NCBI GenBank assembly: GCA_014240375.1 | Contig: JAAZXB010000005.1 | Coordinates: 297-64,296, forward strand | DNA from: Planctomycetota bacterium | GTDB taxonomy: Bacteria; Planctomycetota; UBA8108; UBA1146 | Direction: 5' to 3' | DNA: 64,000 nt | Shown here: positions 1-64,000 of the stretch, piece by piece | How positions within the stretch are numbered: the first letter of the stretch is position 1 | How the letters are laid out: the number at the start of each line of letters is the position of its first letter | Program-made: the position numbers and the translations under genes | Notes under the pieces: generated by a model | What the model was told of the DNA's origin: nothing | What the model saw: the letters and a program-made list of their open reading frames with translations, nothing else | Database searches by the model: none

Positions 1-799
1 ATGCCAGTCCCTGTGAAATTTCGCAGCTATCCAGAATGCCATTGCCATCGCAGTCTTGACCGTCGCTGTGATCGACATCGCAGGAATTGAGAATGCCATC
101 GCCATCGATGTCGTCGTCACAGGGGTCGATGGTTCCATCGCCGTCGCTGTCTGGCTGACAGACGTCGAGCTCTCCGTTAGAGTCACAATCTGGAGCCCCG
201 TTTTCGATGTCCTCCGGATCCGGAATCCCGTTGCCATCGCAATCTTGGGAGTAGTTGACCCTCACGGCGAAAATTGGATCCGAAGATGTTGAAGTCGATC
301 TACAAAATTGTGGGGTGAGATAGATTCCCGAGATGCGCATCAAGCGAACTTCAAGATACAACTCATTCGAACCAAGAAGTTCATCAGGTAATGGTCCTGA
401 ATGCGTATAAGACCCTGAGGTTGCGGTAGGCGTCGGGGCATCCAGTAGCAATATCCAGTCTGTGGCATTATCCGACACATGAATGGAGCCATACCCAACC
501 CAGGATCCATAATTCCAGACGGTGATATGGGCAAAAATATCAGACTCACTGATTCCAGCGGGAAAAACGAAGTGCTTCCTGAGGGTGGCTTGTATTCCTG
601 TGTTTGTCGGACGCCAGTATTGAATAGAACCCTCGTTCTGCGTGACGATGTTTTCCTGTAGGACCACATAATCAAATGCGTTTGCATCGATAGGTGTAGA
701 AAAGGAATGTTCAAAATCCCAGGTCTGGGCAGAACTGATCGTATGTGGCCCGACAACAAGAGCTCCTAAAAGGAGCAGCAGGGATAGCACTTTCATCAT
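1..799 (-). CDS. Secreted protein (partial; C-terminus lies beyond window start): signal peptide + AT-rich N-terminal domain + thrombospondin-type-3-like Ca-binding repeats
   Basis: Hand translation of minus strand from ATGATG at 799/796: MMKVLSLLLLLGALVVGPHTISSAQ... continues without a stop to position 1 and ends in DxDxDGxxDxxD repeats (DCDGNGIPDPEDIENGAPDCDSNGELD...). It is absent from the ORF track only because it runs off the window edge. The start overlaps the stop of the upstream gene (ccATGATGA). Confidence 0.7.
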   Translation of the reverse strand, partial: MMKVLSLLLLLGALVVGPHTISSAQTWDFEHSFSTPIDANAFDYVVLQENIVTQNEGSIQYWRPTNTGIQATLRKHFVFPAGISESDIFAHITVWNYGSWVGYGSIHVSDNATDWILLLDAPTPTATSGSYTHSGPLPDELLGSNELYLEVRLMRISGIYLTPQFCRSTSTSSDPIFAVRVNYSQDCDGNGIPDPEDIENGAPDCDSNGELDVCQPDSDGDGTIDPCDDDIDGDGILNSCDVDHSDGQDCDGNGILDSCEISQGLA

Positions 800-2415
800 G
801 GACATCCTCCAAAGTTATTGCAGCCGAGTAGATCTTCTGTGGGATCTGGGCCGCAGGTGGGGAAGGGGTTTTGTGGGTTGGGGCCGGCGCTGAAGAGGTA
901 GGCGAGCAGGTAGACGCCGTCGCCGATGTCGATTCCTGAATCGTCGTTGATGTCGCAGGCGTCCTGGCAGGTGGGGGCGGGGCCGCTGTTGAAGAGGAAG
1001 CCGAGCAGGAAGATCGCATCGGCGATGGAGATGCTGTCATCGCCGTTGCACTCGCCACGGATGAAGTTCTGACCGGCACAGACATCGGGGATGCCGTCGC
1101 CATCGGCATCAGCGGCTCCTGCGGCGATGTCGCATTCGTCGGGAATCCCGTTCTCATCGCAGTCTTCGGAAACTCCCAACAGAATGTCGCAATCGTCGAG
1201 GAAACCGTTGTTGTTGCAGTCGAAACTGGTGCCGTTGTTGTAATCGCACTCGTCGGGGATACCGTTGTTGTTGCAATCGAAGAATGGGCCGGACTTGCAA
1301 CTGTCGGGGACACCGTCGAGGTCGCAATCGAACTCGCTGCCGTCGGCGATTTCGCAAACATCTGGGATGTTATTCAGATTACAGTCTGGTTCCGTCGTAC
1401 CCGCGTCACATTCGTCAGGAACCCCGTTGGAGTTGCAGTCTGGAACCGAACCGGTGGCGATCTCACACTCATCGAGCTCACCATTGCCATTGCAATCGCG
1501 GGCGCCCTGAGCAATGTCGCAGAGATCGGGGACGCCGTTGTTGTTGCAGTCGAAATCTGGTTGGCATTCCACTGTGCAGCAGACCAAGGGGGAGAAGAGA
1601 TCCTGGCAACCGGCTCGAATGCAGATCTCCGATGGGCCTGAAGATGGAAGAGGGATGACCGCACTGGTGGCACCCTGAGAAACCGTTGTTGCAAGAAGAC
1701 CATCGACATAGATTTCATAATAGACAATCGGCGATGGGGTCGGTTGCCATTCCAACAGCGCCTGACACAGGCAATTACTATCTGTCTCGATGACGCAGGT
1801 GAGGTTCGTGGGGGGGGAAGGAGTGTTGGTGCAATCGATGATGGAGATGGTGCCATCCTCGGTGGTGGGAAAGAGGGAACTGCCATTGACGACAACAATG
1901 GTCTCAACTGGTGGTGACCCGATCGTATCGACGAACTCCACTTGGGAACCGGTCCCAGGAGCACCGGCGGCATTCAACTGGTAAGTGGCGATGTAGAGTT
2001 CGTTATTCAGGCTGCCGCCAGGAATCACAGCGCACCCAAGGAATGGGTCAAAGCAGATCACCACTCCCGCGGTGAAACCTGAGCCCGGGATGACATTGAC
2101 CTGATTGAAATCGGGAGGGCCTCCATTGTTGGCGGTGGCGGTGGTGATTCCATCGACGACTTCAATGAGCGTGGCCATGGAAGGAACGTGGGCCACGCCG
2201 AAACTCCAAGCCTGTACATCATCCCCGGTGTTATCGAACAGCACCTGCACATCGACGAATCCGCCGGGGGGGCCGTTGGCATCGGTGAGGGAGAGGATGT
2301 AATTGGGGTTCTGGGCGGTGGCAGTGCCTGGAAAGAGGGCCAAGGGGGCCACTGTGGTCACTGTGGCCAGGGCGAGAACAGAGATGGCAGCGAGCATCCG
2401 GCGGGTCATCATCAC
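796..2415 (-). CDS. Secreted protein with thrombospondin-type-3-like repeats and C-terminal dockerin-type module
   Basis: 539-aa ORF; N-terminal signal peptide MMMTRRMLAAISVLALATVTTVAPLA; many DCNNNG[IV]PDECD repeats; C-terminal double Ca-loop dockerin (ECNGDDSISIADAIFLLGFLF...DINDDSGIDIGDGVYLLAYLF). Confidence 0.8.
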   Translation of the reverse strand: MMMTRRMLAAISVLALATVTTVAPLALFPGTATAQNPNYILSLTDANGPPGGFVDVQVLFDNTGDDVQAWSFGVAHVPSMATLIEVVDGITTATANNGGPPDFNQVNVIPGSGFTAGVVICFDPFLGCAVIPGGSLNNELYIATYQLNAAGAPGTGSQVEFVDTIGSPPVETIVVVNGSSLFPTTEDGTISIIDCTNTPSPPTNLTCVIETDSNCLCQALLEWQPTPSPIVYYEIYVDGLLATTVSQGATSAVIPLPSSGPSEICIRAGCQDLFSPLVCCTVECQPDFDCNNNGVPDLCDIAQGARDCNGNGELDECEIATGSVPDCNSNGVPDECDAGTTEPDCNLNNIPDVCEIADGSEFDCDLDGVPDSCKSGPFFDCNNNGIPDECDYNNGTSFDCNNNGFLDDCDILLGVSEDCDENGIPDECDIAAGAADADGDGIPDVCAGQNFIRGECNGDDSISIADAIFLLGFLFNSGPAPTCQDACDINDDSGIDIGDGVYLLAYLFSAGPNPQNPFPTCGPDPTEDLLGCNNFGGCP

Positions 2416-2501
2416 ACTCCTCGATCAATCAGTAGAAGAAAAGAACCGATGCTGCAGTATCCACGATGATGAGGGGGGGGTGGTAGCACGGATATCTATA
2501 T

Positions 2502-2546
2502 AAAAAGCCGCCTGCGGGGGTTGTAGTGCCCTGCAGCCGGCTTTTT
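2502..2546 (-). terminator. Rho-independent (bidirectional-looking) terminator after lipoprotein gene
   Basis: aaaaaGCCGCCTGCGGGGG-ttgtagtg-CCCTGCAGCCGGCttttt: GC-rich imperfect hairpin flanked by an A-tract and a T-tract. Confidence 0.5.
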
Positions 2547-2569
2547 GTTATTTTCTTCCTGGTGAAGTG

Positions 2570-3403
2570 TTACGGCAGAATCTCGGGGATGATTCTTTCG
2601 AGTCTTTCCTCGATGGCGGGCAGTGCGTTGGCTTCCGTCAGTTGAATCTGTCTTGCCGTGATGACGAGGGTGTTCTTGATGCGCACCTTGGTGCGTTCGG
2701 CGGCGTAGACCTGGTTGCGGCGGGTGCGGTTGCCCTCGGCGCCGGCGACGATGCCGGCGGACCCGATGGCGGTGATGGAACCGGCGACCGAGCCCTTCTT
2801 CGAGCGGTCATCGAGTTCGGTCTTGACGATGCCGCTGACCGCCTCGTCGATGCGCGTCTCGATGATCATCGTCCACGCCTCGCTACGGCTCTTGCGGTCG
2901 ATCAGGTCGCCGACGGCGGAACCGATGAAGGCGCCGGCGATGGTCGCATTCTGACGGGTGCGACGACTGTTATTGCGCGCCTGGTTATTGCCGATGGCGC
3001 CGCCGGCGACGGTGCCGAGCAGTTTGCCCATCGACGAGGAATCGTCGGGCAGGTTCTCGTTACGGCCCCAGAACTTGATGACGGCGGTGATGTCGTAGAG
3101 CGCCTCGGCGGGATCCTTGGTGACGGTCCATCCCTCTTCTTCCATGCTGGCGACGAGCATTCCACGCAATTTGCGGGTGTTGAGATCGAGCCCGGAGGGG
3201 TTTCTGACCTGGATGGTGACGCGACGGTCGTCGCCGCCGGGGCGATCACCGATGAACTCGGGCACGCCATCGACCCACTGCGCCTGGACATTCATCTCCT
3301 TGTAGCGCTCGCTACCGCCGGCGACGCTGACACAGCCGACAGTGGCGAGAGTGGCCCCCATCAGCACGGTGACCAGAGAGAAACAGATCAACGATCGAAA
3401 CAT
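2570..3403 (-). CDS. Lipoprotein with glycine-zipper-like segments (hypothetical)
   Basis: ORF 2570..3472; the likely start is internal, at MFRSLICFSLVTVLMGATLATVGC (lipobox LATVG-C). No recognisable catalytic motif. Confidence 0.55.
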   Translation of the reverse strand: MFRSLICFSLVTVLMGATLATVGCVSVAGGSERYKEMNVQAQWVDGVPEFIGDRPGGDDRRVTIQVRNPSGLDLNTRKLRGMLVASMEEEGWTVTKDPAEALYDITAVIKFWGRNENLPDDSSSMGKLLGTVAGGAIGNNQARNNSRRTRQNATIAGAFIGSAVGDLIDRKSRSEAWTMIIETRIDEAVSGIVKTELDDRSKKGSVAGSITAIGSAGIVAGAEGNRTRRNQVYAAERTKVRIKNTLVITARQIQLTEANALPAIEERLERIIPEILP

Positions 3404-3538
3404 CGGGGACTCCTTGCTGCAATTTTTGGGCGGGCTCGATGGAAAACAGGCGCGACTCCGAGGGGGAGCCACGCCTGATGATGTCTCATCGAAGGCGAGC
3501 AGGCAAGGGGAGCCTGCCCGCAGTGTCGACCGCTGCGG

Positions 3539-5083
3539 TCAGTCGCGCTGGATCAGCGGACACGCCACCTGCGGACGCTTGCGCATGAAGACGAAGTCCT
3601 CGAGGGTCTGGTTCTTGTTGTGACAGACGAGGCAGGCGGTCTCCTTGACCGCTGGCCACTGGTGGTTGACCGGATCACGCGGGTGATCTGGATTGAGACC
3701 GTGGCAATTCTCGCACTGAACATTCTTGTACGGTTCGGCATCTTCCGGCGCGATGAACGCCTGGCCGTAGCCGAGTACATGACAGGCGATGCAATCCTGG
3801 CGCCACTGATCGCCGGTCTCGACGAGACTGGCGAAGGCGGTGGCGTGCTTGGTCTTCTGCCAGAACTCGGTCTGTTCGACGTGACACACCGAGCAGGTGG
3901 CCGATGTCAGGTACTTGTCCTTGTCGTGTAACGGCGGCAACTTTGCGATGTCGAGGAACTCGGCATTTTTGCGAAACGCATCGACCATCGCGACGATCTC
4001 CGGATCTTCCAGCAGGTGCGGCTCCATCGAGGCGCGCTCGTACCAGTAGGTGGAACGGCCCGCCGGAGGAGCCTCGTCGTAGGAGAGGGAGACCATCGGG
4101 GCGCCGCCGTCGATCCAGTCGATGGCGAGGGTGCCGAGGCGCGCGCCCTGGCTGTCGGTGCGCGCCAGCAGCGTGTTGTTGATCGTCTCGAGGCTGTCCT
4201 CTTCGTCGATCCAGATCTTGTGATTGCCCAGTTCGATCATCGGATCGATCATCAGGTCGATGCCATCGACCTCGGCGGCGAGCTGACGGTTGGTGCCGAT
4301 GTGGTTGGCCGACAGCAGGATCACCATGTCGCACTGCTCGCGCAGTTGAGGAATCAGCTTCTGGGCGGTCTCGATGGAGTCGAGCAGTGCCAGTGGCCGT
4401 TCGGGATTGGCCTTCTCGAGGAAGTACGAAGGGATGGTGTCGATGGTCAGGCCGAGGATACCGATCTTGATTCCCGCCGATTCGATGATGGTGGTGGCGG
4501 GGAAGATCAGCTGCTGGTCATCGGCATAGACCAGGTTTGCCGACAGCAGCGGAAACTGCGCTTGCTTCTGAAAATCGAGCAGCGCCGGTAGACCCAGCGT
4601 CAGGTCGTGGTGACCCACCAGCATCGCCTGGTAACCCATGCGATTGTACGACTCGATGATCAGTTTTGCCTTGGCCAGCAGCTGTTGCCGGGCGAAGTCC
4701 TTCTTCTTGCCATCGTCGGTGCCAAAGAGGGTGTTGCCACCATCGATCAGCAGCAGGTTCTGGTGATGGAAACGAGTTTGATCGATGTAGGCCGAACGAC
4801 GGGTGATGGATCCCTGTCGCACCTTCTTGCGCTTGCAGCCACAGACATCGATGTAACCGACATTGTTGATGGAGAAGACCAGGAACAGATCGTGATCGTC
4901 GGTGCTGGCAGCATCATCGGGGGCGGCAGCGGCGGGCGCCGCGGCGCTGTCATCCTGCGGCAGCGGCGAGGTCGAGTTCGATCCGGGCTGGGCGTTGGCC
5001 TGGGGGCGCTGTTCGACCAGTGCCGGATAGACCATCATCAGCAAGATGGCCACGGTGATGATCTGGGGGAGCGATCTCTTCAT
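3539..5083 (-). CDS. Periplasmic calcineurin-like metallophosphoesterase (5'-nucleotidase-like) fused to C-terminal tetraheme c-type cytochrome
   Basis: 514 aa; signal peptide; GHHDLTLG and DGGN phosphoesterase-like motifs; four CxxCH motifs in the C-terminal 120 aa (CSVCH, CIACH, CENCH, CLVCH). Tandem paralog of the next gene. Confidence 0.8.
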   Translation of the reverse strand: MKRSLPQIITVAILLMMVYPALVEQRPQANAQPGSNSTSPLPQDDSAAAPAAAAPDDAASTDDHDLFLVFSINNVGYIDVCGCKRKKVRQGSITRRSAYIDQTRFHHQNLLLIDGGNTLFGTDDGKKKDFARQQLLAKAKLIIESYNRMGYQAMLVGHHDLTLGLPALLDFQKQAQFPLLSANLVYADDQQLIFPATTIIESAGIKIGILGLTIDTIPSYFLEKANPERPLALLDSIETAQKLIPQLREQCDMVILLSANHIGTNRQLAAEVDGIDLMIDPMIELGNHKIWIDEEDSLETINNTLLARTDSQGARLGTLAIDWIDGGAPMVSLSYDEAPPAGRSTYWYERASMEPHLLEDPEIVAMVDAFRKNAEFLDIAKLPPLHDKDKYLTSATCSVCHVEQTEFWQKTKHATAFASLVETGDQWRQDCIACHVLGYGQAFIAPEDAEPYKNVQCENCHGLNPDHPRDPVNHQWPAVKETACLVCHNKNQTLEDFVFMRKRPQVACPLIQRD

Positions 5084-5089
5084 GATGGG

Positions 5090-6715
5090 TTACTTTCCTT
5101 CACTTCTCTTCAGTGGTGGACAGGCGATCCGGGGCTTCGATTGCTCCGGGTCGAAGGGCACCTTGGTCTCACTGGGATTATGACATGCCCAGCAATTGTT
5201 GTCCTGCACCGCCGGCCAGGGGAACGCCTGCGGCTGGCTCGGATGTCGTGGATTCTGGCCGTGACAGCTCTCGCACTGGACATCTTTCCAGCGTCCGGGC
5301 TGGTGGGCATCGACGAAGGTTTCGCCATATCCGGTGACATGGCACGGCATGCAGTCGTAGCGGAATTGATCGCCGGAGGCCTCGAGAGTGGCGTAGGCGC
5401 GTCCGTGAGCGGTTTTCTTCCAGAATGCGGTCTGTTGCGGATGGCACACGGCACAGGTGACGGAGCCGAGGAATTGAGACGAGGGCTTGAAGGTCATCTT
5501 CTGCTCCTCGATGGGGGTCTTGTAGCGGGTCGTGGCGAGAAAATCCTGGACGATTTTTTCCATCGCCGGGTGACGACCGATGTGCGGCGCCAGTGCCACC
5601 GTCGATAGATCGGCGATGTTGGAGCCGGCGGGGGCATCTTCATCCCAGATGCTGACCCACGGCTGGCCGCTCTCGCGCAACCACAGATCTGCCCGGGACA
5701 GTTCCGATCCCTGACCACTCGGCTTCAGCAGTACCGTGCCCTGATGCAGGGTGGTCTTGATTGCATCCTTGATCCAGGTGTTCTCGGAGCCGTTGCTGGA
5801 GTTGGGTTCGACCACTACATCGATGGCGGGCACCTCGGCGGCGAGGCGATCGACATCGGCACGGTTGATGTGGCCCAGCACCACACACAGGTCGACTTCA
5901 TCACCGTGTGCCTCGATCTCGGCGAGGATCGCCGGGTATGGATCGGCGAAGGTTGCACCGGCGCAGTGCTTGTCGATGAAGCGCTGCGGGGGCACTCGCA
6001 TGGCGCCGACGATCAGCACCTTGCGTCCCTGGCTGGTGACGATGGTCGAGGCGGCGAAGGGGGACTGACCGGTGGCATCCTTGAGGTTGGCGCACAGCAG
6101 AGGAAATTTCATCCGTTGCTGGAGCTGGACCAGTCGATCGAGTCCGAGGGCCAGATCGTGTTCTCCGACCGCTGCAGCAAAGGTGCCAAAGAGGTTGTAG
6201 GCATCGATCAGCAGCAGCGCCTTCTGATGCATCTGTTGCTGGAGTAGTGGATTCGGGTGCAGTCGTCCGAGCGAGAAGAGCCAGTCGCCGCCATCGACCA
6301 GCAACGGTTGGATCCCGTCCGCCTTCAACGAGTTGAGAAAGGTCATCCGTCTCGACAAACTGCCGAGCTTGATCTTTCGCTTGGGTCAGCCACACGGTTC
6401 GATGTAGCCGTAGTTGTGGACCGAGGCGAGCAGTAGAAATGGCTTCTCTTCCTCGTCTTCTCCCTGCGCGGGTTCGGACTGCGCCGGGTCGGACTGCGCC
6501 GGTTCGGACTGCGCCGGTTCGGACTGCGCCGGTTCGGACTGCGCCGGTTCGGACTGTGCTGCATCGGACTGTGCTGCATCGGACTGTGCTGCATCGGACT
6601 GTGCAGAGTTCTGCGGCACCGCGAGCGCCTTCGCAGGGGTGGCAGGGAGTGCTGGCTGTAGCAGTGGTGCGATCAGCAACGGTGCGCAGATCAACAGCAG
6701 TAGCGGGTACTTCAA
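5090..6715 (-). CDS. Paralogous metallophosphoesterase-tetraheme cytochrome fusion with in-frame TGA (6386-6388): selenoprotein candidate or pseudogene
   Basis: ORFs 5090..6358 and 6386..6976 are in the same frame, separated only by a TGA. The upstream part has a TTG start at 6715 with a GGGAGAG SD, a signal peptide (MKYPLLLLICAPLLIAPLL) and an (AQSEP)n linker. ...YGYIEPCG-TGA-PKRKIK... aligns without gaps to ...VGYIDVCGCKRKKV... of the paralog, so the TGA replaces a Cys codon. Four CxxCH motifs lie in the C-terminal part. Confidence 0.55.
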
Positions 6716-6734
6716 GTGCTCTCCCTCGTCCCGA

Positions 6735-7421
6735 TCAGGGACAAATTTCCAGACAGGGTAGCGCCTCGCTGGAGCCACGGGGGTAAAGCAGCGTTGCTTG
6801 TTGGTCGGAGCTGGTCGCCAACTGCGCCAGTGCCAGCACCGAATCCTCGATGGTGACCGAGCCGTTGTCATCGAAGTCGGCGGCCGCCAGGCAACTGGGC
6901 TGGGGTCCATCCTTTTCGAGCCAGCCGACCAGTTCGTGGAAGTCGGCCATGTCGAGATCTCCATCGGAGTCGACATCGCCGCGCACCAGGATCATCGAGG
7001 CGGTGACCGGAGCCTCCAGCAGCGGAACCGTGGTCGGCGGTTGCAGGATGTCGGAGAGGAGCAGCAGCGCGACCAGCAGTGCCGCAGCACTGCTCCACCA
7101 GCGACCGAAGGGGAGAGTGGTCGGTGAGGAGCCACCAGCGTCCGCGGGTTTGCTCGATCGATTGGCCGTGGTGCGGATCTGTTCGAGGGTTGCTTGCGAC
7201 AGTGCTGCAACCTGGTCGGGGCCGACGCCGGTCAGCGTCTCGATGGTCAGCAGCAGTTCAGTGCTCAACTGGTCATGGACCGTACGGCAGCCGTGGCAGG
7301 AGTTCAGATGGGCGGCGATTCGCTGCTCTTCCAGCGGTCCCGACTCGCCGTCGAGAAATCGCGGAAGAACGTTCCGCACCCCAGCACAATTATCGAGTGA
7401 GATCATCGGGCGATCGCTCAT
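6735..7421 (-). CDS. Anti-sigma factor (zinc-finger/ZAS-like N-terminus, one TM helix) with extracytoplasmic C-terminal dockerin module
   Basis: Start ATG overlaps the sigma gene stop (ATGA). N-terminus has AAHLNSCHGCRTVHDQL (HxxxCxxC anti-sigma zinc motif); TM segment WWSSAAALLVALLLL; C-terminus DVDSDGDLDMADFHELVGWL...DFDDNGSVTIEDSVLALAQLA is a two Ca-loop dockerin. Confidence 0.75.
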   Translation of the reverse strand: MSDRPMISLDNCAGVRNVLPRFLDGESGPLEEQRIAAHLNSCHGCRTVHDQLSTELLLTIETLTGVGPDQVAALSQATLEQIRTTANRSSKPADAGGSSPTTLPFGRWWSSAAALLVALLLLSDILQPPTTVPLLEAPVTASMILVRGDVDSDGDLDMADFHELVGWLEKDGPQPSCLAAADFDDNGSVTIEDSVLALAQLATSSDQQATLLYPRGSSEALPCLEICP

Positions 7422-8047
7422 GCGCTGCCCCCCTTCGCAGATTCGGAGCGTTTGAGCTCCTCGCGCAGTGCCTTGCGGGCACGTCGCATCAGGTAATCCA
7501 CCTGGTGGAAGGACAGGCTGAGGCGCTCGCCGATCTCCTCGTAGGAGTGGCCCTCGATGTACTTCCATTGCAGCGCCAGTCTCATCTCATCGGGAAGGCG
7601 TTGCACCAGCTCGTCAGTCTCGACCGAGGTCGATTCTTTCGAACGGTGCCGGGCCCGGGCCAGCAGTTCGGTGCGGGCTTGCTGGAGCACCACCCGCTTG
7701 CGCTGTTTCTGCTGGATCCACCGATGGGCTCGATTCTGAACCAATCGTGAAAGCCATCCGATGAAGGCGCGTGGCTCTCTCAGCGAGGGGAGAGAGCGCC
7801 AGATGTGAAGGAGGGCATCCTGGGCGACATCGTCTGCATCATCTCGACCCACCTTGCGCCGGGAGAGTCCCAGCACCAACCCACCGAAGCGTTCGATCAG
7901 CACGGCGAAGGCGGCTTCGTCGCCGCCGGCGGCACGCCGCACCAGGTCGACATCTTCCAGCTGAGAAAGGGACTGCGGAGAATCCGCTGGCGCCTTCTCG
8001 GGTCGATGATCGCCGGGAGCTGGACACATGCTGAATCTCCGGGTCAT
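7418..8047 (-). CDS. ECF-type RNA polymerase sigma-70 factor
   Basis: Region 2 (DDVAQDALLHIWRSL) and region 4 HTH (YEEIGERLSLSFHQVDYLMRRARKALRE). Translationally coupled to the downstream anti-sigma gene. Confidence 0.85.
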   Translation of the reverse strand: MTRRFSMCPAPGDHRPEKAPADSPQSLSQLEDVDLVRRAAGGDEAAFAVLIERFGGLVLGLSRRKVGRDDADDVAQDALLHIWRSLPSLREPRAFIGWLSRLVQNRAHRWIQQKQRKRVVLQQARTELLARARHRSKESTSVETDELVQRLPDEMRLALQWKYIEGHSYEEIGERLSLSFHQVDYLMRRARKALREELKRSESAKGGSA

Positions 8048-8221
8048 GGGGGCCAGTCGAGGGGCTAGAGACCTCGATCACAGACGGGGCGCTTGGCCCG
8101 CATTCGGGCCAGGATCACCTTCCTGAGCAGTATAACATGAAGCCGGGACCGTCCCGGATCACTCCTCGCTACTCTGCAGTGGAAGTGGCGTGCTGGAGGG
8201 CCGATTCGGAAACCAAATACC

Positions 8222-9259
<1,038 letters not shown>

Positions 9260-9480
9260 CAGTCCTCCAGGGTCGTGTGAATTTGAAGTCTCAGTGGCGA
9301 GATGACACCACGAAATCTCCTTCAACGGTAGTGTTCCTCGAAGTGCCCTCGATTCATCCTCGATGCGTTCACCACGGGTCATCGGCGACTTGGGCTTGTA
9401 CAGTGACCGCTGGCAGGAGACCCTGCAGCGCCGCGGTGGCGGTCACCGCCGCTGACCCCTTCAGCCAGGAGGAGATCTCG

Positions 9481-9945
9481 ATGGAGATGGATGACAAGGT
9501 CTGCATCTGTTTCGGGGTTTCCCGCCGCAAGCTGGTCAACTTCACTCGCCAGACCCAGCCGAGCCGACCATCGCAACTGTCGAACTGCTTCGGTGCCGGC
9601 ACCGGCTGCGGCTGGTGCATTCCTTTTCTGATGAGGATTCATGCCGAAGGAGTGGCATCGCAGGGGGAGGATTCGCCGTCATCACAGGGTGCCGCGAATC
9701 CGCTCGAGATCAGCGCCGAGGAGTATCAGCAGCTGCGAGCCAGTTATCGACAGCAGGTCAACGCCGGCGAGTTGCCGAAGAATCGCCATGGCAGTGGTGG
9801 GAGCCTCGACGGGGATGCTGCGGTGGAAGACTCACCGGCTGAAGATTCTGCGGAGGAAGATTCACCGGCCGCAGAAGACCCAGATGGAGAGCGACAGGAT
9901 GGTCGGAGAGATGTTGGCGAGATCGACGACGACGCCTTCGCCTAG
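9481..9945 (+). CDS. BFD-like [2Fe-2S]-binding domain protein with acidic C-terminal tail
   Basis: MEMDDKVCICFGVSRRKL...CFGAGTGCGWCIPF (C-x-C...C-x-x-C BFD motif); AGGAGG SD upstream of ATG at 9481. The supplied ORF start at 9277 is over-extended. Confidence 0.7.
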   Translation: MEMDDKVCICFGVSRRKLVNFTRQTQPSRPSQLSNCFGAGTGCGWCIPFLMRIHAEGVASQGEDSPSSQGAANPLEISAEEYQQLRASYRQQVNAGELPKNRHGSGGSLDGDAAVEDSPAEDSAEEDSPAAEDPDGERQDGRRDVGEIDDDAFA

Positions 9946-9964
9946 CGGGTCGGTCAAGAGTCGG

Positions 9965-10264
9965 TCAGGAGTCGGAGAGGGCATCCAGTTTGCGGCCGAT
10001 GGCATCGATCTGAATGCGCAACTCGACGATCCGTTTGGGATAGCGACTGCGGGTGGTGGTGCGGTCCATATTTTCGTCGCCCAGTTCGACATTCATCTTT
10101 TTTTCGAGCAGTTCCAACTCGACCGTCAGTCCCTCACGCTCCGATTCCAGGTCGGCGCGGATGCGGCTGTCCTGTTGGCGCTGCTGTGCTTTTTTCTTGC
10201 CGAAAAAACCGAAGATCAAGAGCTGCCTCCTCGCAGAAGAAGTTAACCAATCGAAGCGACTCAT
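9965..10264 (-). CDS. Small coiled-coil protein (hypothetical)
   Basis: Internal start MSRFDWLTSSARRQLLIFGFFGKKK... followed by a charged helical region. The upstream part of ORF 9965..10651 overlaps the amidase gene and looks non-coding. Confidence 0.4.
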   Translation of the reverse strand: MSRFDWLTSSARRQLLIFGFFGKKKAQQRQQDSRIRADLESEREGLTVELELLEKKMNVELGDENMDRTTTRSRYPKRIVELRIQIDAIGRKLDALSDS

Positions 10265-10302
10265 GAAAGACACCAGCGGGTTTACACCCCTGGATGGATC
10301 GA

Positions 10303-11550
10303 TCAGCGGGTCTTGCGGGCGGTCGAGGTACGATTCAGTTTCGAGACCAATCGGCTCAGCACCGCCTGCAGGTGAGTCCCTGGACAGCCGGTGTCTCGCA
10401 GATCCTGGTGCCCATAGATTCGGTTGGAAGCGATTCCGTGCACCGATGTCAGCGCCGACAGGAGCGATCCGAGACTGTTGACCTGGGAGGAACTGGGTCG
10501 ATCCTGGTCGAAGTTGCCGATCAGAGCGATGCCGATATTGCCTCGGTTGAGCGAGTTGTTGCCGGCGTGGGCTCCCTGGTACTTGAGCGGGCGCCCCTCC
10601 CAGATGCGGCCGTCGGAACTGATCAGATAGTGGTAACCGATATCTCCCCACTTGAGACTGCCGGTGCAGTAGTCCTGGATCCGTCTCAGGTAGGCCTTCG
10701 GTTCTCGAATTCCGAGTGCTGCGACGGCCGGCTGGTCTGCGGTGTGATGGATGGTGATGCGGGTCGGTCGCGACATCGGGACCACCGAACGGGTTCTGAC
10801 CGGACGGGCGTTCCAGCTGTTTCGCTGGTGAATCTTGAGGCGTGGGTGGGTCGGTCGGATCGAGACCGGAGGTTGTACCGTCGGCACGGCGACCACCGTC
10901 GGCGGTGGCGGTCGAGTGCGCCGCCAGATCGAGGAGTATTCGGGGTAGGAATGACCGCCGGCGGCGGTGCGGTAGAGCGCCGGCACTGCATCTCCGAGTT
11001 GATCGAGGGTGCCGGTGATGAGGAAAGCAGCGCGCGATCGGTCGTCTGCATCGAGCAGGGATGGGTAAGCGGTCTCGAGATGATTGAGCCCGCTATTGAT
11101 CGCCCCCGCACGCAACTGCGCCTCACCGAGGTAGAGGCGAACCCGGGCATGCTGGGAACCGCTCGGAAGCAACTTTCTCGCGACCCCGAGGTGACGAATC
11201 GCTTCATCGAGATCGCCCTCGGCGATGGCACAGCGGCCGAGGCCGATGCGCGCCATTCCCCGCAAACTGAGCGGACGTTCGGGGCTCTCGAGGGAGGAGA
11301 AGATCTGTCGGGCGCGGACGATTTTGCCCTGCTCGAGCGCCCCCCGGGCATCGAGTAGAGCTGCCGGCTGCGCTGTCGGAGTGCGTCGGGGAGGGGTGCC
11401 ACCACAGCCACTCAGAAGCACCATGCAGGAGACGCTGAGGAGCGCTGAGATGGCCAGAATCGGCCCGGAAAGGTGGTTCCCGAAGCGTCCCGATCGACCT
11501 GGATGGCCACTTCTGTGCATCAATTCCAACAATTTTCCCCCTGCAAGCAC
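10303..11550 (-). CDS. N-acetylmuramoyl-L-alanine amidase (Amidase_2/PGRP domain) lipoprotein with TPR-like N-terminal region
   Basis: Lipobox LLSGC; C-terminal ITIHHTA...GYHYLI...GAHAG...NIGIALIGNF amidase_2 motifs. Confidence 0.8.
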   Translation of the reverse strand: MLAGGKLLELMHRSGHPGRSGRFGNHLSGPILAISALLSVSCMVLLSGCGGTPPRRTPTAQPAALLDARGALEQGKIVRARQIFSSLESPERPLSLRGMARIGLGRCAIAEGDLDEAIRHLGVARKLLPSGSQHARVRLYLGEAQLRAGAINSGLNHLETAYPSLLDADDRSRAAFLITGTLDQLGDAVPALYRTAAGGHSYPEYSSIWRRTRPPPPTVVAVPTVQPPVSIRPTHPRLKIHQRNSWNARPVRTRSVVPMSRPTRITIHHTADQPAVAALGIREPKAYLRRIQDYCTGSLKWGDIGYHYLISSDGRIWEGRPLKYQGAHAGNNSLNRGNIGIALIGNFDQDRPSSSQVNSLGSLLSALTSVHGIASNRIYGHQDLRDTGCPGTHLQAVLSRLVSKLNRTSTARKTR

Positions 11551-11658
11551 TGGCTGGCCTCGACAGCATACCGGAACCGGCTTACGGAACCAAATGGGAT
11601 CGCTCTGGACTCCAGGTTAGGGATTTGTTAGGGTTCGAGCCCAACCGATCGAAAGCGA

Positions 11659-14199
11659 GTGGTACCGATGTCCTCCCCTGCAGATTCACGACCGGTCGAC
11701 GCGTCGAAACCAACCGTGCGAAGGGCCCGAGATGCATCGGGTTTGGTTCCAGCGGGTTTGGCGCCGGTTCCGACCGAGATCCTGGCGGGGATCCGTTCAC
11801 GCATCGCCGATCGCGACGAACTGGTGGCACTGCACACCATCGAAGCTCGTGCAGCACAGCAGGCGACCGAGGTGCCACCGCTCGATCCACGACTGCTGGA
11901 CCATCTGCAGTCGCAGGGGATCTGGCCCCTCTACAGTCATCAGGCGCAGGCGATCGATGCGGTGCTGAAGGGTGAGAACATCGTCGTCGCTTCATCGACC
12001 GCCAGTGGCAAGACGTTGTGCAGCACCGTGCCGGTGATCGACACGATGCTGAAGGATCCCTCGGCTCATGCGCTGTTTCTTTATCCGACCAAGGCACTGA
12101 GTCAGGATCAGCACCGCCACTTGCGAGAGTTGATCGATGGGGTCGGTGTGTCGCTCGAGACGGGTATCTACGATGGAGACACCGAGCCGGAGGTGCGGCG
12201 CAGGTTGCGCCGATCGGGTCGGATCATCCTGAGTAATCCAGACATGTTGCATGCCTCCATCTTGCCCAACCATGGCGGTTGGGCGGCGCTCTTCTCGAAC
12301 CTCCGTTACGTGGTCATCGACGAGGTCCACACCCTCCGTGGAATTTTTGGATCGCATGTTGCGAGCGTGATTCGCAGGTTGCGTCGCATCTGTCGTCATC
12401 ACGGATCCGATCCAATCTTCATCGCCGCCAGTGCGACCATCGCCAACCCGGGAGAGCATGTCGAACGGCTGGTGGGTCAACCGGTCCGTGTCATCGACGA
12501 AGATGGAGCCCCGCGGGGTCGCAAGCATGTGGCGCTGTGGAATCCTCCGCTGATCGAGCGGCCGGATGGCACCCGGTCACGGCGTGGACCCGCCTCGGTG
12601 GCGGTCCGTTTGCTACCCGAACTGGTGCGAAAAGGACTGCGAACCATCTGCTTCGCTCGCACTCGCAACGGAGTCGAGTTGATCCTGCGCTACATCCGTG
12701 AGCGAGCGCGAGGAGCGACCGATCGCCAGCAGGTCGCCGATCGGATCGATGCCTATCGTGGCGGTTACCTGCCGAGTGAACGGCGCCGTATCGAATCGAA
12801 ACTGTTTGGTGGGGATCTCGGCGGAGTGGTGACGACCAATGCGCTGGAGGTGGGGATCGATGTCGGCGGACTCGATGGCTGTATCGTGGTCGGTTGGCCC
12901 GGCAGTGTCTGCTCGTTCCTGCAACAGGCGGGGCGCGCCGGACGCAGCCTTGGCGAGTCGCTGGTGTTCCTGATCGCCGGTCAGGATCCCATCGATCAGT
13001 GGTTCATCCGTCATCCGGAAACGCTGTTCGGCAGCAGCCCCGAGAATGCCGTCATCGAGACGGAGAACCCCTACATCACCGCACGGCATCTGATCTGCGC
13101 CGCCTACGAGTTGCCCATCTCGGGGGCAGACTCGGATCTGCTGGGAGAACAGGTCGAGGGGATGTGCACGGTGCTGCAGGAGGAGAATCGACTGCGCGAG
13201 GAAGGGGGGCACTGGTACCTCAGTCGTGAGGAGTACCCTGCCGCACAGGTGCGCTTACGAACCGCCAGCGAGGAAAACTTCACCATCCTCGAGATCGGTC
13301 CCGATCGCATCATCGGAGAACTCGATTACGTGGCCGCGATGGTCAGCCTCTACGAGGGTGCCATCTACATCCATCGGACCGAGACCTTCGTTGTCGAACA
13401 GATGGATCACGTCAACTGCCTGGTCAAGATCCGTCGCACCGATACCGGTTATTACACCCAGGCACTGACCCAGAAGCGGATCACGGTGGGCGAGGAATGG
13501 GCGACCAGGAACAGTCCTGGGGCGACATTGCGGCTCGCCGAGGTCGAGGTGCGGACCCGCATCACCGGCTTCAAGAAGGTGCGCTTTCATTCGGTCGAAA
13601 ACATCGGGTATGGCGAGGTCGACCTGCCTCCGCTCGAACTGGACACGGTCAGCCACGAGATCCAGCTGGAGCGGCAGACGGTCACCGCGTCGGAGAGATT
13701 TGGCAGCGGATTTCTACTCTCGTCGATGCACGGAGTGGCACGGCTCTTTCGTGATCTGTTGGCGCTGCGAGCGATGTGCGATCCCAATGATCTCGATCAC
13801 CATGTCGATGACGATCGAATTCACATCTACGACCTCTATCCAGGAGGCATCGGATATTCGGAACTGGGACATGAAAAACATGAGCAAGTGCTCGAAGATG
13901 TGCTGGAAGCGGTGGTGGGATGCGATTGCGCCGCAGGCTGTCCCGCCTGTGTGTTACCCGGGTCATCGAGGGTTGCCTCGGTGCTGGATCAGGAACTGAT
14001 GGAGTTTCCCTATCCGAAGGAAGCGACACGGTGGCTGCTCCATCGATTGACCGGACGCGACGAGTACGTTCCCGATCTGACCGGTGTGGCGGCACCCCCA
14101 TCTCCCCGGCCCGAATCACCGCCGGTGCTGCTCGATGAGCGAACCGAGCGGAAGGTTCGCAAGGTCGCACGGTGGACGATGCGAAGGGGGAGAAGTTGA
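11659..14199 (+). CDS. mrfA: DEXH-box helicase with C-terminal DUF1998 zinc-cluster domain (MrfA/YprA-like)
   Basis: Walker A ASSTASGKT; DEVH box (VVIDEVHTL); helicase C motifs (QQAGRAGR); C-terminal CDCAAGCPACV Cys cluster typical of DUF1998. Confidence 0.85.
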   Translation: MVPMSSPADSRPVDASKPTVRRARDASGLVPAGLAPVPTEILAGIRSRIADRDELVALHTIEARAAQQATEVPPLDPRLLDHLQSQGIWPLYSHQAQAIDAVLKGENIVVASSTASGKTLCSTVPVIDTMLKDPSAHALFLYPTKALSQDQHRHLRELIDGVGVSLETGIYDGDTEPEVRRRLRRSGRIILSNPDMLHASILPNHGGWAALFSNLRYVVIDEVHTLRGIFGSHVASVIRRLRRICRHHGSDPIFIAASATIANPGEHVERLVGQPVRVIDEDGAPRGRKHVALWNPPLIERPDGTRSRRGPASVAVRLLPELVRKGLRTICFARTRNGVELILRYIRERARGATDRQQVADRIDAYRGGYLPSERRRIESKLFGGDLGGVVTTNALEVGIDVGGLDGCIVVGWPGSVCSFLQQAGRAGRSLGESLVFLIAGQDPIDQWFIRHPETLFGSSPENAVIETENPYITARHLICAAYELPISGADSDLLGEQVEGMCTVLQEENRLREEGGHWYLSREEYPAAQVRLRTASEENFTILEIGPDRIIGELDYVAAMVSLYEGAIYIHRTETFVVEQMDHVNCLVKIRRTDTGYYTQALTQKRITVGEEWATRNSPGATLRLAEVEVRTRITGFKKVRFHSVENIGYGEVDLPPLELDTVSHEIQLERQTVTASERFGSGFLLSSMHGVARLFRDLLALRAMCDPNDLDHHVDDDRIHIYDLYPGGIGYSELGHEKHEQVLEDVLEAVVGCDCAAGCPACVLPGSSRVASVLDQELMEFPYPKEATRWLLHRLTGRDEYVPDLTGVAAPPSPRPESPPVLLDERTERKVRKVARWTMRRGRS

Positions 14200-14273
14200 A
14201 AGGGGACCGGTTGCATCGCCTGCGACGATCTTTGAGGAAAAGCGCTCCACCCAGCGGTGCTCGACCGGCGACG

Positions 14274-14918
14274 ATGGTGGCTGATTACGATGGTATCGTC
14301 GATGGTCAGGTGGGCCGGCAGTGGATCGAGCAGTGGATCGAGCAGTGGATCGAGCAGTGGATCGAGCAGACCCCGGATGATGTCATCTTTCTCGACCTGG
14401 AGACCACCGGCTTGCGAGCGGACCGTTCGCTCACCTCGCTGATCGGGATCCTCTATCGGCAACAGGACTCCCTGCGCCTGGAGCAGTGGTACAGCGGCGA
14501 TGTGGCAGCGGAGCGACGACAACTGGAGCGATTGCAGCGGCTCCTCGAGCGATTCAACCTTGTCGTGACCTATAACGGCAATGGATTCGATCTGCCCTTC
14601 CTCCGCCGCCGCTGGCGCTGGCACCAGTTGGCGGGAATCTCTGAAGGTTGTCAGTCGCTCGACCTGCTGGTCGATGTTCGGAGCCGATACCGCAAGGAGT
14701 GGCCCAATTGTCGTCTGACGACGGCGGAGGAACGATTACTGGGAATCCCTCGTTGCAGTGACGATGTGCCCGGTAGCGAGGCTCCCTTGCGTTTTCAGGA
14801 CATGAGGGAGGGGGCTCCGTTGTCGGTGATCGAGCCGGTTCTGCTCCACAATCGACGCGATTTGATTTCGCTGGTGGGATTGAGAATCGAACTGCTCAAG
14901 GTGACAATCGAATCCTGA
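14274..14918 (+). CDS. mrfB: DnaQ-like 3'-5' exonuclease (RNase H-like), MrfB/YprB-like partner of the upstream helicase
   Basis: Exo I motif VIFLDLETTGL; overlaps the helicase 3' end. N-terminus contains (QWIE)4 encoded by a perfect 12-nt x4 tandem repeat. Start codon uncertain (ATG 14274 or upstream 14172). Confidence 0.7.
   Translation: MVADYDGIVDGQVGRQWIEQWIEQWIEQWIEQTPDDVIFLDLETTGLRADRSLTSLIGILYRQQDSLRLEQWYSGDVAAERRQLERLQRLLERFNLVVTYNGNGFDLPFLRRRWRWHQLAGISEGCQSLDLLVDVRSRYRKEWPNCRLTTAEERLLGIPRCSDDVPGSEAPLRFQDMREGAPLSVIEPVLLHNRRDLISLVGLRIELLKVTIES
14319..14366 (+). repeat. Coding tandem repeat cagtggatcgag x4 -> (QWIE)4
   Basis: Four perfect 12-nt copies read directly in the sequence. 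Confidence 0.9.
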
Positions 14919-14964
14919 GAGACCGGAAGTGGCTGTACCACCCTGGTCTCGACCGGGAGGTCTC

Positions 14965-15579
14965 ATGCAAGACGATCTGGATTTTCCACTGAAGCCCATC
15001 GATCCTCCGGTGTTATGCCCCGGTGATGTTCTCATCGCCACCCCTGCTCTTCGCGACCCCAACTTTCATCGCAGTGTCATCTTGCTCTGTGATCACGACG
15101 ATGTCGGTTCCTTCGGCCTGGTGGTGAATCGACCCACAGACATCCCGCTCGGTCGAGTGCTGGAAGACATCGATATCGATGGTGTGACGAGTCCGTGTTT
15201 GCAATTCGGAGGACCGGTCGACCACGAAAAGATCTTTGCTTTGTGTCAGACCGTCACCGACGAAGGGCGCGACCTCGACGCCACACAGCGAGAAATCAGC
15301 AGTGGGCTGTTCATCCCCGATGACCTGGAGCAGACACTCGGCAAGATCAGGGCTGGAAAAGATGCGCTACGGAACTATCGCTTTTTCCTTGGCTACACCG
15401 GCTGGGGACAGGGGCAGTTGCAGCAGGAGGTGGTCGAGCAATCGTGGGTGATCTCGAGGGGGAACCCGATCCAGTTGCTGGAAACTCCGGCGGATCAGAT
15501 GTGGGCTGCTGCGTTGAGAGAAATGGGGGGGGAACAGCTCCTCTGGTCGATGATACCTCCGGAACCGGACTGGAACTGA
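14965..15579 (+). CDS. YqgE/AlgH family protein (UPF0301/DUF179)
   Basis: DVLIATPALRDPNFHRSVILLCDHDDVGSFGLVVNRP...FFLGYTGWGQGQL is characteristic of the family. Start set at the internal MQDDLDF. Confidence 0.8.
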   Translation: MQDDLDFPLKPIDPPVLCPGDVLIATPALRDPNFHRSVILLCDHDDVGSFGLVVNRPTDIPLGRVLEDIDIDGVTSPCLQFGGPVDHEKIFALCQTVTDEGRDLDATQREISSGLFIPDDLEQTLGKIRAGKDALRNYRFFLGYTGWGQGQLQQEVVEQSWVISRGNPIQLLETPADQMWAAALREMGGEQLLWSMIPPEPDWN

Positions 15580-15610
15580 CCGGTTCCGGAGGCTCAACGA
15601 TGCGATCGGC

Positions 15611-16207
15611 TTACTCGGCAGTGATGGTCGACTGGATCATCAACAACGGCTCGGCTGGATTACCTCCACCGGAACCGCGCTGCTCCAGCGCTTCCACGAC
15701 TGGCTGACCCTCGATCACTTCACCGTAGATGGTGTGGTTGTCATCGAGGTGTGGAGTGGCAGTGAAGGTGAGGAAGAACTGGCTTCCGTCGGTGTTGGGG
15801 CCGGCGTTGGCCATCGACAGCAGACCGCGACGGTCGTGTCGAGCCGACGGCGAGAACTCGCCCTGGAAGCGATATCCAGGACCTCCCATGCCGGTGCCAT
15901 CGGGGCAGCCACCCTGGGCCATGAACCCGGTGATGACGCGATGGAAGGTGAGGTCGTTGTAGAAGCCCAACTCGGTCAGGTACATCGTATTGCGTACATG
16001 ATCGGGAGCGACATCCGGCATCAGGCGAACCTTGATGGTTCCATGGTTGGTCTCGATCATCCAGAAGATCTGATCCTCCGCAGAGACTGCAGTCTCCGGG
16101 AAGCGTGGCAGCGAGGTCTTCCAGCTCTTCGATGAGGTATCGATCTCGCCTGCGTCCTTCAACGCAGAAACCGCTTCTCTCATCGCATCGATGGTGCTGT
16201 TACTCAT
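15611..16207 (-). CDS. ppiB: Peptidyl-prolyl cis-trans isomerase, cyclophilin type (cytoplasmic)
   Basis: FHRVITGFMAQGGCP...GLLSMANAGPNTDGSQFFLTF...HLDDNHTIYGEV. Confidence 0.9.
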   Translation of the reverse strand: MSNSTIDAMREAVSALKDAGEIDTSSKSWKTSLPRFPETAVSAEDQIFWMIETNHGTIKVRLMPDVAPDHVRNTMYLTELGFYNDLTFHRVITGFMAQGGCPDGTGMGGPGYRFQGEFSPSARHDRRGLLSMANAGPNTDGSQFFLTFTATPHLDDNHTIYGEVIEGQPVVEALEQRGSGGGNPAEPLLMIQSTITAE

Positions 16208-16974
16208 CGTGACTCCTTCTTCGATTGTGGCTTCTTCGCCGGTGCTTTTTTCGGTGCAGGCTTCTTCTCTTTTTTGACCTTGCTCTTCGACTCGACCACG
16301 ATGGTAGCCTTCTCGATCGTCAACTCTTCGGAAGGTTTACTGCTTCTTGTTCCAAGCGCTTCAATCTGCTTGAGCACCGATTCTCCCGAGCGGAGTTTGC
16401 CGAAGATGGTGTGCTTTCCGTCGAGCCAGGGTGTCTCTTTGAAGGTGATGAAGAACTGCGAACCATCGGTCCCTTGACCGGCGTTGGCCATCGACAGCAG
16501 ACCGCCGCGGTTGTGTTTGACCGAGGAGACGTATTCTCCGGCAAACTTGTACCCGGGACCGCCATTGCCTCTGCCCAGGGGGCAGCCTCCCTGGGCCATG
16601 AAGCCGGGGATCACCCGGTGGAAGTTGAGACCGTTGAAGAATCCCACCTGCGTGAGGTAGATGAAGTTGGAGACGTGGTTGGGGGCTGTCTGTGGCAGGA
16701 ATTCCAGTTCCATCTCTCCCACAGAGGTCTCCAGTTTCCAGATATAGGAGGTTCCCTTGGTGTATTCCAGTGCTGGGAATTTCGGGAGACGGGTTTTCCA
16801 GTTGGCGATGTCTTTCTGGATCTTTCCCGATGCTGTTTGGGTGGCGATGTACTGATTCACTGCGGTGATGGCCGGGTCGTCCGCGGCGACCGCGGTGGCA
16901 CTTCCGTCGATAGCGGTGAAGGCACAGAGGACCACGATCGAGAGGCTCAAACTGGCCATGATCATCGTTTTCAT
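16204..16974 (-). CDS. ppiA: Peptidyl-prolyl cis-trans isomerase, cyclophilin type, secreted, with Lys-rich C-terminal tail
   Basis: Signal peptide MKTMIMASLSLSIVVLCAFTA; cyclophilin core FHRVIPGFMAQGG...SMANAGQGTDGSQFFITF; KKEKKPAPKKAPAKKPQSKK tail. ATGA overlap with ppiB. Confidence 0.9.
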   Translation of the reverse strand: MKTMIMASLSLSIVVLCAFTAIDGSATAVAADDPAITAVNQYIATQTASGKIQKDIANWKTRLPKFPALEYTKGTSYIWKLETSVGEMELEFLPQTAPNHVSNFIYLTQVGFFNGLNFHRVIPGFMAQGGCPLGRGNGGPGYKFAGEYVSSVKHNRGGLLSMANAGQGTDGSQFFITFKETPWLDGKHTIFGKLRSGESVLKQIEALGTRSSKPSEELTIEKATIVVESKSKVKKEKKPAPKKAPAKKPQSKKESR

Positions 16975-17029
16975 GAAGAACTCCTTTTCTTATCGGTTCA
17001 AGAACAACTGTTTGTGTGGACCAGAGGAT

Positions 17030-18751
17030 TTAGCAAGAGGAACTCTCGAGCGAGTCGATCTCTTCTCTGACCATTCCGATCAGATCTTCCAGCATCTCCT
17101 GTGAAAAGTCGAATTTGATTCCAGCACCTGCGTACAGTTCGGGAAGCGAACGGGTGTTGCCGAGTGCCAGGCCCGCACGGTAGTTCTGGATGGCACCGTC
17201 GGGATCCTTGCGGTGGTTGCGCCACACCTGCAGTGCGCCCAACTGGGCGATGGCGTACTCGATGTAGTAGAAGGGAACTCCGAAGAGGTGTGATTGACGC
17301 ATCCAACGACTGGAGCGAATGTGCTCCAGCCCGCTCCAGTCCATCTCGTTGGTGCCGAAGCGATCCATGATGGCGTGCCAGTTGGAGGTTCGTTGATCGC
17401 GAGAGTGCCCGGGATGGGTGTAGAGCCAGTGCTGGAACGAATCGATCATGGCTACCCATGGGAACAGACTGATGACTCCCTCGAGGTGCTCGATCCGAGC
17501 TCGAGTGACCTGCGCCGGGTCCTTGTAGAAGACATCGAGATGGGGTGCTCCGAGTAGTTCCATCGCCATCGAGGCGACTTCACAGAACTCGATGGGAGCG
17601 CCGCGATTGGCGATCAAATCGTGATGGCGAGACTCGATGCTGTGAAATGCATGGCCGCCCTCGTGCAGGAGGGTCTCGACATCTCCCTGCTTTCCAGCAG
17701 CATTCATGAAGATGAAGGGAACGCGGATCTCTTCGAAGTTGTACTGGTAGCCGCCGGGTGCCTTGTTCTTGCGTGAATCGAGATCGAGAAGGTCACCGTC
17801 GATCAACAGCGAAAACATCTTCGCCAGATCTGGATGAACCTGTCCGAAGATCTGGCTGCAGCCGTCGACCAGTGGAGTTCCGCCTTCCAGGGGGCGAAGT
17901 GGGGAACGACCCTTCGGATCGACCGAAGAATCCCACGGGCGGAGTTGATCGACTCCGAGGGATTCGCGTCGTTTGGCCGCACGCTCTTTGACCAGCGGCA
18001 AGATCACCTTCTCGATGGAGTCGTGAAATTGCATGCACTGCTCAGGGCCGTAATCGAATCGCTCCAGCTGGCGAAAGCGCAAGGTCCTGTAGTTGTCGAG
18101 TCCGGTGTTGAGTGCCATCTGATGACGTAATTGAAGTTGTTGATCAAAGATGTCCTGGATCTTTTCGTTGTCCTGGCCGAAGCGATCCCAGATGACGCGG
18201 AATGCCGCTTCTCGTCGATCTCGATCGGTCTCCTGGAGGATTCTTCCCATGTAGGGAATGGTTCTGGTTTCTCCATCGAACTCGACCGTCATCGCTCCGA
18301 CGACCTTGTCGTACTCGGCGTCGAGTTTCGACTCCTCGGTTTGCAGCGGAATATTATCTTCACGGAACAGTTCCACGCTATTTCTCACCGACTTGATCCA
18401 ACTGCCGAACTTCTCGGTGGGAAGTGAATCGAGGGCGGGAGAAGCGATGAATTTTCGATCCATGTCAAACATGATCTTCTTGAGACCGGGTCTGATCTTC
18501 TCGATCCACTCCATGTATCGGGCAGTGATCTCTTCGTCGTTGGTGAAGCAGGTGTGCTGGACGAAACGACGGGCACCTTCCTCGGCCAGAACCGAATCGA
18601 TCTCGCTCCATTCGGAGCACCATGCCAGCAGCGAATCTGGATTGTCGATCTCTCGGGTCAGTAGATCGGTGTAAATCGCCTCGATCGCTTCGAGGCTATC
18701 GGCTGAAAATTCCTCGTTGAGGAATCGCCGGGGGAACGCAGTCTTCTCCAT
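17030..18751 (-). CDS. pepF: Oligoendopeptidase F (M3 family zinc metallopeptidase)
   Basis: HEGGHAFH (HExxH) motif and M3B-type architecture. Start refined to MEKTAFPRRFL (ATG 18751). Confidence 0.85.
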   Translation of the reverse strand: MEKTAFPRRFLNEEFSADSLEAIEAIYTDLLTREIDNPDSLLAWCSEWSEIDSVLAEEGARRFVQHTCFTNDEEITARYMEWIEKIRPGLKKIMFDMDRKFIASPALDSLPTEKFGSWIKSVRNSVELFREDNIPLQTEESKLDAEYDKVVGAMTVEFDGETRTIPYMGRILQETDRDRREAAFRVIWDRFGQDNEKIQDIFDQQLQLRHQMALNTGLDNYRTLRFRQLERFDYGPEQCMQFHDSIEKVILPLVKERAAKRRESLGVDQLRPWDSSVDPKGRSPLRPLEGGTPLVDGCSQIFGQVHPDLAKMFSLLIDGDLLDLDSRKNKAPGGYQYNFEEIRVPFIFMNAAGKQGDVETLLHEGGHAFHSIESRHHDLIANRGAPIEFCEVASMAMELLGAPHLDVFYKDPAQVTRARIEHLEGVISLFPWVAMIDSFQHWLYTHPGHSRDQRTSNWHAIMDRFGTNEMDWSGLEHIRSSRWMRQSHLFGVPFYYIEYAIAQLGALQVWRNHRKDPDGAIQNYRAGLALGNTRSLPELYAGAGIKFDFSQEMLEDLIGMVREEIDSLESSSC

Positions 18752-18866
18752 CGATGTTTTTCCCTTCTTGGGGCTGAATCGGCAGTTGCTCTGTACAGTC
18801 TGGAGGTGGATTCTAACCGCTGCACCGGGTGGAATCACCGAGACCCGTGGGAAACGGAGTGAGCAG

Positions 18867-19883
18867 TTGAGAAGATATCAGGGAGAGACGGGCCAGGTGG
18901 AGGTGGTCGAGCAGCGGTCGAAGCAGCTGGAAGGAAACCCGCTGGGGGATCCTCCGCTGCGAAATATCGCCATCTGGACCCCTCCTGGCTATTCCGCGGG
19001 GGGGTCTCAACGGTATCCACTGCTGGTCGATCTGGCCGGATTCACCGGCAGCGGACTCAAACATCTGGCCTGGTCGGCATTCACCGAGAACCTGCCGGAG
19101 AGGCTCGATCGGCTGGTCGGAACCGAGCAGATGAAGCCGTGCATCGTGGCGATGCCGGATGGCTTCACCTCCCTGGGAGGAAATCAGTACATCGATTCTC
19201 CAGCGGTGGGGCCCTGGGCCAGTTACCTGGTCGAAGAGCTGGTGCCCTTCATCGATGATCGCTGGCGAACGCTTGCCCAGCGAGATCATCGGGGAGTGTT
19301 CGGGAAATCCTCCGGTGGCTACGGAGCACTGGTCCACGGCATGCTTCACTCCGACACGTGGGGGGCGATCGCCTGCCACAGCGGCGACATGTACTTTCCT
19401 TACGGCTATCTACCCGATTTCCCCCTGGCGATCGATGTGCTGCGAAGGTGCGGCGGAAAGACCACCTTCCTCGAGAAGTTTCGCAAGAAGGTCAAGCCGC
19501 GTCACGATGATGTGATGACACTGATGATTCTCGCGATGGCCGCTTCCTATGACCCGGATCTGCAGAGACCGGGGGAATACCACCTGCCCTTTGATCTGGA
19601 AACCGGTGAAATCATCGATGAGAGGTGGCAGCGGTGGTTGGAACACGACCCGGTTCAGATGGTCGATCGACATCACACCGCTCTGAAATCACTGAAGTGC
19701 CTCTTCATCGATTGCGGTTTTCGGGATCAGTACCGTCTTCACCATGGAGCGAGAATGCTGGCAAAGAAGCTCGAGAAATTCGAGGTCCCGCATCTGCATC
19801 AGGAATTCGATGACGACCACTCTGCTGTGGATTACCGACTGGATGTGTCGCTTCCCATCCTGGCGGAAGCATTGTCCCCCTGA
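18867..19883 (+). CDS. Esterase D / putative esterase family (alpha/beta hydrolase)
   Basis: VFGKSSGGYGAL (GxSxG nucleophile elbow); N-terminal ...EVVEQRSKQLEGNPLGDP typical of esterase D-like proteins. Start uncertain (TTG 18867 with GGAG upstream, or GTG 18897). ORF 18717 overlaps the pepF start. Confidence 0.65.
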   Translation: MRRYQGETGQVEVVEQRSKQLEGNPLGDPPLRNIAIWTPPGYSAGGSQRYPLLVDLAGFTGSGLKHLAWSAFTENLPERLDRLVGTEQMKPCIVAMPDGFTSLGGNQYIDSPAVGPWASYLVEELVPFIDDRWRTLAQRDHRGVFGKSSGGYGALVHGMLHSDTWGAIACHSGDMYFPYGYLPDFPLAIDVLRRCGGKTTFLEKFRKKVKPRHDDVMTLMILAMAASYDPDLQRPGEYHLPFDLETGEIIDERWQRWLEHDPVQMVDRHHTALKSLKCLFIDCGFRDQYRLHHGARMLAKKLEKFEVPHLHQEFDDDHSAVDYRLDVSLPILAEALSP

Positions 19884-19922
19884 TGGGGCACATTGCAGAC
19901 CCCGGGAGAACCTGTCGAGATG

Positions 19923-19966
19923 AAAAAGACCCCCGCCGTCGTTGACGGCGGGGGTCTTCTCTTTGG
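19923..19966. terminator. Bidirectional rho-independent terminator between convergent genes
   Basis: aaaaAGACCCCCGCCGTC-gttg-GACGGCGGGGGTCTtctcttt: perfect 14-bp GC stem with A/T-rich flanks. Confidence 0.8.
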
Positions 19967-20004
19967 CGGAGCCAGCCGGTGGTTCTGGTGAACCTGGTGT
20001 GGTG

Positions 20005-22221
20005 CTAGCAGCCGTCGAATTCTTGACAGGTGAGGTTGTCGATGGAGTCGTCTGGTCCACAGCTACTACTGGGAGCTGGCGGAACCGATCCACCTTCGAA
20101 CAGGTATTCCAGCAGCGAGATGGCATCGGCGATGTCGACCAGTCCGTCGTCGTTGATGTCGGAAGCGTCGATGCAGGTGGAAGGAGTCTGACCCTGGCCG
20201 AACAGACTCAGGAGCAATACGGTGACATCGACCAGATTGCGGGTGCCGTCCATGTTCAATTCGCCGCGAATGAACTCGGATCCAGTCCCTGAAAGGTCTC
20301 CCGAGAACATGTAGATGACACCATTGTCTCCACCGATCAGGTAACTGACGGGAGTGCCAAAGGGGCCGGTTTCGGTCGAGGAGATCCCGACCACTTCACC
20401 GGTGTTCACCGAAGGAGCGATATCGAATCCAATTCCGCTGGTGACGCCGTCGACCGAACGCTCGATCCGGCTGATTCCGGCGTCGTTCAGTGAGCCTACC
20501 GCAAAATCACAGACGCTGTTATTGGCGGTATCGCGGGAAGTGATTCCGGCGAGAAATACTGCCGCTCCGGTGGGAGTCGGAGGGACCGACATCCACATGC
20601 CATTGGTGCTGCCATCCGCATCGAAGGCGAAGAAGGATGCGACGGAACGATCGATTCCGAGGAACTGCTGGCGGTTCGTCGACCAGGTGATCTCACCGAT
20701 CAGCCCCAGTGGAGTCGGGGACTGAAGAGTGGTACTCGAGATGATGGAGCCTTGCAGGTCGGTGTGAATCAACTCCCCGGCTTCGGTCATCCAGGCGAGG
20801 GTGTCATCGGAGGCGTTCCATGCCAGGCCAGACAAACTGACGGCCGACGTGAACGGACCCGCAATGCTGGCCACCGGGGTCAGATCCTTGGAGTAAAGCC
20901 AGGCGGTGAGTCCCGATGCATCGGCCACCACCAGTTGATTGGTGCTCTCGATGACGGTGGTGGGGCCCGACTGTGCTCCGCCGAAGGCCACCTGCCCCAG
21001 AAGGCGACCAAATCCGACCACGACATCACAGATCGCCGCCGGAAGAGTGGCACCACTCGCCGGTACAGGCTGGAGTGAGTACGAGTAAGTTGCGGAATCG
21101 AGATCGGTATCGGCGTAAGTCGAATCGGTACCGGGAAGATCTGCAATTACAACACCGTCACGCAGCAACAGGATGCTCGCGTAAGTGATGGGGTTGACCC
21201 ACTCGAGGGTCACATTGTTGGCGCCGTCGGCAGCACAGGTGAAGACGGTGACCGAAGGAGCATTGGGATTGGGTACCGGGACCTCGACGATCGAATTATT
21301 GGTGATATCGATCACGAATTCACTGGGGCCACCCCAGGATCCGGTCTCGGTCCAGGCGATTCCGGTGACCCAGCCAGAGAGGGCATTGATGCTGGCGAGG
21401 GGGTAGAAGAGACCCTGTTCTTCGCCTGTATCATCGACCCGCTTCACCTGAGAGGAACGCTGGTCGGAAGGGGCTCCCACGGGAAGGTCGAACAGGTATT
21501 CGCCGGTCAGGGGATCGAGTGTGATCGTCAGCCCGAGACCGAAGACCTCTGCCGTTGCGGTGATCACTTCGGGATTCTGAAAGGAGTTCCCTGAAAAGGT
21601 GCCGTCGCTGAGAAACTCAAGGTAGAGATCATCGTCATAGGCATTGGTCCAGTAGTTTCCGGTCCCGGCGTGCCATGCCAGCCCGGTCACTCCAACGATG
21701 CCAGCGGGCAATTCGATGGGGGTCTGAGAAATCAAGATTCCGGCTGAACTGGAAGACACCAGCCAGTGCTGTCCCTGGTCCTCGACCAGCCAGTAGAGAA
21801 GGTCTTCGTCGCTATTCCAACTGACACCCAGGTAGGCCGCAGGACCGATGGGACTCAGGTACTGTGCTGGAGTCGAACTCAGTGAGTTGATCTGGTACTT
21901 GTAGAAGAAACCACTGAAGGCATCGGCGACGACGAGACTCGATTCTCCGTCGATCACCGTGGTTGCCCAGGGGTAGTCTCCCGGATAACTGGTGTTCTGC
22001 ACGAAGCAGGTTCCGAAGGGGGGATTGTTGACGGGGCAGGGAACCTGCGCCTGGAGAGATCCGGCCAGTGAGACCAGTAGCACCATCACCGGGAGCCAGG
22101 CTGCCAGGTCGGCGAGGGAAAACTGTGAACTGCGGGAATCGGATGATGGTCGAGAGATCATGATTCGTCTTTCATCACTACGGTCCCTGTTCGGGAGCCG
22201 GTAAGATTCTTCCTCGAGCAC
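20005..22221 (-). CDS. Secreted beta-propeller-like protein with C-terminal dockerin-type module
   Basis: 738 aa; signal peptide (...AAWLPVMVLLVSLAGSLQAQ); C-terminus LNMDGTRNLVDVTVLLLSLF...DINDDGLVDIADAISLLEYLF. Confidence 0.8.
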   Translation of the reverse strand: MLEEESYRLPNRDRSDERRIMISRPSSDSRSSQFSLADLAAWLPVMVLLVSLAGSLQAQVPCPVNNPPFGTCFVQNTSYPGDYPWATTVIDGESSLVVADAFSGFFYKYQINSLSSTPAQYLSPIGPAAYLGVSWNSDEDLLYWLVEDQGQHWLVSSSSAGILISQTPIELPAGIVGVTGLAWHAGTGNYWTNAYDDDLYLEFLSDGTFSGNSFQNPEVITATAEVFGLGLTITLDPLTGEYLFDLPVGAPSDQRSSQVKRVDDTGEEQGLFYPLASINALSGWVTGIAWTETGSWGGPSEFVIDITNNSIVEVPVPNPNAPSVTVFTCAADGANNVTLEWVNPITYASILLLRDGVVIADLPGTDSTYADTDLDSATYSYSLQPVPASGATLPAAICDVVVGFGRLLGQVAFGGAQSGPTTVIESTNQLVVADASGLTAWLYSKDLTPVASIAGPFTSAVSLSGLAWNASDDTLAWMTEAGELIHTDLQGSIISSTTLQSPTPLGLIGEITWSTNRQQFLGIDRSVASFFAFDADGSTNGMWMSVPPTPTGAAVFLAGITSRDTANNSVCDFAVGSLNDAGISRIERSVDGVTSGIGFDIAPSVNTGEVVGISSTETGPFGTPVSYLIGGDNGVIYMFSGDLSGTGSEFIRGELNMDGTRNLVDVTVLLLSLFGQGQTPSTCIDASDINDDGLVDIADAISLLEYLFEGGSVPPAPSSSCGPDDSIDNLTCQEFDGC

Positions 22222-22296
22222 AAACAGGATCGTGACGATCAGTGAAACGACTCGCAGGAGAGCGGGATGTTCAGGCGCTGTAATTCGAGGAACCGA

Positions 22297-22418
22297 AAGC
22301 TACGGTCTCCTGCATCTTACGGTCCTGAATGCTACGGTCCTGAAAGGTACTTTCCTGACGGCCTCGGTTCTGAATGACTCTGTCCTGAATGACTCTGTCC
22401 TGAATGACTCTGTCCTCG
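22297..22418. repeat. Non-coding tandem repeat array, 15-nt period (~8 units; last three perfect: ctctgtcctgaatga)
   Basis: Read directly; lies 80-200 nt upstream of the minus-strand start at 22221. Confidence 0.85.
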
Positions 22419-22706
22419 GGCTTGCTCGGGGTCGGTAACGGTGACCAACCCCATCCAGATCGACTGAAATGGCCACGTGGATGTGGCCAAAAATGCTTGA
22501 AGAAACGTTCAGGGGAGTCAGCGAAATCGCACATCAGGGGCGACGACTCGACTTGCTGAAACTGAATATCGACGGGACTACAGGAGCCCCAGGGCATCGT
22601 TTCTTCACCAACCTGAATTCTATCCGAGAGTTGTGGCGTGTCAATCGGCCCAGATAGAGGGGCCGCAGAGCGGGAAAGATTTCCGGAATCGAGCGGTTGA
22701 AGCCAG

Positions 22707-23138
22707 CTACTGGCTCGAGTTCTTGGCCATCTCTCGGGCGCCAAAATGACGTCCTACTGCCCGTCTTGCACGGACCAGCGAGTCGGCGACCGCCTGCTGC
22801 GACACTTTCAATCGCTCTGCGATCTCCTGCTGCATCAGTGATTCACGGTAGTAGAGTCGCACCACCTCTTGCTGACGGGGAGTCAGCATTTCGATGTTAT
22901 CGAGCAGCACATTGACGCTTCGAAGGCCCATGTAGAGGCGCGAGAGGTCCTCAGAATCGACTCTCCCTCGCTCCATGCTGGGGATCAGATTCTCGACCAG
23001 ATCGCAGATTTTCCCGCAGCCCGAACGGACCGGGCAGATCGAACAGAAAGGGCCGTATTCACCAGCGTTCGCGGTCGAATCGCCGGTTCCGTGCCCGTTC
23101 ATCCCGGGGAAGGCCATCGAGTTTCCGGCCGCCGTCAT
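22707..23138 (-). CDS. Small DNA-binding protein with sigma-70 region-4-like HTH and N-terminal Cys cluster
   Basis: LTPRQQEVVRLYYRESLMQQEIAERLKVSQQAVADSLVRARR resembles region 4; CSICPVRSGCGKIC cluster. No region 2, so not a complete sigma factor. Confidence 0.5.
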   Translation of the reverse strand: MTAAGNSMAFPGMNGHGTGDSTANAGEYGPFCSICPVRSGCGKICDLVENLIPSMERGRVDSEDLSRLYMGLRSVNVLLDNIEMLTPRQQEVVRLYYRESLMQQEIAERLKVSQQAVADSLVRARRAVGRHFGAREMAKNSSQ

Positions 23139-23336
23139 GAGGATCGCCTTTCAGAACCTGAAACCTCCAATGGAGAGGTCTTCTGATCAAGCATACACCA
23201 CGATCTGCTGGACGGCATCTCTCCGGTTTGAACCCGACGGCGCCAAGATACCGTTGGCGCCAAGAAATACGGGTCCCGCTGAACCTTACGATTCAGCGGG
23301 ACCCGGTCAATTCTCACTTCAGTGCAGTTCGATCTC

Positions 23337-26300
23337 CTAGTAGGGAGAATCGATGCAGTCGAGTACGTCGTCGGTCGGGTCCAGACCGGCATCCGGGTAG
23401 GGTGCGGCGGGCGGAATCAGCGGCGTTCCATCCGCATGCAGGTAGTAGAAGATCATCAGCATGGCATCGCCGATGGTGACGATTCCGTTGTCATCGAAGT
23501 CTGCCGAATCGAAGCAAGTCGGCTCTGCTCCGTTGACGAAGAGCCAGTTGAGTACCCAGATTCCGTCGGCGATGTCACAGTTGGTATCACTGTTGGCATC
23601 CCCTCTCAGGAAGGTCTTGACGAATCCAGAGCAGGTGGTGGAGGTGGTGACTCCATCGGCATGCTCGGCCCAGATCCGGTAGGTGTAGGTGCCCTGGGCG
23701 GGGACCACATCGATGGTGCTTGTGGCGGAACCCGGAATCGAGGAGATCAGCACTCCGTTGCGCTCGATATGGATCGTCGAGTACGTCGCAGTGTTTTCCC
23801 AGTCGAGATGAATCGGCGCACCGAAGAAGGTGCAGGCCAGATTGATCGGCGCCGACAAGATGGTCACCGAGCAGGTGATGGGAGCGGTCTGGGATCCCGC
23901 CAGTGTCGCGATGACTTCGTAGGAGTAGGTTCCGGCTTCCAGTGGGATGTCGGTGTAACTCTCTTCGGTTCCATCGACGAAACCAACCAGCACGCCATCG
24001 CGAGAGATCTGGATCAGGTCGTAGGACTCACCGTTACTCCAGGAGATGGTGTTTCCGTCACCGATGGTGCTACAGGCGATCCCGGACATCGGTTGCGGCA
24101 CCACGATGGTGCAGCAGGTGGTGGCTCCGGTGCCATTACCGATATTGACCACCAGGCAGTACTGGTAGGTTCCAGGACCGGGGTTGTCGGTGGTACTGGT
24201 GTCGGAACCTGCCAGCGAGCCGATCGGGGCGCCGTTACGGGTCAAACTGATGAAGTCGCCTGCGGCGGGGAGGTCCCACGCCAGTTGCACGGTGGATCCA
24301 CCCGCAAGAGTACAACTGATGTTCTGTGGAGTGGAGGGGACCTCTTCCGAGCAGGATGCGGTGGAGGAGGTGCTCGCATCACCGAGGGTGGCGGTCAACT
24401 CGTAGCTGTGTGAACCATGAGGCTGGGCCGGATCGGTGAAGCTGTTGGTGGTTCCGGGCAGTAGTGCCAGCAACGCACCGTCTCGTGTCAACGACAGGGT
24501 GTCGTAATCATCGGTGTTGGTCCAGCTGAGAACCACATCACCAGAGGTGGCGACGCAGCCGAAGCCGGTCGGAGCGGAGATCACTCGAGCAGAACAGCAA
24601 GTCGCAGCACTGGTGCCGGTACCGATCAGGTTGACGACACAGTACTCATGGGTGCCGACCGGGGATCCCGAGTCATCGTAGGAGCTGGCACCACCTCCGA
24701 GGGTGGCGATCACAGTTCCATCACGAGAGATCTGAACGGTGGTGCCGGGGGCCGGCAGGGTCCACGAGAGAGAGACGGTCGACCCGAGAGCAGAGCAAGC
24801 GATGTCGATCGGGGTCGAAGGCACATCGACGGTGCAGTCGACGGTGTCGCTGATACTGGCGGCGCCGGCGTCGGCAGTCATGTCGTAACTATGTGCCCCG
24901 GCTCCCGCAGTAGCGTCGTGGTACGAGCTATCGCTTCCGGCGAGGATCGCCAGCGGTTGTCCATCTCGGTGGAGAGTGATGGTGTCGTAGACATCATTGT
25001 TGGTCCAGCTGATATCGACCTCGCCGCCATTGGCAGCACAGGCGAATCCGCTCGGGGCAGCAAGTACCCTGGCACTGCAACATGTGGTGGCACTGGTGCC
25101 GTTTCCGATCATGTTGACGATGCAATATTCGTTGGTGCCGACAGGCGCTCCCACATCTTCATGTGAGGTGGCATCTCCTGCGAGCATGGCGATGACGGTG
25201 CCATTTCGGCTCAGTGCGATGGTCTCGCCCGGGGCCGGTAGGGTCCAGGAGAGAGAAACGGTCGATCCCAGTGCCGAACACGCCATGTCGGTCGGTGTCG
25301 ATGGAACATCGACGGTGCAATCGACGGTGTCGCTGATGCTGGCGGCGCCGGCATCGGCGGTCATGTCGTAACTGTGAGCACCGGCTCCTGCAGTCGCATC
25401 GTGGTAGGAACTGTCGCTTCCCGGGAGGATGGCCAGCAACTGGCCGTCACGGTTGACGGTGATGGTGTCGTAGACATCGTTGTTGGTCCATGAGATGTCA
25501 ACTTCTCCGGAGACCGCTGCACAGGAGAAGTCGGTCGGGGCCGCGAGTACCCGTGCACTGCAACAGGTGGTGGCACTGGTGCCACTGCCGATCATGTTTA
25601 CGATGCAGTATTCGTGGGTACCCGCCGGTGCTCCCACATCCTCGTAGGAGGTGGAATCTCCCGCAAGCAACGCGATGACGGTGCCATTGCGACTCAACTC
25701 GATGGTTTCACCGGGTGCGGGCAAGCTCCAGGAGAGTGAAGCGGTGGAGCCGAGTGCCGAGCAGGCCATGTCGGTGGGGGTCGATGGTACATCGACGCTG
25801 CAATCGACGGTGGCACTGGTGCTGGAAGGACCGCCGTGGGCGGTCAGGTCGTAACTGTGAGCACCGTGCGCCGGCATCGCATCCTGGTAAGACGAATCGC
25901 CTCCCGAGAGGATCGCCAGCAGCTGGCCGTCACGATTGAGAGTGAAGGTGCTGTAACTGTCATTGTTGGTCCAGGAGATCTCGACATTGCCGGCGACCGA
26001 CGAGCAGCTGAAGTCGCTCGGATCCGCCAGCACATGAATGGTCGCGCAGATGGTGGTACTGGTGGCATCACCGATTTGCATCGTGATGCAGTACTGGTAG
26101 TCGCCCGGGGCCAGCCCGGTGTCGTCATGGGACTGGGTCGCTGCGGGTAATGACTCGATCGGCAGGCCATTTCTGGTCAGTTCAGCAGTGTCTCCGGGCC
26201 CGGTGTGACTCCACGACAATGAGGTGGTCGAGGCGAGTGCGGTGATTTGAAGATCGGTCGCCGGAGCGGGAACATCTTCGGAACAATCCACCGTCGAGGA

Positions 26301-29300
26301 ACTGTTGCCGTCCTTGGCACCACTGAGGGTGTAGGTGTGCGAACCGGGTTCGGTGGCGAGATCGGAGTAGGAGGTGACGGCTCCCGGTAACACCGCGATG
26401 ACGGCTCCATCTCGGAGCAGGGTCACGCTGTCGTATTCCTCGTTATTGGTCCAGCTCATGTCGACATCTCCGGCGCTGCAGAGGCACGAGAAGTTGGTCG
26501 GAGGAGCAGGAACCAGCAGGGTGCAGCACGCGGAGGCGCTGGTCTTGGGGCCGAAGCGATTCAACACGCAGTAGCTGTAGGTGGCGGGAGCCACACCAGC
26601 ATCGGTGTATCCAGCGCTGGAAGGATCGAGTTCGGCGATCAAAGTACCGTCGCGCCACACCTCGATGGTGGTGGAAGGCTGGGTGTTGACCCAGGTCAGA
26701 ACCGAATCCACTCCACCCGAGACTGAACAGGTCAGATCAGCAGGCGGGTAAGGAACGGTGACCTCACAGGCGATGGTTTTCGATTCGTGATCTCCGATGC
26801 GGCCACTGACCTCATAAAGATGAGGACCCGGTCCGGCGATGCTGTCGACATAACTGGTCGCGAGGCCATCGAGGTCTTCCAGGATGGTGCCTCCATCGCG
26901 CTTGAGGATCACATTGTCGTAGGCCTCTGCATTGGTCCAACTGATGGTGGCGATGGCAGAGTCCACCCCACAGATGAGATCCACCGGTGGAGCAGGAACG
27001 ATGGCCGGGGTACAGGTGTCGACGCTGTGGTTGTTACCGATCCGGGCGCGCAAGCAGTACTGGTAGGTACCCGGGTCGAGAGTCGGATCGATGTAGGAGG
27101 TCGCCGAGGCGGGAAGCGTCGCGATGACGATTCCGTCGCGGAAGATCCGGATCGAGGTGGCGTCCTCGGTGGGGGCCCAGGTGAGTAGCATGTGAGTGCC
27201 CTCGACCAGTCCGGTTCCGAGGGTGTTGATCGGTTCGGGAATGACCGTGGTGCAGTGGGTCGGATCACTTTCACTGGATCCCTTGAGACCTCGAAGGGTG
27301 TAGGAGTAATCTCCCGCGGCCAGCGGGGAGTCGATGTACTCGGTCGTGGTGCCGCTCAGGGTGGCGAGGACGGTCGATCCTCGCATCACCTCGACCTGGT
27401 CGTAGGCGGGCGCCGGGTTCTGCCAGTTGAGGCGAACCTGATCTCCCTCACCCTTGCAGGTCAACGCCTGTGGCTGGCGAAGGACGGTCAATCCACACGA
27501 TTGTGCAGCGGAGAGACCTTGACGACGTTGCGCAGTGATCGAGTAATTACGATTACCATAGGAAACATCTTCATCGGTGTAACTGGTGCTACTTCCCGAG
27601 ATGGTATCGATCAGGAAGCCGTCGCGGCGAATCGCGATGCTGTCGTAGGTTCCACCGTTGCTCCAGGAGAGGAACACCGATGAGCCGGAGGCGGAACAGT
27701 CGAGGGCCCCCAGCGGATCGGGCACGGTCAGGGTGCAGCAGCTTCTGCCGCTTTCTCCGGTGAACTTGACCCCGCGCACACAGACCGCGTAGTCGCCAGG
27801 TCCACCCTGGATCTGGGTGGTGTAACTCTGGCTAGTTCCAGGGATCTGATCGATTTCGGTCACGGTGGAGGAGTCGGTTCCCGGTCCGAACTCGATGATG
27901 ATGTAGTCATAGGCGTCGGTATTGAGCCAGCTGAAGGTGGCGATATCCACATCCGAGGAGCAGTTGATCTGCTCGACCGAGATGGGATCGACCAGTTCAC
28001 AGGTGGCACGAGCACTGACCGCTCGTCCATCATCGGCAACACCCTCTACCTCGTAGATGAAGCGTCCTGCAGAGATGACATCCGTGGTGGTGGTGGCATC
28101 TCCGGCGAGCGTCTGGATGTGCGCACCATCGCGATAGATGTTGATCAGGTCGAATCCATTTGGATTCGGCATCAGGTTCCAGTGGATGGTGGCGATGATC
28201 TGATTCTGGGCATCTGGAGCGGCACTGCAGGTGGCGGTGTAGGGCGGCATCAGCGCAGTGATACTGCAACTGGTCGAGAGGGTCGTGGTTCGATCTCCGC
28301 GCTCCACCACACTGTACTGGTGGATTCCAGAAGAGACATTGTTGTCGTGGTAGGAGGTACTCCCACCCGGCAGGGTGCTCTGCAGCACACCATCGCGGTA
28401 GAGGTCGATCAGGTCGTAGTTATCACTGTTACTCCAGGAGATGGAGATGTCGCGGTGCAGGGAAGTGCAGTCGAGAGAGGCGATCGGTACCATCACGCGG
28501 ATATCGCTACCGCGCTCGACGGTATTGATTGCACGACGCCGTCCACGGACCGAGTAGTGGTGATCTCCGTAGGCGACTCCAGAGTCGGTGTAGGCTTCGG
28601 TGTCCCCTGGCAAGGTCGCCAGCAATACTCCATCTCTGAACAGATCGACTTCGTCGTACACCGCACGGTTGTTCCAGGTCACATCGACGGTCTGTCCCAG
28701 ACAAACGGTCTGAACGTTGTTGGGAGAACGCAACTTGTGACCGAGGAATACGTAAACGCTTCCTGCCCCGTAGCGTCCGTAGGGCTTTGATCCCGCCGCA
28801 CCGATCAGCAGGTCGTTTCCTCTGTCATCATTGAAGTCGCCGGCGGCTCCGACCGAGATCCCCACTTGTTGACCTTCCTTGAGGCCGAGGTATCCGCGCC
28901 CTTCATGCTGGAACAGGTCCAGCAACTGGGATTCACCCAGCATCTGGCCACCGTTGACGCGGTGGGCCATTCCCTTTTCCACATCGAGCAGAATCGATCG
29001 GGAGATGCCAACGATGTGGTCATCGATTCCGTCACCGCTCACATCGAGCGTGGTGTGAACCGACTGCCCGTCTTCATCATTGTCGTAGAAACTCATGTAT
29101 CTGGTGATCCAAGGTGCAGGGATGGCGAGATTGATCTCGGCAGGGGGGCTGAACCCTCCACGAACCAGGTACGCCACAGTGGCAATCGTTTCAGGGTCGT
29201 GATCGTGAAGTGAGCGACTGATCAGTATTTCGGTGTCTCCATCCGCATCGGAATCGCCGGCACAGGAGATCGATTGGCCCAGTTCATGGTGTGCCTGGGG

Positions 29301-30284
29301 AACCCGAAGGGTGGTACTGGTCAGGCCACTGGCTGCGATGTCGGTCAGTGTGACTTCAGCCGGGGGAGTCGTTCCACCGTAGATGATCCAGGCGCGACCC
29401 GCATTGGCAGAGGAATCGTCGGAGTGGCGCATCGAAGCGATGGCGATGTCCGAGTGTCCGTCTCCATTGAAGTCTTCAAGGTCGGCGACGCAGGATCCCA
29501 CCTCCTGATGGGATCCACCGGAGCGGAAGATGGTCACATTGCTATGAGAATTCTTGAGGTCGATGGTGGCAGGAAGCGAGTTGCCCCCGCGAATCAGGAA
29601 GGCACTTCCACACACTTCGAGGGAGTCGTTGGAGTCCTCGGGGGCTCCGATGATGACATCGGAAAAACCGTCGCCATCGAAGTCGCGAGCTCCGGAGACG
29701 GAAGCGCCCAGATGCGAACCTTCGCGGGCACCGATGATCTCGACTCCGGAAGATCCAAGGTTGGATACGTCGATGATTCCCGGCGGATTGGCGGAGCCGT
29801 AGATGATGTACGCTCGTCCTGCTTCACCCTCGTCCGGATCGCTGCTGGAGGATCCCGGGGCACCGATGATGTAATCATCGATTCCATCGCCGTTGACGTC
29901 ACCGGCGTCCGAGACCGATGCTCCCAGCATCGATCCTTCCGCCGCACCCTGGATGACGATGACGCTGCCAGGGTGGGAGTAGAGCAGGTCCAGTTCGGTG
30001 GCAGGGGAACTGGAACCGAGGATGACGTACGCTTTTCCACCGGTGTTGTGGGAGCGGTTATCGGATCCAGGGGCTCCAGCGACGATGTCGGGAATCCCGT
30101 CCCCGTTCACATCTCCGGCACCCGAGGTCGAGGCACCGAGATGGTCCTCGGCGTGGGCTCCAACGATCCGGATCTGTGCGGTATCGATGAACACTTGATC
30201 GGAGGCCTGAGCGACCGTGGTGAAGAGCGAGAGGAAGGTGAATGCGATTACAACTACACCTAGGGTATATTTACGAATGCTCAT
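23337..30284 (-). CDS. Giant cell-surface protein: signal peptide, integrin-alpha-type FG-GAP repeats, ~20 Ig-like/fibronectin-like ~95-aa repeats, C-terminal dockerin
   Basis: 2315 aa; repeated GASVSGAGDVNGDGIPDIVAGAP FG-GAP units; repeated SWTNxxxYDxIxLxRDGxxLAxLxGxxxSYxD modules, several nearly identical at DNA level; C-terminus GDANSDTNCDIADGIWVLNWLF...DFDDNGIVTIGDAMLMIFYY. Confidence 0.9.
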   Translation of the reverse strand: MSIRKYTLGVVVIAFTFLSLFTTVAQASDQVFIDTAQIRIVGAHAEDHLGASTSGAGDVNGDGIPDIVAGAPGSDNRSHNTGGKAYVILGSSSPATELDLLYSHPGSVIVIQGAAEGSMLGASVSDAGDVNGDGIDDYIIGAPGSSSSDPDEGEAGRAYIIYGSANPPGIIDVSNLGSSGVEIIGAREGSHLGASVSGARDFDGDGFSDVIIGAPEDSNDSLEVCGSAFLIRGGNSLPATIDLKNSHSNVTIFRSGGSHQEVGSCVADLEDFNGDGHSDIAIASMRHSDDSSANAGRAWIIYGGTTPPAEVTLTDIAASGLTSTTLRVPQAHHELGQSISCAGDSDADGDTEILISRSLHDHDPETIATVAYLVRGGFSPPAEINLAIPAPWITRYMSFYDNDEDGQSVHTTLDVSGDGIDDHIVGISRSILLDVEKGMAHRVNGGQMLGESQLLDLFQHEGRGYLGLKEGQQVGISVGAAGDFNDDRGNDLLIGAAGSKPYGRYGAGSVYVFLGHKLRSPNNVQTVCLGQTVDVTWNNRAVYDEVDLFRDGVLLATLPGDTEAYTDSGVAYGDHHYSVRGRRRAINTVERGSDIRVMVPIASLDCTSLHRDISISWSNSDNYDLIDLYRDGVLQSTLPGGSTSYHDNNVSSGIHQYSVVERGDRTTTLSTSCSITALMPPYTATCSAAPDAQNQIIATIHWNLMPNPNGFDLINIYRDGAHIQTLAGDATTTTDVISAGRFIYEVEGVADDGRAVSARATCELVDPISVEQINCSSDVDIATFSWLNTDAYDYIIIEFGPGTDSSTVTEIDQIPGTSQSYTTQIQGGPGDYAVCVRGVKFTGESGRSCCTLTVPDPLGALDCSASGSSVFLSWSNGGTYDSIAIRRDGFLIDTISGSSTSYTDEDVSYGNRNYSITAQRRQGLSAAQSCGLTVLRQPQALTCKGEGDQVRLNWQNPAPAYDQVEVMRGSTVLATLSGTTTEYIDSPLAAGDYSYTLRGLKGSSESDPTHCTTVIPEPINTLGTGLVEGTHMLLTWAPTEDATSIRIFRDGIVIATLPASATSYIDPTLDPGTYQYCLRARIGNNHSVDTCTPAIVPAPPVDLICGVDSAIATISWTNAEAYDNVILKRDGGTILEDLDGLATSYVDSIAGPGPHLYEVSGRIGDHESKTIACEVTVPYPPADLTCSVSGGVDSVLTWVNTQPSTTIEVWRDGTLIAELDPSSAGYTDAGVAPATYSYCVLNRFGPKTSASACCTLLVPAPPTNFSCLCSAGDVDMSWTNNEEYDSVTLLRDGAVIAVLPGAVTSYSDLATEPGSHTYTLSGAKDGNSSSTVDCSEDVPAPATDLQITALASTTSLSWSHTGPGDTAELTRNGLPIESLPAATQSHDDTGLAPGDYQYCITMQIGDATSTTICATIHVLADPSDFSCSSVAGNVEISWTNNDSYSTFTLNRDGQLLAILSGGDSSYQDAMPAHGAHSYDLTAHGGPSSTSATVDCSVDVPSTPTDMACSALGSTASLSWSLPAPGETIELSRNGTVIALLAGDSTSYEDVGAPAGTHEYCIVNMIGSGTSATTCCSARVLAAPTDFSCAAVSGEVDISWTNNDVYDTITVNRDGQLLAILPGSDSSYHDATAGAGAHSYDMTADAGAASISDTVDCTVDVPSTPTDMACSALGSTVSLSWTLPAPGETIALSRNGTVIAMLAGDATSHEDVGAPVGTNEYCIVNMIGNGTSATTCCSARVLAAPSGFACAANGGEVDISWTNNDVYDTITLHRDGQPLAILAGSDSSYHDATAGAGAHSYDMTADAGAASISDTVDCTVDVPSTPIDIACSALGSTVSLSWTLPAPGTTVQISRDGTVIATLGGGASSYDDSGSPVGTHEYCVVNLIGTGTSAATCCSARVISAPTGFGCVATSGDVVLSWTNTDDYDTLSLTRDGALLALLPGTTNSFTDPAQPHGSHSYELTATLGDASTSSTASCSEEVPSTPQNISCTLAGGSTVQLAWDLPAAGDFISLTRNGAPIGSLAGSDTSTTDNPGPGTYQYCLVVNIGNGTGATTCCTIVVPQPMSGIACSTIGDGNTISWSNGESYDLIQISRDGVLVGFVDGTEESYTDIPLEAGTYSYEVIATLAGSQTAPITCSVTILSAPINLACTFFGAPIHLDWENTATYSTIHIERNGVLISSIPGSATSTIDVVPAQGTYTYRIWAEHADGVTTSTTCSGFVKTFLRGDANSDTNCDIADGIWVLNWLFVNGAEPTCFDSADFDDNGIVTIGDAMLMIFYYLHADGTPLIPPAAPYPDAGLDPTDDVLDCIDSPY

Positions 30285-30591
30285 AACTGTACTCCTACTA
30301 ATGATTCAATATCTGCACCTGGTGAATAGGCGCAGTGACACACTCCCATATTTTGCGATAATACGATGCTCCCCAACTCGCCGGAGCGAAATCAGGAGAC
30401 CACCCAAGAATAGGTTGTATCGCCCAGAATGCAAGTGTTTGCCTTATATGGAAGGAATGGCACAGATCCCGAGAGGTCGCCAGGCGGCGATCATCGGCGC
30501 GGGTGGGAGTGGGGATAAAAGAAGAGGAAGTGCCCTTTATGGGCACTTCCTCGGCAAGTGGTCACGAATTATTGGTCAGTCTGAATACTTA

Positions 30592-31146
30592 CTAGGAACT
30601 GACAGTCTCGGTATTTGTGACATTGATGTCACTTGTAGCATTCGTGGTCACCGATGCGTTGTTGGCCCAGTTGGTGGCGTTGGCGGTGGAGTTCTCGATC
30701 ACGCAGTAACTGCAAGCATTGGAGATGGCCTTGGTGACCCAGTATCCACAGATGCTGACGACGAAGGGGAAGTACATCGCCTCCACCGCAGCGACGGCAC
30801 TGGTCGCGTAAGCGCTGAAGAAGGCACCGCCACAGAAGAGCAGTCCGGCGTAGAGGAATCCCTGAGCAGCGCTATTCCAATAGCAGGACGCTTCATAGGC
30901 GTTGTCGACGTTGCCGCTGAAGACCTGGTAGCCACTCTTCCACATCGAAGTGGTGCAGACCGCAAAGCAGGTCACCAGTGAGGTGGCGATCACCGCAAAG
31001 AAGACATTTGCATCAAACGCAGTGTTGATGGCGTAGTTGGTGGCGATGGTGCAGAGGGCGAGGAACCCCAGGACACCTGTGATTACCCGAGTTGTCGGGT
31101 AGTTGACGTTGTTGCAGCTGGTGCTGCTGTTCGAGTTGGCGTTCAT
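30592..31146 (-). CDS. Cys/Asn/Ser/Thr-rich 4-TM membrane protein encoded in an AT-rich islet
   Basis: 184 aa; four hydrophobic segments; composition and codon usage (A/T-rich third positions) are unlike the flanking genes; directly upstream of, and co-oriented with, the giant gene. Confidence 0.6.
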   Translation of the reverse strand: MNANSNSSTSCNNVNYPTTRVITGVLGFLALCTIATNYAINTAFDANVFFAVIATSLVTCFAVCTTSMWKSGYQVFSGNVDNAYEASCYWNSAAQGFLYAGLLFCGGAFFSAYATSAVAAVEAMYFPFVVSICGYWVTKAISNACSYCVIENSTANATNWANNASVTTNATSDINVTNTETVSS

Positions 31147-31265
31147 GGCCAGACCTTTCTCATGGTGCCGGCGTGAAACTCAACAGTGCCGGCTCGGCTT
31201 CGTTGGCCCGGTCCTTCCGGGCCCTAAGCCTTCTTCGACCAGCGCTGTGGGAATCTTTACCGATG

Positions 31266-32402
31266 TTAGAGATTTTGCTCCAGATCAAGGCGGCTTCCCG
31301 AGGATCGTGGCGCCAGATCGGCGATCAGATCAGAGCCGAGCGTCTGGGCGTCAAAGGTCTTCTGAGCATGTTGTCGAGCATTATCGGCCATATTCTGCCG
31401 TCTCAAGGGGTCCCTCGAAAGAGTCAGAATCGCACGGCTCATCGTATCTACTGCTTCATTATGAAGCAGGATCCCGCACTGCTCCGGGATCAGGTCTGGC
31501 AGCAATCCACGGCGACTGGCGATCACCGGAACGCCGCAGGCGAGTGCCTCGCGGGCGGCTCTGCAGGTGCCATCGGAGCCGGGCACGAGAAAGAGCAGCA
31601 GGTCAAAGCGGCGCAATTGCTGCGGGTAGAGATCGGGGTCGATGTAGCCGGCGAAGCGGATCCGATCGCCGAGCCCGGTTTGCTGTGCGGGAATCCTCGC
31701 CACCTCATCCTGGTGAGTTCCGCGGCCGAGGATCACCAGTTGCAACCGAGAATCCTCTGCAGCGGCGGCAGCGAACGCCTCGATCAACTGCGGAAATCTG
31801 CGATGCCTCTGCATCCGAGCGACGACGCCGATCACCACCGGTGCATCTCGATCGGTAGAGATGCCTGGATCCGCGGCGGGAGCGAAGCGTTGCAGATCGA
31901 CGGGAGGGGCGGTGATCCGGGTGCGGCCCTGTAACTTCGGGTGTTGTTGGAGCAATCGAGTTTCCGCTCGGAGGGAGGGTGGCAGCCACAATCGTGTCCG
32001 AGCGGCGCTCCACGTCGCACGCCAGCCACTCGGCGGGTCGAGCTGGTAGCTGCTTCGGAGCACTCCGGGACCCTTCTTTCCACAGGCCAGGCAAGCCAGC
32101 AGGTGATCTCCATCGAGATGGCAGTGAATGAAGTCGGGACGCTCCGCCTCGATCGAGCGGCGAAGTCGGGAGACATCTCCGGGTAAGGAGGTCCAGCGCA
32201 AGTGCTTGGCCAGTCGTAATCCGGTGACCGTTTCGAGTCCCCGGCTGCGGGCGATCTGCTCGACGCTATTTTCTGCATCGGGATGCGTGCTGGAGAAGAA
32301 GCGGACCTCTGCGCCTGCTGCCTGCTGACTGGATGCCATCACCATCGCCAGATCGGCAGGCCCGGTGAACTTGTGGTTGGCGAAGAGGTGGAAGATCTTC
32401 AC
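31266..32402 (-). CDS. Glycosyltransferase family 4 (GT-B, group 1)
   Basis: C-terminal ...FAGYIDP...EALACGVPVIASRRGLLPDLI (E-x7-E region). GTG start at 32402 with GGAGG SD; GTGA overlap with the upstream GT2 gene. Confidence 0.8.
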   Translation of the reverse strand: MKIFHLFANHKFTGPADLAMVMASSQQAAGAEVRFFSSTHPDAENSVEQIARSRGLETVTGLRLAKHLRWTSLPGDVSRLRRSIEAERPDFIHCHLDGDHLLACLACGKKGPGVLRSSYQLDPPSGWRATWSAARTRLWLPPSLRAETRLLQQHPKLQGRTRITAPPVDLQRFAPAADPGISTDRDAPVVIGVVARMQRHRRFPQLIEAFAAAAAEDSRLQLVILGRGTHQDEVARIPAQQTGLGDRIRFAGYIDPDLYPQQLRRFDLLLFLVPGSDGTCRAAREALACGVPVIASRRGLLPDLIPEQCGILLHNEAVDTMSRAILTLSRDPLRRQNMADNARQHAQKTFDAQTLGSDLIADLAPRSSGSRLDLEQNL

Positions 32403-33241
32403 TCTTTGGCCTCCGTCGATTCCGGCAGCGCCCGAGGTGGACGCCACTCTGGACCACGGTGGTGTCGAGGAACCCGATCGGGATCGATTCCACGCGCCCG
32501 TAATGACCTTCGTTCCCACAGCACTGCGTATTTGAGGAAGACATAGAAGGAACCGACAGCGGCCAGGATGAAGCCGGCGAATCCATCGCGGTAGCCGCGA
32601 TCCACCAGGTACATGCGCAGGAACTTCCACGGCGCTCTCAACGCCATTCCCCGGATGGCGCTGCTTTTCGTGCATTCCATCTCTCGTGCAGCGATGCTGG
32701 TGAAGAAATCGATCGTCTCCATGTGGTGATGCAGATGATCGAACGAGTAATGGAGCAGATCGCCCTTCAAAGGGAAGGCTGGACCATCGAGGGAGATGTG
32801 GTCGTGGGGATTGGTGCCTGCCCAGCGTGCACTACGACGATCGAAGACACGGATCTTTCGATCTGGATACCAGCCGCCATGTCGGATCCAGCGCCCCAGA
32901 TGTCTGGTGAGACGCGGCATTGAATATCCCAGATGGCTGGGAGCATGATCGAGGTGGTGTTCCAGTTCAGCACGGAGTTCCGGGGTGACCCGTTCATCCG
33001 CATCGAGAGAGATGATCCAGTCTGTGGGGGCCAGGTCCACCGCACGATTCTTCTGTTCGACATGGCCGGGCCAGTCGGTGACATGCACTCGATCGGTGAA
33101 CTCTCGGGCGATCTCCACGGTCCGATCGGTGGATCCGGAATCGACCACGACGATGTTGGGGACCCAGCAAAGTGACTCCAGGCACTCCCGGATGTTGCTC
33201 TCCTCGTTGAAGGTGATCACCGTTGCGGTCAGATCGATCAT
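32399..33241 (-). CDS. Glycosyltransferase family 2 (LPS-core WaaE/KdtX-like)
   Basis: LTATVITFNEESNIRECLES...VVVDSGSTDRT...SLDADERVTPEL (DxD). Confidence 0.85.
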   Translation of the reverse strand: MIDLTATVITFNEESNIRECLESLCWVPNIVVVDSGSTDRTVEIAREFTDRVHVTDWPGHVEQKNRAVDLAPTDWIISLDADERVTPELRAELEHHLDHAPSHLGYSMPRLTRHLGRWIRHGGWYPDRKIRVFDRRSARWAGTNPHDHISLDGPAFPLKGDLLHYSFDHLHHHMETIDFFTSIAAREMECTKSSAIRGMALRAPWKFLRMYLVDRGYRDGFAGFILAAVGSFYVFLKYAVLWERRSLRARGIDPDRVPRHHRGPEWRPPRALPESTEAKE

Positions 33242-34044
33242 GATTTCTCGCCGTAGTAACGAGGTTGCCAGTGCCGATCGAGGGCAGGATCAATCTCAGC
33301 ACGGAGTCGGTGAAACACTTCGATCGACTCCTTCTCTGGTGGACCCAACTGGTATCGAACGCAACGCTGAAGGTAATCTCGGGCAGCCCCTTCGTCGAGT
33401 ACATCAGGATACCGCTTCGAAAACTGTGCGGCAAAGAGTGGACGCTGGTCGATGCCCAGCTGGGCGGCGCGTGCCACTTCCTCGATGACCGTGGGGTCCA
33501 GTTGAGTTCTGGTCAGCCACACCGCGAAGACGAAGGGAAGATCGGTTCGTTGCTTCCAGGCCATGCCCAGGTCGATCCGGTCGAGAGGTGAACGGCTCCG
33601 GTGTTTCAGTGCTGCATCTCCGATCAGCAGTACCGCATCGATGGTGGAGTCCTGCTGCAGCAACGACAGATTGGATGCGGTCTCGATGATCTCCAGTGGT
33701 GGCAGTTGATCGAGGTGTCTGAGAACTTGCAGGAGAGCCACCGACGAGTTGCTGGCCTGATCGACAGCAACTCGTTGGAGTTCTTCCCACGGTTTCTTGT
33801 GAAAGAGCAGTATCGAGGCGACCTCTCCCAGGCAGGAGATGCAGTGGCCCTCGAGGATCCTGTAATCGGGTCTTCTGCAAGCTTCGACCTGGGGGACCAG
33901 CCCGACATCGATGGTCCCGTTGCGCAGTGATCGGGCGAGTTCACTGGGACTGGAATCGACGATCTGCCAGCGAGGATCGTTACGAGACAGATGTCCACAC
34001 AGCGGTTCAGCGTTGAGAAAGTGGATGGCTCCGATGCGCATCAT
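33238..34044 (-). CDS. MqnA/MqnD-family (periplasmic-binding-protein-like) protein, possibly futalosine-pathway chorismate dehydratase
   Basis: MMRIGAIHFLNAEPL... N-terminus typical of MqnA/MqnD; family-level call only. Confidence 0.55.
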   Translation of the reverse strand: MMRIGAIHFLNAEPLCGHLSRNDPRWQIVDSSPSELARSLRNGTIDVGLVPQVEACRRPDYRILEGHCISCLGEVASILLFHKKPWEELQRVAVDQASNSSVALLQVLRHLDQLPPLEIIETASNLSLLQQDSTIDAVLLIGDAALKHRSRSPLDRIDLGMAWKQRTDLPFVFAVWLTRTQLDPTVIEEVARAAQLGIDQRPLFAAQFSKRYPDVLDEGAARDYLQRCVRYQLGPPEKESIEVFHRLRAEIDPALDRHWQPRYYGEKS

Positions 34045-34883
34045 CAGCGCCTCCGCTGTGAACGGGGTAAGTACTGCTGGCTGGCAGTGATCAGCGATTT
34101 CATCCGATCACGATCCGCACCGGTCACCCCGTAGATGAATCGAATCGCCTCTCCGATGCGAAGTGGTGGGGTGTTGAGCCCGATCGATTTGCTGTAGGAA
34201 CGAATCAGACGGGTCAGGTTGGAGTGTCGATTCGCCAGCGGGGCGAGCCCCCCTGGATCCAGATCGACCAGGATGGCCCTGGGGCACTCTCCTTCTCGTT
34301 GCTGGATGAGGATGTTCATCAGGTTCAGGTCGCCGTGAAGAAAGCCTGCCTGATGGAACTTGTGGATCGTCTCGGCGGTGGCTTTCAGCACCGCTCTACG
34401 CTGTCCATCCGATGGCATCTGATCCTCAAGAAATTGTTTCAAAGTTTGAACATCGTTTTCCAGTCGGATCAACATCTCAACGCGCTGACCGATGGTGGCA
34501 GCAGTGGAGGCCACGGCGATCACGTTGGAGGTGGGAATTCCCAGAACCCGAGTTTCTTCAGCCATCTCCATCTCTCGCAGAAATCGAGCACAGCTCAGGT
34601 GAAGCGTGGAGATGAAGTGAGAGAGCCAGCCTCCTCTGAGACAGCGCTTCCACAGCAGTAGCGATCCGTCAGTTCCGCGATACACCGGATGCGGTTCACG
34701 CCCGCTGCGGTGTTGTTCTGGATGGGTGGTCGCATTGCCCCCGAGGAAACCACAGTCTCGCACCAGGTCCATTTCGGAAGGGAGGATCCACACGGTTCGC
34801 TGAGCCGATTCGAATCGAACCGGTGGGGTGGCTCGGGTTTCCTTGGCATCGACAGGAATGCTCGGAGTCGGATCCTCAATCAT
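34044..34883 (-). CDS. kdkA: 3-deoxy-D-manno-octulosonic acid (Kdo) kinase / LPS kinase family
   Basis: FLHGDLNLMNILI and VDLD motifs. The supplied ORF extends over tRNA-Pro, so start set to the internal MIEDPTPS (34883). Confidence 0.7.
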   Translation of the reverse strand: MIEDPTPSIPVDAKETRATPPVRFESAQRTVWILPSEMDLVRDCGFLGGNATTHPEQHRSGREPHPVYRGTDGSLLLWKRCLRGGWLSHFISTLHLSCARFLREMEMAEETRVLGIPTSNVIAVASTAATIGQRVEMLIRLENDVQTLKQFLEDQMPSDGQRRAVLKATAETIHKFHQAGFLHGDLNLMNILIQQREGECPRAILVDLDPGGLAPLANRHSNLTRLIRSYSKSIGLNTPPLRIGEAIRFIYGVTGADRDRMKSLITASQQYLPRSQRRR

Positions 34884-35020
34884 CGGAGCTCTTGAACCCT
34901 GATCCGCCAGCCGCCTGTAGATGAAACAGGAGCCGGGGAACGGTTGCGGGAATTCGGTGGTTGCGATTTCGAGGAGATCGAACCGAAAGGATGGGGGAAG
35001 GCTTGTTGGAAGAAGAAAAA

Positions 35021-35097
35021 TGGTCGGGCCGAGTGGATTCGAACCACCGACCTCCACACCCCCAGCGTGGCGCACTACCAAACTGTGCTACGGCCCG
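35021..35097 (-). tRNA. tRNA-Pro (anticodon GGG)
   Basis: Minus-strand cloverleaf: acceptor CGGGCCG/CGGCCCG, D-arm GCAC...GTGC, anticodon loop CTGGGGG, T-arm GGTGGTTCGAATCCACT, CCA end encoded. Confidence 0.85.
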
Positions 35098-35152
35098 ACT
35101 TTTTAACTGTCTCGTGGCAAGGTCTTGGATGCTAGTGGTAGTGTCGCTCCCG

Positions 35153-36097
35153 TCAAGGCTTCCCAACACCTTCATCCTCTTCTTCTGGACCAGTTTCAAC
35201 ACTGGGACTGACCTGAGCGGTAGTTTTGGCCCCATCCGGGATCTGATTCGGGGGCAGGATCACCCCTCCCGAGATGGTGAAGCGAAGTACTTCCTCGACA
35301 CTCAGGTCCAGTTGGATGATCGACTCTCGGGAGGCCAGGATGGTGTATCCGGTGATCGGTGTGGGGCTTGAGGGGATGAAGATGGAGACCATCTCCTCGC
35401 CGGTGAATTCGCTGACTGTCTTGAAACCGGAACTGGTGACAAACCCCAGCGACCAGATCCCCTTGCGTGGATACTCGACCGCCACGGCGGTCTCGTATTC
35501 GATCTGATTCTTTTCCTCGAAGAAGAACTCGGTGACCTGTTTGGCATAGGGGTAAATGATCTTGATCAGCGGGACCTGTCGGATGAAGCTCTCGATCAAC
35601 TTCAGTAACTGGCGACCGAGATAGCCCCTGAAGATGATTCCCACGGCAAAGACCAGCAGTAGCGCGAGCAGGAATCCGAGCCACTGTGGGGCGATTTCCT
35701 CGACGAATTGCGAGAAGGGCAGATCATCGGTACGCTCCGGTGCTCCGCTACCATCGATCTCCTCGTCCAGTTGCCATTCGGGGTAATTGAGCGCCCCTCC
35801 CCAGAAGTGGTCCTTCGCCAGCTGCGAGGAGAGTCCCTTGTGGATCAGATTATTGAGTGGACCGGCGATTTTTTCGTCGAGGAAGTTGAAAGCGATGGTC
35901 AGGATCAGGATGGTCAGGACCGTCGGTAGCAAGGTTGCCAAGCCGGTCAGGAACGCCCGGCTGAGGCCCCCACGAGGCTTCTTCTGATTCTTGGTTCTGG
36001 ACAAAGGTATCCCTTTCCGACGGCTTCTCTGGTGGGTCAGTGGACCCGATCGTCGACCTCCTGCCAAGACCATGGCTCTGTCGATCGCGAAGCCCAA
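35153..36097 (-). CDS. DUF502-family membrane protein
   Basis: TM N-terminus (LTGLATLLPTVLTILILTIAF) and conserved ...VAVEYPRKGIWSLGFVTS...FIPSSPTPITGYT core. Confidence 0.7.
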   Translation of the reverse strand: MGFAIDRAMVLAGGRRSGPLTHQRSRRKGIPLSRTKNQKKPRGGLSRAFLTGLATLLPTVLTILILTIAFNFLDEKIAGPLNNLIHKGLSSQLAKDHFWGGALNYPEWQLDEEIDGSGAPERTDDLPFSQFVEEIAPQWLGFLLALLLVFAVGIIFRGYLGRQLLKLIESFIRQVPLIKIIYPYAKQVTEFFFEEKNQIEYETAVAVEYPRKGIWSLGFVTSSGFKTVSEFTGEEMVSIFIPSSPTPITGYTILASRESIIQLDLSVEEVLRFTISGGVILPPNQIPDGAKTTAQVSPSVETGPEEEDEGVGKP

Positions 36098-36253
36098 CTG
36101 CTGGATCTCGGGTTCGCTGGGCGGTGACGCTGCTGGGACGCCATTCTGGTCAAAGAACCGTGGCTCGACAAGTTCTACAGTCGGTTTGGAGTTGTCGACC
36201 TGTTTGGGTACCCTGTTTCAACTCTGTCACGGAGATAGGGGGGGAGTGATCCA

Positions 36254-37246
36254 ATGAGCCTCATCACACTTTCAGGCCTCACACCGACCAGTTCCGGGAT
36301 CCACCTGGGCAATTACTTCGGCGCGGTCCGGCAATGGATCGATCTTCAGGATGGTGGAGGAGCCCACTACTTCATCGCTTCCTATCACGCACTCACCACG
36401 GTACGGGATCCGGCGCAACTTTCCTCCAACATCCGAGCCGTGGCGATGGATTATCTCGCTCTCGGTCTCGATCCGGAGCGAGCGGTGATCTATCGCCAGG
36501 AAGATGTACCGGAGGTCTGCGAACTCTCCTGGATCCTCTCGACGCTGACACCGATGGGATTACTGGAACGATGTCATGCCTACAAGGACAAGGTGTCGCA
36601 GGGAATCTCTGCGGACCATGGCTTGTTCGCCTATCCGGTCCTGATGGCTGCAGACATCTTGATCGTTCGATCGCACCGAGTTCCGGTCGGTCAGGATCAG
36701 AAACAACATGTCGAAGTGACCCGGGATATCGCAGGGAAGTTCAATCAGACCTATGGCGAAGTATTTCCAGTTCCAGAGCCGCTGATCCTCGAGGGAAATG
36801 CCGCCAAGGTGCCCGGGCTCGATGGCCAGAAGATGAGCAAGTCTTATGGCAATGATCTCTGCATCTTCGAATCGGAGAAGAAACTCCGGAAGAGAGTGAT
36901 GTCGATCGTGACCGACTCACAGGGAGTCGATGAACCCAAGGAGCCAGAGGGCAACACCATCTTCGAGTTGTACAAGCTGGTCGCCACCGACGACAAAGTC
37001 GATGCGATGGCGGACAAGTTGAGGTCGAGCGGGATCGGATATGGGTACGGCCACGCCAAGCAGGAATTATTCGAGGCGATGCTCGAGTACTTTGCCGATG
37101 CCCGCAGTCGTCGACTGCAACTGGAGGAGAATCCAGATGAGGTCGAGCAGATCCTTCGCAGTGGCGCGGATCGAATTCGCCCGGTGGTCGAGAAAACGAT
37201 GGAGGCGGTACGGTCAGCGATCGGGGTGATCCCCAGTCAATCGTAG
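36254..37246 (+). CDS. trpS: Tryptophanyl-tRNA synthetase
   Basis: HLGNYFG (HIGH-like) and KMSKS motifs; 330 aa. Confidence 0.95.
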   Translation: MSLITLSGLTPTSSGIHLGNYFGAVRQWIDLQDGGGAHYFIASYHALTTVRDPAQLSSNIRAVAMDYLALGLDPERAVIYRQEDVPEVCELSWILSTLTPMGLLERCHAYKDKVSQGISADHGLFAYPVLMAADILIVRSHRVPVGQDQKQHVEVTRDIAGKFNQTYGEVFPVPEPLILEGNAAKVPGLDGQKMSKSYGNDLCIFESEKKLRKRVMSIVTDSQGVDEPKEPEGNTIFELYKLVATDDKVDAMADKLRSSGIGYGYGHAKQELFEAMLEYFADARSRRLQLEENPDEVEQILRSGADRIRPVVEKTMEAVRSAIGVIPSQS

Positions 37247-37271
37247 TTGCAGCATCTTCGCTGCTGGCTGG

Positions 37272-38507
37272 CTAGATCCGGGTCGGGAGCTGCTCGCACA
37301 TCTCCCGGACCTGCGCGCGAATCCCCTCGATCCGATTCTCGTCCTGAGGGTTACGGAGGACTTCCAGAATCATCTCGCCGATGCGGGTGATCTCGGCGGT
37401 TCCCATCCCTCGGCTGGTGACGGTGGGAGTGCCGATCCTCATACCACTGGGGCGCCGTGGAGGGGCAGGGTCGTAGGGAATCATGTTCATGTTGACGACG
37501 ATTCCGGCACGGCCCAGCGCCGCCTCAGCGATGTCACCGGTCAGATCCATCGAGCGAAGATCGGCGAGGATCATGTGATTGTCGGTACCCCCTGAAACCA
37601 GTCGTAACCCACCAGCGGTGAGAATCTCTCCCAGTTGAACCGAGTTCTCGACCACCTGGCGGGCGTAGTCACGGAAAGAGTCCGTCATCGCTTCACGGAA
37701 GCAGACAGCCCGCGCCGCGACCTGATGCATCAATGGACCCCCCTGGCCCCCGGGAAATACCGCGGAGTCAATTTTCTTGCGCCACTTCTTTCGGCACAGG
37801 ATCAGGCCGCTCCTCGGTCCCCTGAGAGTCTTATGAGTGGTGGTGGTGACCACATCTGCGTGCGGAACAGGGCTCGGGTGCACACCTGCGGCGACCAGGC
37901 CAGCGATGTGCGCCATGTCGACCATCAACTGGGCACCGACCTCGTCGGCGATGCTCCGAAATCCTGCAAAATCGATGATTCTCGGATAGGCACTGGCACC
38001 GGCGACGATCAGCGCAGGACTGACCTCGTGCGCCATCTTGCGAACCAGATCCAGGTCGATCATCTCGTCTTGCTGGGAAACCGGGTAGTGATGAAAGTTG
38101 TAGATCTTACCGGTGAGGCTCACCTTGGCTCCATGAGAGAGATGGCCACCATGAGCCAGATCCATCGCCAGCACCGGATCACCAGGAGAGATGAGTGCGG
38201 AATACGCCGCGATGTTGGCCTGGGTTCCAGAGTGCGCCTGCACATTGGCATGATCGGCACCGAACAGTTCGCAGGCACGAGAGCGGGCATGTTCTTCCGC
38301 TTCGTCGACCACTTCGCAGCCGCCGTAGTAGCGTCGACCGGGATAGCCCTCTGCGTACTTGTTGGTGAGTACCGATCCTTGAGCGGCCAGCACCGCATCG
38401 CTGACGATGTTCTCGCTTGCGATGAGATTGACCTCACCCTTCTGACGGGCTTCTTCTCGGACGATGATTGCGGCGATTTCGGGGTCAGTCTGTTGAATGG
38501 AAGTCAT
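37272..38507 (-). CDS. glyA: Serine hydroxymethyltransferase
   Basis: LIASENIVS...[16 protein letters not shown]...[14 protein letters not shown] conserved SHMT blocks; 411 aa. Confidence 0.95.
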
Positions 38508-38518
38508 CTGGGTTCTTC

Positions 38519-39634
38519 CTATCGAGCCGATTGATCGGTCCTGGATTGTAGTCGTAGCCAGCTTTCGATGAAGGGTTGGAGGTCTCCATCGAGAACAGCG
38601 TCGGTGTTTGAAGTCTCGTGATCGGTTCTGTGATCTTTCACCATCTTGTAAGGATGCAGCACATACGAGCGGATCTGGCTGCCAAAAGCAATCTCGCTCT
38701 TGAGGCCCTGGATCTTGTTCATCTCCTCACGCCTCTTCTGCTCCTCTGCCTCGAGGATCCGAGCCTTGAGCACTCGCATCGCCTGGGCTTTGTTGGCGTG
38801 CTGACTGCGTTCATTCTGACACTGGACGACGATTCCGCTGGGAATGTGGGTGATACGAACCGCCGAGTCGGTGGTGTTGACGTGCTGTCCGCCCGCTCCA
38901 CTGGCGCGGTAGGTGTCGACTCGAAGATCCACCTCAGCGATTTCGACGTCATCCACGACATCGGTTTCCGGGATCACCCGCACCGATGCAAAGGCGGTTT
39001 GTCGCCTGGCCTGGGCGTCGAAGGGGGAGATGCGAACGATTCGATGGACTCCCGATTCTGCACGAAGGTAGCCGTAGGCGTGATCCCCCAGCAGGTGGAT
39101 GGTGGAGGATTTTAGACCCGCTTCTTCGGCGAACTGCTCATCGATGATGGTGGTTCGGTAGCCCTGTTGCTCAGCCCAGCGCAGGAACATCCGCTGAACC
39201 ATCAATGTCCAGTCACAGGCATCGGTTCCACCGGCGCCTGCTTGAATCTCGAGATAGGCATTTGCACTGTCGTACTTGCCACGAAGTAGCGTTTTCAGTT
39301 CCAGCTGATCGGCACGCTCCAGTAACAGAATGCTATCCCGTTCGATTTCTTCGAGGGTCTCGGCATCACTATCTGCCACGGCCAGTTCGACCATCGCCAG
39401 GGAATCTTCCACCAGTTGCGCCAGGTCTTCGATGCTCTGTACCGATTCCTTGACCCGCTTCAACTCTGCGATGGTCTTTTCGGCATGGTCACGGTCATCC
39501 CAGAAATCAGCGACGGACATCTGCTCCTCGAGAACCTTGAGGCGCTCCTTCTGCTGGTCATGGCAGGTCGCATCGCGGATCCGCTCGAGCAGGGACTCGA
39601 TGTCGTGCAGTCTCGAGTTGATCTCGGAGTTCAC
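38519..39634 (-). CDS. prfB: Peptide chain release factor 2 (no programmed +1 frameshift)
   Basis: SPF and GGQ motifs; GTG start at 39634 with GGAGG SD, giving (M)[20 protein letters not shown]... continuous with the body of the protein. The longer ORF to 39952 is non-coding-looking. Confidence 0.88.
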
Positions 39635-40267
39635 GATCCTCCACCATCCTGCCAGGGGGTTGTCATTGATCTGGTACCCATGGTGCCGCCGAGAGGGCTC
39701 CGGGCCAAGAGGACCCGAGGACTCGGGCCCAACTAATCTCAAGAAATCAGCGATTTTTTCGAGATGGAGGGGAATTCGGGGGGGGGGAGGGATCGATCGG
39801 CACGGCTCGAAGTCGGTCGTTACCATGAAAAAAGAAGGGCCCGGCAGGAGAATCTCCTGCCGGACCCCATCATCTACCGAGCGGTCAGGCAGCGATGGCT
39901 GCCCACTCCATGGAGTGGGTGCATCAAAGCAAGCACCTCTCAGCAGAGCCACGGACTATCATCAATGGATCACCTCCTTCCGGGTCAACACCCGGCCTCG
40001 CGCGGACATGGCTCCCGCAGCCGGGGGGACAGGGTCCCGTCCAGTGGCGTCCCACCGGATCGGCTGGAACAGGATCGGACACGGCAGTGTCAGACCCTGC
40101 GAATCGCAGAGATCGACGTCAATGTCGACTCCTGTGCTACGATTCTATCACTGGGTCCAGATGGGGGAATCGCCGGCGCAGCAGAGCGGCAGAAATGCCC
40201 TGAATTGGGTGAATTGGCGAGCCACCGGGTCCCCATCCCGGTCCTGATGGTGTGGCAGGAGGAGTAG

Positions 40268-41221
40268 ATGTTGGGTGCTTCAGAGGGTCTCCGTTCGCGA
40301 CCACTCGTCGGCCGTCTGGCTCCCAGTCCGACCGGCGTCCTGCACCTGGGGAATGCCCGTTCTTTTCTGCTGGCATGGCTGTCGATTCGCAGCCAGGGGG
40401 GCCAGTTGTGGCTACGGATCGAGGACATCGACGGTCCTCGAGTTCGATCGGGGGCCATCGAGAGCACCATCGAGGACTTGCAGTGGCTGGGGCTCGACTG
40501 GGACGGGGAGGTCCAGATCCAGAGTGATCGGCTGCCGCGTCATCAGCAGTGGATCGACACGCTGATCGAAGAGGGACTCGCCTATCCCTGTGTCTGTACC
40601 CGAAGTGAGGTGGAAGAGGCTGCCACCGCGCCGCATGAATCGATCGGCGTCGATGCTCCGGTATACCCCGGGAGTTGCCGGGGGCGCTGGAGCAGCGAGC
40701 AGCAGGCGACCGAGGAAACGGGTCGAGACTGTGCCATCCGCCTGGCGGTGAGTGAGGACGCCATCGCCTTCGAGGATCGTTTCGCGGGGCGCTGTGAAGG
40801 GCGGCTCCACGGCGATTTCGTGATACGCAAGCGCGATGGAACTCCCGCATACCAGTTGGCGGTGGTGGTGGATGATCTCGACTCCGGGGTCACCGAGGTG
40901 CTTCGAGCGGACGATTTACTCCCATCGACACCGCGTCAGATGTTGATCTATCGTCATCTGGGGGCTGAATCACCCGATTTCATCCATGTCCCGCTGGTCG
41001 TTGGGCCCGATGGTAGGCGGCTGGCCAAGCGCCACGGCGATACCAGTCTGACGCGCTATCGTCGGGAGGGGATCTCTCCTGAGGAGATCATCGGAGCACT
41101 GGCTCATGGCAGCGGGTGGGTCGAACAGGGAACTCGATGTCGAGCGGAAGATTTGCTCGCTCGATTTGATCTGTCGAGCCTCCCGATCGAACCGATGATC
41201 TGGTCCGATGAGCTGGTTTGA
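40268..41221 (+). CDS. gluQ: Glutamyl-Q tRNA(Asp) synthetase (truncated GluRS paralog, YadB-like)
   Basis: ~317 aa; LAPSPTGVLHLGNARS (HIGH region); lacks the anticodon-binding domain. Confidence 0.85.
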   Translation: MLGASEGLRSRPLVGRLAPSPTGVLHLGNARSFLLAWLSIRSQGGQLWLRIEDIDGPRVRSGAIESTIEDLQWLGLDWDGEVQIQSDRLPRHQQWIDTLIEEGLAYPCVCTRSEVEEAATAPHESIGVDAPVYPGSCRGRWSSEQQATEETGRDCAIRLAVSEDAIAFEDRFAGRCEGRLHGDFVIRKRDGTPAYQLAVVVDDLDSGVTEVLRADDLLPSTPRQMLIYRHLGAESPDFIHVPLVVGPDGRRLAKRHGDTSLTRYRREGISPEEIIGALAHGSGWVEQGTRCRAEDLLARFDLSSLPIEPMIWSDELV

Positions 41222-41400
41222 TGAGCGACTCAATTGAGCGCTGACTCAAAAGGGGCATTGAACTTTTTTTGACGATCCGGCATAGTTTGAGAGTCCCGGT
41301 CTGCCGCACCGGGATCTGGTTACTGGAGTCCTCTCGGATGAGATCTGTGCTTCGCCGTAGGCTGACGGAATCCTACTTCTCGACCATCTGTACTGCTGGG

Positions 41401-41535
41401 GTCCGTAATTCTACGGTCCGCGATTCCACGCTTCCCAATTCGATACCCCGCAATTCGATACCCCGCAATTCGATACACCGCAATTCGATACACCGTGATT
41501 CCATGCACCGTGATTCCATGCACCGTGATTCAGAG
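41401..41535. repeat. Tandem repeat array, 15-nt period (~9 units: ccccgcaattcgata x~4, caccgtgattccatg x3)
   Basis: Read directly; sits at the extreme 5' end of, or just upstream of, the CHAT-TPR gene. Confidence 0.85.
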
Positions 41536-43764
41536 GTCTGCTCATCCGAGCCACGATGCACTCGAGTCGGCCAGTGGCTCCCGCTCGATTCGACCGCCAC
41601 CGCAGCGATAGGGCTGCCCCTTCTCATCCTGTGCCTCGCCCTGTTTTTCTTTCCTTGCGGGAGTGCGGCGCAGATCAACGATCTGATCCTGCTCGAGGGG
41701 AGACTGTCGACCAGTCGTCCACTGATGGATACCGATGTACTGGCGATCGCCCTGCCCCCTTCCGCCGTGTGGCGGCACGTCGAGGTGCTACTGGTCAGTG
41801 ATGGCATCGAGGTGTCTCTCACCACTGCCGATGTCGATGGGCAAGAGCGACACCTGAGGTTTTCCGATCAGGAACTTTTCGGACCCGATCCGGGTCGTTT
41901 CTCCGGAGGAGAACTGCTGGTCCGCATCACCGAATCAGGGCAGCAAGCGATTCCTCATCGGATGGCTTCCGCTGTCGATCCCGCGCCTTGGTATCCCCAT
42001 GGCGCCACTCCCCAGGATGTTCTGGAGCGTGCAGCGAGGAAGTTGAAGGAGGGGCTGACGAAGAAGGCCGCCGAGGACTTGCTGACGCTTCGAGATACCG
42101 CGCTGGTGCCGGCACTCTCATCGGAAAGGATGAGATTGAATGCATCGGTGCAGCAAGCCTATTCGGATGTCAGTTCGATCCACGGTCGCACCGCAGAACA
42201 GTTACTCGAGTCTGCAGTTCTTCGCGCACCCGCAGGATCATCGACCAGAGAAAAAGTGCTGATCGATCAAGCGGCTCAGAACATTCGTAAAGCGACGTTT
42301 TCATCCGATCGAGAGACCTGGAGGAGCGAACTGACCGAGGCGTTGTCACGGGCGCGGTTGGCTCTGTCATCGGCACGTGAACTCGACCATCGAGACAATG
42401 CGGCGGCAGCATTGCTGGAGATTGCTGCTGCGGCTTCATGGCGCGGTTGGGCACTGGAAACTCGTGCAGCGACCGAAGCTGCGCTGGATCTGGCGGGCGA
42501 TCCCGATACCCGCTGGAGGTGTGCACTGGCATTGGCTCGCTCTCACATGGTAACGGGGAAACTGTCCGAGGCGGTCACCGAGGCTCGTGAGGCCCTCTCC
42601 ATCGTCGAACAGATCCGTGGGAGTCGCCACGACGATGCGGCAGCGATGGGTCTGCGTCGACAGCCAGCGATCTTGCTGGCAGACATCGAATCTCGCAGAG
42701 GCGATGCGCTCTCTTCCTTGATCGCCGCCGAGAAGATCCGGGTTCGAAGCAGCGGCGCCACGCCGATCGATCGAGCGGCACTGGAAAAACTGGCCCGCGA
42801 TGCTCAGGGGCTGGCCACGGTAGTCGTGGCGCTCGACGCAGGAACGGTGCTGTTGGTCTGGTCCACCGTCGGCGGAGAGTGGCAGCACCGGCGGATCGAT
42901 CAGCGCCGAGGAGAGGCGATCGAGCGTGGGATGGCACTGCATCACTCTCGAGGAGCGAATGTCGAGGCAGCCGACTGGCTCTCGAAGCGGCTCTTTCCCG
43001 CGGCCCTGAATCCATGCGATCGTTTGCTGCTGGCCCCGATCGGTGGATTGCGAAGAATTCCCTGGGGCATCCTCACCATCGATGGGGAAGCACTGGTCGA
43101 TCGCTGCAGCTGGAGTCTGTTGCCGGGACTCGGCAGCGGGCCGCGAGCCCTCGAACCGTTACCGAGGGAGGGGTGGTGGACGGTGGTAGATCCGTGGGTC
43201 CCCGATCGATCTCGATTGCCTGGATCCAGGGCGGAAGGGGAGCGGATCCAGGATCGTTTTCCGGCGGTCGAGTTGCGCTCAGGAGAAGCGGCGACGGTGG
43301 CCGCGGTGGAGCAAGCGGCGACGGTCGCAAAGGTGCTCCACATCGCCTGTCATGGAGACTTCCAGCCCTACGACCCAGGCGGGTCGAATCTGCGACTGAG
43401 CCCTGCCGGCGAGTCCGATGGAGTGCTCACTGCCGATCAGTTGTCGCGGATGGAACTGATCGATTGTCGGCTGCTGGCGCTGACCGGATGTGAGACCGCT
43501 TTGGGTTCGGCGAGCGGCGCCGACGACCTGGCGGGATTCCCGCGGGCGGCGCTCGAAGCGGGGTGTCAGGCGATTTTGGGGACGCTTTGGCCGGTCGAGG
43601 ACGCCTCGGCAGGTAGATTTCTTGGATCGCTGGTGGCAGCCACGGATGGCCAGGTAGAGCCCGCAGAGGTGCTCAGGCGGGCATGTAGGGCCAGAAGAGG
43701 AGATCCGAGGGATCGCGATCCTGGCGCCTGGAGTGGCTGGGTTCTGGTTGAGAATGGCTGGTAA
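41518..43764 (+). CDS. TPR + CHAT (caspase-HetF-like peptidase) domain protein, secreted/periplasmic
   Basis: Hydrophobic signal (LPLLILCLALFFFPCGSAAQ); C-terminal VLHIACHGDF...LLALTGCETALG are the CHAT His/Cys catalytic dyad regions. Start ambiguous (ATG 41503/41518 inside the repeat array; ORF opens at 41269). Confidence 0.7.
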   Translation: MHRDSEVCSSEPRCTRVGQWLPLDSTATAAIGLPLLILCLALFFFPCGSAAQINDLILLEGRLSTSRPLMDTDVLAIALPPSAVWRHVEVLLVSDGIEVSLTTADVDGQERHLRFSDQELFGPDPGRFSGGELLVRITESGQQAIPHRMASAVDPAPWYPHGATPQDVLERAARKLKEGLTKKAAEDLLTLRDTALVPALSSERMRLNASVQQAYSDVSSIHGRTAEQLLESAVLRAPAGSSTREKVLIDQAAQNIRKATFSSDRETWRSELTEALSRARLALSSARELDHRDNAAAALLEIAAAASWRGWALETRAATEAALDLAGDPDTRWRCALALARSHMVTGKLSEAVTEAREALSIVEQIRGSRHDDAAAMGLRRQPAILLADIESRRGDALSSLIAAEKIRVRSSGATPIDRAALEKLARDAQGLATVVVALDAGTVLLVWSTVGGEWQHRRIDQRRGEAIERGMALHHSRGANVEAADWLSKRLFPAALNPCDRLLLAPIGGLRRIPWGILTIDGEALVDRCSWSLLPGLGSGPRALEPLPREGWWTVVDPWVPDRSRLPGSRAEGERIQDRFPAVELRSGEAATVAAVEQAATVAKVLHIACHGDFQPYDPGGSNLRLSPAGESDGVLTADQLSRMELIDCRLLALTGCETALGSASGADDLAGFPRAALEAGCQAILGTLWPVEDASAGRFLGSLVAATDGQVEPAEVLRRACRARRGDPRDRDPGAWSGWVLVENGW

Positions 43765-43813
43765 TGAGCCGATAATCTTCGATTGCCCTCAGGGCGACTC
43801 CGCGCCACTACCG

Positions 43814-46453
43814 ATGGGTGGTGGAGACGCAGTGGAACTGGCGAGATCGGACATTGGCGGGCGGGGAATCTGCGTCGGGAACGTAAATCGGGGAACCGAG
43901 CGGGGGCTTCAGACGCTAAGCCACCTCAAGAGTGCGAAAGAGGTTTGGATCGATGAGTTGGAGAATGGGAAAGGTGATGCAATCCTGAAGCATGTAAGGG
44001 GCCACTGGCCCCTCTGGCCACTGTTGTTTCTATTCGTGATGTCGCCAGGATTCGGCGTGAACTCGTCGCATCCTGGGTCGGGTACGCTGATCGCTCAGGT
44101 GCCCAATCTGACCTTCGTCGAGTTGTTTCATGTGAATGCAGAGGAAGTGCTGCAATTCCTCCGTGGAGTTCCGGGACTTACCGCTCAAGTCGAAAATGGT
44201 GAGGTGGCGATGGTTCCCAATCGCTCTCAGTCGTTGCTCGTCACGGCGGATCCACCGACTACCGAGGCGTTGATCCGGATCATCCGGGATTTCGAGAACC
44301 TGGAGGTCAGGGATCGCCTGATCGAAAAATCGATCACCATCCGTTATGCCGGAATTCAACTGGTACTCGAGACGCTGGCGGCGGGCAAGATCTGCCAGGT
44401 GTACCATCGAACCGAGGAAGTGAAGAACGACTCGACCAAGCAAGGAAATCGGACCATCACACGGACCTACAAGAAGGCGGTCTATGCCCGCTATGAGGCC
44501 GCCAGCGAGACGGTCCTGCCTTCGTGGAGTTTGCCGGAGTACCCCTACATTCTCGAGATTCCTCACGTCGATCCGGTCGAATTGCCGCCGGTGAATCTCG
44601 GCAGTGGAATCGACGAAGCGGCACTCTCCCTCACCTTCAAGGATTCGCCCTCGACAGAAGCGCGCAATCGATTGCTGGTCGTCGGAACCGAGAAGGACAT
44701 CGCTAGAATCCAGAAATTCATCGATCAGATAGATATCCCTGCACGGCAGATCATGATCGAGGTTCAGATCATCGAACTGGAAGCCGATTCCCTGACAGAT
44801 CTGGGAATCGACATGCTCGCCTACGAAAAACGTCACGCGGTGATCGACTTCGCCTCACCGCTCCCTGGCGACCCGATGCCCCAGGTCGGTGAAAACTTCA
44901 ATCCGATCGAGCAAGCGGGGTTGTCATTCCTCTTTGATGACACCACTGAACGCCTTTCCGCCCAGTTCCTTGCCGGAGTCCATGCACTGGTGCGCAAGGG
45001 AGATGCCATCATCAAGGCACGCCCGAAGTTGTACGCACTCGACGATCGTCAGAGCCAGCTTCACCTGGGAGAAAAAATTCCGACCTTTGTCTCCACCGAT
45101 GTCGTGCGAAATTCGAACGGCAGCAATTTCGTCGAGAATATCAACAAGGTGGGGACCGAGCACATCGGGACCACCCTGGTGGTGAAGCCGAGGATCAGCG
45201 GTCCCGACGAGAATGAAGTCTCGATGCTGATCGATATCACCGTCAATAACTTGCAGGGACGACAGCGTGTTTTCGAGGAGGACCTGCTCGGAATTCCAGA
45301 GATTGCCATCCGGAATTTCCGGGGACAGGCCAGGGTCAAGAATCACAGGCCACTGATCCTCGGAGGCCTGATCAAGGAGAGTGAGTTTGAGTCCCGCAAC
45401 AAGATGCCACTGATCGGAGACATCCCGTTTCTCGGTGACCTCCTGGGTCGCAGGAACTCGCAACAGATTCGCTCCGAGATCATCATCGTGTTGACTCCTC
45501 ACATCCTCAGCGAGGATGGCATCGATCCGATTTCGACTCCCAAGGAGAGTAGCCACTTCGACACCTTCAACAGCGTGCTCTTCAACGACCGATACATCCT
45601 CAAGGGACGTGACCTGGTCGGACTGGATCCGATCAGCAGGACGCCGGTGGAGGGGTTCTCCAGCGATGAGGTGATCGACCTGACGCTGTTGAACATCGTC
45701 AAGAAGCGTGAACTGGTCAGTCGGTTGAAGATCTTTGAAGACTACCTTCCAGAATCGGCTGGAACGCTCAGTGCATTCAAGAGGAAGCATCCCGAGAAGT
45801 CGATTCGCACCTGGAGTGTCGAGGAGCGGCAACTGTTCTTCCAGGCGGCTGCAATCCTGGTCGAAAACATCAAGAGCCTCAATCCAGGGCTCGACTATGA
45901 CGACGTGGTCTCTCCGCGGCGTGAAATCGTGGTGCCGACCAGTCCGTACCATGTCAGCCTCTCCTACGACAAGTTGAAGACCTTTTATGACAAGGGAGAC
46001 CTGGTGGTGTTTCGTGGCGAGACCAACCTGTCGGAGGGTACGATTCGTAATCTGGAACAGATCTACACTCGCTCCTTCGAGGAGTTTGCCTCCTTCCTCG
46101 AGTTGATCGGTCGTACCGACCAGCAACATGGTGAGTTCCGTGGCATTCTCGAACAGCAAAGAAGCCTCCTCTTCCCCTCTGCGGAGCCGGCACAGGAACT
46201 GACTTATGGCGATCTGTTCAGGGATCTTGACCGACATGGTCTCGATTTCATCAGTGTTGCGACCTTCCTCGCTAACCGTCTCCAACAGGCAGTTTCCGAC
46301 GGTGAAGTTCCGCTGGGTGTGCTCGAGGATGACCTGGAATCATTCAGGAACAGAACGGTCACCCTCGATGAACTGGGAGATCGCCTGCAGACCCTCGACG
46401 AGCGCTGGGATTTCCTCAACAATTCACCGTTACGACCAGTCAGGGGGCTGTGA
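43814..46453 (+). CDS. Secretin-family outer-membrane channel protein (T2SS/T4P GspD/PilQ-like) with ~300-aa C-terminal extension
   Basis: Central ...RPLILGGLIKESEFESRNKMPLIGDIPFLGDLLGRR...IIIVLTPHIL is the secretin signature. It is followed by ~300 further residues with no recognisable motif. Overlaps the CHAT gene end; start uncertain (ORF opens at 43733). Confidence 0.7.
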   Translation: MGGGDAVELARSDIGGRGICVGNVNRGTERGLQTLSHLKSAKEVWIDELENGKGDAILKHVRGHWPLWPLLFLFVMSPGFGVNSSHPGSGTLIAQVPNLTFVELFHVNAEEVLQFLRGVPGLTAQVENGEVAMVPNRSQSLLVTADPPTTEALIRIIRDFENLEVRDRLIEKSITIRYAGIQLVLETLAAGKICQVYHRTEEVKNDSTKQGNRTITRTYKKAVYARYEAASETVLPSWSLPEYPYILEIPHVDPVELPPVNLGSGIDEAALSLTFKDSPSTEARNRLLVVGTEKDIARIQKFIDQIDIPARQIMIEVQIIELEADSLTDLGIDMLAYEKRHAVIDFASPLPGDPMPQVGENFNPIEQAGLSFLFDDTTERLSAQFLAGVHALVRKGDAIIKARPKLYALDDRQSQLHLGEKIPTFVSTDVVRNSNGSNFVENINKVGTEHIGTTLVVKPRISGPDENEVSMLIDITVNNLQGRQRVFEEDLLGIPEIAIRNFRGQARVKNHRPLILGGLIKESEFESRNKMPLIGDIPFLGDLLGRRNSQQIRSEIIIVLTPHILSEDGIDPISTPKESSHFDTFNSVLFNDRYILKGRDLVGLDPISRTPVEGFSSDEVIDLTLLNIVKKRELVSRLKIFEDYLPESAGTLSAFKRKHPEKSIRTWSVEERQLFFQAAAILVENIKSLNPGLDYDDVVSPRREIVVPTSPYHVSLSYDKLKTFYDKGDLVVFRGETNLSEGTIRNLEQIYTRSFEEFASFLELIGRTDQQHGEFRGILEQQRSLLFPSAEPAQELTYGDLFRDLDRHGLDFISVATFLANRLQQAVSDGEVPLGVLEDDLESFRNRTVTLDELGDRLQTLDERWDFLNNSPLRPVRGL

Positions 46454-47274
46454 TGAGGTCGCTATCCTTCGGGGATTCACCCCTGGTCAAGCAGCTGCTT
46501 GGCACTGTAATGGCGACCTTGACCGTCAGTTTGATGGTCCTTGGCTCCGGCTGCAAACCGATCGACAAGAGGAGTGCAGAGGCCGATGTCTTGAAGGATA
46601 TTCGCGACACGACGGTGATCCCTGACCTCGGATCTTACGACGAAGCGATCCGCAAGAAGTCGGTGAGTCGCATCTTGATGAGCCTGCAGAAGGCGCCCGA
46701 TATCACCCGCAATCTGTTGCTGGCGACCATCGATGATTCGATGGTCAGCGCCCGCACCAAGAGAGTGATCTGTACACTGCTGGCGGACCTGGGGGATTTG
46801 CGCGCGATGGCCCCCTTGACCCGGATGCTGGCGGAGGGATCTCAAGCTGAAGATGACCTGCTCGAGACGGCACTGCTCGAGTTCGGGGAACGTGCAGTGT
46901 CGGGAGTCTCGACGGTGCTGGCTGAAGGGGGACCGATTGCACGGCGCAACGCCGCGGGAATCTTGCTCGGCATCGGTGGCTCCAGTGCTCACGACGCACT
47001 GCGCATGAGACTACGGATCGAGAAGGACCCTGAAGTGCGATTTCTCTGTGTCTGCGGGTTGGTCGAGGATCGTCGAACAACCTCGCTGGCACTCCTGGGA
47101 GAGGCTCTCGACGACATCGATGAAGAGGTCAGAAGAGCGGCATGGGGTGGGTTGTCTCGTCGAGCCCGTCCTCCCGGGGCGATCCTCTTCAACCCTTCTG
47201 GACTTCCTGAGGTGAGAATTCGTCAGGCGCTACAGGTGCGAAAATGGCTCGAAGTCGGGTCAGTGCCACTCTAG
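46450..47274 (+). CDS. HEAT/PBS-lyase-repeat lipoprotein
   Basis: Lipobox LGSGC; repeated ...ALGxLGDxRAxxPL... HEAT-like units; ATGA overlap with the secretin gene. Confidence 0.7.
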   Translation: MMRSLSFGDSPLVKQLLGTVMATLTVSLMVLGSGCKPIDKRSAEADVLKDIRDTTVIPDLGSYDEAIRKKSVSRILMSLQKAPDITRNLLLATIDDSMVSARTKRVICTLLADLGDLRAMAPLTRMLAEGSQAEDDLLETALLEFGERAVSGVSTVLAEGGPIARRNAAGILLGIGGSSAHDALRMRLRIEKDPEVRFLCVCGLVEDRRTTSLALLGEALDDIDEEVRRAAWGGLSRRARPPGAILFNPSGLPEVRIRQALQVRKWLEVGSVPL

Positions 47275-47330
47275 TGCGGGGGTAGTGCCATTCTGGTGCG
47301 GGGCAGTTCCATCGATGGATTCAGTCACGA

Positions 47331-47365
47331 GAAGGGCCGGCAGGGGTATCCCCTGCCGGCCCTTC
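47331..47365. terminator. Bidirectional rho-independent terminator
   Basis: GAAGGGCCGGCAGGGG-tatc-CCCTGCCGGCCCTTC: perfect 16-bp stem between convergent genes. Confidence 0.8.
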
Positions 47366-47390
47366 TCAGAACAGATCGAGCGCCTGACCT

Positions 47391-48422
47391 TCAGACTTGA
47401 GACTCTTGCTCTTCGATGAACTCCTGCCAGAAATCTTCCGGCATGTCGAGCGCAATCTTGAGAGCTCCGTTGGAACCTGCGTACTGCGGCTCCTCGACCG
47501 ACTTCACTTTTCCTCCACCGTACTCGACGAGGGCTTCCTCGAAGGCTCGGCAGAGTCCGGTGATCTGGCTGCCGCCGCCGCCCAGCAGGATGTGATTGCG
47601 CATCTTCTGCTGGAATTCCGGGTCGTAGGTGGCGATCAGATCTTGCAGCGCTTCGACGGTGGGGGCGACGATACCGGAGCACGCCTCGCTCACCTCGGCA
47701 GTGATGTCAAACTCGGTCGGCTTTCCCTGGACCGGGAAGGTCGCCACGACCGGATCCATGTGGGTTCCGACACAAGCGTGATCTTCCTTGATCTCGCGCA
47801 CCATGTTGGAGGAAAACTGTGCCTCCGGGTGGTTTTCGGTCAGCAACTCGGTCAATCGGGTGTCGATGGCATCTCCACCGAAGTGGTGAGTTCGTTGATC
47901 CTCAGCCTTCGGCATCGTGGCATGGACCCGGCACAGATCGACGGTTCCAGCACCGATATCGACGACCAGGGTATCGGAGAGGAAATCGAGGCCGTAGGCC
48001 ACCGAGAACGGTTCCGAGCAGACCACGATGCTATCCATGAATTCGGAAGCGGCAGCGAGGATATGAGCCTTGGAGTCGACGCTGGCCTCGGCGGGGGCTC
48101 CGATCACACCGTAGATGGTGCTCCCGGTGGGGATCTCCGCCTGTTCGATGACGTACTCGATCAGGTCTCTGACGGCGTGCCGGGATTTCTCATCATCCTG
48201 GATCACTCCCTTGTCGAGGGGGCGAACCAGATCGACCGCCATCCGGTTCTGCACCGCTTCTTCACCGAACACCTTGTCACGACCACCGAGGTGCTTGCGA
48301 CTGACATGATCCTGGGCATATCCGACGTAAGACCAGACGGTGGTCCGGACCCCTGTCGAAGTGGTGATGGAAGTGCGGCTGGTGCCGAGGTCCATTCCAA
48401 TGTAAACGATATCGCTCATCAC
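47391..48422 (-). CDS. MamK-like actin-family ATPase
   Basis: IGMDLGTSRTSI (phosphate-1), VRPLDKGVI, VCSEPFSVAYGLD...VVDIGAGTVDLC (phosphate-2), LLGGGGSQITGL (adenosine). Block-by-block resemblance to magnetosome MamK rather than MreB/FtsA/ParM, from recalled MamK sequence. Confidence 0.8.
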   Translation of the reverse strand: MMSDIVYIGMDLGTSRTSITTSTGVRTTVWSYVGYAQDHVSRKHLGGRDKVFGEEAVQNRMAVDLVRPLDKGVIQDDEKSRHAVRDLIEYVIEQAEIPTGSTIYGVIGAPAEASVDSKAHILAAASEFMDSIVVCSEPFSVAYGLDFLSDTLVVDIGAGTVDLCRVHATMPKAEDQRTHHFGGDAIDTRLTELLTENHPEAQFSSNMVREIKEDHACVGTHMDPVVATFPVQGKPTEFDITAEVSEACSGIVAPTVEALQDLIATYDPEFQQKMRNHILLGGGGSQITGLCRAFEEALVEYGGGKVKSVEEPQYAGSNGALKIALDMPEDFWQEFIEEQESQV

Positions 48423-48453
48423 TGATTCCTCTCCCGATGTGAATCGTTGCCGA

Positions 48454-49605
48454 TCAGGCGTGATCCTTCTCGGTCTTCTGTGAGTTTGTTCTTGTCGCGG
48501 AGATTTTGCTCCTCAATTCCTTGTTCTCTTGCACCAGTTCCAGCAGCAGTGATTGGCGCACCCCATGATTGGAGTCGTCGCCGCTACTGGCCTTGACCCG
48601 GTCGCCTCCCGCCCCCTTGAATCCCTGAGTCCGGTCTTTCGACTCGGCGCGGCGGGCGTTCTCGCGCGCGTGGTCCCGATCTTTTCTGGCATCGTCCAGG
48701 CTATGCGCGAGACGGTGTATCTTTCTTTCGAGCAACTGGATGTTCTCGTTGCGAGCACCCTCTTCTTGAATACGGGTTCGCTCCCGCTCCGAGTCGAGAG
48801 ATCGTTCCATCGCTTCGCGGAGCTTCTCCTCGAGCGGCGCCGCAACTGTTCCCGATTCGACCGCCGCATCGATCACCGAGCCCAGTTTCGATTCGAGTTC
48901 GATCATCGCCCCTTCGGAAAGGGTAAACTGATCTCGCTCGACTTCGCGATTTTTTTCGCGCCCCAGCAAGTTCTGGGCTCGATCCAGTCTGCTGGATAGG
49001 CCCTGCACATGCGACTGGAGATCTGCCTTCTCGCTCTCGAACTCGGCGAGTTTCTCGCGGAAGCCCTTCTCGGACTCCTTGAGCAGGCGCTGGATCTCAT
49101 TCTCATCGTGGGAGAGCCCACTCTCTCGCACCACATCCTCGACCGCATCCTGGATCAAATCCTTGATGGCGGACAGATTCAGCACGCGGACGCTATCGCG
49201 CTGCGCTGCGATGGCTGCAGTTCTCACCAGCCTCGAGCGGGAACGGAGGGCCGATTCGAGATCGGAGTGCCCTTCACCGGAGGGGGCCCCCGAGAAGAGG
49301 CGATCGAGGGCTTCGAGTTCACGTGGATGCGCAGGTTTCCAGCGCAGCAGCACTCCGGCAGAGGTGCGGGTGACCACCTCGGCGTGAATCAACTCGGCTT
49401 GGCCATCGGGGCGCTCGACGATCAGTTCGAACCGATCTCCGATACGGAGCCGGATGGTGGTTTCCAGTAAGACTTCTCGGCCGTCGATCCGTGCCACCGG
49501 GAGACGAAGGATGCCCGCTTCCAGTTCGGCTACGACGCTCCAGCGTCCAGAACCGGCAGGAACTTTCGAGGTGGTCTGTTCCGGCAAGAGGTATCCGATC
49601 TTCAC
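48454..49605 (-). CDS. Long coiled-coil protein with N-terminal beta-rich (possibly PilZ-like) domain; partner of MamK-like actin
   Basis: 383 aa; residues ~110-380 are highly charged heptad-like (ERERTRIQEEGARNENIQLLERKIHRLAHS...); ends 31 nt upstream of the actin gene on the same strand. Confidence 0.65.
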   Translation of the reverse strand: MKIGYLLPEQTTSKVPAGSGRWSVVAELEAGILRLPVARIDGREVLLETTIRLRIGDRFELIVERPDGQAELIHAEVVTRTSAGVLLRWKPAHPRELEALDRLFSGAPSGEGHSDLESALRSRSRLVRTAAIAAQRDSVRVLNLSAIKDLIQDAVEDVVRESGLSHDENEIQRLLKESEKGFREKLAEFESEKADLQSHVQGLSSRLDRAQNLLGREKNREVERDQFTLSEGAMIELESKLGSVIDAAVESGTVAAPLEEKLREAMERSLDSERERTRIQEEGARNENIQLLERKIHRLAHSLDDARKDRDHARENARRAESKDRTQGFKGAGGDRVKASSGDDSNHGVRQSLLLELVQENKELRSKISATRTNSQKTEKDHA

Positions 49606-49819
49606 CTGGCGGGGATCAGTGGGGTCGATTCATCCAGGTCTCATCATCGAGCCATCGAGAATCGGGCAACAGAGAAGGCTATCGGGAAGCGTGGTTTCCT
49701 GCAAGGTGAGGGGGCGTGAAACGTTGCTCAGCGCCTGGATTCCGGGATTTGTTGCCGGAACCGGATCGCAGTCTGGAGCGTCTACCTGTGGAGAACCCGA
49801 CCGGTTGAAAATCCCCTGG

Positions 49820-50728
49820 ATGAAGCCGATCGGGTCTGCCGAAGCGATCCATGTCGGTCTGATGGACATCGGTACCTCAACATGGGATGCTGTCGAAGTT
49901 GGAGAACCGATGCCACCTAGTACCATGCTCCTGCTGATTCTCGCCTCGGTCCACGGGCTCCCCGTCGACGTGATCCCCGGCACCGAACCCTCTCGTGCTG
50001 GATCGATCCCCCTGGGCAAGGTGTTCTATTCGCCTCAAAGCGGCGAAGTACAGGTCGATGGAGTGCTCAATCTCAATCGTGGTTTTGTCGAGTATGTCGC
50101 CTGCACTGCGGGAGTGAAGCCGCACGAGACGCTGGTCAGCCTCGATTGTGATCCGGCGGATCTACAGGGGGTACTGTTGCTGCTGGGTCTGACCAATTCG
50201 CGACGTCCCGAATCGGAGTACGATCTGGGCCCCCTCAGTGGAGGGGATCGAGTGATCTTGTCGCTCAGATTTCAGGTGTTAGATGGAGAGGGGCGAAAGC
50301 GTCTCCGGACCATCCGGGTCGAGAATTGCCTGATCAATGCTCCGATGGAGAGATCGATGGCGCGCTGTGGATTCAGTTTCACCGGATCGGGATTCCAGTG
50401 GCTCGATCCGCCCCCAGGGGCCCCTGAAGGAGCGGCGCCAAAAGAGCATTTCATGGCCCGGGTCACGGGAGAACTGGTCGCCCTCAGCCACCGGCCGTGG
50501 GCGATTCTCGACAATCCGCTGGCGTTGCCCTATCCAGACGGCGATTATTTTGCATATTCGGATGTTCTTCCCCAGCATCGAAGGGATGATCCACCTGCGG
50601 TCACATTGTTGCTACGCCGCGCAGTGGCGGGAGATGTGGACCCGAAAGCGATCCGGATGGAACTGCCTCCTCGGCCGTTGAACCCGGACACCGAGGCACC
50701 AGTTCGTGAGGGGGAGGGAGGACGATGA
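49820..50728 (+). CDS. Hypothetical protein
   Basis: Internal ATG start chosen (MKPIGSAE...); the upstream part of ORF 49454 overlaps the start of the divergent gene. No recognisable motif. ATGA overlap with the next gene. Confidence 0.45.
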   Translation: MKPIGSAEAIHVGLMDIGTSTWDAVEVGEPMPPSTMLLLILASVHGLPVDVIPGTEPSRAGSIPLGKVFYSPQSGEVQVDGVLNLNRGFVEYVACTAGVKPHETLVSLDCDPADLQGVLLLLGLTNSRRPESEYDLGPLSGGDRVILSLRFQVLDGEGRKRLRTIRVENCLINAPMERSMARCGFSFTGSGFQWLDPPPGAPEGAAPKEHFMARVTGELVALSHRPWAILDNPLALPYPDGDYFAYSDVLPQHRRDDPPAVTLLLRRAVAGDVDPKAIRMELPPRPLNPDTEAPVREGEGGR

Positions 50729-51990
50729 TGTCAAGTGTTCTCAGTGCCCCAGTGTTGGCACCCGCAGACGGCTCCATGGCAACTCGGATGATCCTGTTCA
50801 TGGCACTCTTGCTGGGGCTACTCACCCCGTCGATGCAGGCCCATCCGCTGCACCAGAAAGTTCAAGATGATGAGCAGCGGGCACCACTCGATCGGGCCAC
50901 TCTCAAGGGGGTCATCGACAAGGGTGCCAACTGGATCATCGATTCGCAGCGACCCGATGGGTCGTGGGGATCCCATGCCGGCGATCCCGGAATCACTGCG
51001 ATGGCATTGAAAGCGCTGGTCGATTCTCCCCGTGCCTACCGTGAGGAAGATGGCCCCTTCATCAGTGCCGCAGTCCAATCCCTACTGTCGCTTCAGCAAT
51101 CGGATGGTGGAGTGTATGTGCCGGACCAGGGGCTGATGAACTACAAGACATCGGTGACGCTGCTGGCATTGACCGCTCTCGATGCGGGTCGAAAGAAACC
51201 GCGCTATCTGTCACAGGTGGCGCGCATGCGAGATTACATCTCGGGTCTCCAGTGCTCGGATCAATCCACTCCGGTTCCCTACGATCCCACCACCCATATC
51301 AGTTCCTGGGGGGGGATCGGTTACGGTAGTGATCGCCGTCCCGATCTCAGCAACACCCAGCTGGCGCTGGAAGCGCTGACGGCAGCGGGCCTGTCCGAGG
51401 ACTCGGAAGTGTGGAAACGTGCAGCGCAGTTCATCTCACGCTGCCAGAATCGCCAGAGCAGCAACGATGCCCTCGCTGCAGCCCAGAAGACCTCGACCGA
51501 AGATGGGGGATTTTATTATCATCCGGATGAATCGAAGGCGGGATTGGTGACCCACGAGGATGGCAGCCAGTCCTTCTCCTCCTACGGATCGATGACCTAT
51601 GCGGCCGTGAAATCGATGATCTATGCCGGCTTGAAGAAAGATGACCCGAGAATTGCGGCTGCGTTCTCGTGGATCCGTAATCACTGGAGCGTCGAAGAGA
51701 ACCCAGGCATGGCGACCCCGGAAAATCCGGATCGTGGTCAGATGGGGTATTTCTACTACCTGGCAGTGATGGCTCGAGCTCTCCAGGTGCTCGAGGTCGA
51801 GACGGTGACTGACGCCACGGGACAAGAGCATCTGTGGGCCCAGGAGTTGGCCGCTGTTCTCATCCAGAGACAGAACCCGGACGGCTCCTGGTCCAATCCC
51901 ATCGATCGCTGGTGGGAAGGGGACCCGGTCCTCGCCACCTCATATGCCCTACAAGCGCTGAACATCTGTTACCAAACGATGGAGGACTGA
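50725..51990 (+). CDS. Secreted prenyltransferase/squalene-oxidase (terpenoid cyclase-like) repeat protein
   Basis: Signal peptide; repeated QxxDGSWG-type units (QRPDGSWGSHAGD, QQSDGGVY, QNPDGSWSNPIDRWWEGDPVLATSYALQAL). Confidence 0.75.
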   Translation: MMSSVLSAPVLAPADGSMATRMILFMALLLGLLTPSMQAHPLHQKVQDDEQRAPLDRATLKGVIDKGANWIIDSQRPDGSWGSHAGDPGITAMALKALVDSPRAYREEDGPFISAAVQSLLSLQQSDGGVYVPDQGLMNYKTSVTLLALTALDAGRKKPRYLSQVARMRDYISGLQCSDQSTPVPYDPTTHISSWGGIGYGSDRRPDLSNTQLALEALTAAGLSEDSEVWKRAAQFISRCQNRQSSNDALAAAQKTSTEDGGFYYHPDESKAGLVTHEDGSQSFSSYGSMTYAAVKSMIYAGLKKDDPRIAAAFSWIRNHWSVEENPGMATPENPDRGQMGYFYYLAVMARALQVLEVETVTDATGQEHLWAQELAAVLIQRQNPDGSWSNPIDRWWEGDPVLATSYALQALNICYQTMED

Positions 51991-51992
51991 CC

Positions 51993-53168
51993 GTGCCAAA
52001 GATGAGAGCGATACGTGGACTGCGTGCAAACCCCGAGGTGTTGAACCCGGGCGATGTCATCTGTCCTCCTTATGATGTGATTGCTCCGGATCTTCATCAG
52101 AAGTTGCTGGATCACTCGCCAGATAATGCGGTGCGGTGGATTCTCGGCGAGGATCCAGATTCACCGGTCGGGGAGGAAGTCTTCCGAGGATGTGGAGCGG
52201 CGCTACGGGGTGCCTTTGAAGAGGGGCGACTGATCCGGGAGGAGAGTCGATCTTTCTACCGCTATTGCATCCGCTATTGCAGTGAAACTGGCGAAGATCA
52301 TCAACTCGATGGAATCCTCGCTGCGGTGGAGAGTCGGCCTTGGGGAGAAGGAGTTCTTCGTCACGAGGAGATTCGACCTCATACGGTGAAGCGGCTGGTC
52401 GATCAAGCTCGCTGTACTCGCATCGATACAGGGGTCGTGATGTTGACCTGTGAGGGTCTCGAGGATGCACTGACAGAAGTGGGAGTGGGCCTGGGATGCG
52501 GTGAACTGGTCTTCGAGAAGCAGGACTGGAACGGAACCACTCACATCCTGCACCGAATCGATGATCCACAGCTGGTGACTGCAATGGAGCAGCGGATTGC
52601 CGACATGCCATCGGCGGTCGCCGATGGCCATCATCGATACACCACGGCCCTGGAACTGAAGGACGATCCAGAATTGCCCGCTGCGGGGATGGTGCTGGCG
52701 TTCCTCTGTGACATGAGTCAGCAGGGGCTAAGAATCTTACCGACCCATCGAGTGTGGTCCTGGGACCAGGGTGACCTGACCTCCGAGCAGGTGCGCGACC
52801 GCATCGTCGATGCGCTCGACGATGGAGAAGGAGACCGCTGGAGCATCGAGATTCCTGGAGCCGAGCCGACAGTGTTGCATTGCCGACAAGACGCCACCCG
52901 GCCGACGCTGGCACGGCGGCTAGCGGACACGGTCGAGCAGATCGGAGGACTGGGAGCACCGGCAACACCTCATGTCATCGAAGATGGACGCAAAGTACTC
53001 GCTTCGGTGGAGCGTGGGGTGTTCTGTATCCTGCCTCCGATCAGCCGTGAAGAGTTCTGGACTCGCGTTCTTGCGGGTGAAATTTTCCCTCCAAAAACAA
53101 CCTTTTTTGAACCCAAGATTTCCACCGGTGTCATAGCCCGATTCATCGACGAACAGGAGACTTCATGA
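51993..53168 (+). CDS. DUF1015-family conserved protein
   Basis: GTG start with GGAGG SD 7 nt upstream; N-terminus VPKMRAIRGLRANPE...VICPPYDVIAPD is characteristic of DUF1015. Confidence 0.75.
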   Translation: MPKMRAIRGLRANPEVLNPGDVICPPYDVIAPDLHQKLLDHSPDNAVRWILGEDPDSPVGEEVFRGCGAALRGAFEEGRLIREESRSFYRYCIRYCSETGEDHQLDGILAAVESRPWGEGVLRHEEIRPHTVKRLVDQARCTRIDTGVVMLTCEGLEDALTEVGVGLGCGELVFEKQDWNGTTHILHRIDDPQLVTAMEQRIADMPSAVADGHHRYTTALELKDDPELPAAGMVLAFLCDMSQQGLRILPTHRVWSWDQGDLTSEQVRDRIVDALDDGEGDRWSIEIPGAEPTVLHCRQDATRPTLARRLADTVEQIGGLGAPATPHVIEDGRKVLASVERGVFCILPPISREEFWTRVLAGEIFPPKTTFFEPKISTGVIARFIDEQETS

Positions 53169-54265
53169 GAACCATCGACGATCACCCGGTCCGCAGAGAT
53201 GTTCCACGCCTGTTCATTCCAGGCCCGGTCGAGGTGGAAGAAGATATTCTTCAGGCGATGACCAGGCCGATGATCGGTCACCGTGCACCTGAGTTCACGG
53301 TACTGGGAGAAGCACTGCATAGAGACTCCAAGCGGTTCTTTCGTACCGAAAATCCGGTCTACATCCTGACCTCCTCCGGAACCGGAGGGATGGAGACTGC
53401 AGTGCGCAATGGAGTGCGCGAAAACGTGCTCTGCTTCGTCAATGGAGCCTTCAGCGATCGCTTTTACAAGGTGTGCGTGGCCAACGGCAAGAACGCCACA
53501 CGAGTGGATATCCCCTGGGGAGAAGCGATCAAGCCGGAAAAGGTGCGCGAAGAACTTTCACGCGGCGATTTCGATGCCGTGACCATCGTTCACAATGAAA
53601 CCAGCACCGGTGTGATGAGTCCGCTGGCTGACATCGCCGAGGTGGTGGCTCAGCAGGACGATGTGTTCCTGCTGGTCGATGCCATCACCAGTGCGGCAGC
53701 GGTGCCCATTCATCTGGGGGAGATGGCTACCGTCGATTATCTCGCAACCGGAAGCCAAAAGGCGCTCGCATTGCCTCCAGGATTGGCGCTGCTGGCGGTT
53801 TCGGAGAGGGCACTGGAGCGTGCCGAGACGATCGAGAACCGAGGCCTCTACTTCGACCTCCTCGCCATGCACAAGTCGTGGAAGAAGAACCAGACGCCCA
53901 GCACACCCTCCATCGCATTGATGCAGGCACTGAAGGATCGCCTTGCGATGATTCTCGCCGATGAGGACCGCTGGTACGGAGGTCATCAGGAGCGCGCAGA
54001 ACTGACCCGAGATTGGGCCAGGGATCGCTTTGATCTCTTTGCCGAAACGGGGTTTGAATCGGTCTCGCTGACCTGCATCGAGAACACCCGAGGAATCTCC
54101 ATTGCCGCCCTGAACCAGGCGTTGCGCGAGAATGACATGTTCCTGTCGAATGGATACGGCGATCTCAAGGAGAAGACGTTCAGGATCGGCCACATGGGAG
54201 CCGTGACTCTCGACGACACCAGGGAGTTACTGGGACTGATCGACCAGTTCATCGCCAGCCGCTGA
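53165..54265 (+). CDS. Class-V aminotransferase (serine-pyruvate / alanine-glyoxylate aminotransferase-like, PLP)
   Basis: ...TSSGTGGMETA..., SQKAL (PLP lysine), HMGAVT; 366 aa; ATGA overlap with the upstream gene. Confidence 0.88.
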   Translation: MRTIDDHPVRRDVPRLFIPGPVEVEEDILQAMTRPMIGHRAPEFTVLGEALHRDSKRFFRTENPVYILTSSGTGGMETAVRNGVRENVLCFVNGAFSDRFYKVCVANGKNATRVDIPWGEAIKPEKVREELSRGDFDAVTIVHNETSTGVMSPLADIAEVVAQQDDVFLLVDAITSAAAVPIHLGEMATVDYLATGSQKALALPPGLALLAVSERALERAETIENRGLYFDLLAMHKSWKKNQTPSTPSIALMQALKDRLAMILADEDRWYGGHQERAELTRDWARDRFDLFAETGFESVSLTCIENTRGISIAALNQALRENDMFLSNGYGDLKEKTFRIGHMGAVTLDDTRELLGLIDQFIASR

Positions 54266-54481
54266 GAAATCGCTGGGGAGCGGGCGCAGGTCGTTCAGTG
54301 AATCCATCTGGGGGACGAGATGGGCCGAGAAACGGGCCTGCTCAGCGGTCGAATCGAGTGGTGGGCTCCTCTCTTTCCGAGGAAATGGAGGGAGTCCACT
54401 TGACCTTGAAGTGGCGATTGCTTACCTTCGCACCTCTCGTTTCGAGCGGACTGGCGGACCGGTCACGATCGGACCGATTTC

Positions 54482-54583
54482 GAAGTGAACTCATCGAAGT
54501 GAACTCTTGAAGTGAACTCTTGAAGTGAACTCTTGAATTGAACTCTTGAATTGAACTCTTGAATTGAACTCTTGAATTGAACT
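54482..54583. repeat. Tandem repeat array, 13-nt period (~8 units cttgaaKtgaact) abutting the tRNA-Met 5' end
   Basis: Read directly. Confidence 0.85.
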
Positions 54584-54585
54584 AT

Positions 54586-54661
54586 CGCGGGGTGGAGCAG
54601 TTGGCAGCTCGTCGGGCTCATAACCCGAAGGTCGCAGGTTCGAGTCCTGCCCCCGCTACCA
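54586..54661 (+). tRNA. tRNA-Met (anticodon CAT), initiator-like
   Basis: Cloverleaf with anticodon loop CTCATAA. Anticodon stem carries three consecutive G:C pairs (GGG/CCC), the initiator hallmark. 1:72 appears unpaired (C:U). CCA encoded. Confidence 0.85.
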
Positions 54662-54672
54662 AAATATCAGAA

Positions 54673-54703
54673 GCGGTCGAGGGGTTCCCTCGGCCGCTTT
54701 TTC
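54673..54703 (+). terminator. Rho-independent terminator after tRNA-Met
   Basis: GCGGTCGAGGG-gtt-CCCTCGGCCGC followed by ttttt. Confidence 0.7.
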
Positions 54704-54985
54704 AATTGCGGGATTCTCGCCATAGTTGTCCTTTTCCGAGTTTATTCGATCCGCTGGGGCCACTGGCTGGAAATCCTACCAAAAGGGTCCAGATCAGGTT
54801 TCCTGGTGTTGAGTAGAGTCTATTGAATCAGGATATGCGGTGATATGATGGGGTGGTGTCTGCTTGGCCTGAGACGGCGTATACCGGTGTGTGTCTACCC
54901 GGCGCCTTTGATTTTAGTCGGCCTACCTATTTTCAAAAGGAAGAATTGGGTTCCTCGGTTGGGGGCCAGGTCTTTCAGGAGGAAC

Positions 54986-57900
54986 ATGATGTCTTTGATT
55001 TGTCGAGCGACAGTTTTTGTCGCTGTGTTTTCGATGCTTCTTGGAGCAACGATTCAACTGGCTGCCCAAGGGGGACCGGATGTGATTGTTGGTGATTTGC
55101 CGTCGACCAACTCATACGGTACCAATACCGTTGCCGGTGAGGTGATTTACGCCTATTCGCTGGCGACCACTTCATGCAACATCGGAACCGAGAACCTGGC
55201 ATGGGAGGCGAACAATAACCAGCATCCTGTGATCGCTCAGGACATGTGGCGTTTACAAGGTGGTCGTATCAGCCAGATCGGGACGGCATGGCTGAAGCAC
55301 GGTTTTTGCGCCTTGCAGAATACCGGCCTTTGTCCGGGTTGTGGTGGTGGCGGTGGGTGCCTCGCATTTCTCACCCCGGGTTGCGCGGATCCATATTCTG
55401 CCGGACTCAACGGAAACCAGGGCAATATGGGCCCTCGCTCTCAGGTCAACGCCTTCAACGGCTTTTTCCCTTACCCGTACTCTGCTCCGCCGATTCCAGC
55501 CGGGCAGGCAACCATCGGCAGAAGATTACAGGCCACAGGCGATGATCTATCGTTGGCCAGCTTTCCGGGGGCTCTCTACTTTATCAGCGGCCTCTATGTA
55601 GCTCAAGACGATGCAGCCTTTGGCAATCAAGCAAACAACGCTTCTTATCGTCAGGTGTCCGTTTCCCAGACTGGGAATCGTCCGCTCTCCTTCATCGGAG
55701 GCACCCAGATGATGTCGCCTCCAATTCAGGCGTGGCAGGACTTTCAACCGAGCGTGACTCTTGTCGATGTTCAGGTTCCCAACGAGGGACTTTTCATCGC
55801 GGGTTACGATGTCATCGACAATGGTGACGGAACCTGGAACTACGAGTATGCGGTATACAACCTGTACTCGGATCGCTCAGCCAATAGCTTCTCGATTCCT
55901 TTCCCCGGTGGAGCTACCGTGATCAGTAGTGGTTTTCATGACATCGGCTGGCACTCTGGCGAGCCTCATTCGGGTGTCGATTGGGAGGTCAGCGTTACTC
56001 CAGGAGTCGAAATTTCCTGGTCCGCGGAAACTTTTGCCGACAACCCAGATGCGAACGCACTGCGCTGGTCAACGATGTACAACTTCTACTTCACCAGCAA
56101 TGCACCGCCGGCGCTGAATACCGCAACCCTGGGCATTTTCAAGCCGGTCGCGGGGCAGCCTGATTCGGTCGATTTCAGTGTTCTGGCACCGAGTGGAAAC
56201 TTCATTCCCGGAGTGGAGAATCTGGCCTGTGCCCAGGTAGGCGAACAAGTCGACCTGAGCTGGACCAATGGTGATGTTTACGATGCCATCGAAGTGGCCC
56301 GTGATGGTGTTCTTCAAGCGACATTAGCCGGAAGTTCGTTGTCCTGGACCGATCCGAATCCCACTCCTGGTGCTCATGTATATGCCGTCAATGGAGCGAT
56401 TGCTGGTGTTCCGACCGGGCCGGTCAGTTGCAATGTCACGGTGACCGCTGCCTTGAGTATCTCGGTTCCTGGTGGCGATCCTTCCGTTTTCAATCCACTG
56501 GGAGGAGAGACCTTTGACGTGGTGATCACTCCCGCCGCTGGTTCCGCTGTGCAAGCGGGCAGCGAGTGGCTTCGCATCGATACGGGAGTCACCATCCAGT
56601 CGATACCTTTGGTTTTCGTCGGTGGGCTCGACTACCAGATGACCTTTCCACCGTTGAGCTGCGGAAGTGAATTCGGCTGGTGGATCGAGGCTCAGAGTGC
56701 TTCGGGCCAGCTGGTGAGTTACCCCGAAGGGGGATCCTCGGCACCGGTCGTGGGGCTCTCTGCTTTTGGTGTCACCTTTGATGTCACAGATTTCGAGATC
56801 GATTCCGGATGGACGGTAGGGGCACCCAATGATGCGACCACCGGAATCTGGACCCGCACCGATCCGATCGGATCTCTCGCTCAACCAGAAGATGACCACA
56901 GTGATCCGGGAACCCAGTGCTGGTTCACTGGCCAGGGTGCAGTGGGAGGCTCTCTCGGTGCCAACGATGTAGATGGAGGTTCGACCACCCTCTACTCGCA
57001 GGTGATGGATCTGACTTCCTCCACCAACCCACAGGTCAGCTACTTCCGCTGGTACTCCAATGACAGTGGTGCTTCTCCATCCGCAGATGTTTTCGTTGTG
57101 CAAGTTTCCGATGATCAGTCCACCTGGATTGATGTCGAGACGGTAGGACCCGGTGGAACCGGAACCTCTGGCGGATGGATCGAGCACAGCTTCCTGGTCG
57201 CAGATTTCGTTCTGTTGAGCGGGAACGTACAGGTTCGCTTCATTGCCAGCGATCTCGGATCGGGATCGATCGTGGAGGCGGGGATCGATGATTTCCGCTA
57301 CGAGGATGTCGATTGTTCAGGGATCACCGACTGCAACCTGAATGGCGTGCCAGATTCCCAGGACATCGCCAACGGAACCAGCAACGACTGTGATATCGAT
57401 GGTTTCCCGGATGAATGTACGACTGCCGACGGTTCCGTTGCGGATTGCAATGGAAACAGCGTTCCCGATATCTGCGATGTGGCGACCGGAACTGAAGATT
57501 GCGATCAAGATGGAACGCCCGATAGTTGCGAAGTCGACACCGATGGGGACGGCCAGATTGATGATTGCGATGCGGATCTGGATGGCGATGGGATTCCCAA
57601 TGTTTGTGATATTGATCAGACCACGGGAGTCGATTGCGATGCCAATGGCCAGATCGATTCGTGCGATCTGGCGGCAGGGGCTGCGGATTGCGATTTCGAT
57701 GGGCAAATCGACAGTTGTCAGATCAGTGCCGACCGATCGACAGACTGTGATCTGAGCGGAATCCTGGATTCTTGCGAGATTGCCAGCGGTGTCGCAGTGG
57801 ATTGCAATGCCAATGGCACACCCGATGATTGCGAGATCGCCGCCGATCCGACCATCGATTGCGATGCCAGCGGCGCACTCGATTCATGTGAGATATCCAG

Positions 57901-58282
57901 TGGAACGGTTGCCGATTGCAATGGAAACGGAACTCCAGACTCCTGTGACATCGCTTCCGGAACCAGCGCCGACGCAGACGCAAATGGAGAACCGGATGAG
58001 TGTGCAGTACAGGACTGGATCCGCGGAGACATCAATGTCGATGGAAGTCATGACATCAGTGATGCCGTGGCGAGCCTCGAGTACCTGTTCGGAAACGGAA
58101 CAGTACTGTGTCAAGCCACCGTCGATGTCAACGACGACGACTCGATGAATGTAGCGGATACGGTGTTTCTGCTGGGTTACATGTTTTCCAGTGGGGCGTC
58201 GCCTGCGGCTCCATTCCCCGCTTGCGGACAGGATCCTGCAGGAACCACGCTGCCGTGCGATTCATTCCCGCTGTGCCCATAG
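54986..58282 (+). CDS. Large secreted protein with thrombospondin-type-3-like repeats and C-terminal dockerin module
   Basis: Start at MMSLICRATVFVAVFSMLLGATIQLAAQG (AGGAGG SD); C-terminal third is DCNxNGxPDxCD repeats ending DINVDGSHDISDAVASLEYLF...DVNDDDSMNVADTVFLLGYMF. Confidence 0.8.
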   Translation: MMSLICRATVFVAVFSMLLGATIQLAAQGGPDVIVGDLPSTNSYGTNTVAGEVIYAYSLATTSCNIGTENLAWEANNNQHPVIAQDMWRLQGGRISQIGTAWLKHGFCALQNTGLCPGCGGGGGCLAFLTPGCADPYSAGLNGNQGNMGPRSQVNAFNGFFPYPYSAPPIPAGQATIGRRLQATGDDLSLASFPGALYFISGLYVAQDDAAFGNQANNASYRQVSVSQTGNRPLSFIGGTQMMSPPIQAWQDFQPSVTLVDVQVPNEGLFIAGYDVIDNGDGTWNYEYAVYNLYSDRSANSFSIPFPGGATVISSGFHDIGWHSGEPHSGVDWEVSVTPGVEISWSAETFADNPDANALRWSTMYNFYFTSNAPPALNTATLGIFKPVAGQPDSVDFSVLAPSGNFIPGVENLACAQVGEQVDLSWTNGDVYDAIEVARDGVLQATLAGSSLSWTDPNPTPGAHVYAVNGAIAGVPTGPVSCNVTVTAALSISVPGGDPSVFNPLGGETFDVVITPAAGSAVQAGSEWLRIDTGVTIQSIPLVFVGGLDYQMTFPPLSCGSEFGWWIEAQSASGQLVSYPEGGSSAPVVGLSAFGVTFDVTDFEIDSGWTVGAPNDATTGIWTRTDPIGSLAQPEDDHSDPGTQCWFTGQGAVGGSLGANDVDGGSTTLYSQVMDLTSSTNPQVSYFRWYSNDSGASPSADVFVVQVSDDQSTWIDVETVGPGGTGTSGGWIEHSFLVADFVLLSGNVQVRFIASDLGSGSIVEAGIDDFRYEDVDCSGITDCNLNGVPDSQDIANGTSNDCDIDGFPDECTTADGSVADCNGNSVPDICDVATGTEDCDQDGTPDSCEVDTDGDGQIDDCDADLDGDGIPNVCDIDQTTGVDCDANGQIDSCDLAAGAADCDFDGQIDSCQISADRSTDCDLSGILDSCEIASGVAVDCNANGTPDDCEIAADPTIDCDASGALDSCEISSGTVADCNGNGTPDSCDIASGTSADADANGEPDECAVQDWIRGDINVDGSHDISDAVASLEYLFGNGTVLCQATVDVNDDDSMNVADTVFLLGYMFSSGASPAAPFPACGQDPAGTTLPCDSFPLCP

Positions 58283-58406
58283 GGTAGATTTGCCAGGCAC
58301 CGATGACAGGCCTTCGTGACTGCGGTCATGGAGGCCTGTTTTTTTGGGCGAAGTCCACCCACTCGGGATGGTCCAACGACCGTTGCAACCGGTCGCTGAC
58401 AACTCC

Positions 58407-59621
58407 CTACTGGATCGAGCCTCGTTGCCCGATCAGCGTTTCGATCTCCTGCTGGAGTCGCTCGAGGATCTGATCGTAGGGAAAGGCACCGAGACTGTCG
58501 CATCCGCGCTTGAGGTTGACGAAGCTGGGAGCACACCACAGACCAAGATCGGCATCGTCGGTTTCACCGGGCCCGTTCACCCGGCAGCCCATCACGGCGA
58601 TGGTGATATCGTGCTGTGAGAACTGTCGAGACAGTTGCTTCACCTGCTGTGCCAGATCCACGAATGCTTGATTCTCGACTCGCGAGCAGGAGGGACACGA
58701 GATGATGTTGGGTCCGCCACCCTGGTACTGAACGACACTTCGAACCCGGCCTTGAGAGATGTCGTCGAGGATTTCGTGCCCCACGGTGACTTCTTGAGGC
58801 TTTTGTGGATTAGGTAGTGTCAGCGACACCCGGATGGTGTCCCCGATGCCGCGCGAGATCAACTGTTCGAAGGCGACTCGAGTCTTGATGATTCCATCGG
58901 GGGGTAATCCTGCCTCGGTCACGCCGAGATGGAGTGGAACCTCCGGTCGCTGTTCAGCAAATCTCCGATTGGCCTCGATCACCAGGTTTGGATCGGAGTC
59001 CTTGAGCGAGACGACATAGCGATCAAAGCCGATGGAGTCGAGAAACTCAGCGTGTTCAAGGGCACTGGCGACCATCGGCGAGATCGAGTCATCCGCAGGC
59101 CATGCTTCCATCATCGCCGGATCCACCGATCCACAATTGACACCGATTCTCAGCGCCGTGTCTCCCTCCGCAGCCCAGTCTGCGATACGACGCACCTTCT
59201 CTTGCCAGTCGAGGGATCGCTCGTGGTGATGGAGGTGGCCAGGATTGTAGCGAATTTTCGCCACGCCAGGAGCGAGGAGTTGTGCGAGTCGCCAGTTCTC
59301 TTGCAGGTCGATGCATAGGTTGGCTTCGACTGCCGAGGCGATCTCGAGTGCCGCTTCAGCGTCCTTGCGGGAGTCGACCGCCAGTCGGACTACTCCTGCT
59401 CCAGCATCCGCCAGCGCCTGGACCTGTTGTGAGGTGAGATCGATGTCGCGGGTCGATGTGGCGCACATGCTCTGTACGACGATCGGATTTCCCGCGCCGA
59501 TGGTGGTGCTGCCGACCTCTATCGCTCGGGTCGAGTTTCTTGGAAGTAAGTTGCCGGTGGTCAAGGATCCTCCATCAAGCTCGTGAGACCCGATGGTTAC
59601 CCAAGGTGGTGGCGACGGCAA
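58407..59621 (-). CDS. ispG: 4-hydroxy-3-methylbut-2-enyl diphosphate synthase (MEP pathway)
   Basis: ...[30 protein letters not shown]... N-terminal TIM-barrel signature; C-terminal CPSC...C [4Fe-4S] cysteines. Confidence 0.88.
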
Positions 59622-59689
59622 GTAGAAGGGTGGATCGGTTGAGCGGCGTTGATCCGCCCCGGCATTGCCTTATGCTGTCCCTCCTGTGA

Positions 59690-59989
59690 GTGCACTTCTA
59701 TCAGGAGGGAGATCCGATGCGTATCGATTCGATTGGCCGGTGGTCGTTGGTCCCTTTTGGCCTCTCCCTGGTGCTGTGGATCTTTCCCTTGTCCCTATCG
59801 ACCGCCATTGAGGCACAGCCCGAGAACCGAGAGGCACAGCCCGAGAACCGATCGGTCGTTGTCGAGGAGGCGGGGCATTGGCGGCCTGGCTTCGAGTTAC
59901 CTCTGGTCGGGCTGACCAGTTCTCTGCTGATCCTCTCGGTGCTGAGGGCGCAGCAGCGGCTCGAGAGTCGAGCTCGACAGACCTTCTAG
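59690..59989 (+). CDS. Small hypothetical membrane protein with 21-nt x2 direct repeat (EAQPENR x2)
   Basis: One or two hydrophobic segments; weak evidence of coding. Confidence 0.3.
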   Translation: MHFYQEGDPMRIDSIGRWSLVPFGLSLVLWIFPLSLSTAIEAQPENREAQPENRSVVVEEAGHWRPGFELPLVGLTSSLLILSVLRAQQRLESRARQTF

Positions 59990-60300
59990 GTCGATCCCGG
60001 TGAGTGGTCGCCCGACAGTTTCGAGGCACTGCTCTCCGAGAAGGATCACCGTACCCTGCGAGAGGTCGGTGGTGCTCCCCTTCAATAGGCTCGGGGAGCC
60101 CACAGGAGAGCACTCTGCTCGGGGCTTCCGATTCTCGCCAATTCATGGTCCAATAGGATAGTTCTTCAAGTACTGTTTGGGCTGATTTCGTGCAGTTGGT
60201 GCTATTTCATGGTTGGGTGATGTTCAACATCCACCCCCCTCTGAGCCTTTGGTCTGACTTTGCTTCTATCAGTGAGTTGGCTGAGGTGTGAATCCTGCAC

Positions 60301-60352
60301 AGAAGTCTCCTCTGAGTGGATTCTCCTCAGAATGGATTCTTCTCTGAATGAA
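60301..60352. repeat. Tandem repeat, ~16-nt period x3 (core GARTGRATTCT)
   Basis: Read directly; ~75-125 nt upstream of the start of the 60427 gene. Confidence 0.75.
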
Positions 60353-60426
60353 TTCTCCACCGGAAGAACTCGAACGGGCCAACTCCGCTCCCTAGCTGGG
60401 AGAGCGGATCGAGGAGGGATTTCCGC

Positions 60427-62502
60427 ATGGAAACTCGAAAGCGGTTGAAATCGATCGCCAGCAAATGGTCTGCCTGCGGGCTGGCCCTGCTTTTTTGCGG
60501 CCTCTTTCAGAGCTCCCTCTGCGCCCAGTTCCATCCACCGCTGCTTCTCTCCGATGGACTCGCTCCGATGGACGGTGGGCAGATTCATCTCGATACCAGC
60601 TGCTCGACCTGTTCACCCCAGCAAGTATCCATCTGTGCGAAATCCGCCGATCAGCTGCTGTTCAGCGGCACGCTCATGCAGTTCGGTACGATGGTTTCGG
60701 TCCTCGATTCTTCCAATCAGCTCGGAGCACCATCGCTGACCCAGGGCTCGGCGGCGCACTACCTGATCTCTCTGGACGAGCAGATCGTCGGCGGTCCCCG
60801 GTTCGTTTCGGTGATCGAAAGTGTTGCGGTGGGTTTCGGAGACCCTGAACAGGTCAGCGAAGGTCCAGAAGATCAACACTCCTCGGTGATCACGATTCTA
60901 GATAGCGGCCATCGGGTGGTCAGCTGGATTCGCTCCGATGCGGGGATCGACACCGTGATGATGAAGTACGGAGCCAATTCGCCGATCGAGATCGGGACCG
61001 GGTCGATGAGTCAACTCTGTTCCGTGGGTGGAGAGTCGGTGCTGATCTGCTGGTTGGAGGGATCGCTACTGCGAATCAGGATTGCAGATTCTGGCTCCGT
61101 CAGCGCTCCGATGGAATTGTATGATCTGTTGTCGATTCCGACCTTCCTGAAGTTGCATGCGGAGGCGCAGGGTCATCTGAAGATCATCACCTTGCTCGGA
61201 GACCAGCTGCTGTTGCTGGAAGGATCGCTGGTCACCGGGATCAACACCCAGCAGGTGATTCGTGATCGGGCCATCGGAGTCTCACACCTCTCCTTCGTCA
61301 GCCTGTACTCCGGTCGCTACTGCCTCAGCTGGATCCAGGACGGATTGATCCATAGATACTCCTTCCAACCTGGCGGGGCCGTGACCGATGAAATCTTGAC
61401 CGGGATTACAGGCCAACCGCAAGAGGTGGAGGTGGCAATCGATGCTGCTGGAAATGAGCATTTCCTCGTCATTGCAGATGGCGATGCATGGTACCTCCAT
61501 GACACGCCCGCTCCTGAAGCGGAATTGCTGATCCAGTCCTCCGATGACGGGATTGCCGATCACTCCATCACCTTTCAGAGCGAGAGTAGCGGGTTGATCT
61601 CCAGCCACTACTGGGATTTCGGGGATGGAGAGTCGAGCACATCGAGTGGCGGCGAACACACCTATCTCGAGCCCGGCACCTACACCATCTCCTTGACGGT
61701 CACGGGTCCAGGCGGAACGGATACGGCTGTCTTCGCTGCTCCTGTTGTGGTGGCCCCACCGGAGTCCTCGATGGCGTTGGCGGATATTTCTGTGTTCGGT
61801 GGACAGCCTGTATTCCACCCGGTACTTGGCACCCATTCGAGTTACCTGCAAGGTTTTCAGATCGCACTGGAGTTCGATGGATTGGTTCTAGAAATGTCGG
61901 AGATCTCGCTCAGTGGAACTCAAGCGGAATCTCTGGCACCGGAGTTCGTCATTTCCCAGATCAACATGAATGGTGAGGACTCGACGATGTATATCGCGGT
62001 GATCTTCGACACATTGCCGCCCTTTGACGGCAGGATGATGGATCCTGGAAGCAATCAGACCCTGTGCACGCTGGACTACACCGTCAATTTTGGATTTCCG
62101 ATGGGGACCTCGACCGAATTGCGATTCATGGACTCCGTTGGAGATCCACCGATCAATACCATTTATGCCATCGAGGGTGGATTCTCGGAGTCCCCCTACC
62201 TGATCCACGGGACCGTGAGCATCTCCGAGGCACCTCAGTTCCTCTTTGTCAGGGGAGATGTGAATTACAACCAGTCGGTCAACATCGCAGATGCCATTTT
62301 CTTGCTCGATTATCTGTTCACCAACGGTGAAGCGAGTGTTTGCCCCGACGCTGCCGATTCAAATGACGATGGCCAGCTCAACATCGGCGATGCCATCTAC
62401 TTGCTCAACTTCCTCTTTTCTTCCGGCGAGACGATTCCCTACCCATATCCGGGATACGGCATCGATCCGAGTGCAGATGATCTTGGTGCCTGCCTGCCGT
62501 GA
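60427..62502 (+). CDS. Secreted protein with PKD domain and C-terminal dockerin module
   Basis: Signal peptide; YWDFGDGESSTSSGGEHTYLEPGTYTISLTVTG (PKD); C-terminus GDVNYNQSVNIADAIFLLDYLF...DSNDDGQLNIGDAIYLLNFLF. Confidence 0.8.
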   Translation: METRKRLKSIASKWSACGLALLFCGLFQSSLCAQFHPPLLLSDGLAPMDGGQIHLDTSCSTCSPQQVSICAKSADQLLFSGTLMQFGTMVSVLDSSNQLGAPSLTQGSAAHYLISLDEQIVGGPRFVSVIESVAVGFGDPEQVSEGPEDQHSSVITILDSGHRVVSWIRSDAGIDTVMMKYGANSPIEIGTGSMSQLCSVGGESVLICWLEGSLLRIRIADSGSVSAPMELYDLLSIPTFLKLHAEAQGHLKIITLLGDQLLLLEGSLVTGINTQQVIRDRAIGVSHLSFVSLYSGRYCLSWIQDGLIHRYSFQPGGAVTDEILTGITGQPQEVEVAIDAAGNEHFLVIADGDAWYLHDTPAPEAELLIQSSDDGIADHSITFQSESSGLISSHYWDFGDGESSTSSGGEHTYLEPGTYTISLTVTGPGGTDTAVFAAPVVVAPPESSMALADISVFGGQPVFHPVLGTHSSYLQGFQIALEFDGLVLEMSEISLSGTQAESLAPEFVISQINMNGEDSTMYIAVIFDTLPPFDGRMMDPGSNQTLCTLDYTVNFGFPMGTSTELRFMDSVGDPPINTIYAIEGGFSESPYLIHGTVSISEAPQFLFVRGDVNYNQSVNIADAIFLLDYLFTNGEASVCPDAADSNDDGQLNIGDAIYLLNFLFSSGETIPYPYPGYGIDPSADDLGACLP

Positions 62503-62716
62503 GTGATTCCTGGCGCTTCTGACGGTGGCAGGGCTGAATTCGCCCCCATCTCCCAGACCCTGAACAGCCGCTCCTCGACCCAAATTGTCTTGATCTGGCG
62601 GCTGCTGTGCCCTGATCTTCTGGAACGTGATCGTCTCCCTGTATCTAATACGGTTCAATCGTCGAGCCCTGGACCGTTGGGTCGGGGTTCATCGTTTTCA
62701 GCAAGGAGGGTCAGAG

Positions 62717-64000
62717 TGAAGTTTCTGCGTAGTCATCTGATGGGTCAGTGGCATCCAGCCAACTCTGAAACCGGTTCGGTAGTGGTGGATCCGACCACCG
62801 AGGTCTCGCTGGCTACCGTCTCCAGTTCTGGAGTCGATTTTCAGGCAGCGGTGGAGTTCTCTCGCACCACAGGCGGCAGTGCTCTGAGAGAGCTGACCTT
62901 CAGTCAGCGAGGTGAGTTACTGATCGCCATGTCGAAAGCGATACACTCGCGGCGAGAAGAGTTACTGGAACTCTCGATGCGGAGTTGTGGAAGTACACGT
63001 AAAGATTCCAAGTTCGACATCGATGGAGCCACTGGAACTCTTTACCACTACGGCGCACTGGGAAAGGAACTGGGGGATTCTGTTCGCCTCGCGGATGGGG
63101 AGGGAGAACCTCTCGGCAGAAACGCCGTGTACTGGGGACGTCACGGTCGACTTTCACGAAATGGTGTGGCTGTTCATATCAATGCCTTCAACTTTCCGGC
63201 GTGGGGATTTGCAGAGAAAGCAGCGGCCGCGATCCTCGCCGGAATGCCTGTGATCACGAAGCCCGCGAGCAGCACCTCCATCGTGACCGAACGCTGTATC
63301 GATGCTGTGGTGGAGGCAGGGGTACTGCCGGAGGGAGTCCTGGGTTTGATCTGTGGATCGGTGGGGGATCTCTTCGATCACTTGACAGGTCAGGACGTGG
63401 TCGCCTTTACCGGATCGGCCAGCACCGCATTTCGGATTCGATCTCATGAAAATCTTCTGCGACAGTCGACTTCAGTGAATGTCGAGGCAGACAGCCTCAA
63501 TGCTGCGATTCTGGGACCGGATGTTGAACCCGGATCAGAGGTGTGGAATCTGTTCGTCCGTGAGGTCGCGAGGGAAGTGACCCAGAAGAGTGGCCAGAAG
63601 TGCACTGCGGTTCGTCGAATCCTTTCTCCGATCGATCGGATAGACCCGTTGCAGGACGCTCTCTGCGAAGAAATGCAATCGCGAGTGGTGGGGAATCCCT
63701 TCGAAGAGAGGGTCAATGTCGGCCCGCTCGCCACAGCAGATCAACTTTCCAGCGTGCTGGAGGGAACGACTCGATTACGCGAGGTTGCGGATCTGATCCA
63801 CGGCAGTGGCGAAAGGATCGAGGGAGTCGGGGCAGAGCAGGGCAAGGGCTATTTCTTCGGGCCGACCTTGCTGAAGGTCAAGGAAGGTGTCACCGATGAC
63901 CTGGTTCATGACCTGGAGGTGTTCGGTCCGGTATCGACGATTTGCCCCTACGATGGTGAAGCTGCGACTGCTGCCTGCCTCAATAGTAGGGGCAAGGGGA
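62717..64000 (+). CDS. paaZ: PaaZ/PaaN-family aldehyde dehydrogenase domain (partial; continues past window end)
   Basis: GTG start with AAGGAGGG SD; VAVHINAFNFPAWGF...KPASST...CGSVGDLFDHLTGQDVVAFTGS...EADSLN...KSGQKCTAVRRI matches the E. coli PaaZ N-terminal ALDH domain block for block. Not in the ORF track because no stop lies within the window. Confidence 0.8.

Follow-up and report, generated by a model that had tools for sequence, protein, structure and literature searches.

Tandem selenocysteine and cysteine paralogues of the UshA-like family, each carrying a c554-type tetrahaem module, in a Planctomycete ECF sigma operon

The gene pair and its operon

We analysed a 64-kb window, that is, the whole stretch of 64,000 nucleotides from a Planctomycetota contig, in which two adjacent minus-strand genes exactly span 3539..6715 (Table 1). 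Gene 2 is preceded by GAGGGAG ahead of its TTG start, its true stop is a TAA (5092..5090), and gene 1 starts 6 nt past this stop codon. The mechanical ORF list split gene 2 into two pieces (6976..6386 and 6358..5090), which share one frame and are interrupted solely by an in-frame TGA. Both products have a signal-like hydrophobic segment at the N-terminus, a low-complexity acidic/Ala-Pro linker and exactly four CxxCH motifs, and they share 33% identity across some 490 residues (E 6e-95). The first-pass annotation had described a tandem duplication of fusion genes with signal peptides, acidic low-complexity linkers and a periplasmic location. All of this was borne out, each paralogue joining a nucleotidase-fold domain to the four CxxCH motifs. 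The AF2 model of gene 1 reached a pLDDT of 88.3 and a pTM of 0.84. Gene 1 and gene 2 both belong to the "UshA-like (seleno)protein" family NF041198 and are paralogues that diverged long ago.

The pair belongs to a four-gene minus-strand operon that encodes, in order, an ECF sigma factor, a ZAS-type anti-sigma factor, gene 2 and gene 1. The start ATG of the anti-sigma gene overlaps the sigma stop codon (ATGA); orthologues of the anti-sigma factor carry Pfam zf-HC2, and one has Dockerin_1 too. A co-oriented sigma gene lies upstream in 15 Planctomycete loci. The motif TTCCGA-N16-GCCACT upstream of the sigma gene has one match in the window against 0.02 expected. It recurs ahead of the sigma orthologue in L001, L002/3, L010, L012, L016, L017, L018 and L022, and was found in only 1/79 other loci; we infer that it acts as the promoter. 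At the other end, the terminator-like hairpin, found by a consensus scan only, likely marks the end of the operon. A putative lipoprotein gene (3406..2570) was left out of the unit because it is unconserved in related loci and located after this hairpin. The operon as a whole, with its sigma and anti-sigma genes, Sec and Cys paralogues and promoter motif, appears to be undescribed.

Table 1. Coordinates of the genes, motifs and predicted elements at the locus.
Feature	Coordinates	Strand	Details
ECF-type promoter-like motif	8184..8211	minus	TTCCGA-N16-GCCACT, upstream of sigma gene
ECF sigma factor	7418..8047	minus	first gene of operon; TIGR02937 (sigma70-ECF) 68.9 bits, cut-off 42.9
Anti-sigma factor	6735..7421	minus	zf-HC2/ZAS motif HLNSCHGC at 7310..7287; one hydrophobic segment; dockerin-like C-terminus
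Gene 2, Sec paralogue	6715..5090	minus	TTG start; 541 aa; signal peptide, acidic repeat linker, UshA-like domain, c554-like tetrahaem module
Tandem repeat, 15 nt x 9.2 copies	6464..6601		encodes SDAAQ/SEPAQ acidic linker of gene 2
Cys108-Gly109-Sec110 of gene 2	6394..6386	minus	TGT GGC TGA; E-P-C-G-U; in-frame TGA (6388..6386) in the alignment column of gene 1 Cys83
SECIS-like stem-loop of gene 2	6337..6378	minus	core hairpin CUCGGCA-GUU-UGUCGAG at 6367..6351
Haem motifs of gene 2	5180..5455	minus	CAVCH 5455-5441, CMPCH 5353-5339, CESCH 5275-5261, CWACH 5194-5180
Candidate distal ligand Cys532 of gene 2	5122-5120	minus	
Gene 1, Cys paralogue	5083..3539	minus	ATG 5083; 514 aa; architecture as gene 2
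Cys81-Gly82-Cys83 of gene 1	4843..4835	minus	D-V-C-G-C; residues invariant in 53 and in 85 family sequences
Haem motifs of gene 1	3620..3895	minus	CSVCH 3895-3881, CIACH 3793-3779, CENCH 3715-3701, CLVCH 3634-3620
Candidate distal ligand Cys508 of gene 1	3562-3560	minus	
Terminator-like hairpin	3447..3477	minus	13 pairs, 9 G-C, then T-run; about 60 nt past gene 1 stop

Selenocysteine codon, N-terminal domain and haem module

The codon at the Sec site was TGA in 52 of 86 distinct family loci and TGC or TGT in the other 34, and the protein sequence on both sides of it was conserved among related loci; the C-G-C/U site is therefore far beyond chance. In gene 2, the loop of the SECIS-like hairpin begins 26 nt 3' of the UGA. 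A targeted search for uninterrupted stems found a hairpin of at least 6 bp in 39/52 Sec genes, compared with 4/34 Cys genes, and a G within the first two loop positions in 50 of the 52 Sec genes. Compensatory synonymous changes were seen in the stems of Sec genes, both where the encoded peptide GGLARRAS is identical and in KLGSLxRR. MFE z-scores computed over whole segments failed to distinguish the two groups, with means of -0.78 for Sec genes and -0.80 for Cys genes. At gathering thresholds, two tRNAs were the only Rfam matches in the window, and none, SECIS included, lay near the TGA. Because the hairpin and its compensatory synonymous changes accompany TGA and not TGY, the TGA of gene 2 is, on this comparative evidence, a real selenocysteine codon, with UGA-110 predicted to be read as Sec via the downstream SECIS hairpin. 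In the protein database, every close orthologue of gene 2 was miscalled, at about 415 aa, starting after the TGA.

A profile search of the PDB (E 3e-30) places the N-terminal domain among the homologues of 5'-nucleotidase, UshA and SoxB. Foldseek matched it to CD73/UshA (E 1e-21, about 340 aligned columns), and a further match was to the SoxB structure 2wdc (E 2e-15). The NCBIfam SoxB model TIGR04486 gave E 2e-18, with 66.2 and 28.5 bits for the two proteins against a cut-off of 550. Of the motifs of the 5'-nucleotidase N-domain, GG-x-x-R-R, L-D-x-G and S-A-N are kept. Pfam Metallophos (PF00149) and 5_nucleotid_C (PF02872) were not matched even at E<=1, and the cytochrome module occupies the position of the latter in both proteins. 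All five metallophosphoesterase motifs are degenerate: D-x-H, G-D, G-N-H-[DE], H and G-H-x-H read N-N-V, G-N, G-H-H-D, A and P-M-I-E in gene 1, and H-N-Y, G-D, G-E-H-D, H and P-N-S-S in gene 2. Across 85 family sequences, ligand positions 73, 75, 117, 158, 159, 259, 282 and 284 are variable; G76, C81, G82, C/U83, G91 and G116 are invariant, as is N183 in 84 of the 85. Residues 84-88, directly after C-G-C, have low confidence in the gene 1 model. The fold of the 5'-nucleotidase N-domain is kept, and the dinuclear-metal ligands are not conserved family-wide. Hydrolysis by this family appears unlikely, because the metal ligands are unconserved and only C-G-C/U, a few glycines and one Asn are invariant.

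The first-pass annotation had read this domain as a metallophosphoesterase in which a C-G-C/U triad replaces the first metal motif. The homologous fold stands, but the catalytic signature is lost. The triad itself is present, as C81-G82-C83 in gene 1 and C108-G109-U110 in gene 2. It is not a replacement: motif I, formerly D-x-H-G, has become N-N-V-G (residues 73-76), and C-G-C follows five residues further on.

The C-terminal module matched Pfam Cytochrome_C554 (PF13435), a check proposed at the outset, with 45.2 and 47.7 bits in the two genes against a threshold of 20.8 (gene 2 E 3e-12). Profile matches of the haem module included c554 (E 4e-20) and OcwA (E 6e-28), and the alignment to 1bvb spans haem motifs 1-3. 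It has the signature CxxCH-x6-W-x2-T-x-H-A ... CxxCH ... VQCExCHG in common with c554 and with the module at the N-terminus of MccA, OTR and OcwA. The module is of the c554/MccA type, in place of the nucleotide-binding C-domain. In c554, MccA and OTR, the penta-coordinated haem resides in this type of module (PMC9250108). Only three candidate distal ligands (His413, His467 and His/Cys508) are conserved for the four haems. The last of these positions is His or Cys by lineage and Cys in both genes of the window, which suggests that one haem of the Planctomycete proteins is His/Cys-ligated. Cys81 was considered as a universal haem ligand and rejected, since cytochrome-less Myxococcota homologues keep C-G-C.

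Family membership and distribution

Gene 1 scored 310.6 bits against NF041198 (UshA_like_PCGU), above the cut-off of 275 bits. With U replaced by C, gene 2 scored 242.9 bits (E 6e-72), below 275 yet by far its top match, and the match covers the same model regions as that of gene 1. Positions 12-270 of the model correspond to the N-domain and 402-518 to the tetrahaem module; on their own, the last 133 aa of gene 1 matched positions 402-518 (E 2e-29). The architecture is alike over the full length, and the C-G-U/C motif after the first beta-strand, invariant in 85 sequences, is present in both genes. Gene 2 has the P-C-G-U (C-x-U) form, whereas gene 1 has V-C-G-C instead.

The family has been listed since 2008 as the "COG0737 UshA-like, CxU" selenoprotein by Zhang & Gladyshev, who ranked it 13th in abundance among selenoprotein families in the GOS ocean metagenomes (PMC2398784), and it is also covered in reviews (PMC9312934, PMC13188914). 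We found no functional study of the UshA-like CxU family in the literature, only catalogue entries. The view that the architecture matches no characterised enzyme therefore held. No member has an assigned function, but NF041198 is a curated family. Whether this is a widely annotated known family, which the first-pass annotation would have taken as a refutation, is answered in part by NF041198; MAG records label its proteins merely "multiheme c-type cytochrome". The two-domain architecture and the selenoprotein family were already known, and what appears to be new here is the conserved Planctomycete operon. The tandem Sec and Cys pair under an ECF sigma/anti-sigma pair is Planctomycete-specific, and we found no mention of it in the selenoprotein literature on the family.

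Among 50%-identity cluster representatives, 5,474 matches were found at E<=1e-30, a number that may include ordinary 5'-nucleotidases. At least 498 loci were found among GTDB species representatives, in more than ten phyla. Related loci were retrieved with a Planctomycete-only alignment as the query. Genomic context, the comparison proposed earlier, showed an operon conserved in Planctomycete loci, but all-vs-all clustering of 3,588 neighbouring ORFs gave clade-specific neighbours only and no partner gene common across phyla. No sulfur or selenium metabolism genes were found in the Planctomycete loci. In Eisenbacteria, the neighbours (LptD-like, GspE-like and FolC-like, judged by eye from sequence) have the appearance of ordinary synteny. 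The Myxococcota homologues (about 375 aa) keep C-G-C and have no cytochrome module; at the one locus inspected, no adjacent cytochrome was found. In the fusion proteins P0243 and P0244, a DsbA-like CPHC domain is sandwiched by two UshA-like CxC domains, which suggests a thiol-redox theme for the family. In Thermodesulfobacteriota loci, the family gene is flanked by NapC/NirT-type and cytochrome-b-fused multihaem proteins, which suggests a respiratory link.

Proposed function and comparison with known enzymes

On balance, and by analogy with MccSep, we favour the reading that the gene pair encodes haem-wired periplasmic Cys/Sec redox enzymes that act on chalcogen bonds and are not phosphoesterases. 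The catalytic centre would be the invariant Cys-Gly-Cys/Sec dyad on the loop just past the former motif I. This dyad would attack a chalcogen-chalcogen or similarly electrophilic substrate, such as a polysulfide, persulfide, disulfide, tetrathionate or selenium species, and cycle through Cys-S-Se-Sec or a mixed adduct. The four haems would exchange two electrons with the respiratory chain, in either direction. As in the homologous c554 and MccA, the open-coordination haem may be the second one, which would then probably work with the Cys/Sec loop. The 6-nt gap and the strict co-conservation of the Sec and Cys copies suggest that the two form a hetero-oligomer, and the autoregulated ECF/ZAS pair suggests that the operon is induced by an envelope or redox signal. 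One observation that counts against this reading is that the dyad can apparently work without haem in cis, because Myxococcota homologues keep C-G-C without the cytochrome module. A second is the genomic context, which offers neither a cross-phylum partner gene as a pointer to a substrate nor, in the Planctomycete loci, genes of sulfur or selenium metabolism. Another is that a sizeable subset of Sec members, partly including gene 2, keeps a plausible metal set (D/N73, D117, E158, H259, H282).

The same set favours a remodelled metal centre, in which Cys and Sec ligate Cu(I), Fe or Ni in the remnant metal site 2 and the haems supply electrons. Such metal-selenolate catalysis would recall MccA, where a Cys-Cu(I)-Cys site adjoins haem 2, or the metal centres of [NiFeSe] hydrogenase and formate dehydrogenase, which have Sec as a ligand. 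Gene 2 retains H73, D117, E158, H159 and H259, many Sec members carry D/N73, D117, E158, H259 and G-H282, the haem module is MccA-related, and CxC is a known Cu(I)-binding spacing. However, the ligand positions are variable, being largely lost in gene 1 (N73, N117, A259, M282) and in several Sec clades (e.g. L028 and L031), and C-G-C/U alone is invariant. We regard both the metal centre and this mode of catalysis as rather unlikely.

A true hydrolase of the 5'-nucleotidase/SoxB kind, cleaving a phosphoester or a protein-bound thiosulfonate while the cytochrome handles a coupled redox step, is improbable. It would account for the homology and fold match to UshA, CD73 and SoxB and for the part of the ligand set that some members retain. 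However, the motif I His, the motif III Asn-His and the second His of motif V are gone family-wide, the substrate-binding 5_nucleotid_C domain is absent, and the better SoxB score is 66 bits against 550. Selenocysteine is typical of redox catalysis, not of hydrolysis. The SoxB-plus-cytochrome logic of the first-pass annotation is accordingly weaker than the analogy with Cys/Sec-plus-haem redox enzymes.

We give still less credence to a mere electron carrier, in which the c554-like module shuttles electrons, the N-domain is a vestigial scaffold or docking surface and C-G-C is a structural disulfide. Nitrosomonas c554 is such a carrier (PMC9250108), and conserved substrate-related neighbours were not found, but a costly Sec codon with its SECIS is kept in most lineages, C-G-C/U is absolutely invariant while the remaining domain drifts, and C-G-C persists in homologues without the cytochrome. 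The idea that gene 2 is a pseudogene or two genes, with the TGA a real stop or a sequencing error, could cite the split made by gene callers and the fact that no tRNA-Sec or sel genes were seen within the 64-kb window, but it is effectively refuted by the recurrence of the TGA in 52 independent loci of many phyla with coding sequence conserved on both sides, by a TGA-gene-specific hairpin with covariation and by the TAA stop.

The reading as haem-wired Cys/Sec redox enzymes can be carried further, and here only tentatively. The family might form an undescribed class of haem-dependent selenoenzyme, in which a gutted phosphoesterase fold offers Cys-Gly-Sec to the open haem of a c554/MccA-type module and cleaves or forms chalcogen bonds without a non-haem metal; in marine Planctomycetes it might be an obligate Sec/Cys heterodimer turned on by the redox-sensing ECF/ZAS pair of its operon. 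One of the more abundant selenoprotein families of the ocean, with sequence clusters in the thousands, would thereby gain a function. The favoured reading itself draws on the unconserved metal site, on a module of the kind that bears a catalytic open haem and on the precedent of MccSep, with its Sec loop, Cys and haem. If correct, it would mean a widespread extra route for periplasmic sulfur or selenium redox chemistry. The conserved Sec/Cys pair also offers a natural experiment on the reasons for selenocysteine retention. A practical point for annotation is the systematic miscalling of Sec paralogues, which appear in truncated form as "multiheme c-type cytochromes".

Compared with the N-domain of 5'-nucleotidase, UshA and CD73, fold and sequence are homologous, but the metal-ligand motifs are degenerate here, and both the C-terminal nucleotide-binding domain and a Pfam Metallophos match are absent. 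SoxB belongs to the same superfamily, is periplasmic and does sulfur chemistry beside cytochromes; however, it requires a di-Mn site that is absent here, and has neither haem nor a C-x-C/U motif. In contrast to c554, MccA, OTR and OcwA, the module is fused here behind a non-cytochrome domain, and the position of its final distal ligand varies between His and Cys. TsdA and SoxAX, enzymes of thiosulfate oxidation whose haem has His/Cys ligation, couple a c-type haem to Cys and act on S-S bonds in the periplasm, but have no sequence relationship to the gene pair.

A possible functional parallel is MccSep, a pentahaem selenoprotein polysulfide reductase of Geobacter sulfurreducens (PDB 9wt8/9wt9). 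Its haem 2 has His/Cys ligation, its Sec sits in a D-G-U-P loop, and the enzyme reduces both polysulfide and selenite (PMC13510729). Both systems are periplasmic multihaem c-type selenoproteins, and in both families Sec and Cys forms coexist. MccSep, which probably corresponds to the NCBIfam family ExtKL (NF040886), is of a separate family, as the present proteins match NF040886 at 7.9 bits against a cut-off of 250; there is a weak alignment between its first haem motif region and the present haem module (E 5e-5 to 6e-3). MccSep has five haems and not four. Its Sec lies in a Gly-Sec-Pro loop that, as here, belongs to a non-cytochrome domain; that domain is Ig-like, whereas the Sec here comes from a 5'-nucleotidase fold. 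The partner Cys that it needs is a haem ligand distant in sequence, whereas here the Cys is two residues from the Sec. The likeness to MccSep is one of analogy only and may serve as a lead on how the gene pair works.

Two members of a known selenoprotein family

Two new members of a known, functionally uncharacterised selenoprotein family are encoded at this locus: gene 1 (the Cys paralogue) and gene 2 (the Sec paralogue). The first-pass annotation had described two tandem metallophosphoesterase-tetrahaem fusions at 3539-6715, and its coordinates and architecture were correct, because the ORF, alignment and motif evidence confirmed both genes, their linkers, their N-terminal domains and all four CxxCH motifs. 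Behind a signal-like N-terminus and an acidic low-complexity linker, each protein has an N-terminal domain of ~310 residues and the four CxxCH motifs; the two share 33% identity across ~490 residues (E 6e-95). The protein sequence around the gene 2 TGA, ...YIEPCG-[TGA]-PKRKIKLGSLSRR..., aligned without gaps with its gene 1 counterpart, ...YIDVCG-C-KRKKVRQGSITRR.... The gene 2 linker, built of a tandem repeat, probably differs in length among strains.

Coordinates of features in the window and in related loci (L numbers)
Feature	Location	Strand	Remarks
Gene 1	ATG 5083 to 3539	-	514 aa
Gene 2	TTG 6715 to stop TAA 5092..5090	-	541 aa; GAGGGAG ahead of start
Gene 2 TGA	6388..6386		Splits gene 2 in the mechanical ORF list; both pieces in the same frame
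Gene 2 core hairpin	6367..6351	-	CUCGGCA-GUU-UGUCGAG
Gene 2 linker repeat	6464..6601		15-nt tandem repeat, 9.2 copies, 94% matches; encodes (SDAAQ)3(SEPAQ)n
Cys at position 508	3560-3562; 5120-5122		Both window genes
Terminator-like hairpin	3477..3447	-	13 bp, downstream of gene 1
TTCCGA-N16-G[GC][CT]ACT	8211..8184	-	Upstream of sigma gene; one match vs 0.02 expected
Same motif, related loci	L001 2612-2639; L002 5065-5092; L010 3027-3054; L012 2816-2843; L016 2604-2631; L017 1261-1288; L018 2522-2549; L022 3022-3049		
Anti-sigma	6735-7421	-	Dockerin-like Asp-rich segment at end
GntG-like PLP aldolase	8222-9259	-	431 bits
BFD-like ferredoxin	9277-9945	+	
Secreted protein	796-2415	-	539 aa, downstream; no Pfam match
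Multihaem cytochromes beside the family gene	L026 2609-4837 and 7573-9549; L031 8080-10296		NapC/NirT-type, ~740 aa; plus a cytochrome b561 fusion in L026; also in L028, L036, L041, L042, L060
E-P-C-G-C-T subfamily	L005 6660-7898; L007 5775-6860		Also P0262, P0380
Release factor	38519-39952	-	PCRF + RF-1 domains
Large ORF	23337-30284	-	2,315 aa
Large ORF	54845-58282	+	1,145 aa; no Pfam match at E<=1e-5
Large ORF	20005-22221	-	738 aa; no Pfam match at E<=1e-5
CHAT-domain protein, then directly secretin-family protein	41269-46453	+	831 aa; 906 aa

Against the NCBIfam model NF041198 (UshA_like_PCGU, 519 positions, cut-off 275), gene 1 scored 310.6 bits and gene 2 scored 242.9 bits, the latter under the cut-off. 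The cytochrome module alone matched positions 402-518 of this model (E 2e-29), indicating that the curated family itself already is the fusion. The observation made from the sequence was upheld, and its interpretation was supported in part. An entry 'COG0737, UshA-like, CxU', with 76 sequences carrying Sec and 92 carrying Cys, was reported from GOS and noted as one of a small number of major families that lack any known type of Cys-based redox motif (Zhang & Gladyshev 2008, PMC2398784); it is repeated in two reviews (PMC9312934, PMC13188914). Our literature search for a functional study of the UshA-like (seleno)protein family found none.

A profile search returned 5,474 matches at E<=1e-30 among 50%-identity cluster representatives, a count that may extend to ordinary 5'-nucleotidases. 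Most of the best 150 covered the near-full profile; ~26 of them began at the Sec site, and a few were shorter fragments. In GTDB species representatives the family was confirmed at no fewer than 498 loci, from Planctomycetota, Eisenbacteria, Acidobacteriota, Thermodesulfobacteriota, Myxococcota, Nitrospirota, Latescibacterota, Gammaproteobacteria and others. A second Planctomycete-type subfamily consists of a single gene with E-P-C-G-C-T, always adjoining DUF1573 / HYDIN-like Ig domains or fused to them, and many other members (P0282, P0300, P0308 and others) carry C-terminal TPR extensions.

Selenocysteine codon and ECF operon

We fetched 89 related loci and located the G-x4-C-G-[C/stop] motif in each. 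Of the distinct sequences, 52 had TGA as the third triad codon and 34 had TGC/TGT, and an ORF with four CxxCH motifs followed it in every one of them. Protein-database entries for close orthologues of gene 2 were all called as proteins of 379-452 aa that comprise the post-TGA part only. A stem of 6 bp or more without interruption was found in 39/52 TGA genes vs 4/34 TGY genes; its loop began 19-29 nt past the codon in most cases, and a G lay within the first two loop positions in 50 of the 52. Among genes that all encode the peptide GGLARRAS here, the stems were CUGGCCC/GGGCCAG, CUCGCCC/GGGCGAG and CUCGCUC/GAGCGAG, and the Planctomycete KLGSLxRR stems paired CUC..GAG, CUA..UAG or CUG..CAG; as aligned, these differences are compensatory synonymous changes. 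No Rfam model matched the gene 2 hairpin, and no tRNA-Sec was detected within the 64-kb window. On this comparative sequence evidence, the gene 2 TGA is a selenocysteine codon and gene 2 encodes a selenoprotein.

The Sec paralogue lies directly upstream of the Cys paralogue in 13 Planctomycete loci; L014, L019 and L021 have the Cys copy only, and the upstream stretch of L020 is too short to judge. An ECF sigma factor (15 loci) and a zf-HC2 anti-sigma factor (detected in 10) lie upstream in the same orientation, with a GntG-like PLP aldolase farther upstream (14 loci) and a divergent BFD-like [2Fe-2S] ferredoxin (9 loci). Within the window, the stop codon of the sigma gene overlaps the anti-sigma start (ATGA), 19 nt separate the anti-sigma gene from the start of gene 2, and 6 nt separate gene 2 from the start of gene 1. 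The TTCCGA-N16-G[GC][CT]ACT motif, a candidate for an autoregulated ECF promoter, precedes the sigma gene in nine further clade loci and occurs in 1/79 unrelated loci. These data show the operon structure, and the sigma, anti-sigma, gene 2 and gene 1 series has the look of an ECF operon under its own control, with the two cytochromes as its probable output.

The secreted protein encoded downstream is full of D-C-N-x-N-G-I-P-D-E-C-D repeats and, like the anti-sigma factor, ends in a Cys-rich ...C..CP tail. Elsewhere in the window, the release factor measures 477 aa if read from the first start codon, which is longer than usual; its class, RF1 or RF2, would bear on how UGA is decoded.

N-terminal domain and tetrahaem module

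The N-terminal domain has a 5'-nucleotidase-type metallophosphatase fold, because the family profile matched 5'-nucleotidase N-domains (E 3e-30) and SoxB (2e-15) in the PDB, and the gene 1 AlphaFold2 model (pLDDT 88.3, pTM 0.84) matched CD73, UshA and Thermus 5'-nucleotidase in Foldseek (E 1e-21, ~340 columns). NCBIfam models of SoxB, UshA and CpdB matched at E 1e-18 to 1e-13, all far under their cut-offs. In Pfam, neither Metallophos nor 5_nucleotid_C was matched, even at E<=1, and Cytochrome_C554 scored above threshold on the C-terminal module.

The motifs of the metallophosphoesterase superfamily are D-x-H, G-D, G-N-H-[DE], H and G-H-x-H. We placed all five on both proteins via HMM alignments; they read N73-N-V75-G76, G-N117, G-H158-H159-D, A259 and P-M282-I-E in gene 1 and H-N-Y-G, G-D, G-E-H-D, H and P-N-S-S in gene 2. 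Across 85 family sequences the metal-ligand positions varied freely, and G76, C81, G82, C/U83, G91 and G116 were invariant, with N183 present in 84/85 (gene 1 numbering). By alignment, the metal-ligand motifs are thus not conserved in the family. The C-G-C/U triad had been taken as a replacement of the first metal motif; it sits five residues past the motif-I glycine and is an addition beside the old active site. Some of the Sec members have kept D/N73, D117, E158, H259 and G-H282, so a metal centre in this domain is still a live alternative.

The haem module type was assigned by profile, which matched OcwA (6i5b, E 6e-28), Nitrosomonas c554 (1bvb, E 4e-20) and OmhA, and matched MccA and MccSep, the multihaem selenoprotein polysulfide reductase of Geobacter sulfurreducens, weakly. 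The c554 alignment spans haem motifs 1-3. Modules of this type carry the penta-coordinated haem of c554, MccA and OTR, and the closest relative of c554 is MccA (PMC9250108). The only conserved candidate distal ligands for the four haems are H413, H467 and position 508; with three ligands for four haems, we infer that one haem per module is open or has unusual ligation, with the second motif as candidate by homology. Position 508, the conserved C-terminal residue of the module in the family alignment, is His in 41/85 and Cys in 33/85 sequences, a switch seen repeatedly across lineages. The pattern is that expected of a distal haem ligand that toggles between His and Cys, and the Planctomycete proteins may have an additional His/Cys haem.

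Redox partners and comparison with known systems

Among the neighbouring ORFs of the related loci, no partner gene common across phyla was found. A NapC/NirT-type multihaem protein adjoins the family gene in seven Thermodesulfobacteriota-type loci, and L026 has an additional multihaem-cytochrome b561 fusion. In L031, sigma-54 two-component regulators lie near the family gene. Two metagenomic proteins of ~1,200 aa, P0243 and P0244, join a UshA-like C-E-C domain to a DsbA-like thioredoxin domain (motif CPHC seen in P0244), followed by an unassigned region, a UshA-like C-G-C or C-R-C domain and the tetrahaem module; the middle triad residue is therefore not always Gly. As Rosetta-stone pointers, these fusions hint at thiol-disulfide chemistry. 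P0226 (674 aa) likewise combines thiol-redox and cytochrome domains: two AhpC/TSA (TlpA/peroxiredoxin-like) stretches are fused to c554-type haem modules, and it has no UshA-like domain.

We propose that the Cys-x-Sec/Cys dyad would be the catalytic element, attacking chalcogen bonds as a nucleophile by way of a selenenylsulfide or mixed intermediate, and that the haems would pass electrons between the dyad and the respiratory chain. Cytochrome-less homologues exist, so the dyad does not need haem in cis. This analysis adds the Sec/Cys tandem under putative ECF control with its candidate promoter motif, evidence against conservation of the metal-ligand motifs, the count of three ligands for four haems with the His/Cys switch at position 508, and the link to MccSep-type chemistry. 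In MccSep, Sec in a D-G-U-P loop of a non-cytochrome domain and a Cys at haem 2 reduce polysulfide and selenite (PMC13510729). By analogy, MccSep is the best precedent for the proposed Cys/Sec and haem chemistry. TsdA and SoxAX are its oxidative counterparts.

Follow-up and report, generated by a model that had tools for sequence, protein, structure and literature searches.

An in-frame TGA in a planctomycete UshA-like multiheme cytochrome gene is very probably a selenocysteine codon

Gene organisation at the locus

We analysed a stretch of 64,000 nucleotides (64 kb) of planctomycete DNA, referred to throughout as the window, in which two related genes lie in tandem on the minus strand behind genes for a sigma factor and a putative anti-sigma factor (Table 1). 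The first of the pair carries a TGA within its reading frame. The original prediction had described two ORFs (6386..6976 and 5090..6358) which share a frame and are divided only by this TGA, and this was borne out, as the TGA is the sole break in a single frame which runs through the entire gene. Its account of the upstream ORF, as the source of a TTG start, a signal-like N-terminus and the first conserved block of the protein, was also accurate. Read through from the TTG start, the product is 541 aa long and has a hydrophobic, signal-like N-terminus, which is followed by an AQSD/AQSEP linker that is variable among orthologs. After this repeat linker and upstream of the TGA lies the conserved block KPFLLLASVHNYGYIEPCG, and downstream of the TGA the frame runs on as PKRKIKLGSLSRRMTFL... 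for 431 codons to the TAA. The residues around the TGA read ...YGYIEPCG-TGA-PKRKIKLGSL....

We compared this gene (the Sec copy) to the paralog directly downstream (the Cys copy) and found 34% identity over 458 columns (BLASTP: E = 3e−91). The alignment is gap-free across the TGA, which stands opposite the second Cys of the paralog's CGC, the third residue of the motif, as had been proposed from an ungapped comparison.

Table 1 Features of the locus. Coordinates are counted from the first nucleotide of the window; domain limits are approximate where stated.
Feature	Position	Strand	Evidence or remark
Predicted selenoprotein gene, complete	5090..6715	minus	single frame with one internal TGA; both halves in frame in orthologs
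TTG start	6713-6715	minus	preceded by GGGAGAG
TAA stop	5090-5092	minus	
UGA, very probably read as selenocysteine (residue 110, motif P-C-G-U)	6386..6388	minus	same-codon TGA in orthologs, TGC/TGT in others
SECIS-like hairpin CUCGGCA-GUU-UGUCGAG, 7 bp	6351..6367	minus	pairing, compensatory change, Sec-form specificity
15-nt tandem repeat encoding the AQSD/AQSEP low-complexity linker between signal peptide and folded domain	6464..6601	minus	Tandem Repeats Finder: period 15, 9.2 copies
5'-nucleotidase/UshA-like (metallophosphoesterase-fold) domain, limits approximate	5690..6445	minus	NF041198, hhalign, Foldseek of paralog model
Degenerate metal motif VDGGD	6284-6298	minus	
Degenerate metal motif GEHD	6155-6166	minus	
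Degenerate metal motif LGHIN	5864-5878	minus	
Tetraheme cytochrome c554-like domain	5180..5455	minus	Pfam PF13435 E = 3e−12, four CxxCH
CxxCH motifs (four)	5441-5455, 5339-5353, 5261-5275, 5180-5194	minus	
Tandem Cys paralog, 514 aa, four CxxCH	3539..5083	minus	34% identity to Sec copy; NF041198 310.6 bits
CGC of Cys paralog	4835-4843	minus	
Putative anti-sigma factor (zf-HC2), 19 nt upstream of the Sec gene start	6735..7568	minus	Pfam PF13490, conserved synteny
ECF-type sigma-70 factor, head of conserved string	7418..8047	minus	Pfam Sigma70_r2 and r4, conserved synteny
TraT-like/glycine-zipper lipoprotein, downstream of Cys paralog	2570..3472	minus	Pfam PF05818 and PF05433

The gene pair is embedded in a conserved string consisting of an amidase, a small ORF, a beta-eliminating lyase, the ECF sigma factor, the zf-HC2 anti-sigma factor, the Sec copy, the Cys copy and the TraT-like lipoprotein, and this string is conserved from loci with 95% identity down to those with about 50%. 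The lipoprotein gene follows the Sec/Cys pair in loci L001, L003-L005, L007-L011, L014, L083 and L089. Wherever a planctomycete locus has enough flanking sequence, the gene next downstream of the Sec copy is a Cys paralog, and this includes a distant planctomycete clade (L016, L019, L022, L087 and L090) in which the Sec copy is followed by a Cys copy with CGCKHKEVRQGS. Some Eisenbacteria (L067, L071 and L145) have instead either a tandem of two Sec copies or a Cys copy paired with a Sec copy.

Protein domains and fold

The original prediction had named a phosphoesterase domain joined to a multiheme cytochrome, and this architecture was recovered by several searches, with 5'-nucleotidase, UshA and SoxB matches from NCBIfam and Foldseek, a Cytochrome_C554 match from Pfam and four CxxCH motifs. 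On the Sec copy, Pfam detected only Cytochrome_C554 (PF13435, E = 3e−12), at the C-terminus. The four CxxCH motifs were found in all complete family members, including both copies in the window (68/68 Sec forms and 29/29 Cys forms). With the TGA-encoded residue written as Cys, the Sec copy matched the NCBIfam family NF041198 (UshA_like_PCGU, “UshA-like (seleno)protein”) at E = 6e−72; it is clearly homologous to this family, but its score of 242.9 bits is below the curated cutoff of 275, and it is only a candidate equivalog. The match falls in two stretches, of which the best covers profile positions 18-265 of 519. The Cys paralog lies over the same cutoff (310.6 bits, E = 2e−92). Weaker NCBIfam matches were to SoxB, UshA and cyclic-nucleotide phosphodiesterases.

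Structural comparison was based on the Cys paralog, for which AlphaFold2 gave a model with a pLDDT of 88.4. Foldseek searches with this model returned 5'-nucleotidases, CD73 and SoxB (2wdc), with E values from 1e−20 down to 4e−23. In the PDB there was no close relative, the best matches being nucleotidases which are 15–22% identical. Profile alignment by hhalign to E. coli UshA gave a probability of 97.9 from motif II onward only, pairing GGD/GGN with GGD, GHHD/GEHD with GNHE and LLSAN with LLSAN; no alignment was obtained for the DxH region. No match was found to the C-terminal substrate-binding domain of 5'-nucleotidases, and the sequence and profile alignments end at about residue 325 of the paralog.

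In the predicted structure strand 1 and helix 1 are joined by a loop which carries the C-G-C triad and which, in the canonical enzymes, starts with DxH. The idea that C-G-U is a direct replacement of D-x-H gained no support from the hhalign alignment, which covers only motif II onward; the triad is a few residues further along the loop. It should be noted that confidence in the model is lowest in the CGC loop (pLDDT < 50 for residues 22–28), and the position of the triad with respect to the former metal site and to the hemes is inferred only.

The canonical set of metal-ligand motifs (DxH, GD, GNH(E/D), H and GHxH) is not present, and only the motif II Asp is fully kept. We tabulated conservation over 72 Sec forms in the numbering of the Sec protein of the window. 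Invariant in all 72 are the Cys108-Gly109-Sec110 triad (C-G-U), Gly118, Asp141 (the first Asp of VDGGD), Gly143 and Asn210 (of CANL), and position 187 (Asp in GEHD) is Asp or Glu throughout. Asp144, the motif II Asp of VDGGD, is Asp in 64/72, Glu185 of GEHD is Glu in 53/72 and His282 of LGHIN is His in 67/72, while position 305 is Asn in the window protein and His in most Sec forms (45/72). Several of the conserved positions have been lost in the Cys paralogs, which have GGN or GGS and an Ala for the motif IV His. The domain therefore has a phosphoesterase fold without a phosphoesterase active site, and should not be filed as a phosphoesterase.

Conservation of the TGA across homologs

When the fused sequence was searched against protein databases, the top matches were about 27 clusters with 93% to 42% identity, all of which are confined to the final 77% of the query and begin just past the TGA position. 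This is expected if gene callers have cut every ortholog at the same stop. We retrieved DNA from 160 loci (80 genome loci and 80 metagenome loci) belonging to many phyla. A TGA at the same codon was present in 13 out of 13 orthologous genome loci, from marine Planctomycetota MAGs with 95–51% identity, and in 5 metagenome loci, and in all of these the N-terminal block is conserved in frame upstream of the TGA. In total, 24 distinct planctomycete sequences, down to approximately 30% protein identity, have the TGA at the identical codon with intact frames on both sides. A TGA form is also present on a closed chromosome (OZ244999.1).

We also scanned the 160 loci for the motif itself, which bears on the suggested check of whether orthologs in related genomes carry Cys or TGA at this position. 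C-G-TGA was found in 72 distinct family members and C-G-TGC/TGT in 32, and these forms are distributed among Planctomycetota, Acidobacteriota, Thermodesulfobacteriota/‘Deltaproteobacteria’, Eisenbacteria, Myxococcota, Latescibacterota, TA06 and others. The alternatives to TGA at this codon among the homologs were Cys codons only. The wobble positions flanking the TGA vary from sequence to sequence, indicating that these are independent observations and not copies of each other. Within the window TGA is the commonest ordinary stop codon (19 of 32 genes), so the genetic code has not been reassigned.

Two trivial explanations of the TGA can be judged against these data. A recent change of TGC or TGT to TGA may have inactivated one of the two tandem paralogs, leaving a pseudogene; this would fit with a lone in-frame stop at a Cys position, with a gene which gene callers split or truncate and with the fact that no selenocysteine machinery is visible in the 64-kb window. 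However, neither side of the TGA has any other stop or frameshift, the protein is conserved both upstream and downstream, and the same TGA is shared by the 24 planctomycete sequences and by the 72 family members from several phyla, making a pseudogene vanishingly improbable. Alternatively, the true codon may be TGC or TGT, each of which is one base away from TGA, and the TGA a sequencing or assembly error; this has an equally negligible probability, as the TGA occurs in independent assemblies from different projects and habitats whose flanking wobble positions differ. We consider both explanations to be excluded because the TGA is seen again and again in assemblies made independently and from different phyla, and neither half of the frame is damaged in them.

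The hairpin downstream of the TGA

A weak candidate hairpin (CUCG-9nt-CGAG) had been noticed by eye approximately 18 nt downstream of the TGA. We found that this hairpin is real and longer than described, with a stem of 7 bp. It starts 18 nt past the UGA, and its apical loop, GUU (6358-6360), begins 25 nt past the UGA. Across 21 distinct planctomycete sequences 91% of cells in the stem were paired, vs 30–49% when the 3' partners were slid by 1–3 columns. One pair shows compensatory change, CG to GC or the reverse, with the sequences split 10:10; both of its columns are third codon positions (Leu CTC/CTG vs xxG/xxC), so protein constraint offers no explanation for it. This two-sided change is limited to one base pair of the hairpin. 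The loop bases G35 and U36 and the Ser codon AGT to which they belong are invariant, and AGT makes up 14% of the Ser codons in the genes of the window. In the 16 codons after the TGA, identity at synonymous sites is 0.68 vs 0.55 elsewhere, which ranks this region among the highest 2% of sliding windows for the gene. In four loci (L012, L013, L085 and L086) a 7-bp stem in a shifted register, with the loop AGUUUG, fits better.

The best simple downstream stem-loop was significantly more stable in Sec forms than in Cys forms (median −8.9 kcal/mol for 72 Sec forms vs −4.45 kcal/mol for 32 Cys forms; Mann–Whitney: p = 3e−8), and this is despite the lower G+C content of the Sec forms. The loops of the Sec forms almost all have G first (GGC, GGA, GUU and GUC) and begin 18–28 nt past the UGA. 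A bacterial SECIS, as described for bSECISearch, is a stem-loop just downstream of the UGA with a G in the apical loop and a spacing of approximately 16–37 nt. The hairpins of the Sec forms match this pattern.

Folding of the sequence downstream of the TGA had been suggested as a further check and did not lend support, as the 81 nt after the TGA were no more stable than shuffled sequence (z = +0.72). The case for a SECIS therefore rests on the covariation and on the comparison of Sec with Cys forms. When the window was scanned against Rfam at the gathering threshold only two tRNAs were found, a permissive scan of 6280-6420 gave only chance matches, and no usable bacterial SECIS model matched the TGA region. 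A long-range helix proposed by RNAalifold was set aside, as it consists of invariant bases and is uninformative; only the inner 5 bp of the hairpin were retained by this program.

Search for selenocysteine machinery

ARAGORN found no tRNA-Sec in the 64-kb window or in 21 loci, and tblastn with the E. coli SelA, SelB and SelD proteins gave no match in the window or the 160 loci. A Pfam survey of about 40 genes in the window identified no sel genes and no second selenoprotein, and a scan of the window for other TGA-split coding frames returned antisense shadows only. It should be noted that the absence of sel genes and tRNA-Sec from 64 kb neither supports nor refutes selenocysteine decoding. The full machinery has been reported in some Planctomycetes (PMC4807772).

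The UGA may also be recoded other than as selenocysteine, either through read-through with Trp or Cys or through regulated termination, which would yield a short N-terminal peptide and an internally initiated cytochrome. The lack of sel genes or tRNA-Sec in the window and related loci would agree with this, as would a short hairpin whose surrounding fold energy is unremarkable, and a hairpin after a stop codon could also promote generic read-through. However, the fact that Cys codons alone alternate with TGA among the homologs is the signature of selenocysteine, the hairpin, which is missing from the Cys forms, is typical of a bacterial SECIS in its position and its G-first loop, and the family is curated as a selenoprotein family. 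A C-terminal product lacking the signal peptide would also be unlikely to receive c-type hemes. We consider non-selenocysteine recoding to be improbable, with only a slim chance of being correct.

Interpretation and proposed mechanism

The original prediction had read the TGA and the paralog's Cys as a Sec/Cys pair. This reading is upheld by the orthologs examined, every one of which has its TGA at this codon, by homologs with Cys codons, by a covarying hairpin which is specific to the Sec forms and by the match to NF041198. Judged from sequence comparison, the in-frame TGA is very probably a genuine selenocysteine codon in one intact gene for a secreted member of the UshA-like (seleno)protein family.

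Under this selenocysteine reading, the UGA would be decoded by SelB and Sec-tRNA, which would be recruited by the short in-frame hairpin with its G-first loop 25 nt downstream. The predicted product has, in order, a signal peptide, the repeat linker, a 5'-nucleotidase-fold domain and a four-heme cytochrome c554-like domain. In the nucleotidase-fold domain the canonical DxH and GNHE are degenerate, and the Cys-Gly-Sec triad would lie on the loop which leads from the first strand into the first helix. The C-terminal part by itself has neither the signal peptide nor the first strand of the fold and so would probably neither be exported for heme attachment nor fold alone; export and heme attachment would thus be expected of the full-length product only.

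The product may be a periplasmic oxidoreductase rather than a phosphoesterase. Its four hemes could shuttle electrons to or from a redox or metal-ligating centre formed by Cys and Sec, either as a selenenylsulfide couple or as thiolate and selenolate ligands to a metal held by the surviving Asp, Glu and His residues. The substrate would be a small anion, with a sulfur or selenium species as our best guess in view of the relationship to SoxB and the precedent of MccSep, the selenoprotein polysulfide reductase discussed below.

The Sec protein may act jointly with the degenerate Cys paralog, whose gene follows directly downstream. Since two copies which are only approximately 34% identical have been retained over the long term, the tandem pair argues for a joint function and would argue against the Cys copy being a spare for selenium starvation. 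More tentatively, the Sec and Cys copies, kept in tandem across deeply diverged Planctomycetota, could together form a heteromeric periplasmic oxidoreductase of marine Planctomycetota with eight hemes, a new and possibly metal-bound Cys/Sec site and a sulfur, selenium or other oxyanion substrate, a proposal which we regard as doubtful in its full form. If it were true, a phosphoesterase fold would have been converted to a redox site, and the substrate on which it acts would be one for which marine Planctomycetota have so far no assigned enzyme.

Significance

The practical value of these results lies in annotation. Planctomycete orthologs are systematically mis-annotated, appearing in public records as a truncated ‘multiheme c-type cytochrome’ of about 417 aa; such records omit the Sec residue together with the signal peptide and the fold's first strand, while the true product would be a secreted selenoprotein of approximately 540 aa. 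What is modestly new is that the Sec/Cys tandem is conserved in its place behind genes for an ECF sigma factor and its anti-sigma partner, together with the truncation of the public annotations. Current knowledge is not overturned, and the residual interest is that of an abundant marine selenoprotein family for which our literature searches found no published function, structure or experimental work. The universal four-heme domain, the lost metal motifs, the Sec-specific hairpin and the Sec/Cys tandem behind the ECF sigma factor provide handles for a first biochemical study.

Comparison with known systems

The family to which the Sec copy appears to belong has been described before. A selenoprotein family named ‘COG0737, UshA-like’, with the motif CxU, was reported in the Global Ocean Sampling selenoproteome, where it comprised 76 Sec sequences from 20 samples alongside 92 Cys homologs (Zhang & Gladyshev 2008, PMC2398784) and is among the twenty major selenoprotein families of the marine surface ocean. 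It is listed again in reviews from 2022 and 2026 (PMC9312934, PMC13188914), the latter of which ties it to NF041198. The TGA call was therefore correct and is not a discovery, the family having been catalogued in 2008 and since curated by NCBI. The protein in the window shares with it the 5'-nucleotidase-like domain, the P-C-G-U motif close to where this domain starts, with U from a TGA, and the existence of Cys homologs. It differs in that the Sec copy of the window, which has a repeat linker, scores below the NF041198 cutoff, and in that the Sec copies of these Planctomycetota invariably have a diverged Cys paralog as their partner and follow an ECF sigma/anti-sigma pair. The related family NF049981 (UshA-like (seleno)protein family 2) also comprises nucleotidase-like selenoproteins with Sec near the N-terminus of the domain, but its motif is CxxU rather than CxU; matches to it were marginal (E = 0.018 for the Sec copy and 1e−5 for the paralog), both far under the cutoff of 140.

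Compared with E. coli UshA, CD73 and SoxB, the N-terminal fold is the same, and the alignment with UshA includes motif II (GGD) and the ‘SAN’ strand. Unlike canonical 5'-nucleotidases and SoxB, the family has no DxH, and in place of GNHE the Sec copy has GEHD and the Cys copy GHHD. The C-terminal part resembles cytochrome c554 and a Cys-Gly-Sec triad has been added.

A parallel in design is MccSep (GSU2937/GSU2936), a pentaheme selenoprotein polysulfide reductase of Geobacter sulfurreducens published in 2026 (PMC13510729). Like the predicted product described here, MccSep is a multiheme c-type cytochrome of the periplasm which contains a single Sec and whose gene is split by gene callers into two ORFs at the UGA, and it has Cys-type homologs and a SECIS-like hairpin within approximately 30 nt. 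We also considered MccSep/ExtKL (NF040886) as the family of the window proteins and rejected it, as the Sec copy gave no match to the profile and the paralog matched at E = 0.98. The two families are unrelated: MccSep has five hemes, an NrfA-like fold and its Sec in the context PDGUP beside a Cys-ligated heme, whereas the protein in the window has four hemes and its predicted Sec lies in a non-heme domain.

Annotation of the selenoprotein gene in public records

Every record of a planctomycete ortholog of the UshA-like tetraheme cytochrome selenoprotein (P0001-P0027, database protein matches to the fused sequence of the Sec copy) starts past the position of the TGA. As a result, the signal peptide, the first strand of the fold and the Sec residue itself are all missing from these records. 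This is a systematic annotation error, and P0004, for example, is a protein of 417 aa which NCBI names "multiheme c-type cytochrome [Planctomycetota bacterium]". The 298 aa match P0018, from ENA, shares 100% identity with the central part of the Sec protein in the window, flanked by unrelated N- and C-terminal stretches; it has the appearance of the Sec gene assembled with a frameshift on another contig.

The signal peptide of the Sec copy is joined to the folded domain by an AQSD/AQSEP linker, which is the product of a 15-nt tandem repeat (see table). This linker varies in length and sequence even between close orthologs, being shorter and of a different version in L001 and missing from L003, two of the fetched homologous loci.

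Other features of the window

Only one other case of two coding-like stretches in the same frame split by a single TGA on the sense side of a gap between called genes was found in the window. No Cys was found near this TGA on the minus strand, and the codon probably acts as a normal stop separating two genes.

Features of the window
Feature	Position	Strand	Details
15-nt tandem repeat	6464-6601	-	9.2 copies, 94% matches
Anti-sigma factor	6735-7568	-	upstream of Sec gene
Two same-frame stretches, coding-like	19380-20004	-	split by single TGA (19689-19691)
FG-GAP repeat protein	23337-30284	-	2315 aa
Peptide chain release factor gene	38519-39952	-	PCRF and RF-1 domains
CHAT-domain protein gene and secretin	41269-46453	+	CHAT gene overlaps start of secretin (906 aa)
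ORF	54845-58282	+	1145 aa; passed over by GC3-based gene filter
PKD and dockerin protein	60427-62502	+	separate from anti-sigma factor

The FG-GAP repeat protein, the CHAT-domain protein with its overlapping secretin, and the 1145-aa ORF stand out as large genes. The release factor ORF is 477 aa long, approximately 100 aa above the usual length, with its first domain match beginning at residue 135; its start may have been called too far upstream, or the gene may have an RF2-type frameshift site. The anti-sigma factor carries a D-x-D-x-D-G dockerin/EF-hand-like segment near its C-terminal end, followed by a Cys-rich tail, features which are unusual in a zf-HC2 anti-sigma factor.

Tandem arrangement of the Sec and Cys copies

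The Cys copy always lies directly after the Sec copy, both in the window (3539-6715, minus strand) and at loci L001-L013, L016, L019, L022, L087 and L090. This order is common to two deeply separated planctomycete clades; in some Eisenbacteria its place is taken by a tandem of the Sec+Sec or Cys+Sec type. The Cys copy is diverged, with approximately 34% identity to the Sec copy, and has lost further active-site residues: at the metal-ligand positions of canonical 5'-nucleotidases, the GGD of motif II is replaced by GGN or GGS and the motif IV His is absent.

Follow-up and report, generated by a model that had tools for sequence, protein, structure and literature searches.

Secretins are the outer-membrane gates of type II and type III secretion systems (T2SS, T3SS), type IV pili (T4P), Tad pili and filamentous phage, and all those known to us work with an inner-membrane motor. 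What role, then, could a secretin have when its gene lies between those of a CHAT (caspase-like) protease and a HEAT-repeat lipoprotein? Three such open reading frames (ORFs) share the plus strand in the region 41401-47274 of a planctomycete sequence, the whole 64-kb stretch of which is called the window here (Table 1). In all the genomes of related uncultured planctomycetes that were examined the genes are found together, and they therefore apparently make up one undescribed envelope machine. The trio thus appears to be a new cell-envelope module, whose function we infer below.

Table 1. Features of the CHAT-secretin-HEAT region, in window coordinates.
Feature	Position	Strand	Details
15-bp tandem repeat, 6 copies, CAATTCGATACACCG-like	41436..41525	+	5′ end of CHAT gene (TRF)
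TPR-CHAT protease gene	41518..43764	+	748 aa from ATG 41518; alternative start 41503
N-terminal signal peptide or signal anchor	to ~41670	+	TPR-CHAT protein
Beta-sandwich	41728-41979	+	TPR-CHAT protein
TPR-like helical solenoid	42010-42732	+	TPR-CHAT protein
CHAT caspase-fold domain	42772-43752	+	TPR-CHAT protein
Catalytic His codon (HIAC-H-G)	43351..43353	+	translation; invariant in ortholog alignment
Catalytic Cys codon (LTG-C-ET)	43489..43491	+	translation; invariant in ortholog alignment
Sigma-70-like promoter element, TTGAGA-17 nt-GATAAT	43748..43776	+	straddles CHAT stop codon; consensus scan and cross-locus conservation
Secretin gene	43958..46453	+	831 aa from probable start TTG 43958
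Secretin signal peptide	to 44095	+	start inferred from orthologs
Two ring-building N domains, no N0	44099-44752	+	secretin gene
Secretin core	44753-45508	+	secretin gene
Post-barrel segment, motif DP-STPKES-HFDT-NSVLFNDRY-LKGRD	45509..45607	+	aa 593-625 of long ORF
Helical C-terminal domain, ~280 aa, unrecognized fold	45608..46450	+	structure model
HEAT-repeat lipoprotein gene	46450..47274	+	274 aa; start GTG 46450 or ATG 46453
Lipobox Cys codon	46552-46554	+	HEAT lipoprotein gene
21/22-bp tandem repeat	47256..47312	+	across HEAT stop codon and downstream spacer (TRF)

Order and strand of the trio are strictly kept in 51 species-level loci from Planctomycetota metagenome-assembled genomes. The CHAT gene lies 5′ of the secretin gene in 48 of 48 loci with upstream DNA, the HEAT gene is immediately 3′ of it in 50 of 50 informative loci, and this synteny spans secretin identities from 96% down to 39%. 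Because the arrangement recurs in every one of the 51 loci having flanking DNA, the association is far beyond chance, and a fortuitous adjacency of the three genes can be rejected. An initial reading made from the sequence alone (hereafter the sequence-only reading) had proposed that synteny be examined in related genomes; the pairing that it named as contrary evidence, obvious T2SS or T4P clients together with loss of synteny, was not found.

The flanks of the trio, inspected over 64 kb at the window locus and ~6-10 kb per side elsewhere, are unrelated between loci, and no fourth gene is universally conserved among the 51. A MamK-like neighbor was considered as a further component and rejected because its presence at only ~21 loci reflects clade-level synteny; in the window, the gene upstream of CHAT encodes a GluQ-RS-like synthetase. 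Each species-representative genome yielded one locus, over the breadth of a deep clade and in surroundings of housekeeping genes (tRNA synthetases, SHMT, release factor), and inheritance of the module looks vertical. The nearest outgroup secretins tested (P0061 in L005 and L006, P0179 in L058) have neither CHAT nor HEAT neighbors, and the module is so far confined to uncultured Planctomycetota.

Genes for a conventional secretin-dependent machine are missing from these neighborhoods. A Pfam search of all window ORFs of at least 180 aa revealed no T2SS or T4P ATPase, platform or pseudopilin genes, and the prepilin motif is absent from every window ORF of at least 60 aa, which extends to 64 kb the earlier remark that no such ATPase or pseudopilin genes are adjacent. 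Likewise, no T2SS, T4P or Tad genes are present in the flanks of the 51 loci. No NCBIfam model claims any of the three proteins, and PADLOC-DB 2.0 places none of them in a defense system, with partial domain-level matches to BovA (32.8 bits over the CHAT core) and HEAT-ARM (23 bits) and none for the secretin. There is no Rfam match in or around the module. The literature searched, including that on orphan or stand-alone secretins and on crateriform structures with secretins, holds no CHAT-secretin link and no description of the module. These results agree with the sequence-only reading, which recognized no described system and pictured a stand-alone channel coupled to a periplasmic caspase-like protease; "stand-alone" applies to the neighborhoods (64 kb here, ~6-10 kb per side elsewhere).

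The first gene had been drawn from 41401, where there is no start codon; it probably begins at ATG 41503 or ATG 41518. Both candidates fall inside or after the 15-bp tandem repeat, in its last units, and the repeat is present in 4.5, 2.8 and 5.1 copies in the near relatives L007-L009. The CHAT domain occupies residues 567-827 of the ORF 41269..43764 (Pfam PF12770, E 6.7e-41, 141.1 bits against a gathering score of 24), and an intact His-Cys dyad in 50 of 50 CHAT orthologs supports the prediction that the protein is an active protease. N-terminal signal sequences occur in all CHAT orthologs aligned, and predicted export to the periplasm is likewise supported. The caspase-like protein with a signal-like segment described in the sequence-only reading is real. 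The tetratricopeptide repeats (TPRs) ascribed to it give a weak sequence signal (TPR_10, E 0.018) but a clear TPR-like helical solenoid in the AlphaFold2 model (pLDDT 86.8, pTM 0.80). Foldseek matches this model to Csx29 (E 1e-15), then to the periplasmic TPR-CHAT domain of DdvA (E 8e-15, TMq 0.51), its second-best structural match, and to separase (E 3e-11).

The CHAT protein is evolving much faster than the secretin (41% versus 72%; ~29% over the CHAT domain alone versus 41%), and the length of its N-terminal part is variable, with N-terminal modules that range between 682 and 1116 aa. A word-indexed search returned only 6 close relatives and a profile query returned generic TPR-CHAT proteins; distant orthologs were taken from secretin-bearing loci rather than from the CHAT profile search.

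DdvA is a periplasmic TPR-CHAT anti-sigma factor that controls a CBASS-CRISPR island, and Csx29 and separase are proteases whose activity is switched allosterically and directed at a single substrate or a very small number (PMC11506125). The window protein shares with DdvA its periplasmic TPR-CHAT region, separase/craspase architecture and canonical His-Cys dyad, and for three of the four nearest TPR-CHAT relatives outside the family, the gene directly follows one for an ECF sigma or zf-HC2 anti-sigma factor. However, it lacks the cytoplasmic zinc-binding anti-sigma (ZAS) domain (no zf-HC2 by Pfam) and, in the window's clade, carries an extra N-terminal beta-sandwich. Its neighbors are a secretin and a lipoprotein, with no sigma factor gene adjacent to CHAT in the window or in four annotated loci. 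A DdvA-like anti-sigma role was rejected on the missing ZAS domain and the lack of a nearby sigma gene. Csx29 and separase have the same overall TPR-plus-CHAT fold but are cytoplasmic; the craspase Csx29 model NF041237 gives 20 bits against a cut-off of 300, and the window holds no cas or CRISPR genes.

The ~30-nt overlap previously described between the CHAT and secretin genes is an artifact, 32 nt long, that arose because the longest ORF (43733..46453) was taken. Secretin orthologs have a length of ~828 aa, and in the long ORF some 90 residues precede the signal peptide; translation probably starts at TTG 43958, giving 831 aa, with predicted signal cleavage between LIA and QVP at 44095/44096. 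From that start, the spacer behind CHAT is 193 nt. The false N-terminal extension looks conserved because it contains the CHAT C-terminus in another frame and a conserved −10-like box. The box belongs to a sigma-70-like element: of the 30 closer-clade loci printed, roughly 27 by visual count have CCGATAAT or a one-base variant beside the CHAT stop, and the DNA downstream of it diverges among loci. Consensus scanning for promoters and terminators gave counts no higher than in shuffled sequence, so that the junction site alone is at chance level; it gained weight because of its conservation across loci, not from the scan. As a candidate internal promoter, it may serve the secretin and HEAT genes, which suggests that CHAT and the secretin may be separately expressible.

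Within the long ORF, Secretin_N maps to residues 309-339 and the Secretin domain PF00263 to residues 418-592 (E 4.3e-32, 111.5 bits against a gathering score of 27.5). The family profile matches the GspD, PilQ, InvG, pIV and RcpA structures in the PDB, the matches to GspD, PilQ and InvG being limited to the N3 domain and core. Similarity is greatest to GspD (PDB 6i1x, E 1e-27; TIGR02517, E 8e-43), although the TIGR02517 score of 146.9 bits falls far short of the cut-off of 351.35. The same is true of PilQ (TIGR02515, 103.6 versus 284), MshL (97.5 versus 250), HofQ (62.9 versus 554) and the T3SS secretin SctC (TIGR02516, 110.9 versus 238.45). Of the PDB matches, that to the RcpA structure is weakest (E 6e-9), and with no BON match and no tad genes nearby the protein lacks the marks of Tad RcpA/CpaC; "CpaC", the label given by JGI to two of its homologs, is an automatic name. 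N0 and N1 are considered missing because the TIGR02517 alignment starts at model position 164, and Pfam (including PF21305) and NCBIfam detected no N0, STN, AMIN or BON domain. The secretin is under strong purifying selection.

Distant secretin orthologs (~40% identity) carry an N-terminal lipobox Cys, as do HxcQ-type liposecretins, followed by a 200-400-aa Pro/Ala-rich linker, whereas the window's own clade has a type I signal peptide. Unlike HxcQ, both clades keep a separate lipoprotein gene.

The sequence-only reading had placed the Secretin domain centrally, ahead of ~300 residues with no recognizable motif. Indeed, ~310 residues (about 314) follow the domain with no Pfam match even at E<0.1, and this extension is conserved in all 45 near-full-length homologs found. 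The S-domain of T2SS secretins is short, ~50 aa. The window secretin does not end at or near its Secretin domain with at most such an S-domain, but has in its place a tail of unknown fold. At the position of the pilotin-binding S-domain of GspD lies the post-barrel segment, the most conserved stretch of the protein (mean pairwise identity 0.75, 13 of 33 columns invariant). It is extended and of low pLDDT in the monomer model and is likely to be an S-domain-like staple between subunits or to a partner. Structure prediction, which had been proposed as a check on the extension, gives an all-helical C-terminal domain (pLDDT 79.9) with 34 invariant alignment columns. Foldseek returns nothing from the PDB for it at E<0.001 (best TM 0.17), and it has no PDB sequence match either. 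Among the best 150 matches of 1.84e9 proteins, in an exhaustive representative search with the full-length secretin profile rather than the tail, the tail is covered solely by members and fragments of this secretin family.

The third protein contains HEAT_2 (Pfam, E 1.8e-6), so that all three domains put forward for HMM annotation, CHAT, Secretin and HEAT_2, are real. Its lipobox Cys occupies the aligned column in 50 of 52 orthologs and is displaced by 2-3 residues in the other two, and Asp is found at +2 in none of five aligned sequences. The lipoprotein character, HEAT repeats and overlap with the secretin gene noted earlier all hold, except that the junction reads GTGATG (overlap GTGA or TGATG) and not literally ATGA. 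The adjoining 21/22-bp repeat varies in copy number (2.7 in the window, 3.0 in L007, 5.0 in L008). Pilotins or accessory proteins are needed by nearly all secretins (PMC12475490). An outer-membrane-type lipoprotein encoded beside its secretin, as found here, is one mark of the pilotin class, and the HEAT protein is a candidate pilotin or secretin accessory.

Compared with known systems, the window secretin has in common with GspD and its pilotins GspS/AspS the secretin core and a preceding ring-building N3-like domain, and with the GspD, PilQ and RcpA systems an alpha-helical-repeat outer-membrane-type lipoprotein encoded beside it. It differs from all of these in its constant CHAT partner and in having no linked ATPase, platform or pseudopilin genes; the gspC-M linkage typical of GspD, with its ATPase and pseudopilins, is found neither in the window nor in the flanks of the 51 loci. 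The CsgG/CsgE/CsgF system follows a common logic, that of a small self-contained set with a channel, periplasmic or lipoprotein accessories and no linked ATPase, but its protein families are unrelated and the resemblance is conceptual.

Our preferred reading, which we hold tentatively, is that the three genes form a dedicated, self-contained envelope module comprising a gated channel, a pilotin-like lipoprotein and a protease switch; we infer its protein contacts, its substrate, the material transported and the absence of an energizing inner-membrane machine. On oligomerizing, the secretin would make a gated channel in the outer membrane; its vestibule on the periplasmic side would be short, with two ring-forming domains and no N0 domain for docking to an inner-membrane platform. 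The invariant post-barrel segment and helical C-terminal domain could form a crown round the periplasmic side of the barrel. The HEAT lipoprotein, probably coupled to the secretin in translation, would bind this C-terminal region and target or stabilize the multimer in the outer membrane, much as the alpha-solenoid (TPR) lipoproteins PilF/PilW/Tgl serve PilQ and TadD serves RcpA. The TPR-CHAT protein would be a Sec-exported cysteine protease of the separase/craspase/DdvA type that can be switched, is specific for its substrate and does its work in the periplasm. Its TPR part would sense a signal, whereupon CHAT would cut a partner that a neighboring gene encodes, be it the lipoprotein, a cargo or the secretin in its tail or linker, and so control assembly or opening of the channel.

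DdvA offers a similar logic, with a periplasmic CHAT protein acting on a neighboring membrane partner (PMC11506125). A separate pilotin could be redundant in the distant orthologs because those secretins are lipoproteins themselves, as is the self-piloted HxcQ; the HEAT gene is kept in that clade and therefore may do something else. The promoter-like site between CHAT and secretin also sits uneasily with the preferred reading, and the fast divergence and variable N-terminus of CHAT suit a cargo, or a protein that faces the environment, no less than a regulator. An unlikely but more specific form of the preferred reading is an ATPase- and pseudopilus-free secretin in which signal-switched CHAT cuts the C-terminal domain or a HEAT lock, so that a large pore opens or assembles. 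If true, this would be a protease-gated channel for secretion, uptake or release, with caspase-gasdermin logic operating on a secretin.

The divergence of CHAT is what would be expected if the protease were instead the cargo, and the secretin a dedicated single-substrate exporter that delivers it to the surface or medium to act on proteins outside the cell. Genes for a cargo and its dedicated channel are often neighbors, CHAT carries a Sec signal and variable N-terminal modules, and no other conserved candidate cargo is encoded nearby. The logic is akin to that of two-partner secretion or CsgG/E/F. We nonetheless consider export of the protease improbable. No secretin is known to us to transport folded proteins of 75-120 kDa unless an inner-membrane motor drives it, and no such motor is encoded nearby; the secretin is preceded by its own promoter-like element; and the closest relatives of CHAT, DdvA and the sigma- or anti-sigma-linked TPR-CHAT proteins, act on specific partners inside the periplasm.

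A motor encoded elsewhere is at the center of another explanation, whereby the secretin serves a dispersed T2SS, type IV pilus or Tad machine with the HEAT protein as its pilotin and CHAT as a maturation or quality-control protease. Secretion genes are often dispersed in Planctomycetota, the secretin most resembles GspD (6i1x, TIGR02517), and the trio was searched at the scale of neighborhoods, which leaves room for distant machinery. We doubt this account, since the subfamily scores far below every cut-off, lacks a detectable N0, where GspC or PilP usually docks, and is strictly co-inherited with CHAT and HEAT and not with pilus genes; ATPase, platform and pseudopilin genes lie near none of the 51 loci and nowhere in the window. 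A suicide or defense device, in which sensing of phage or stress makes the protease sever the tail of the secretin and thereby force open the pore in the manner of caspase and gasdermin, is very unlikely: TPR-CHAT proteases do act in defense (craspase; DdvA with its CBASS-CRISPR island, PMC11506125), the protease is encoded beside a pore-former with a long C-terminal extension and its core matches BovA weakly (33 bits in PADLOC), but no PADLOC system includes these proteins, inheritance among housekeeping genes looks vertical, unlike that of patchy defense islands, and the secretin is strongly constrained.

This secretin subfamily is set apart in having a CHAT protease and a HEAT lipoprotein as its only constant partners, in lacking a detectable N0 and in carrying a conserved domain of 310 residues whose fold is not recognized. 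As a set, such traits would broaden ideas of what secretins do and how they are controlled. To our knowledge, DdvA is the sole periplasmic TPR-CHAT protein studied so far, and neither its trigger nor its substrate is known. The module would provide a second functional context for periplasmic TPR-CHAT proteases, with a candidate substrate encoded next door, and it bears on how macromolecules move across the outer membrane in poorly known Planctomycetota of marine and groundwater habitats.

Three open reading frames on one strand take up the module region (see the table), in a window of ~58% GC whose nearest relatives at the protein level all belong to uncultured marine Planctomycetota MAGs. Pfam places the domains as they were first read: the first frame ends in a CHAT domain (E 6.7e-41), the second has part of a Secretin_N and a complete Secretin domain (E 4.3e-32) in its mid-region, and the third has HEAT_2. 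Beyond the Secretin domain, ~314 residues match nothing in Pfam, even when the threshold is relaxed to E<0.1.

The gene boundaries differ in part from the sequence-only reading. Position 41401, taken there as the start of the CHAT gene, is no start codon, and the protein most likely begins at ATG 41503 or 41518, inside the final copies of a 15-bp tandem repeat. The ~30-nt overlap claimed between the CHAT and secretin genes rests on the longest secretin frame, whose GTG at 43733 shares 32 nt with the CHAT gene. This start is probably wrong, because secretin orthologues are ~828 aa long, the hydrophobic signal sequence is located ~90 residues inside the long frame, and an in-frame TTG at 43958 yields an 831-aa secretin with a normal signal peptide cleaved between LIA and QVP. 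The same site, between A and Q-V-P, is found again in most secretins of the closer clade. Starting at this TTG, the secretin gene is separated from the CHAT gene by a 193-nt spacer. The overlap of the secretin stop with the HEAT start is present as GTGATG, and the HEAT gene is predicted to be translationally coupled to the secretin gene.

Across the CHAT stop, the spacer holds TTGAGA-17 nt-GATAAT, which looks like a candidate promoter, internal to the trio, from which the secretin and HEAT genes could be transcribed. Among 30 closer-clade loci listed, roughly 27 (counted by eye) keep the CCGATAAT box, or a variant of it with one base changed, beside the CHAT stop, and the DNA downstream of the box is fully divergent among these loci. 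The seeming conservation of the false secretin N-terminal extension thus comes from the -10 box and from out-of-frame reading of the CHAT C-terminus.

Tandem repeats of three unit lengths (13, 15 and 21/22 bp) flank the module, and their copy numbers vary between near-identical relatives. The 15-bp array has 6, 4.5, 2.8 and 5.1 copies in the window and its near-identical relatives L007-L009, and the 13-bp array has 2.7 versus 9.4. The 15-bp array keeps the CHAT reading frame, so use of an upstream CHAT start would add a variable pentapeptide-repeat N-terminal tail.

Synteny in related genomes, suggested earlier as a check on the module, proved to be conserved. Four distant homologues (41-58% identity), individually inspected, all show CHAT, secretin and HEAT genes in this order on one strand, within entirely different flanks. 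Scanning a single genome for each GTDB species gave 51 loci. The label is uncultured Planctomycetota for nearly all of them and something else for a few bins, and the names indicate metagenomes from the marine water column, deep water and groundwater. HMMs of the three protein alignments place CHAT directly upstream of the secretin in 48 of 48 loci with upstream DNA, and HEAT directly downstream in 50 of 50. Clustering of all flanking frames yielded no fourth gene common to more than about half of the loci; genes shared by up to about half reflect clade-level synteny only. A MamK-like gene convergent with the trio and the frame next to it belong to clusters common to about 20-21 loci. The next-nearest secretins tested (P0061 and P0179) have neither a CHAT nor a HEAT neighbour. 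Chance adjacency of the trio genes is excluded. The secretin diverges most slowly, followed by HEAT and then CHAT (72%, 55% and 41% identity, for example, at one depth).

Structures of GspD, PilQ, InvG, pIV and RcpA are matched by the secretin family profile over the N3-like domain and barrel only. GspD is also the top NCBIfam model for the window protein, yet at 147 bits it stays short of its cut-off of 351, and the protein falls below the PilQ, SctC, MshL and HofQ cut-offs as well. Since the GspD alignment starts at model position 164, N0 and N1 are absent; Pfam finds only Secretin_N-type ring-building repeats in the N-terminal part. Closer-clade secretins have type-I signal peptides. The distant orthologues of ~40% identity (L036-L056; for example P0034, P0037, P0040 and P0043) carry an N-terminal lipobox Cys and, between it and the first N domain, a Pro/Ala-rich low-complexity linker of 200-400 residues, which marks this clade as liposecretins.

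The 33 residues right after the barrel are the best-conserved stretch of the secretin, with a mean pairwise identity of 0.75 and 13 invariant positions; the helical remainder of the tail (0.50) also exceeds the N domains (0.44). An AlphaFold2 model of the tail, built from a 43-sequence alignment, has about 18 helices (pLDDT 79.9). In it the invariant first segment is extended and of low confidence, as would be expected if it packed on a neighbouring subunit or a partner. Secretin topology places a C-terminal extension towards the periplasm, around the barrel exterior. The earlier impression of an extension without a recognised motif extends to its fold: Foldseek against the PDB returned nothing below E 0.5 (TM at most 0.17), and the family-profile search matched the tail to no solved structure. 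Within the best 150 matches from an exhaustive profile search across 1.84 billion representative proteins, coverage of the tail is limited to about eight full-length clusters and to fragments.

A separate group of proteins (P0046-P0064; ~1450 aa, at least one from Phycisphaerales) fuses an ABC exporter to a C-terminal secretin domain, with ABC_membrane at aa 27-296, ABC_tran at aa 365-514 and the secretin at aa ~997-1172. It is very unusual for one chain to combine an ABC transporter of the inner membrane with a secretin of the outer membrane. An assembly artefact is made less likely by the many independent clusters, which agree in length.

The third protein has HEAT repeats and a conserved lipobox Cys, and Asp at position +2 is absent in all five aligned HEAT lipoproteins. 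Several secretin pilotins and accessory proteins are alpha-solenoid lipoproteins. Nearly all secretins require a pilotin or accessory protein (PMC12475490). By analogy, a pilotin-like role would be the most economical inference for the HEAT lipoprotein.

The CHAT protein model (pLDDT 86.8, pTM 0.80) comprises a beta-sandwich, a TPR-like solenoid and the CHAT domain. Its top structural matches in Foldseek include Csx29, the craspase of type III-E CRISPR (E 1e-15), the periplasmic TPR-CHAT domain of the Myxococcus xanthus anti-sigma factor DdvA (E 8e-15, TMq 0.51) and separases. Proteases of these types are inactive at rest and allosterically switched, and for DdvA, trans cleavage of its own linker has been proposed, which would release its sigma factor (PMC11506125). 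Directly ahead of the TPR-CHAT gene in three of the four nearest non-family relatives lie ECF sigma or zf-HC2 anti-sigma genes, an arrangement resembling the DdvA fusion divided into separate genes. This suggests that DdvA-type signalling extends beyond the organisms listed for it, the Myxococcota and one Comamonas species (PMC11506125). Unlike DdvA, the window protein lacks both an anti-sigma domain and an adjacent sigma gene; the same kind of periplasmic sensor-protease is here joined to a secretin and a lipoprotein instead.

Coordinates of features in the window and in related loci
Feature	Location	Strand	Remarks
CHAT, secretin and HEAT open reading frames	window 41269-47274	+	
13-bp tandem repeat	window 41192-41226		
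15-bp tandem repeat	window 41436-41525		
21/22-bp tandem repeat	window 47256-47312		
MamK-like actin gene	window 47391-48422	-	386 bits against NCBIfam MamK (cut-off 400); BeeR 217 bits
Frame next to MamK-like gene	window 48454-49605	-	only a weak DUF4407 match
TraT-like lipoprotein	window 2570-3472	-	glycine-zipper domain
Two multihaem cytochromes (c554/c7-like)	window 3539-6358	-	adjoin TraT-like gene
ECF sigma and zf-HC2 anti-sigma	window 6735-8047		anti-sigma has a weak dockerin-like match
Giant 2315-aa frame	window 23337-30284	-	FG-GAP repeats
YdjY-domain protein, then squalene-hopene-cyclase/prenyltransferase alpha-toroid repeat protein	window 49454-51990	+	all below Pfam cut-offs
1145-aa frame	window 54845-58282		no Pfam or NCBIfam match
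PKD-dockerin protein	window 60427-62502		
Non-family TPR-CHATs behind zf-HC2 anti-sigma and/or ECF sigma genes	L061:4901-8514; L062:4007-8982; P0104 locus		
ABC-secretin fusions	L059:8001-12380; L060:2174-6553		L059 gene follows an OEP/TolC-like, HlyD-like, MacB/FtsX operon

Our preferred reading, which we hold tentatively and at somewhat less than even confidence, is that the trio forms a self-contained gated outer-membrane channel. The secretin would be the channel, the HEAT lipoprotein a docking or assembly factor for its tail, and the CHAT protein a switchable protease that may cut a module component or cargo. A signal-like N-terminus is present in all aligned CHAT orthologues, and the catalytic His and Cys are retained in 50 of 50. 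Of the two main rivals, one, that the CHAT protein is itself the cargo of the secretin, seems unlikely. The other, in which the secretin belongs to a machine whose genes lie elsewhere, we consider equally doubtful. The window bears out the earlier statement that no pilus or T2SS ATPase or pseudopilin genes are adjacent: Pfam, run on every frame of at least 180 aa, found no secretion ATPase, platform or pilin in the 64 kb, and a regular-expression search of frames of at least 60 aa found no prepilin cleavage motif. The frames present include housekeeping enzymes, cytochromes, the MamK-like actin and a sigma/anti-sigma pair 34 kb off. A defence or suicide pore is very improbable, fitting poorly with vertical, housekeeping-embedded inheritance.

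No paper linking CHAT domains with secretins was found in the literature searched, and no curated model in NCBIfam or PADLOC names any of the three proteins. We regard the module, whose parts are drawn from known superfamilies, as a new secretin subfamily in which both the domain and the set of partners are new. If the protease truly gates the channel, this would be a new secretion principle.

Follow-up and report, generated by a model that had tools for sequence, protein, structure and literature searches.

A MamK-like actin and a conserved modular partner protein encoded by a two-gene operon of an uncultured marine planctomycete

Bacterial actins are understood through the partners with which they work: ParM with ParR, MreB with RodZ, and MamK with MamJ or Mad proteins. 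For saltatorellin and BeeR, MamK-like actins from outside magnetotactic bacteria, filaments have been shown; we know of no function or interactor for either. A two-gene operon on the minus strand of DNA from an uncultured marine planctomycete raises the question of whether an actin of this kind has a partner of its own and, if it does, what sort of system the two proteins form. The window analysed here is the whole 64-kb stretch of DNA in which the operon lies. The original prediction, made from the letters alone, described two open reading frames on one strand, encoding proteins of 343 aa and 383 aa and separated by 31 nt; both are there exactly as it said, on the minus strand. The features of the locus are as follows.

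48454..49605, minus strand: partner gene, first gene of the operon, taken from the ORF list; 383 aa, consisting of a PilZ-fold N-domain, a short linker and a helical module of ~260 aa
49291..49545, minus strand: PilZ-fold beta-domain of the partner, aa 21-105, with the canonical c-di-GMP-binding motifs missing
48490..49272, minus strand: conserved helical module of the partner, aa ~112-372, with three conserved motifs, SVRVLNLSAIKDLIQDAV, NIQLLERKIHRLAHSLDDAR..RD and LLLELVQENKELR
48496..48774, minus strand: minimal module unit, aa 278-370, common to all actin-adjacent partner variants and mapped from the family HMM
48423..48453, minus strand: intergenic spacer of 31 nt with a ribosome-binding site, GGGAGAGG, and without a terminator
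47391..48422, minus strand: gene of a MamK-family actin-like ATPase, second gene of the operon, 343 aa from the GTG at 48422
47329..47367, no strand assigned: perfect inverted repeat of 18 bp with a 3-nt loop and no T-run, 23 nt past the actin stop codon, between convergent genes

The ribosome-binding site (48428-48435) is located 5 nt ahead of the listed GTG start codon of the actin gene and 8 nt ahead of an ATG at 48419. Since this ATG directly follows the GTG, and since the homologues are mostly 342 aa long with an N-terminus of the type MS(D/E).., the true start is probably the ATG at 48419, which would give a protein of 342 aa. A terminator scan revealed none between the partner gene and the actin gene. 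The inverted repeat is the probable end of the operon, as a terminator or a stabilising hairpin; the scan missed it because it has no T-run. A scan for sigma-70 promoters gave no hit, a type of scan that is uninformative for the phylum Planctomycetota. Among related loci the spacer has a median length of 79 nt (range -8 to 253), compared to 31 nt in the window.

The original prediction assigned the 343-aa protein to MamK rather than to MreB, FtsA or ParM, and quoted three motifs (IGMDLGTSRT, VVDIGAGTVDLC and LLGGGGSQITGL), all of which are found in the translation. Comparison with profile models bore the assignment out. The protein scored 386.2 bits (E 1e-115) with the NCBIfam MamK model NF040964, 14 bits short of its cutoff of 400, and 217 bits with the BeeR model NF053558 (cutoff 530). 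Scores with the NCBIfam MreB models were 31-63 bits, against cutoffs of 293-515; PRK13927 gave 62.7 bits (cutoff 293) and TIGR00904 gave 49.5 bits (cutoff 366). In Pfam the top match was MreB_Mbl (64.5 bits), and the matches to ParM_N (E 0.002), Alp7A_C (E 0.004) and FtsA were all sub-threshold. With the PDB sequences of solved MamK structures the protein aligned over residues 6-335 with one gap of one residue (238 bits), so that it can be aligned with MamK over its full length. Its identity is 38.5% to solved MamK, 33.8% to BeeR and 24% to solved MreB. The motifs DLGTS, SEPF (E137, equivalent to E143 of MamK), DIGAGT and GGGS are all present and are invariant across the family, and the phosphate-1, catalytic Glu, phosphate-2 and adenosine motifs are all kept. 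Judged by its sequence, the 343-aa protein is an intact actin-fold ATPase whose similarity to MamK exceeds, by far, both chance and the generic actin fold. Because every nucleotide-binding and catalytic motif is present, ATP-dependent assembly into filaments of the MamK type, which are double-stranded and non-staggered, is most likely.

On the MamK model the relatives of this actin scored 366-405 bits, compared to 542 bits for genuine MamK and 224 bits for BeeR. Close relatives straddle the cutoff of 400, with 400.9 bits for P0015, 405.1 bits for P0033 and 366-391 bits for the others. The clade is tight (at least 58% identity) and comes mostly from Planctomycetota MAGs. The loci closest to the window, at 98% identity, and most of the others are also from Planctomycetota MAGs, in agreement with the planctomycete-type genome suspected originally; a genome scan for carriers yielded MAGs only, and all sampled carriers, DUAN01 and JABHOG01 among them, are uncultured. 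By these scores the clade is a borderline case, best described as a sister subfamily on the margin of the MamK model. The actin tree was built by neighbour joining with one reference each for MamK, BeeR and MreB, and is compatible both with magnetosome MamKs nested inside the planctomycetal clade and with magnetosome MamKs as its sister.

Many database entries label genes of this actin family as "rod shape-determining protein" or MreB. The label derives from the generic Pfam domain and is misleading.

We defined an actin-partner module as a MamK-family actin gene immediately preceded, on its own strand, by a gene of the partner family, recognised by its helical module (HMM E<=1e-5). The window contains such a module, with a gap of 31 nt. 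A partner-family gene was present in this position in 67 of 70 non-redundant loci (96%). The pairing persists as actin identity ranges over 58-98%, whereas the rest of the neighbourhood differs from locus to locus. When distant partners were looked up on their own, an actin gene came next in each of the three informative cases. In the loci searched, the PilZ-like N-domain of the partner occurs only in partner-family ORFs adjoining the actin gene. Genomes with two copies carry old paralogous actin-partner pairs, and for three of the four copies in such genomes the nearest relatives of the partner come from the same loci as those of the actin. Across loci, actin and partner identities gave a Spearman coefficient of 0.80. 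The comparison of loci indicates that the module is inherited as a unit, and the pairing with the upstream protein pointed out in the original prediction is not accidental. Two loci, L073 and L083, have the actin gene with no adjoining partner, so that in some lineages the partner appears to be either dispensable or encoded elsewhere. The ORF downstream of actin in these two loci was considered as a diverged partner, and a relaxed HMM search gave nothing; by inspection, this ORF resembles a sugar transferase.

The partner had been described originally as a charged coiled coil behind a small beta-rich domain. In AlphaFold models, six strands in residues 23-89 and a helix at 94-104 are followed by helices up to 71 residues long; residues 111-383 are 38% charged, and the net charge of the protein is negative. 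The beta-rich domain and the charged helical region were thus described correctly, but a coiled coil does not extend throughout: heptad periodicity is significant for helix 168-219 only (p=0.0005) and is weak or absent in the other helices. A coiled coil is accordingly backed for only part of the helical region, and dimerisation of the partner through it is an assumption.

The N-domain has the beta-barrel fold of PilZ domains, a fold found in 96 of 150 partner representatives. The Pfam PilZ model (PF07238, threshold 22.5 bits) did not match the window partner at E<=0.1, and the best score in the partner family is 17.1 bits (L087). The RxxxR motif is absent from the whole family, whose proteins start no more than ~20 residues ahead of strand 1 and so have no room for it. 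The position of the D/NxSxxG motif is occupied by RIDGREV in the window clade and by EI[SG]xxGA in many distant members. Given this loss of the c-di-GMP motifs, the domain is more likely to bind protein than c-di-GMP. Other partners have an FHA domain, two REC domains with a long coiled coil, or a hydrophobic-segment/Pro-rich form in its place, and all of these replacements precede the same C-terminal module. The N-terminus and the linker are variable across partner variants, whereas the C-terminal ~90 residues are constant. In the L053 clade, variants that are rich in Arg or have a membrane anchor retain, as does the short L074 protein, only HMM positions ~237/280/287-378, and from this distribution we infer that aa 278-370 of the window partner are the actin-associated part. 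Conserved residues in this part include L291-L303, N361 and R365. The upstream protein of the L053 clade has a hydrophobic segment of 23 residues and a Pro-rich linker; a LysM/FimV-like identity, suggested by eye, was not borne out by any Pfam match.

Neither NCBIfam models nor, with the partner profile as query, PDB sequences gave a match, and no recognisable DNA-binding domain was found in the partner by Pfam, NCBIfam and PDB searches. Distant members of the family were collected by an exhaustive profile search and by iterated HMM searches over fetched loci. The exhaustive search revealed 219 clusters at 50% identity, 129 of them with E<=1e-30; the window partner itself matches the family HMM with E 1e-124. 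Word-seeded searches returned only 36-37 proteins, nearly all of them near kin, even when started from a diverse alignment, probably because words from coiled coils saturate the candidate list. In the sources the partner entries are mostly named "hypothetical protein". The actin is of a known kind, for which saltatorellin may be compared; the partner protein and its pairing with the actin appear to be undescribed so far.

Several other explanations of the operon have to be weighed against a filament with a dedicated partner. The actin could be a genuine magnetosome MamK of a magnetotactic host, with the magnetosome gene cluster located outside the window, since its top HMM and structure matches are both MamK and magnetotactic Planctomycetota MAGs have been reported (10.1101/682252). 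We regard this as the least probable of the alternatives: no mam or mad gene turned up in a scan of the 40 sizeable ORFs of the window, where the context is one of housekeeping genes, or in the genes called for those related loci that were examined; 386 bits is well under the 542 bits of genuine MamK; and relatives number in the thousands, spread over many different MAGs and with neighbours differing each time. The MamK field, moreover, uses proteins of non-magnetotactic Planctomycetota as its deep-branching clade (PMC10653835 Table S1A). Barely credible is a DNA segregation system of type II (ParMRC/Alp-like) in which the upstream protein would be the centromere-binding adaptor. An operon of an actin and an adaptor is the classic layout of such systems, but the weak matches to ParM_N and Alp7A_C (E 0.002-0.004) have to be set against 1e-115 for MamK, a tblastn search of 72,556 plasmids gave no match, no iterons were found upstream of or within the operon, and no centromere repeats either. 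The partner is net negative and has no recognisable DNA-binding domain, the operon neighbours in the window are chromosomal housekeeping genes, and the G+C content of the operon matches that of its surroundings. With neither ParM nor plasmid affinity seen, and with a similarity that goes beyond the generic fold, the MamK kinship claimed in the original prediction stands. Models of defence systems did not match the locus.

A functional MreB, that is, a scaffold of cell-wall elongation as the "rod shape-determining protein" annotations imply, is improbable. The Pfam top match and the MreB-type names used by many sources speak for it, and the actin may have some part in cell shape; the NCBIfam scores far under the MreB cutoffs and the identity of 24% speak against it, as do the loci examined, where mreC, mreD, rodA and pbp2 were never adjacent and the gene conserved next to the actin encodes an unrelated PilZ-fold/helical protein. 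That the two genes are mere neighbours without a shared function is highly improbable. The two loci with actin and no partner would agree with this. Against it stand the 96% adjacency, with gene order and strand kept where none of the other neighbours stays, the survival of this adjacency through N-domain swaps and module duplication, and the restriction of the PilZ-like N-domain, in the loci searched, to partners beside actin. The strongest of the alternatives, though still a doubtful one, concerns the role of the partner, which might be a c-di-GMP receptor, so that the operon would couple filament assembly to c-di-GMP levels. The clear PilZ fold, the EI[SG]xxGA of many distant members and the weak Pfam PilZ match of one member favour such a role. 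The family-wide absence of RxxxR, the RIDGREV of the window clade at the second motif and the failure of every member to reach the Pfam threshold do not, and the replacement of the PilZ-like domain by FHA or REC in other members argues that the position serves input or adaptor functions in general and not c-di-GMP in particular.

The explanation that we favour, and consider reasonably probable, is that the locus is a native chromosomal two-gene operon encoding a MamK-family actin-like filament protein and its cognate modular partner, an adaptor or regulator. A filament with such a partner, and not a magnetosome, plasmid-partition or MreB elongasome system, is most likely what the operon encodes. 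The partner would dimerise through its helices and bind the filament with its conserved C-terminal unit, and its N-domain would link the filament with cargo or with a site in the cell, or gate filament assembly on a signal. That nearly all related genomes have the partner beside the actin points to a dedicated bacterial actin system, probably under the control of a signal; operon conservation and co-inheritance would equally fit a looser functional link. One family of non-magnetosome MamK-like actins now has a conserved, co-inherited partner, whose interchangeable N-domains (PilZ-fold, FHA, REC, membrane anchor) suggest a mode of filament recruitment or regulation, and the candidate actin-binding part is narrowed to ~90 residues. 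With the partner, the variety of N-domains and this candidate segment defined, a non-magnetosome relative of MamK becomes experimentally approachable. Since Planctomycetota are reported to lack FtsZ (PMC11032199), planctomycetal cell organisation and division are a standing question, in which the actin-partner system is a candidate player.

More tentatively, and with a good deal less confidence, the operon could stand at the centre of a "signal-gated" actin cytoskeleton that is widespread in Planctomycetota and their relatives and has so far gone unrecognised. One conserved MamK-type filament would be served by adaptors that share a common filament-binding helical unit and differ in their inputs: PilZ-like, FHA/phospho-threonine, REC/two-component or membrane anchor. 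Such a cytoskeleton, if real, would control a basic process, for example FtsZ-independent division or budding, polarity or endomembrane positioning, and the MamK-plus-adaptor system might have been recruited from a non-magnetosome ancestor of the kind that the operon represents.

Among known systems, ParM-ParR-parC and Alp7A-Alp7R are, like the window operon, compact operons of a bacterial actin and an adaptor. They differ from it in having a DNA-binding domain in the adaptor, a centromere repeat and a plasmid setting in place of chromosomal housekeeping surroundings. The partner differs from PilZ adaptors (PF07238; Alg44, YcgR and the non-binding PilZ proteins of type IV pilus systems) in lacking RxxxR, D/NxSxxG and a Pfam match, and the helical module fused to its PilZ fold is not known from characterised PilZ proteins. 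BeeR of Verrucomicrobiota (PDB 8R2N, PMC11929497) is, as is the window family, a MamK-related actin of non-magnetotactic PVC bacteria. Its filament is a three-stranded tube, and its hallmark, a disordered N-terminal extension of ~35 residues (PMC11929497), is absent in the window actin, which has six residues ahead of the phosphate-1 motif. Saltatorellin, the MamK-like actin of Saltatorellota (Saltatorellus ferox Poly30, QDV07157.1), assembles into filaments both in E. coli and in M. gryphiswaldense (10.1101/817700) and served as the planctomycetal "MamK" in PMC10653835 (Table S1A). By its description it is, like the window actin, a MamK-like protein of non-magnetotactic Planctomycetota-related bacteria, and possibly related to it; the cited part of the preprint (Wiegand et al. 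2019, 10.1101/817700) describes no partner protein.

Genuine MamKs of distant magnetotactic phyla share 35-38% identity with one another (PMC10653835 Table S1B), and the identity of the window actin to MamK is similar. MamK of Magnetospirillum (PDB 5LJW/5JYG), the best HMM match and best solved-structure match of the window actin, is an actin-fold ATPase of the same length and with the same motifs; the window actin differs from it in belonging to a separate tight clade, in having no magnetosome genes nearby and in having a different, unrelated conserved partner. The likeness to the MamK-MamJ pairing drawn in the original prediction holds as a functional analogy and not as homology, the partner having no NCBIfam or solved-structure match. 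MamJ is an acidic repetitive protein and is not known to be of the PilZ or coiled-coil type. The genes of Mam and Mad proteins belong to magnetosome clusters, and no homology of the window partner to any named family was detected. In magnetotactic bacteria MamK acts with adaptors and coiled-coil proteins (PMC12748827), and an ancestral cognate MamJ-like adaptor has been postulated (PMC10653835). MamJ of Magnetospirillum and the coiled-coil proteins Mad20/23/25/26 of Desulfovibrio magneticus RS-1 connect the filament to its cargo (PMC12748827), and these systems, like the one proposed here, consist of an actin and a dedicated adaptor.

Both minus-strand ORFs of the gene pair lay exactly where the original prediction had placed them, with 31 nt between the actin gene and that of its partner, the coiled-coil protein encoded upstream. 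The locus is arranged as follows.

47391–48422, minus strand: MamK-like actin, 343 aa
48454–49605, minus strand: partner, 383 aa
41269–47274, convergent to the actin operon: cluster of genes for a CHAT-domain protein (831 aa), a secretin (906 aa, with ~300 residues outside the secretin domain) and a HEAT-repeat protein

Within the spacer, a strong ribosome-binding site, GGGAGAGG, occupies 48428–48435; it precedes the listed GTG by 5 nt and a neighbouring ATG by 8 nt. Since most actin homologues are 342 aa long with the N-terminus MS(D/E), translation probably starts at this ATG (48419). A terminator scan revealed no terminator-like site between the two genes. The actin and HEAT genes converge on a perfect 18-bp inverted repeat (3-nt loop, 47329–47367), located 23 nt past the actin stop codon. 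It has no T-run and was therefore missed by the scan; it probably acts as a terminator in both directions or as a hairpin that stabilises RNA. The same intergenic region also carries a 22-nt tandem repeat, GGGTCAGTGCCACTCTAGTGCG (2.1–2.7 copies, 47256–47312), which spans the stop of the HEAT-repeat gene and occurs at this single site in the window. The plus-strand ORF 47397–48425, a mirror of the actin gene, had no support and was dismissed as a shadow ORF. Another plus-strand ORF, 49454–50728, shares 152 nt with the 5′ end of the partner gene as listed and had no match in a Pfam search. It probably starts further downstream, because the divergent counterpart in close relatives is only 275 aa long.

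The actin was identified by profile and structure searches. Pfam gave only generic actin-superfamily matches (top MreB_Mbl, 64.5 bits). NCBIfam assigned the protein to MamK with 386.2 bits (E 1e-115), against 217 for BeeR and 63 or less for MreB, the rest being negligible. Among solved structures, three MamK entries came first (238 bits, residues 6–335, a single one-residue gap), followed by BeeR (133 bits) and MreB (32 bits). In a joint alignment the actin is 38.5% identical to MamK, 33.8% to BeeR and 24.0% to MreB; Magnetospirillum MamK is 35–38% identical to genuine MamKs of Desulfobacterota and Nitrospirota (PMC10653835 Table S1B). It has the phosphate-1, catalytic glutamate, phosphate-2 and adenosine motifs in full, each of them invariant among relatives. 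The protein is an intact actin of the MamK family, the affinity originally predicted. On the NCBIfam MamK model a true MamK scored 542, BeeR 224 and ten members of the window family 366–405. The family thus lies on both sides of the model's 400-bit cutoff, which accounts for the two NCBI names in use, 'MamK family actin-like protein' for some members and 'rod shape-determining protein' for others. Many public records carry the name 'rod shape-determining protein (MreB)'; with only 31–63 bits on MreB models versus 366–405 on the MamK model, this looks like systematic mis-annotation.

The original prediction would have given way to a plasmid-partition actin or to a similarity confined to the generic actin fold. 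The MamK match far exceeds the generic ones, a search of 72,556 plasmids yielded nothing similar to the actin, and the operon is not flanked by iterons. Chromosomal housekeeping genes and ordinary genes of the cell envelope make up the rest of the window (RF2, SHMT, two class I tRNA synthetases, IspG, an amidase, a helicase, glycosyltransferases, two tRNAs, and the CHAT, secretin and HEAT-repeat genes), and G+C near the pair (0.59–0.60) agrees with that elsewhere in it. A plasmid system was accordingly rejected, as was a magnetosome system, no mam or mad genes being present among the 40 sizeable ORFs scanned across the window. Defence-system models did not match the actin either. Elsewhere in the window, the largest gene (23337–30284, minus strand) encodes 2,315 aa with FG-GAP repeats, and the adjacent minus-strand genes 3539–5083 and 5090–6358 each encode a cytochrome c554-type multihaem domain.

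A database search with the actin returned 5,326 proteins with E≤1e-20, a count that probably takes in MamK and BeeR relatives too. The best 120 of these are each at least 64% identical, and the organism-named matches are all from Planctomycetota MAGs. A scan of species-representative genomes found 80 actin loci, all in MAGs. Most are labelled Planctomycetota, the nearest being the marine MAGs DUAN01 and JABHOG01 (98% identity), and a few bear the tentative labels Verrucomicrobia, Brocadiaceae or Bacillota. In a neighbour-joining tree with MreB as outgroup the family members, at least 58% identical in pairwise comparison, group tightly in one clade that neighbours MamK and excludes BeeR; the single MamK reference makes this position compatible with both a sister and a nested placement.

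For the pairing survey, all ORFs of the fetched loci were translated and searched with an iterated HMM. Upstream sequence of at least 1.5 kb was available for 70 of 79 non-redundant actin loci, and 67 of these (96%) have a partner-family gene immediately upstream in the same orientation, so that the predicted pairing extends to the whole clade. The gap between paired genes has a median of 79 nt (range −8 to 253). Two related loci, L073 and L083, have no adjacent partner. In the reverse direction, starting from distant partner representatives, the actin was the next gene downstream in all three informative cases. Other neighbours, such as DUF1015 and the CHAT-secretin-HEAT cluster, recur only among close relatives and are entirely different at distant actin loci. 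The cluster adjoins the operon in close relatives (L001, L004) and is absent there in distant loci; conceivably it is linked in function to the PilZ-fold partner.

The partner has evolved at roughly twice the rate of the actin (median identity in pairwise comparison 35% versus 70%), and their distances track each other (Spearman 0.80). The partner gene is thus co-oriented, tightly spaced and co-inherited with the actin gene. Three MAGs contain two modules each: JBFWWP01 (L028 and L030), JAQBGV01 (L027 and L042) and JBJXGE01 (L031 and L064). Such double modules may stem from bin contamination. In the two MAGs analysed, JBFWWP01 and JAQBGV01, the modules are ancient paralogues, not recent duplicates; their actins are 69–72% and their partners 36–38% identical. 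For three of four module copies the nearest relatives of the partner lie at the same loci as those of the actin. The two genes have thus been passed on and duplicated together, as one module.

When 1.84 billion representative proteins were searched exhaustively with a profile of the partner, 219 clusters matched with E≤0.001, including 129 with E≤1e-30. The match is centred on a ~260-residue module (window residues ~112–372), whose invariant or near-invariant positions fall in three motifs, SVRVLNLSAIKDLIQDAV, NIQLLERKIHRLAHSLDDAR..RD and LLLELVQENKELR. Members are typically 370–650 and up to 891 aa long, and their long linkers and C-terminal tails have no Pfam domain. The small N-terminal beta-domain is a degenerate PilZ fold without c-di-GMP motifs. 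It was detected in 96 of 150 representatives, the remainder being mostly fragments, and within the loci searched only in partner-family ORFs.

In some members this domain is replaced. An FHA-type domain was found in the homologue P0276 at the Pfam cutoff, and in P0200 and P0252 the match is to the FHA-like YscD domain; for two of these three the locus was inspected, and the actin gene was next in both. The 1,149-aa partner of locus L041 (2496–5945 of CP070682.1, a 2.16-Mb MAG chromosome) consists of two response-regulator receiver (REC) domains, ~500 residues of extra coiled coil and the conserved module; its translation contains a masked run of 34 X (N in the DNA) immediately ahead of the module. 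In one clade (L053, L055, L057–L061, L067), the actin gene stands between two genes that have each retained just the C-terminal portion of the module. The product of the upstream gene combines a hydrophobic segment with a Pro-rich linker/repeat (PDPVRQ, three times), and that of the downstream gene is Arg-rich. The Verrucomicrobia or Akkermansia labels of these MAGs look automatic and may be wrong. The sole part common to every variant corresponds to residues 278–370 of the 383-aa partner in the window, a constant C-terminal helical unit ahead of which the N-terminal domains are swapped.

Of the four alternatives at the N-terminus, one is a membrane anchor and the other three (PilZ, FHA, REC) are classical domains for signalling input; an adaptor or regulator would fit this set better than a passive structural protein. 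We propose that the actin polymerises, that the constant unit of the partner would bind the filament, that the partner helices may dimerise, and that the N-terminal domain would recruit or gate the system.

MamK homologues were noted earlier in non-magnetotactic bacteria (10.1101/682252). Saltatorellin, a MamK-like protein of the Saltatorellota, forms filaments on heterologous expression (10.1101/817700), and the MamK relative BeeR of Verrucomicrobiota forms a three-stranded tube (PMC11929497). Two non-magnetotactic Planctomycetota proteins served as deep MamK representatives in ancestral reconstruction (PMC10653835 Table S1A), and a lost cognate adaptor was postulated in the same work. As an actin, the protein therefore belongs to a known kind and is by itself no surprise to specialists. 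In the openly accessible full-text literature, no description of a PilZ-fold/helical partner or of the conserved pairing was found; the two-gene module therefore appears new, as do the partner family and its modular build. The MamK-MamJ-type pairing originally suggested holds as a conserved actin-partner pair, but the likeness to MamJ, as to the Mad network of coiled-coil proteins in deep-branching magnetotactic bacteria (PMC12748827), is confined to function, since no homology was detected. By comparative inference in uncultured organisms, a conserved partner bearing signal domains provides a concrete new lead to the function of MamK relatives outside magnetosomes.
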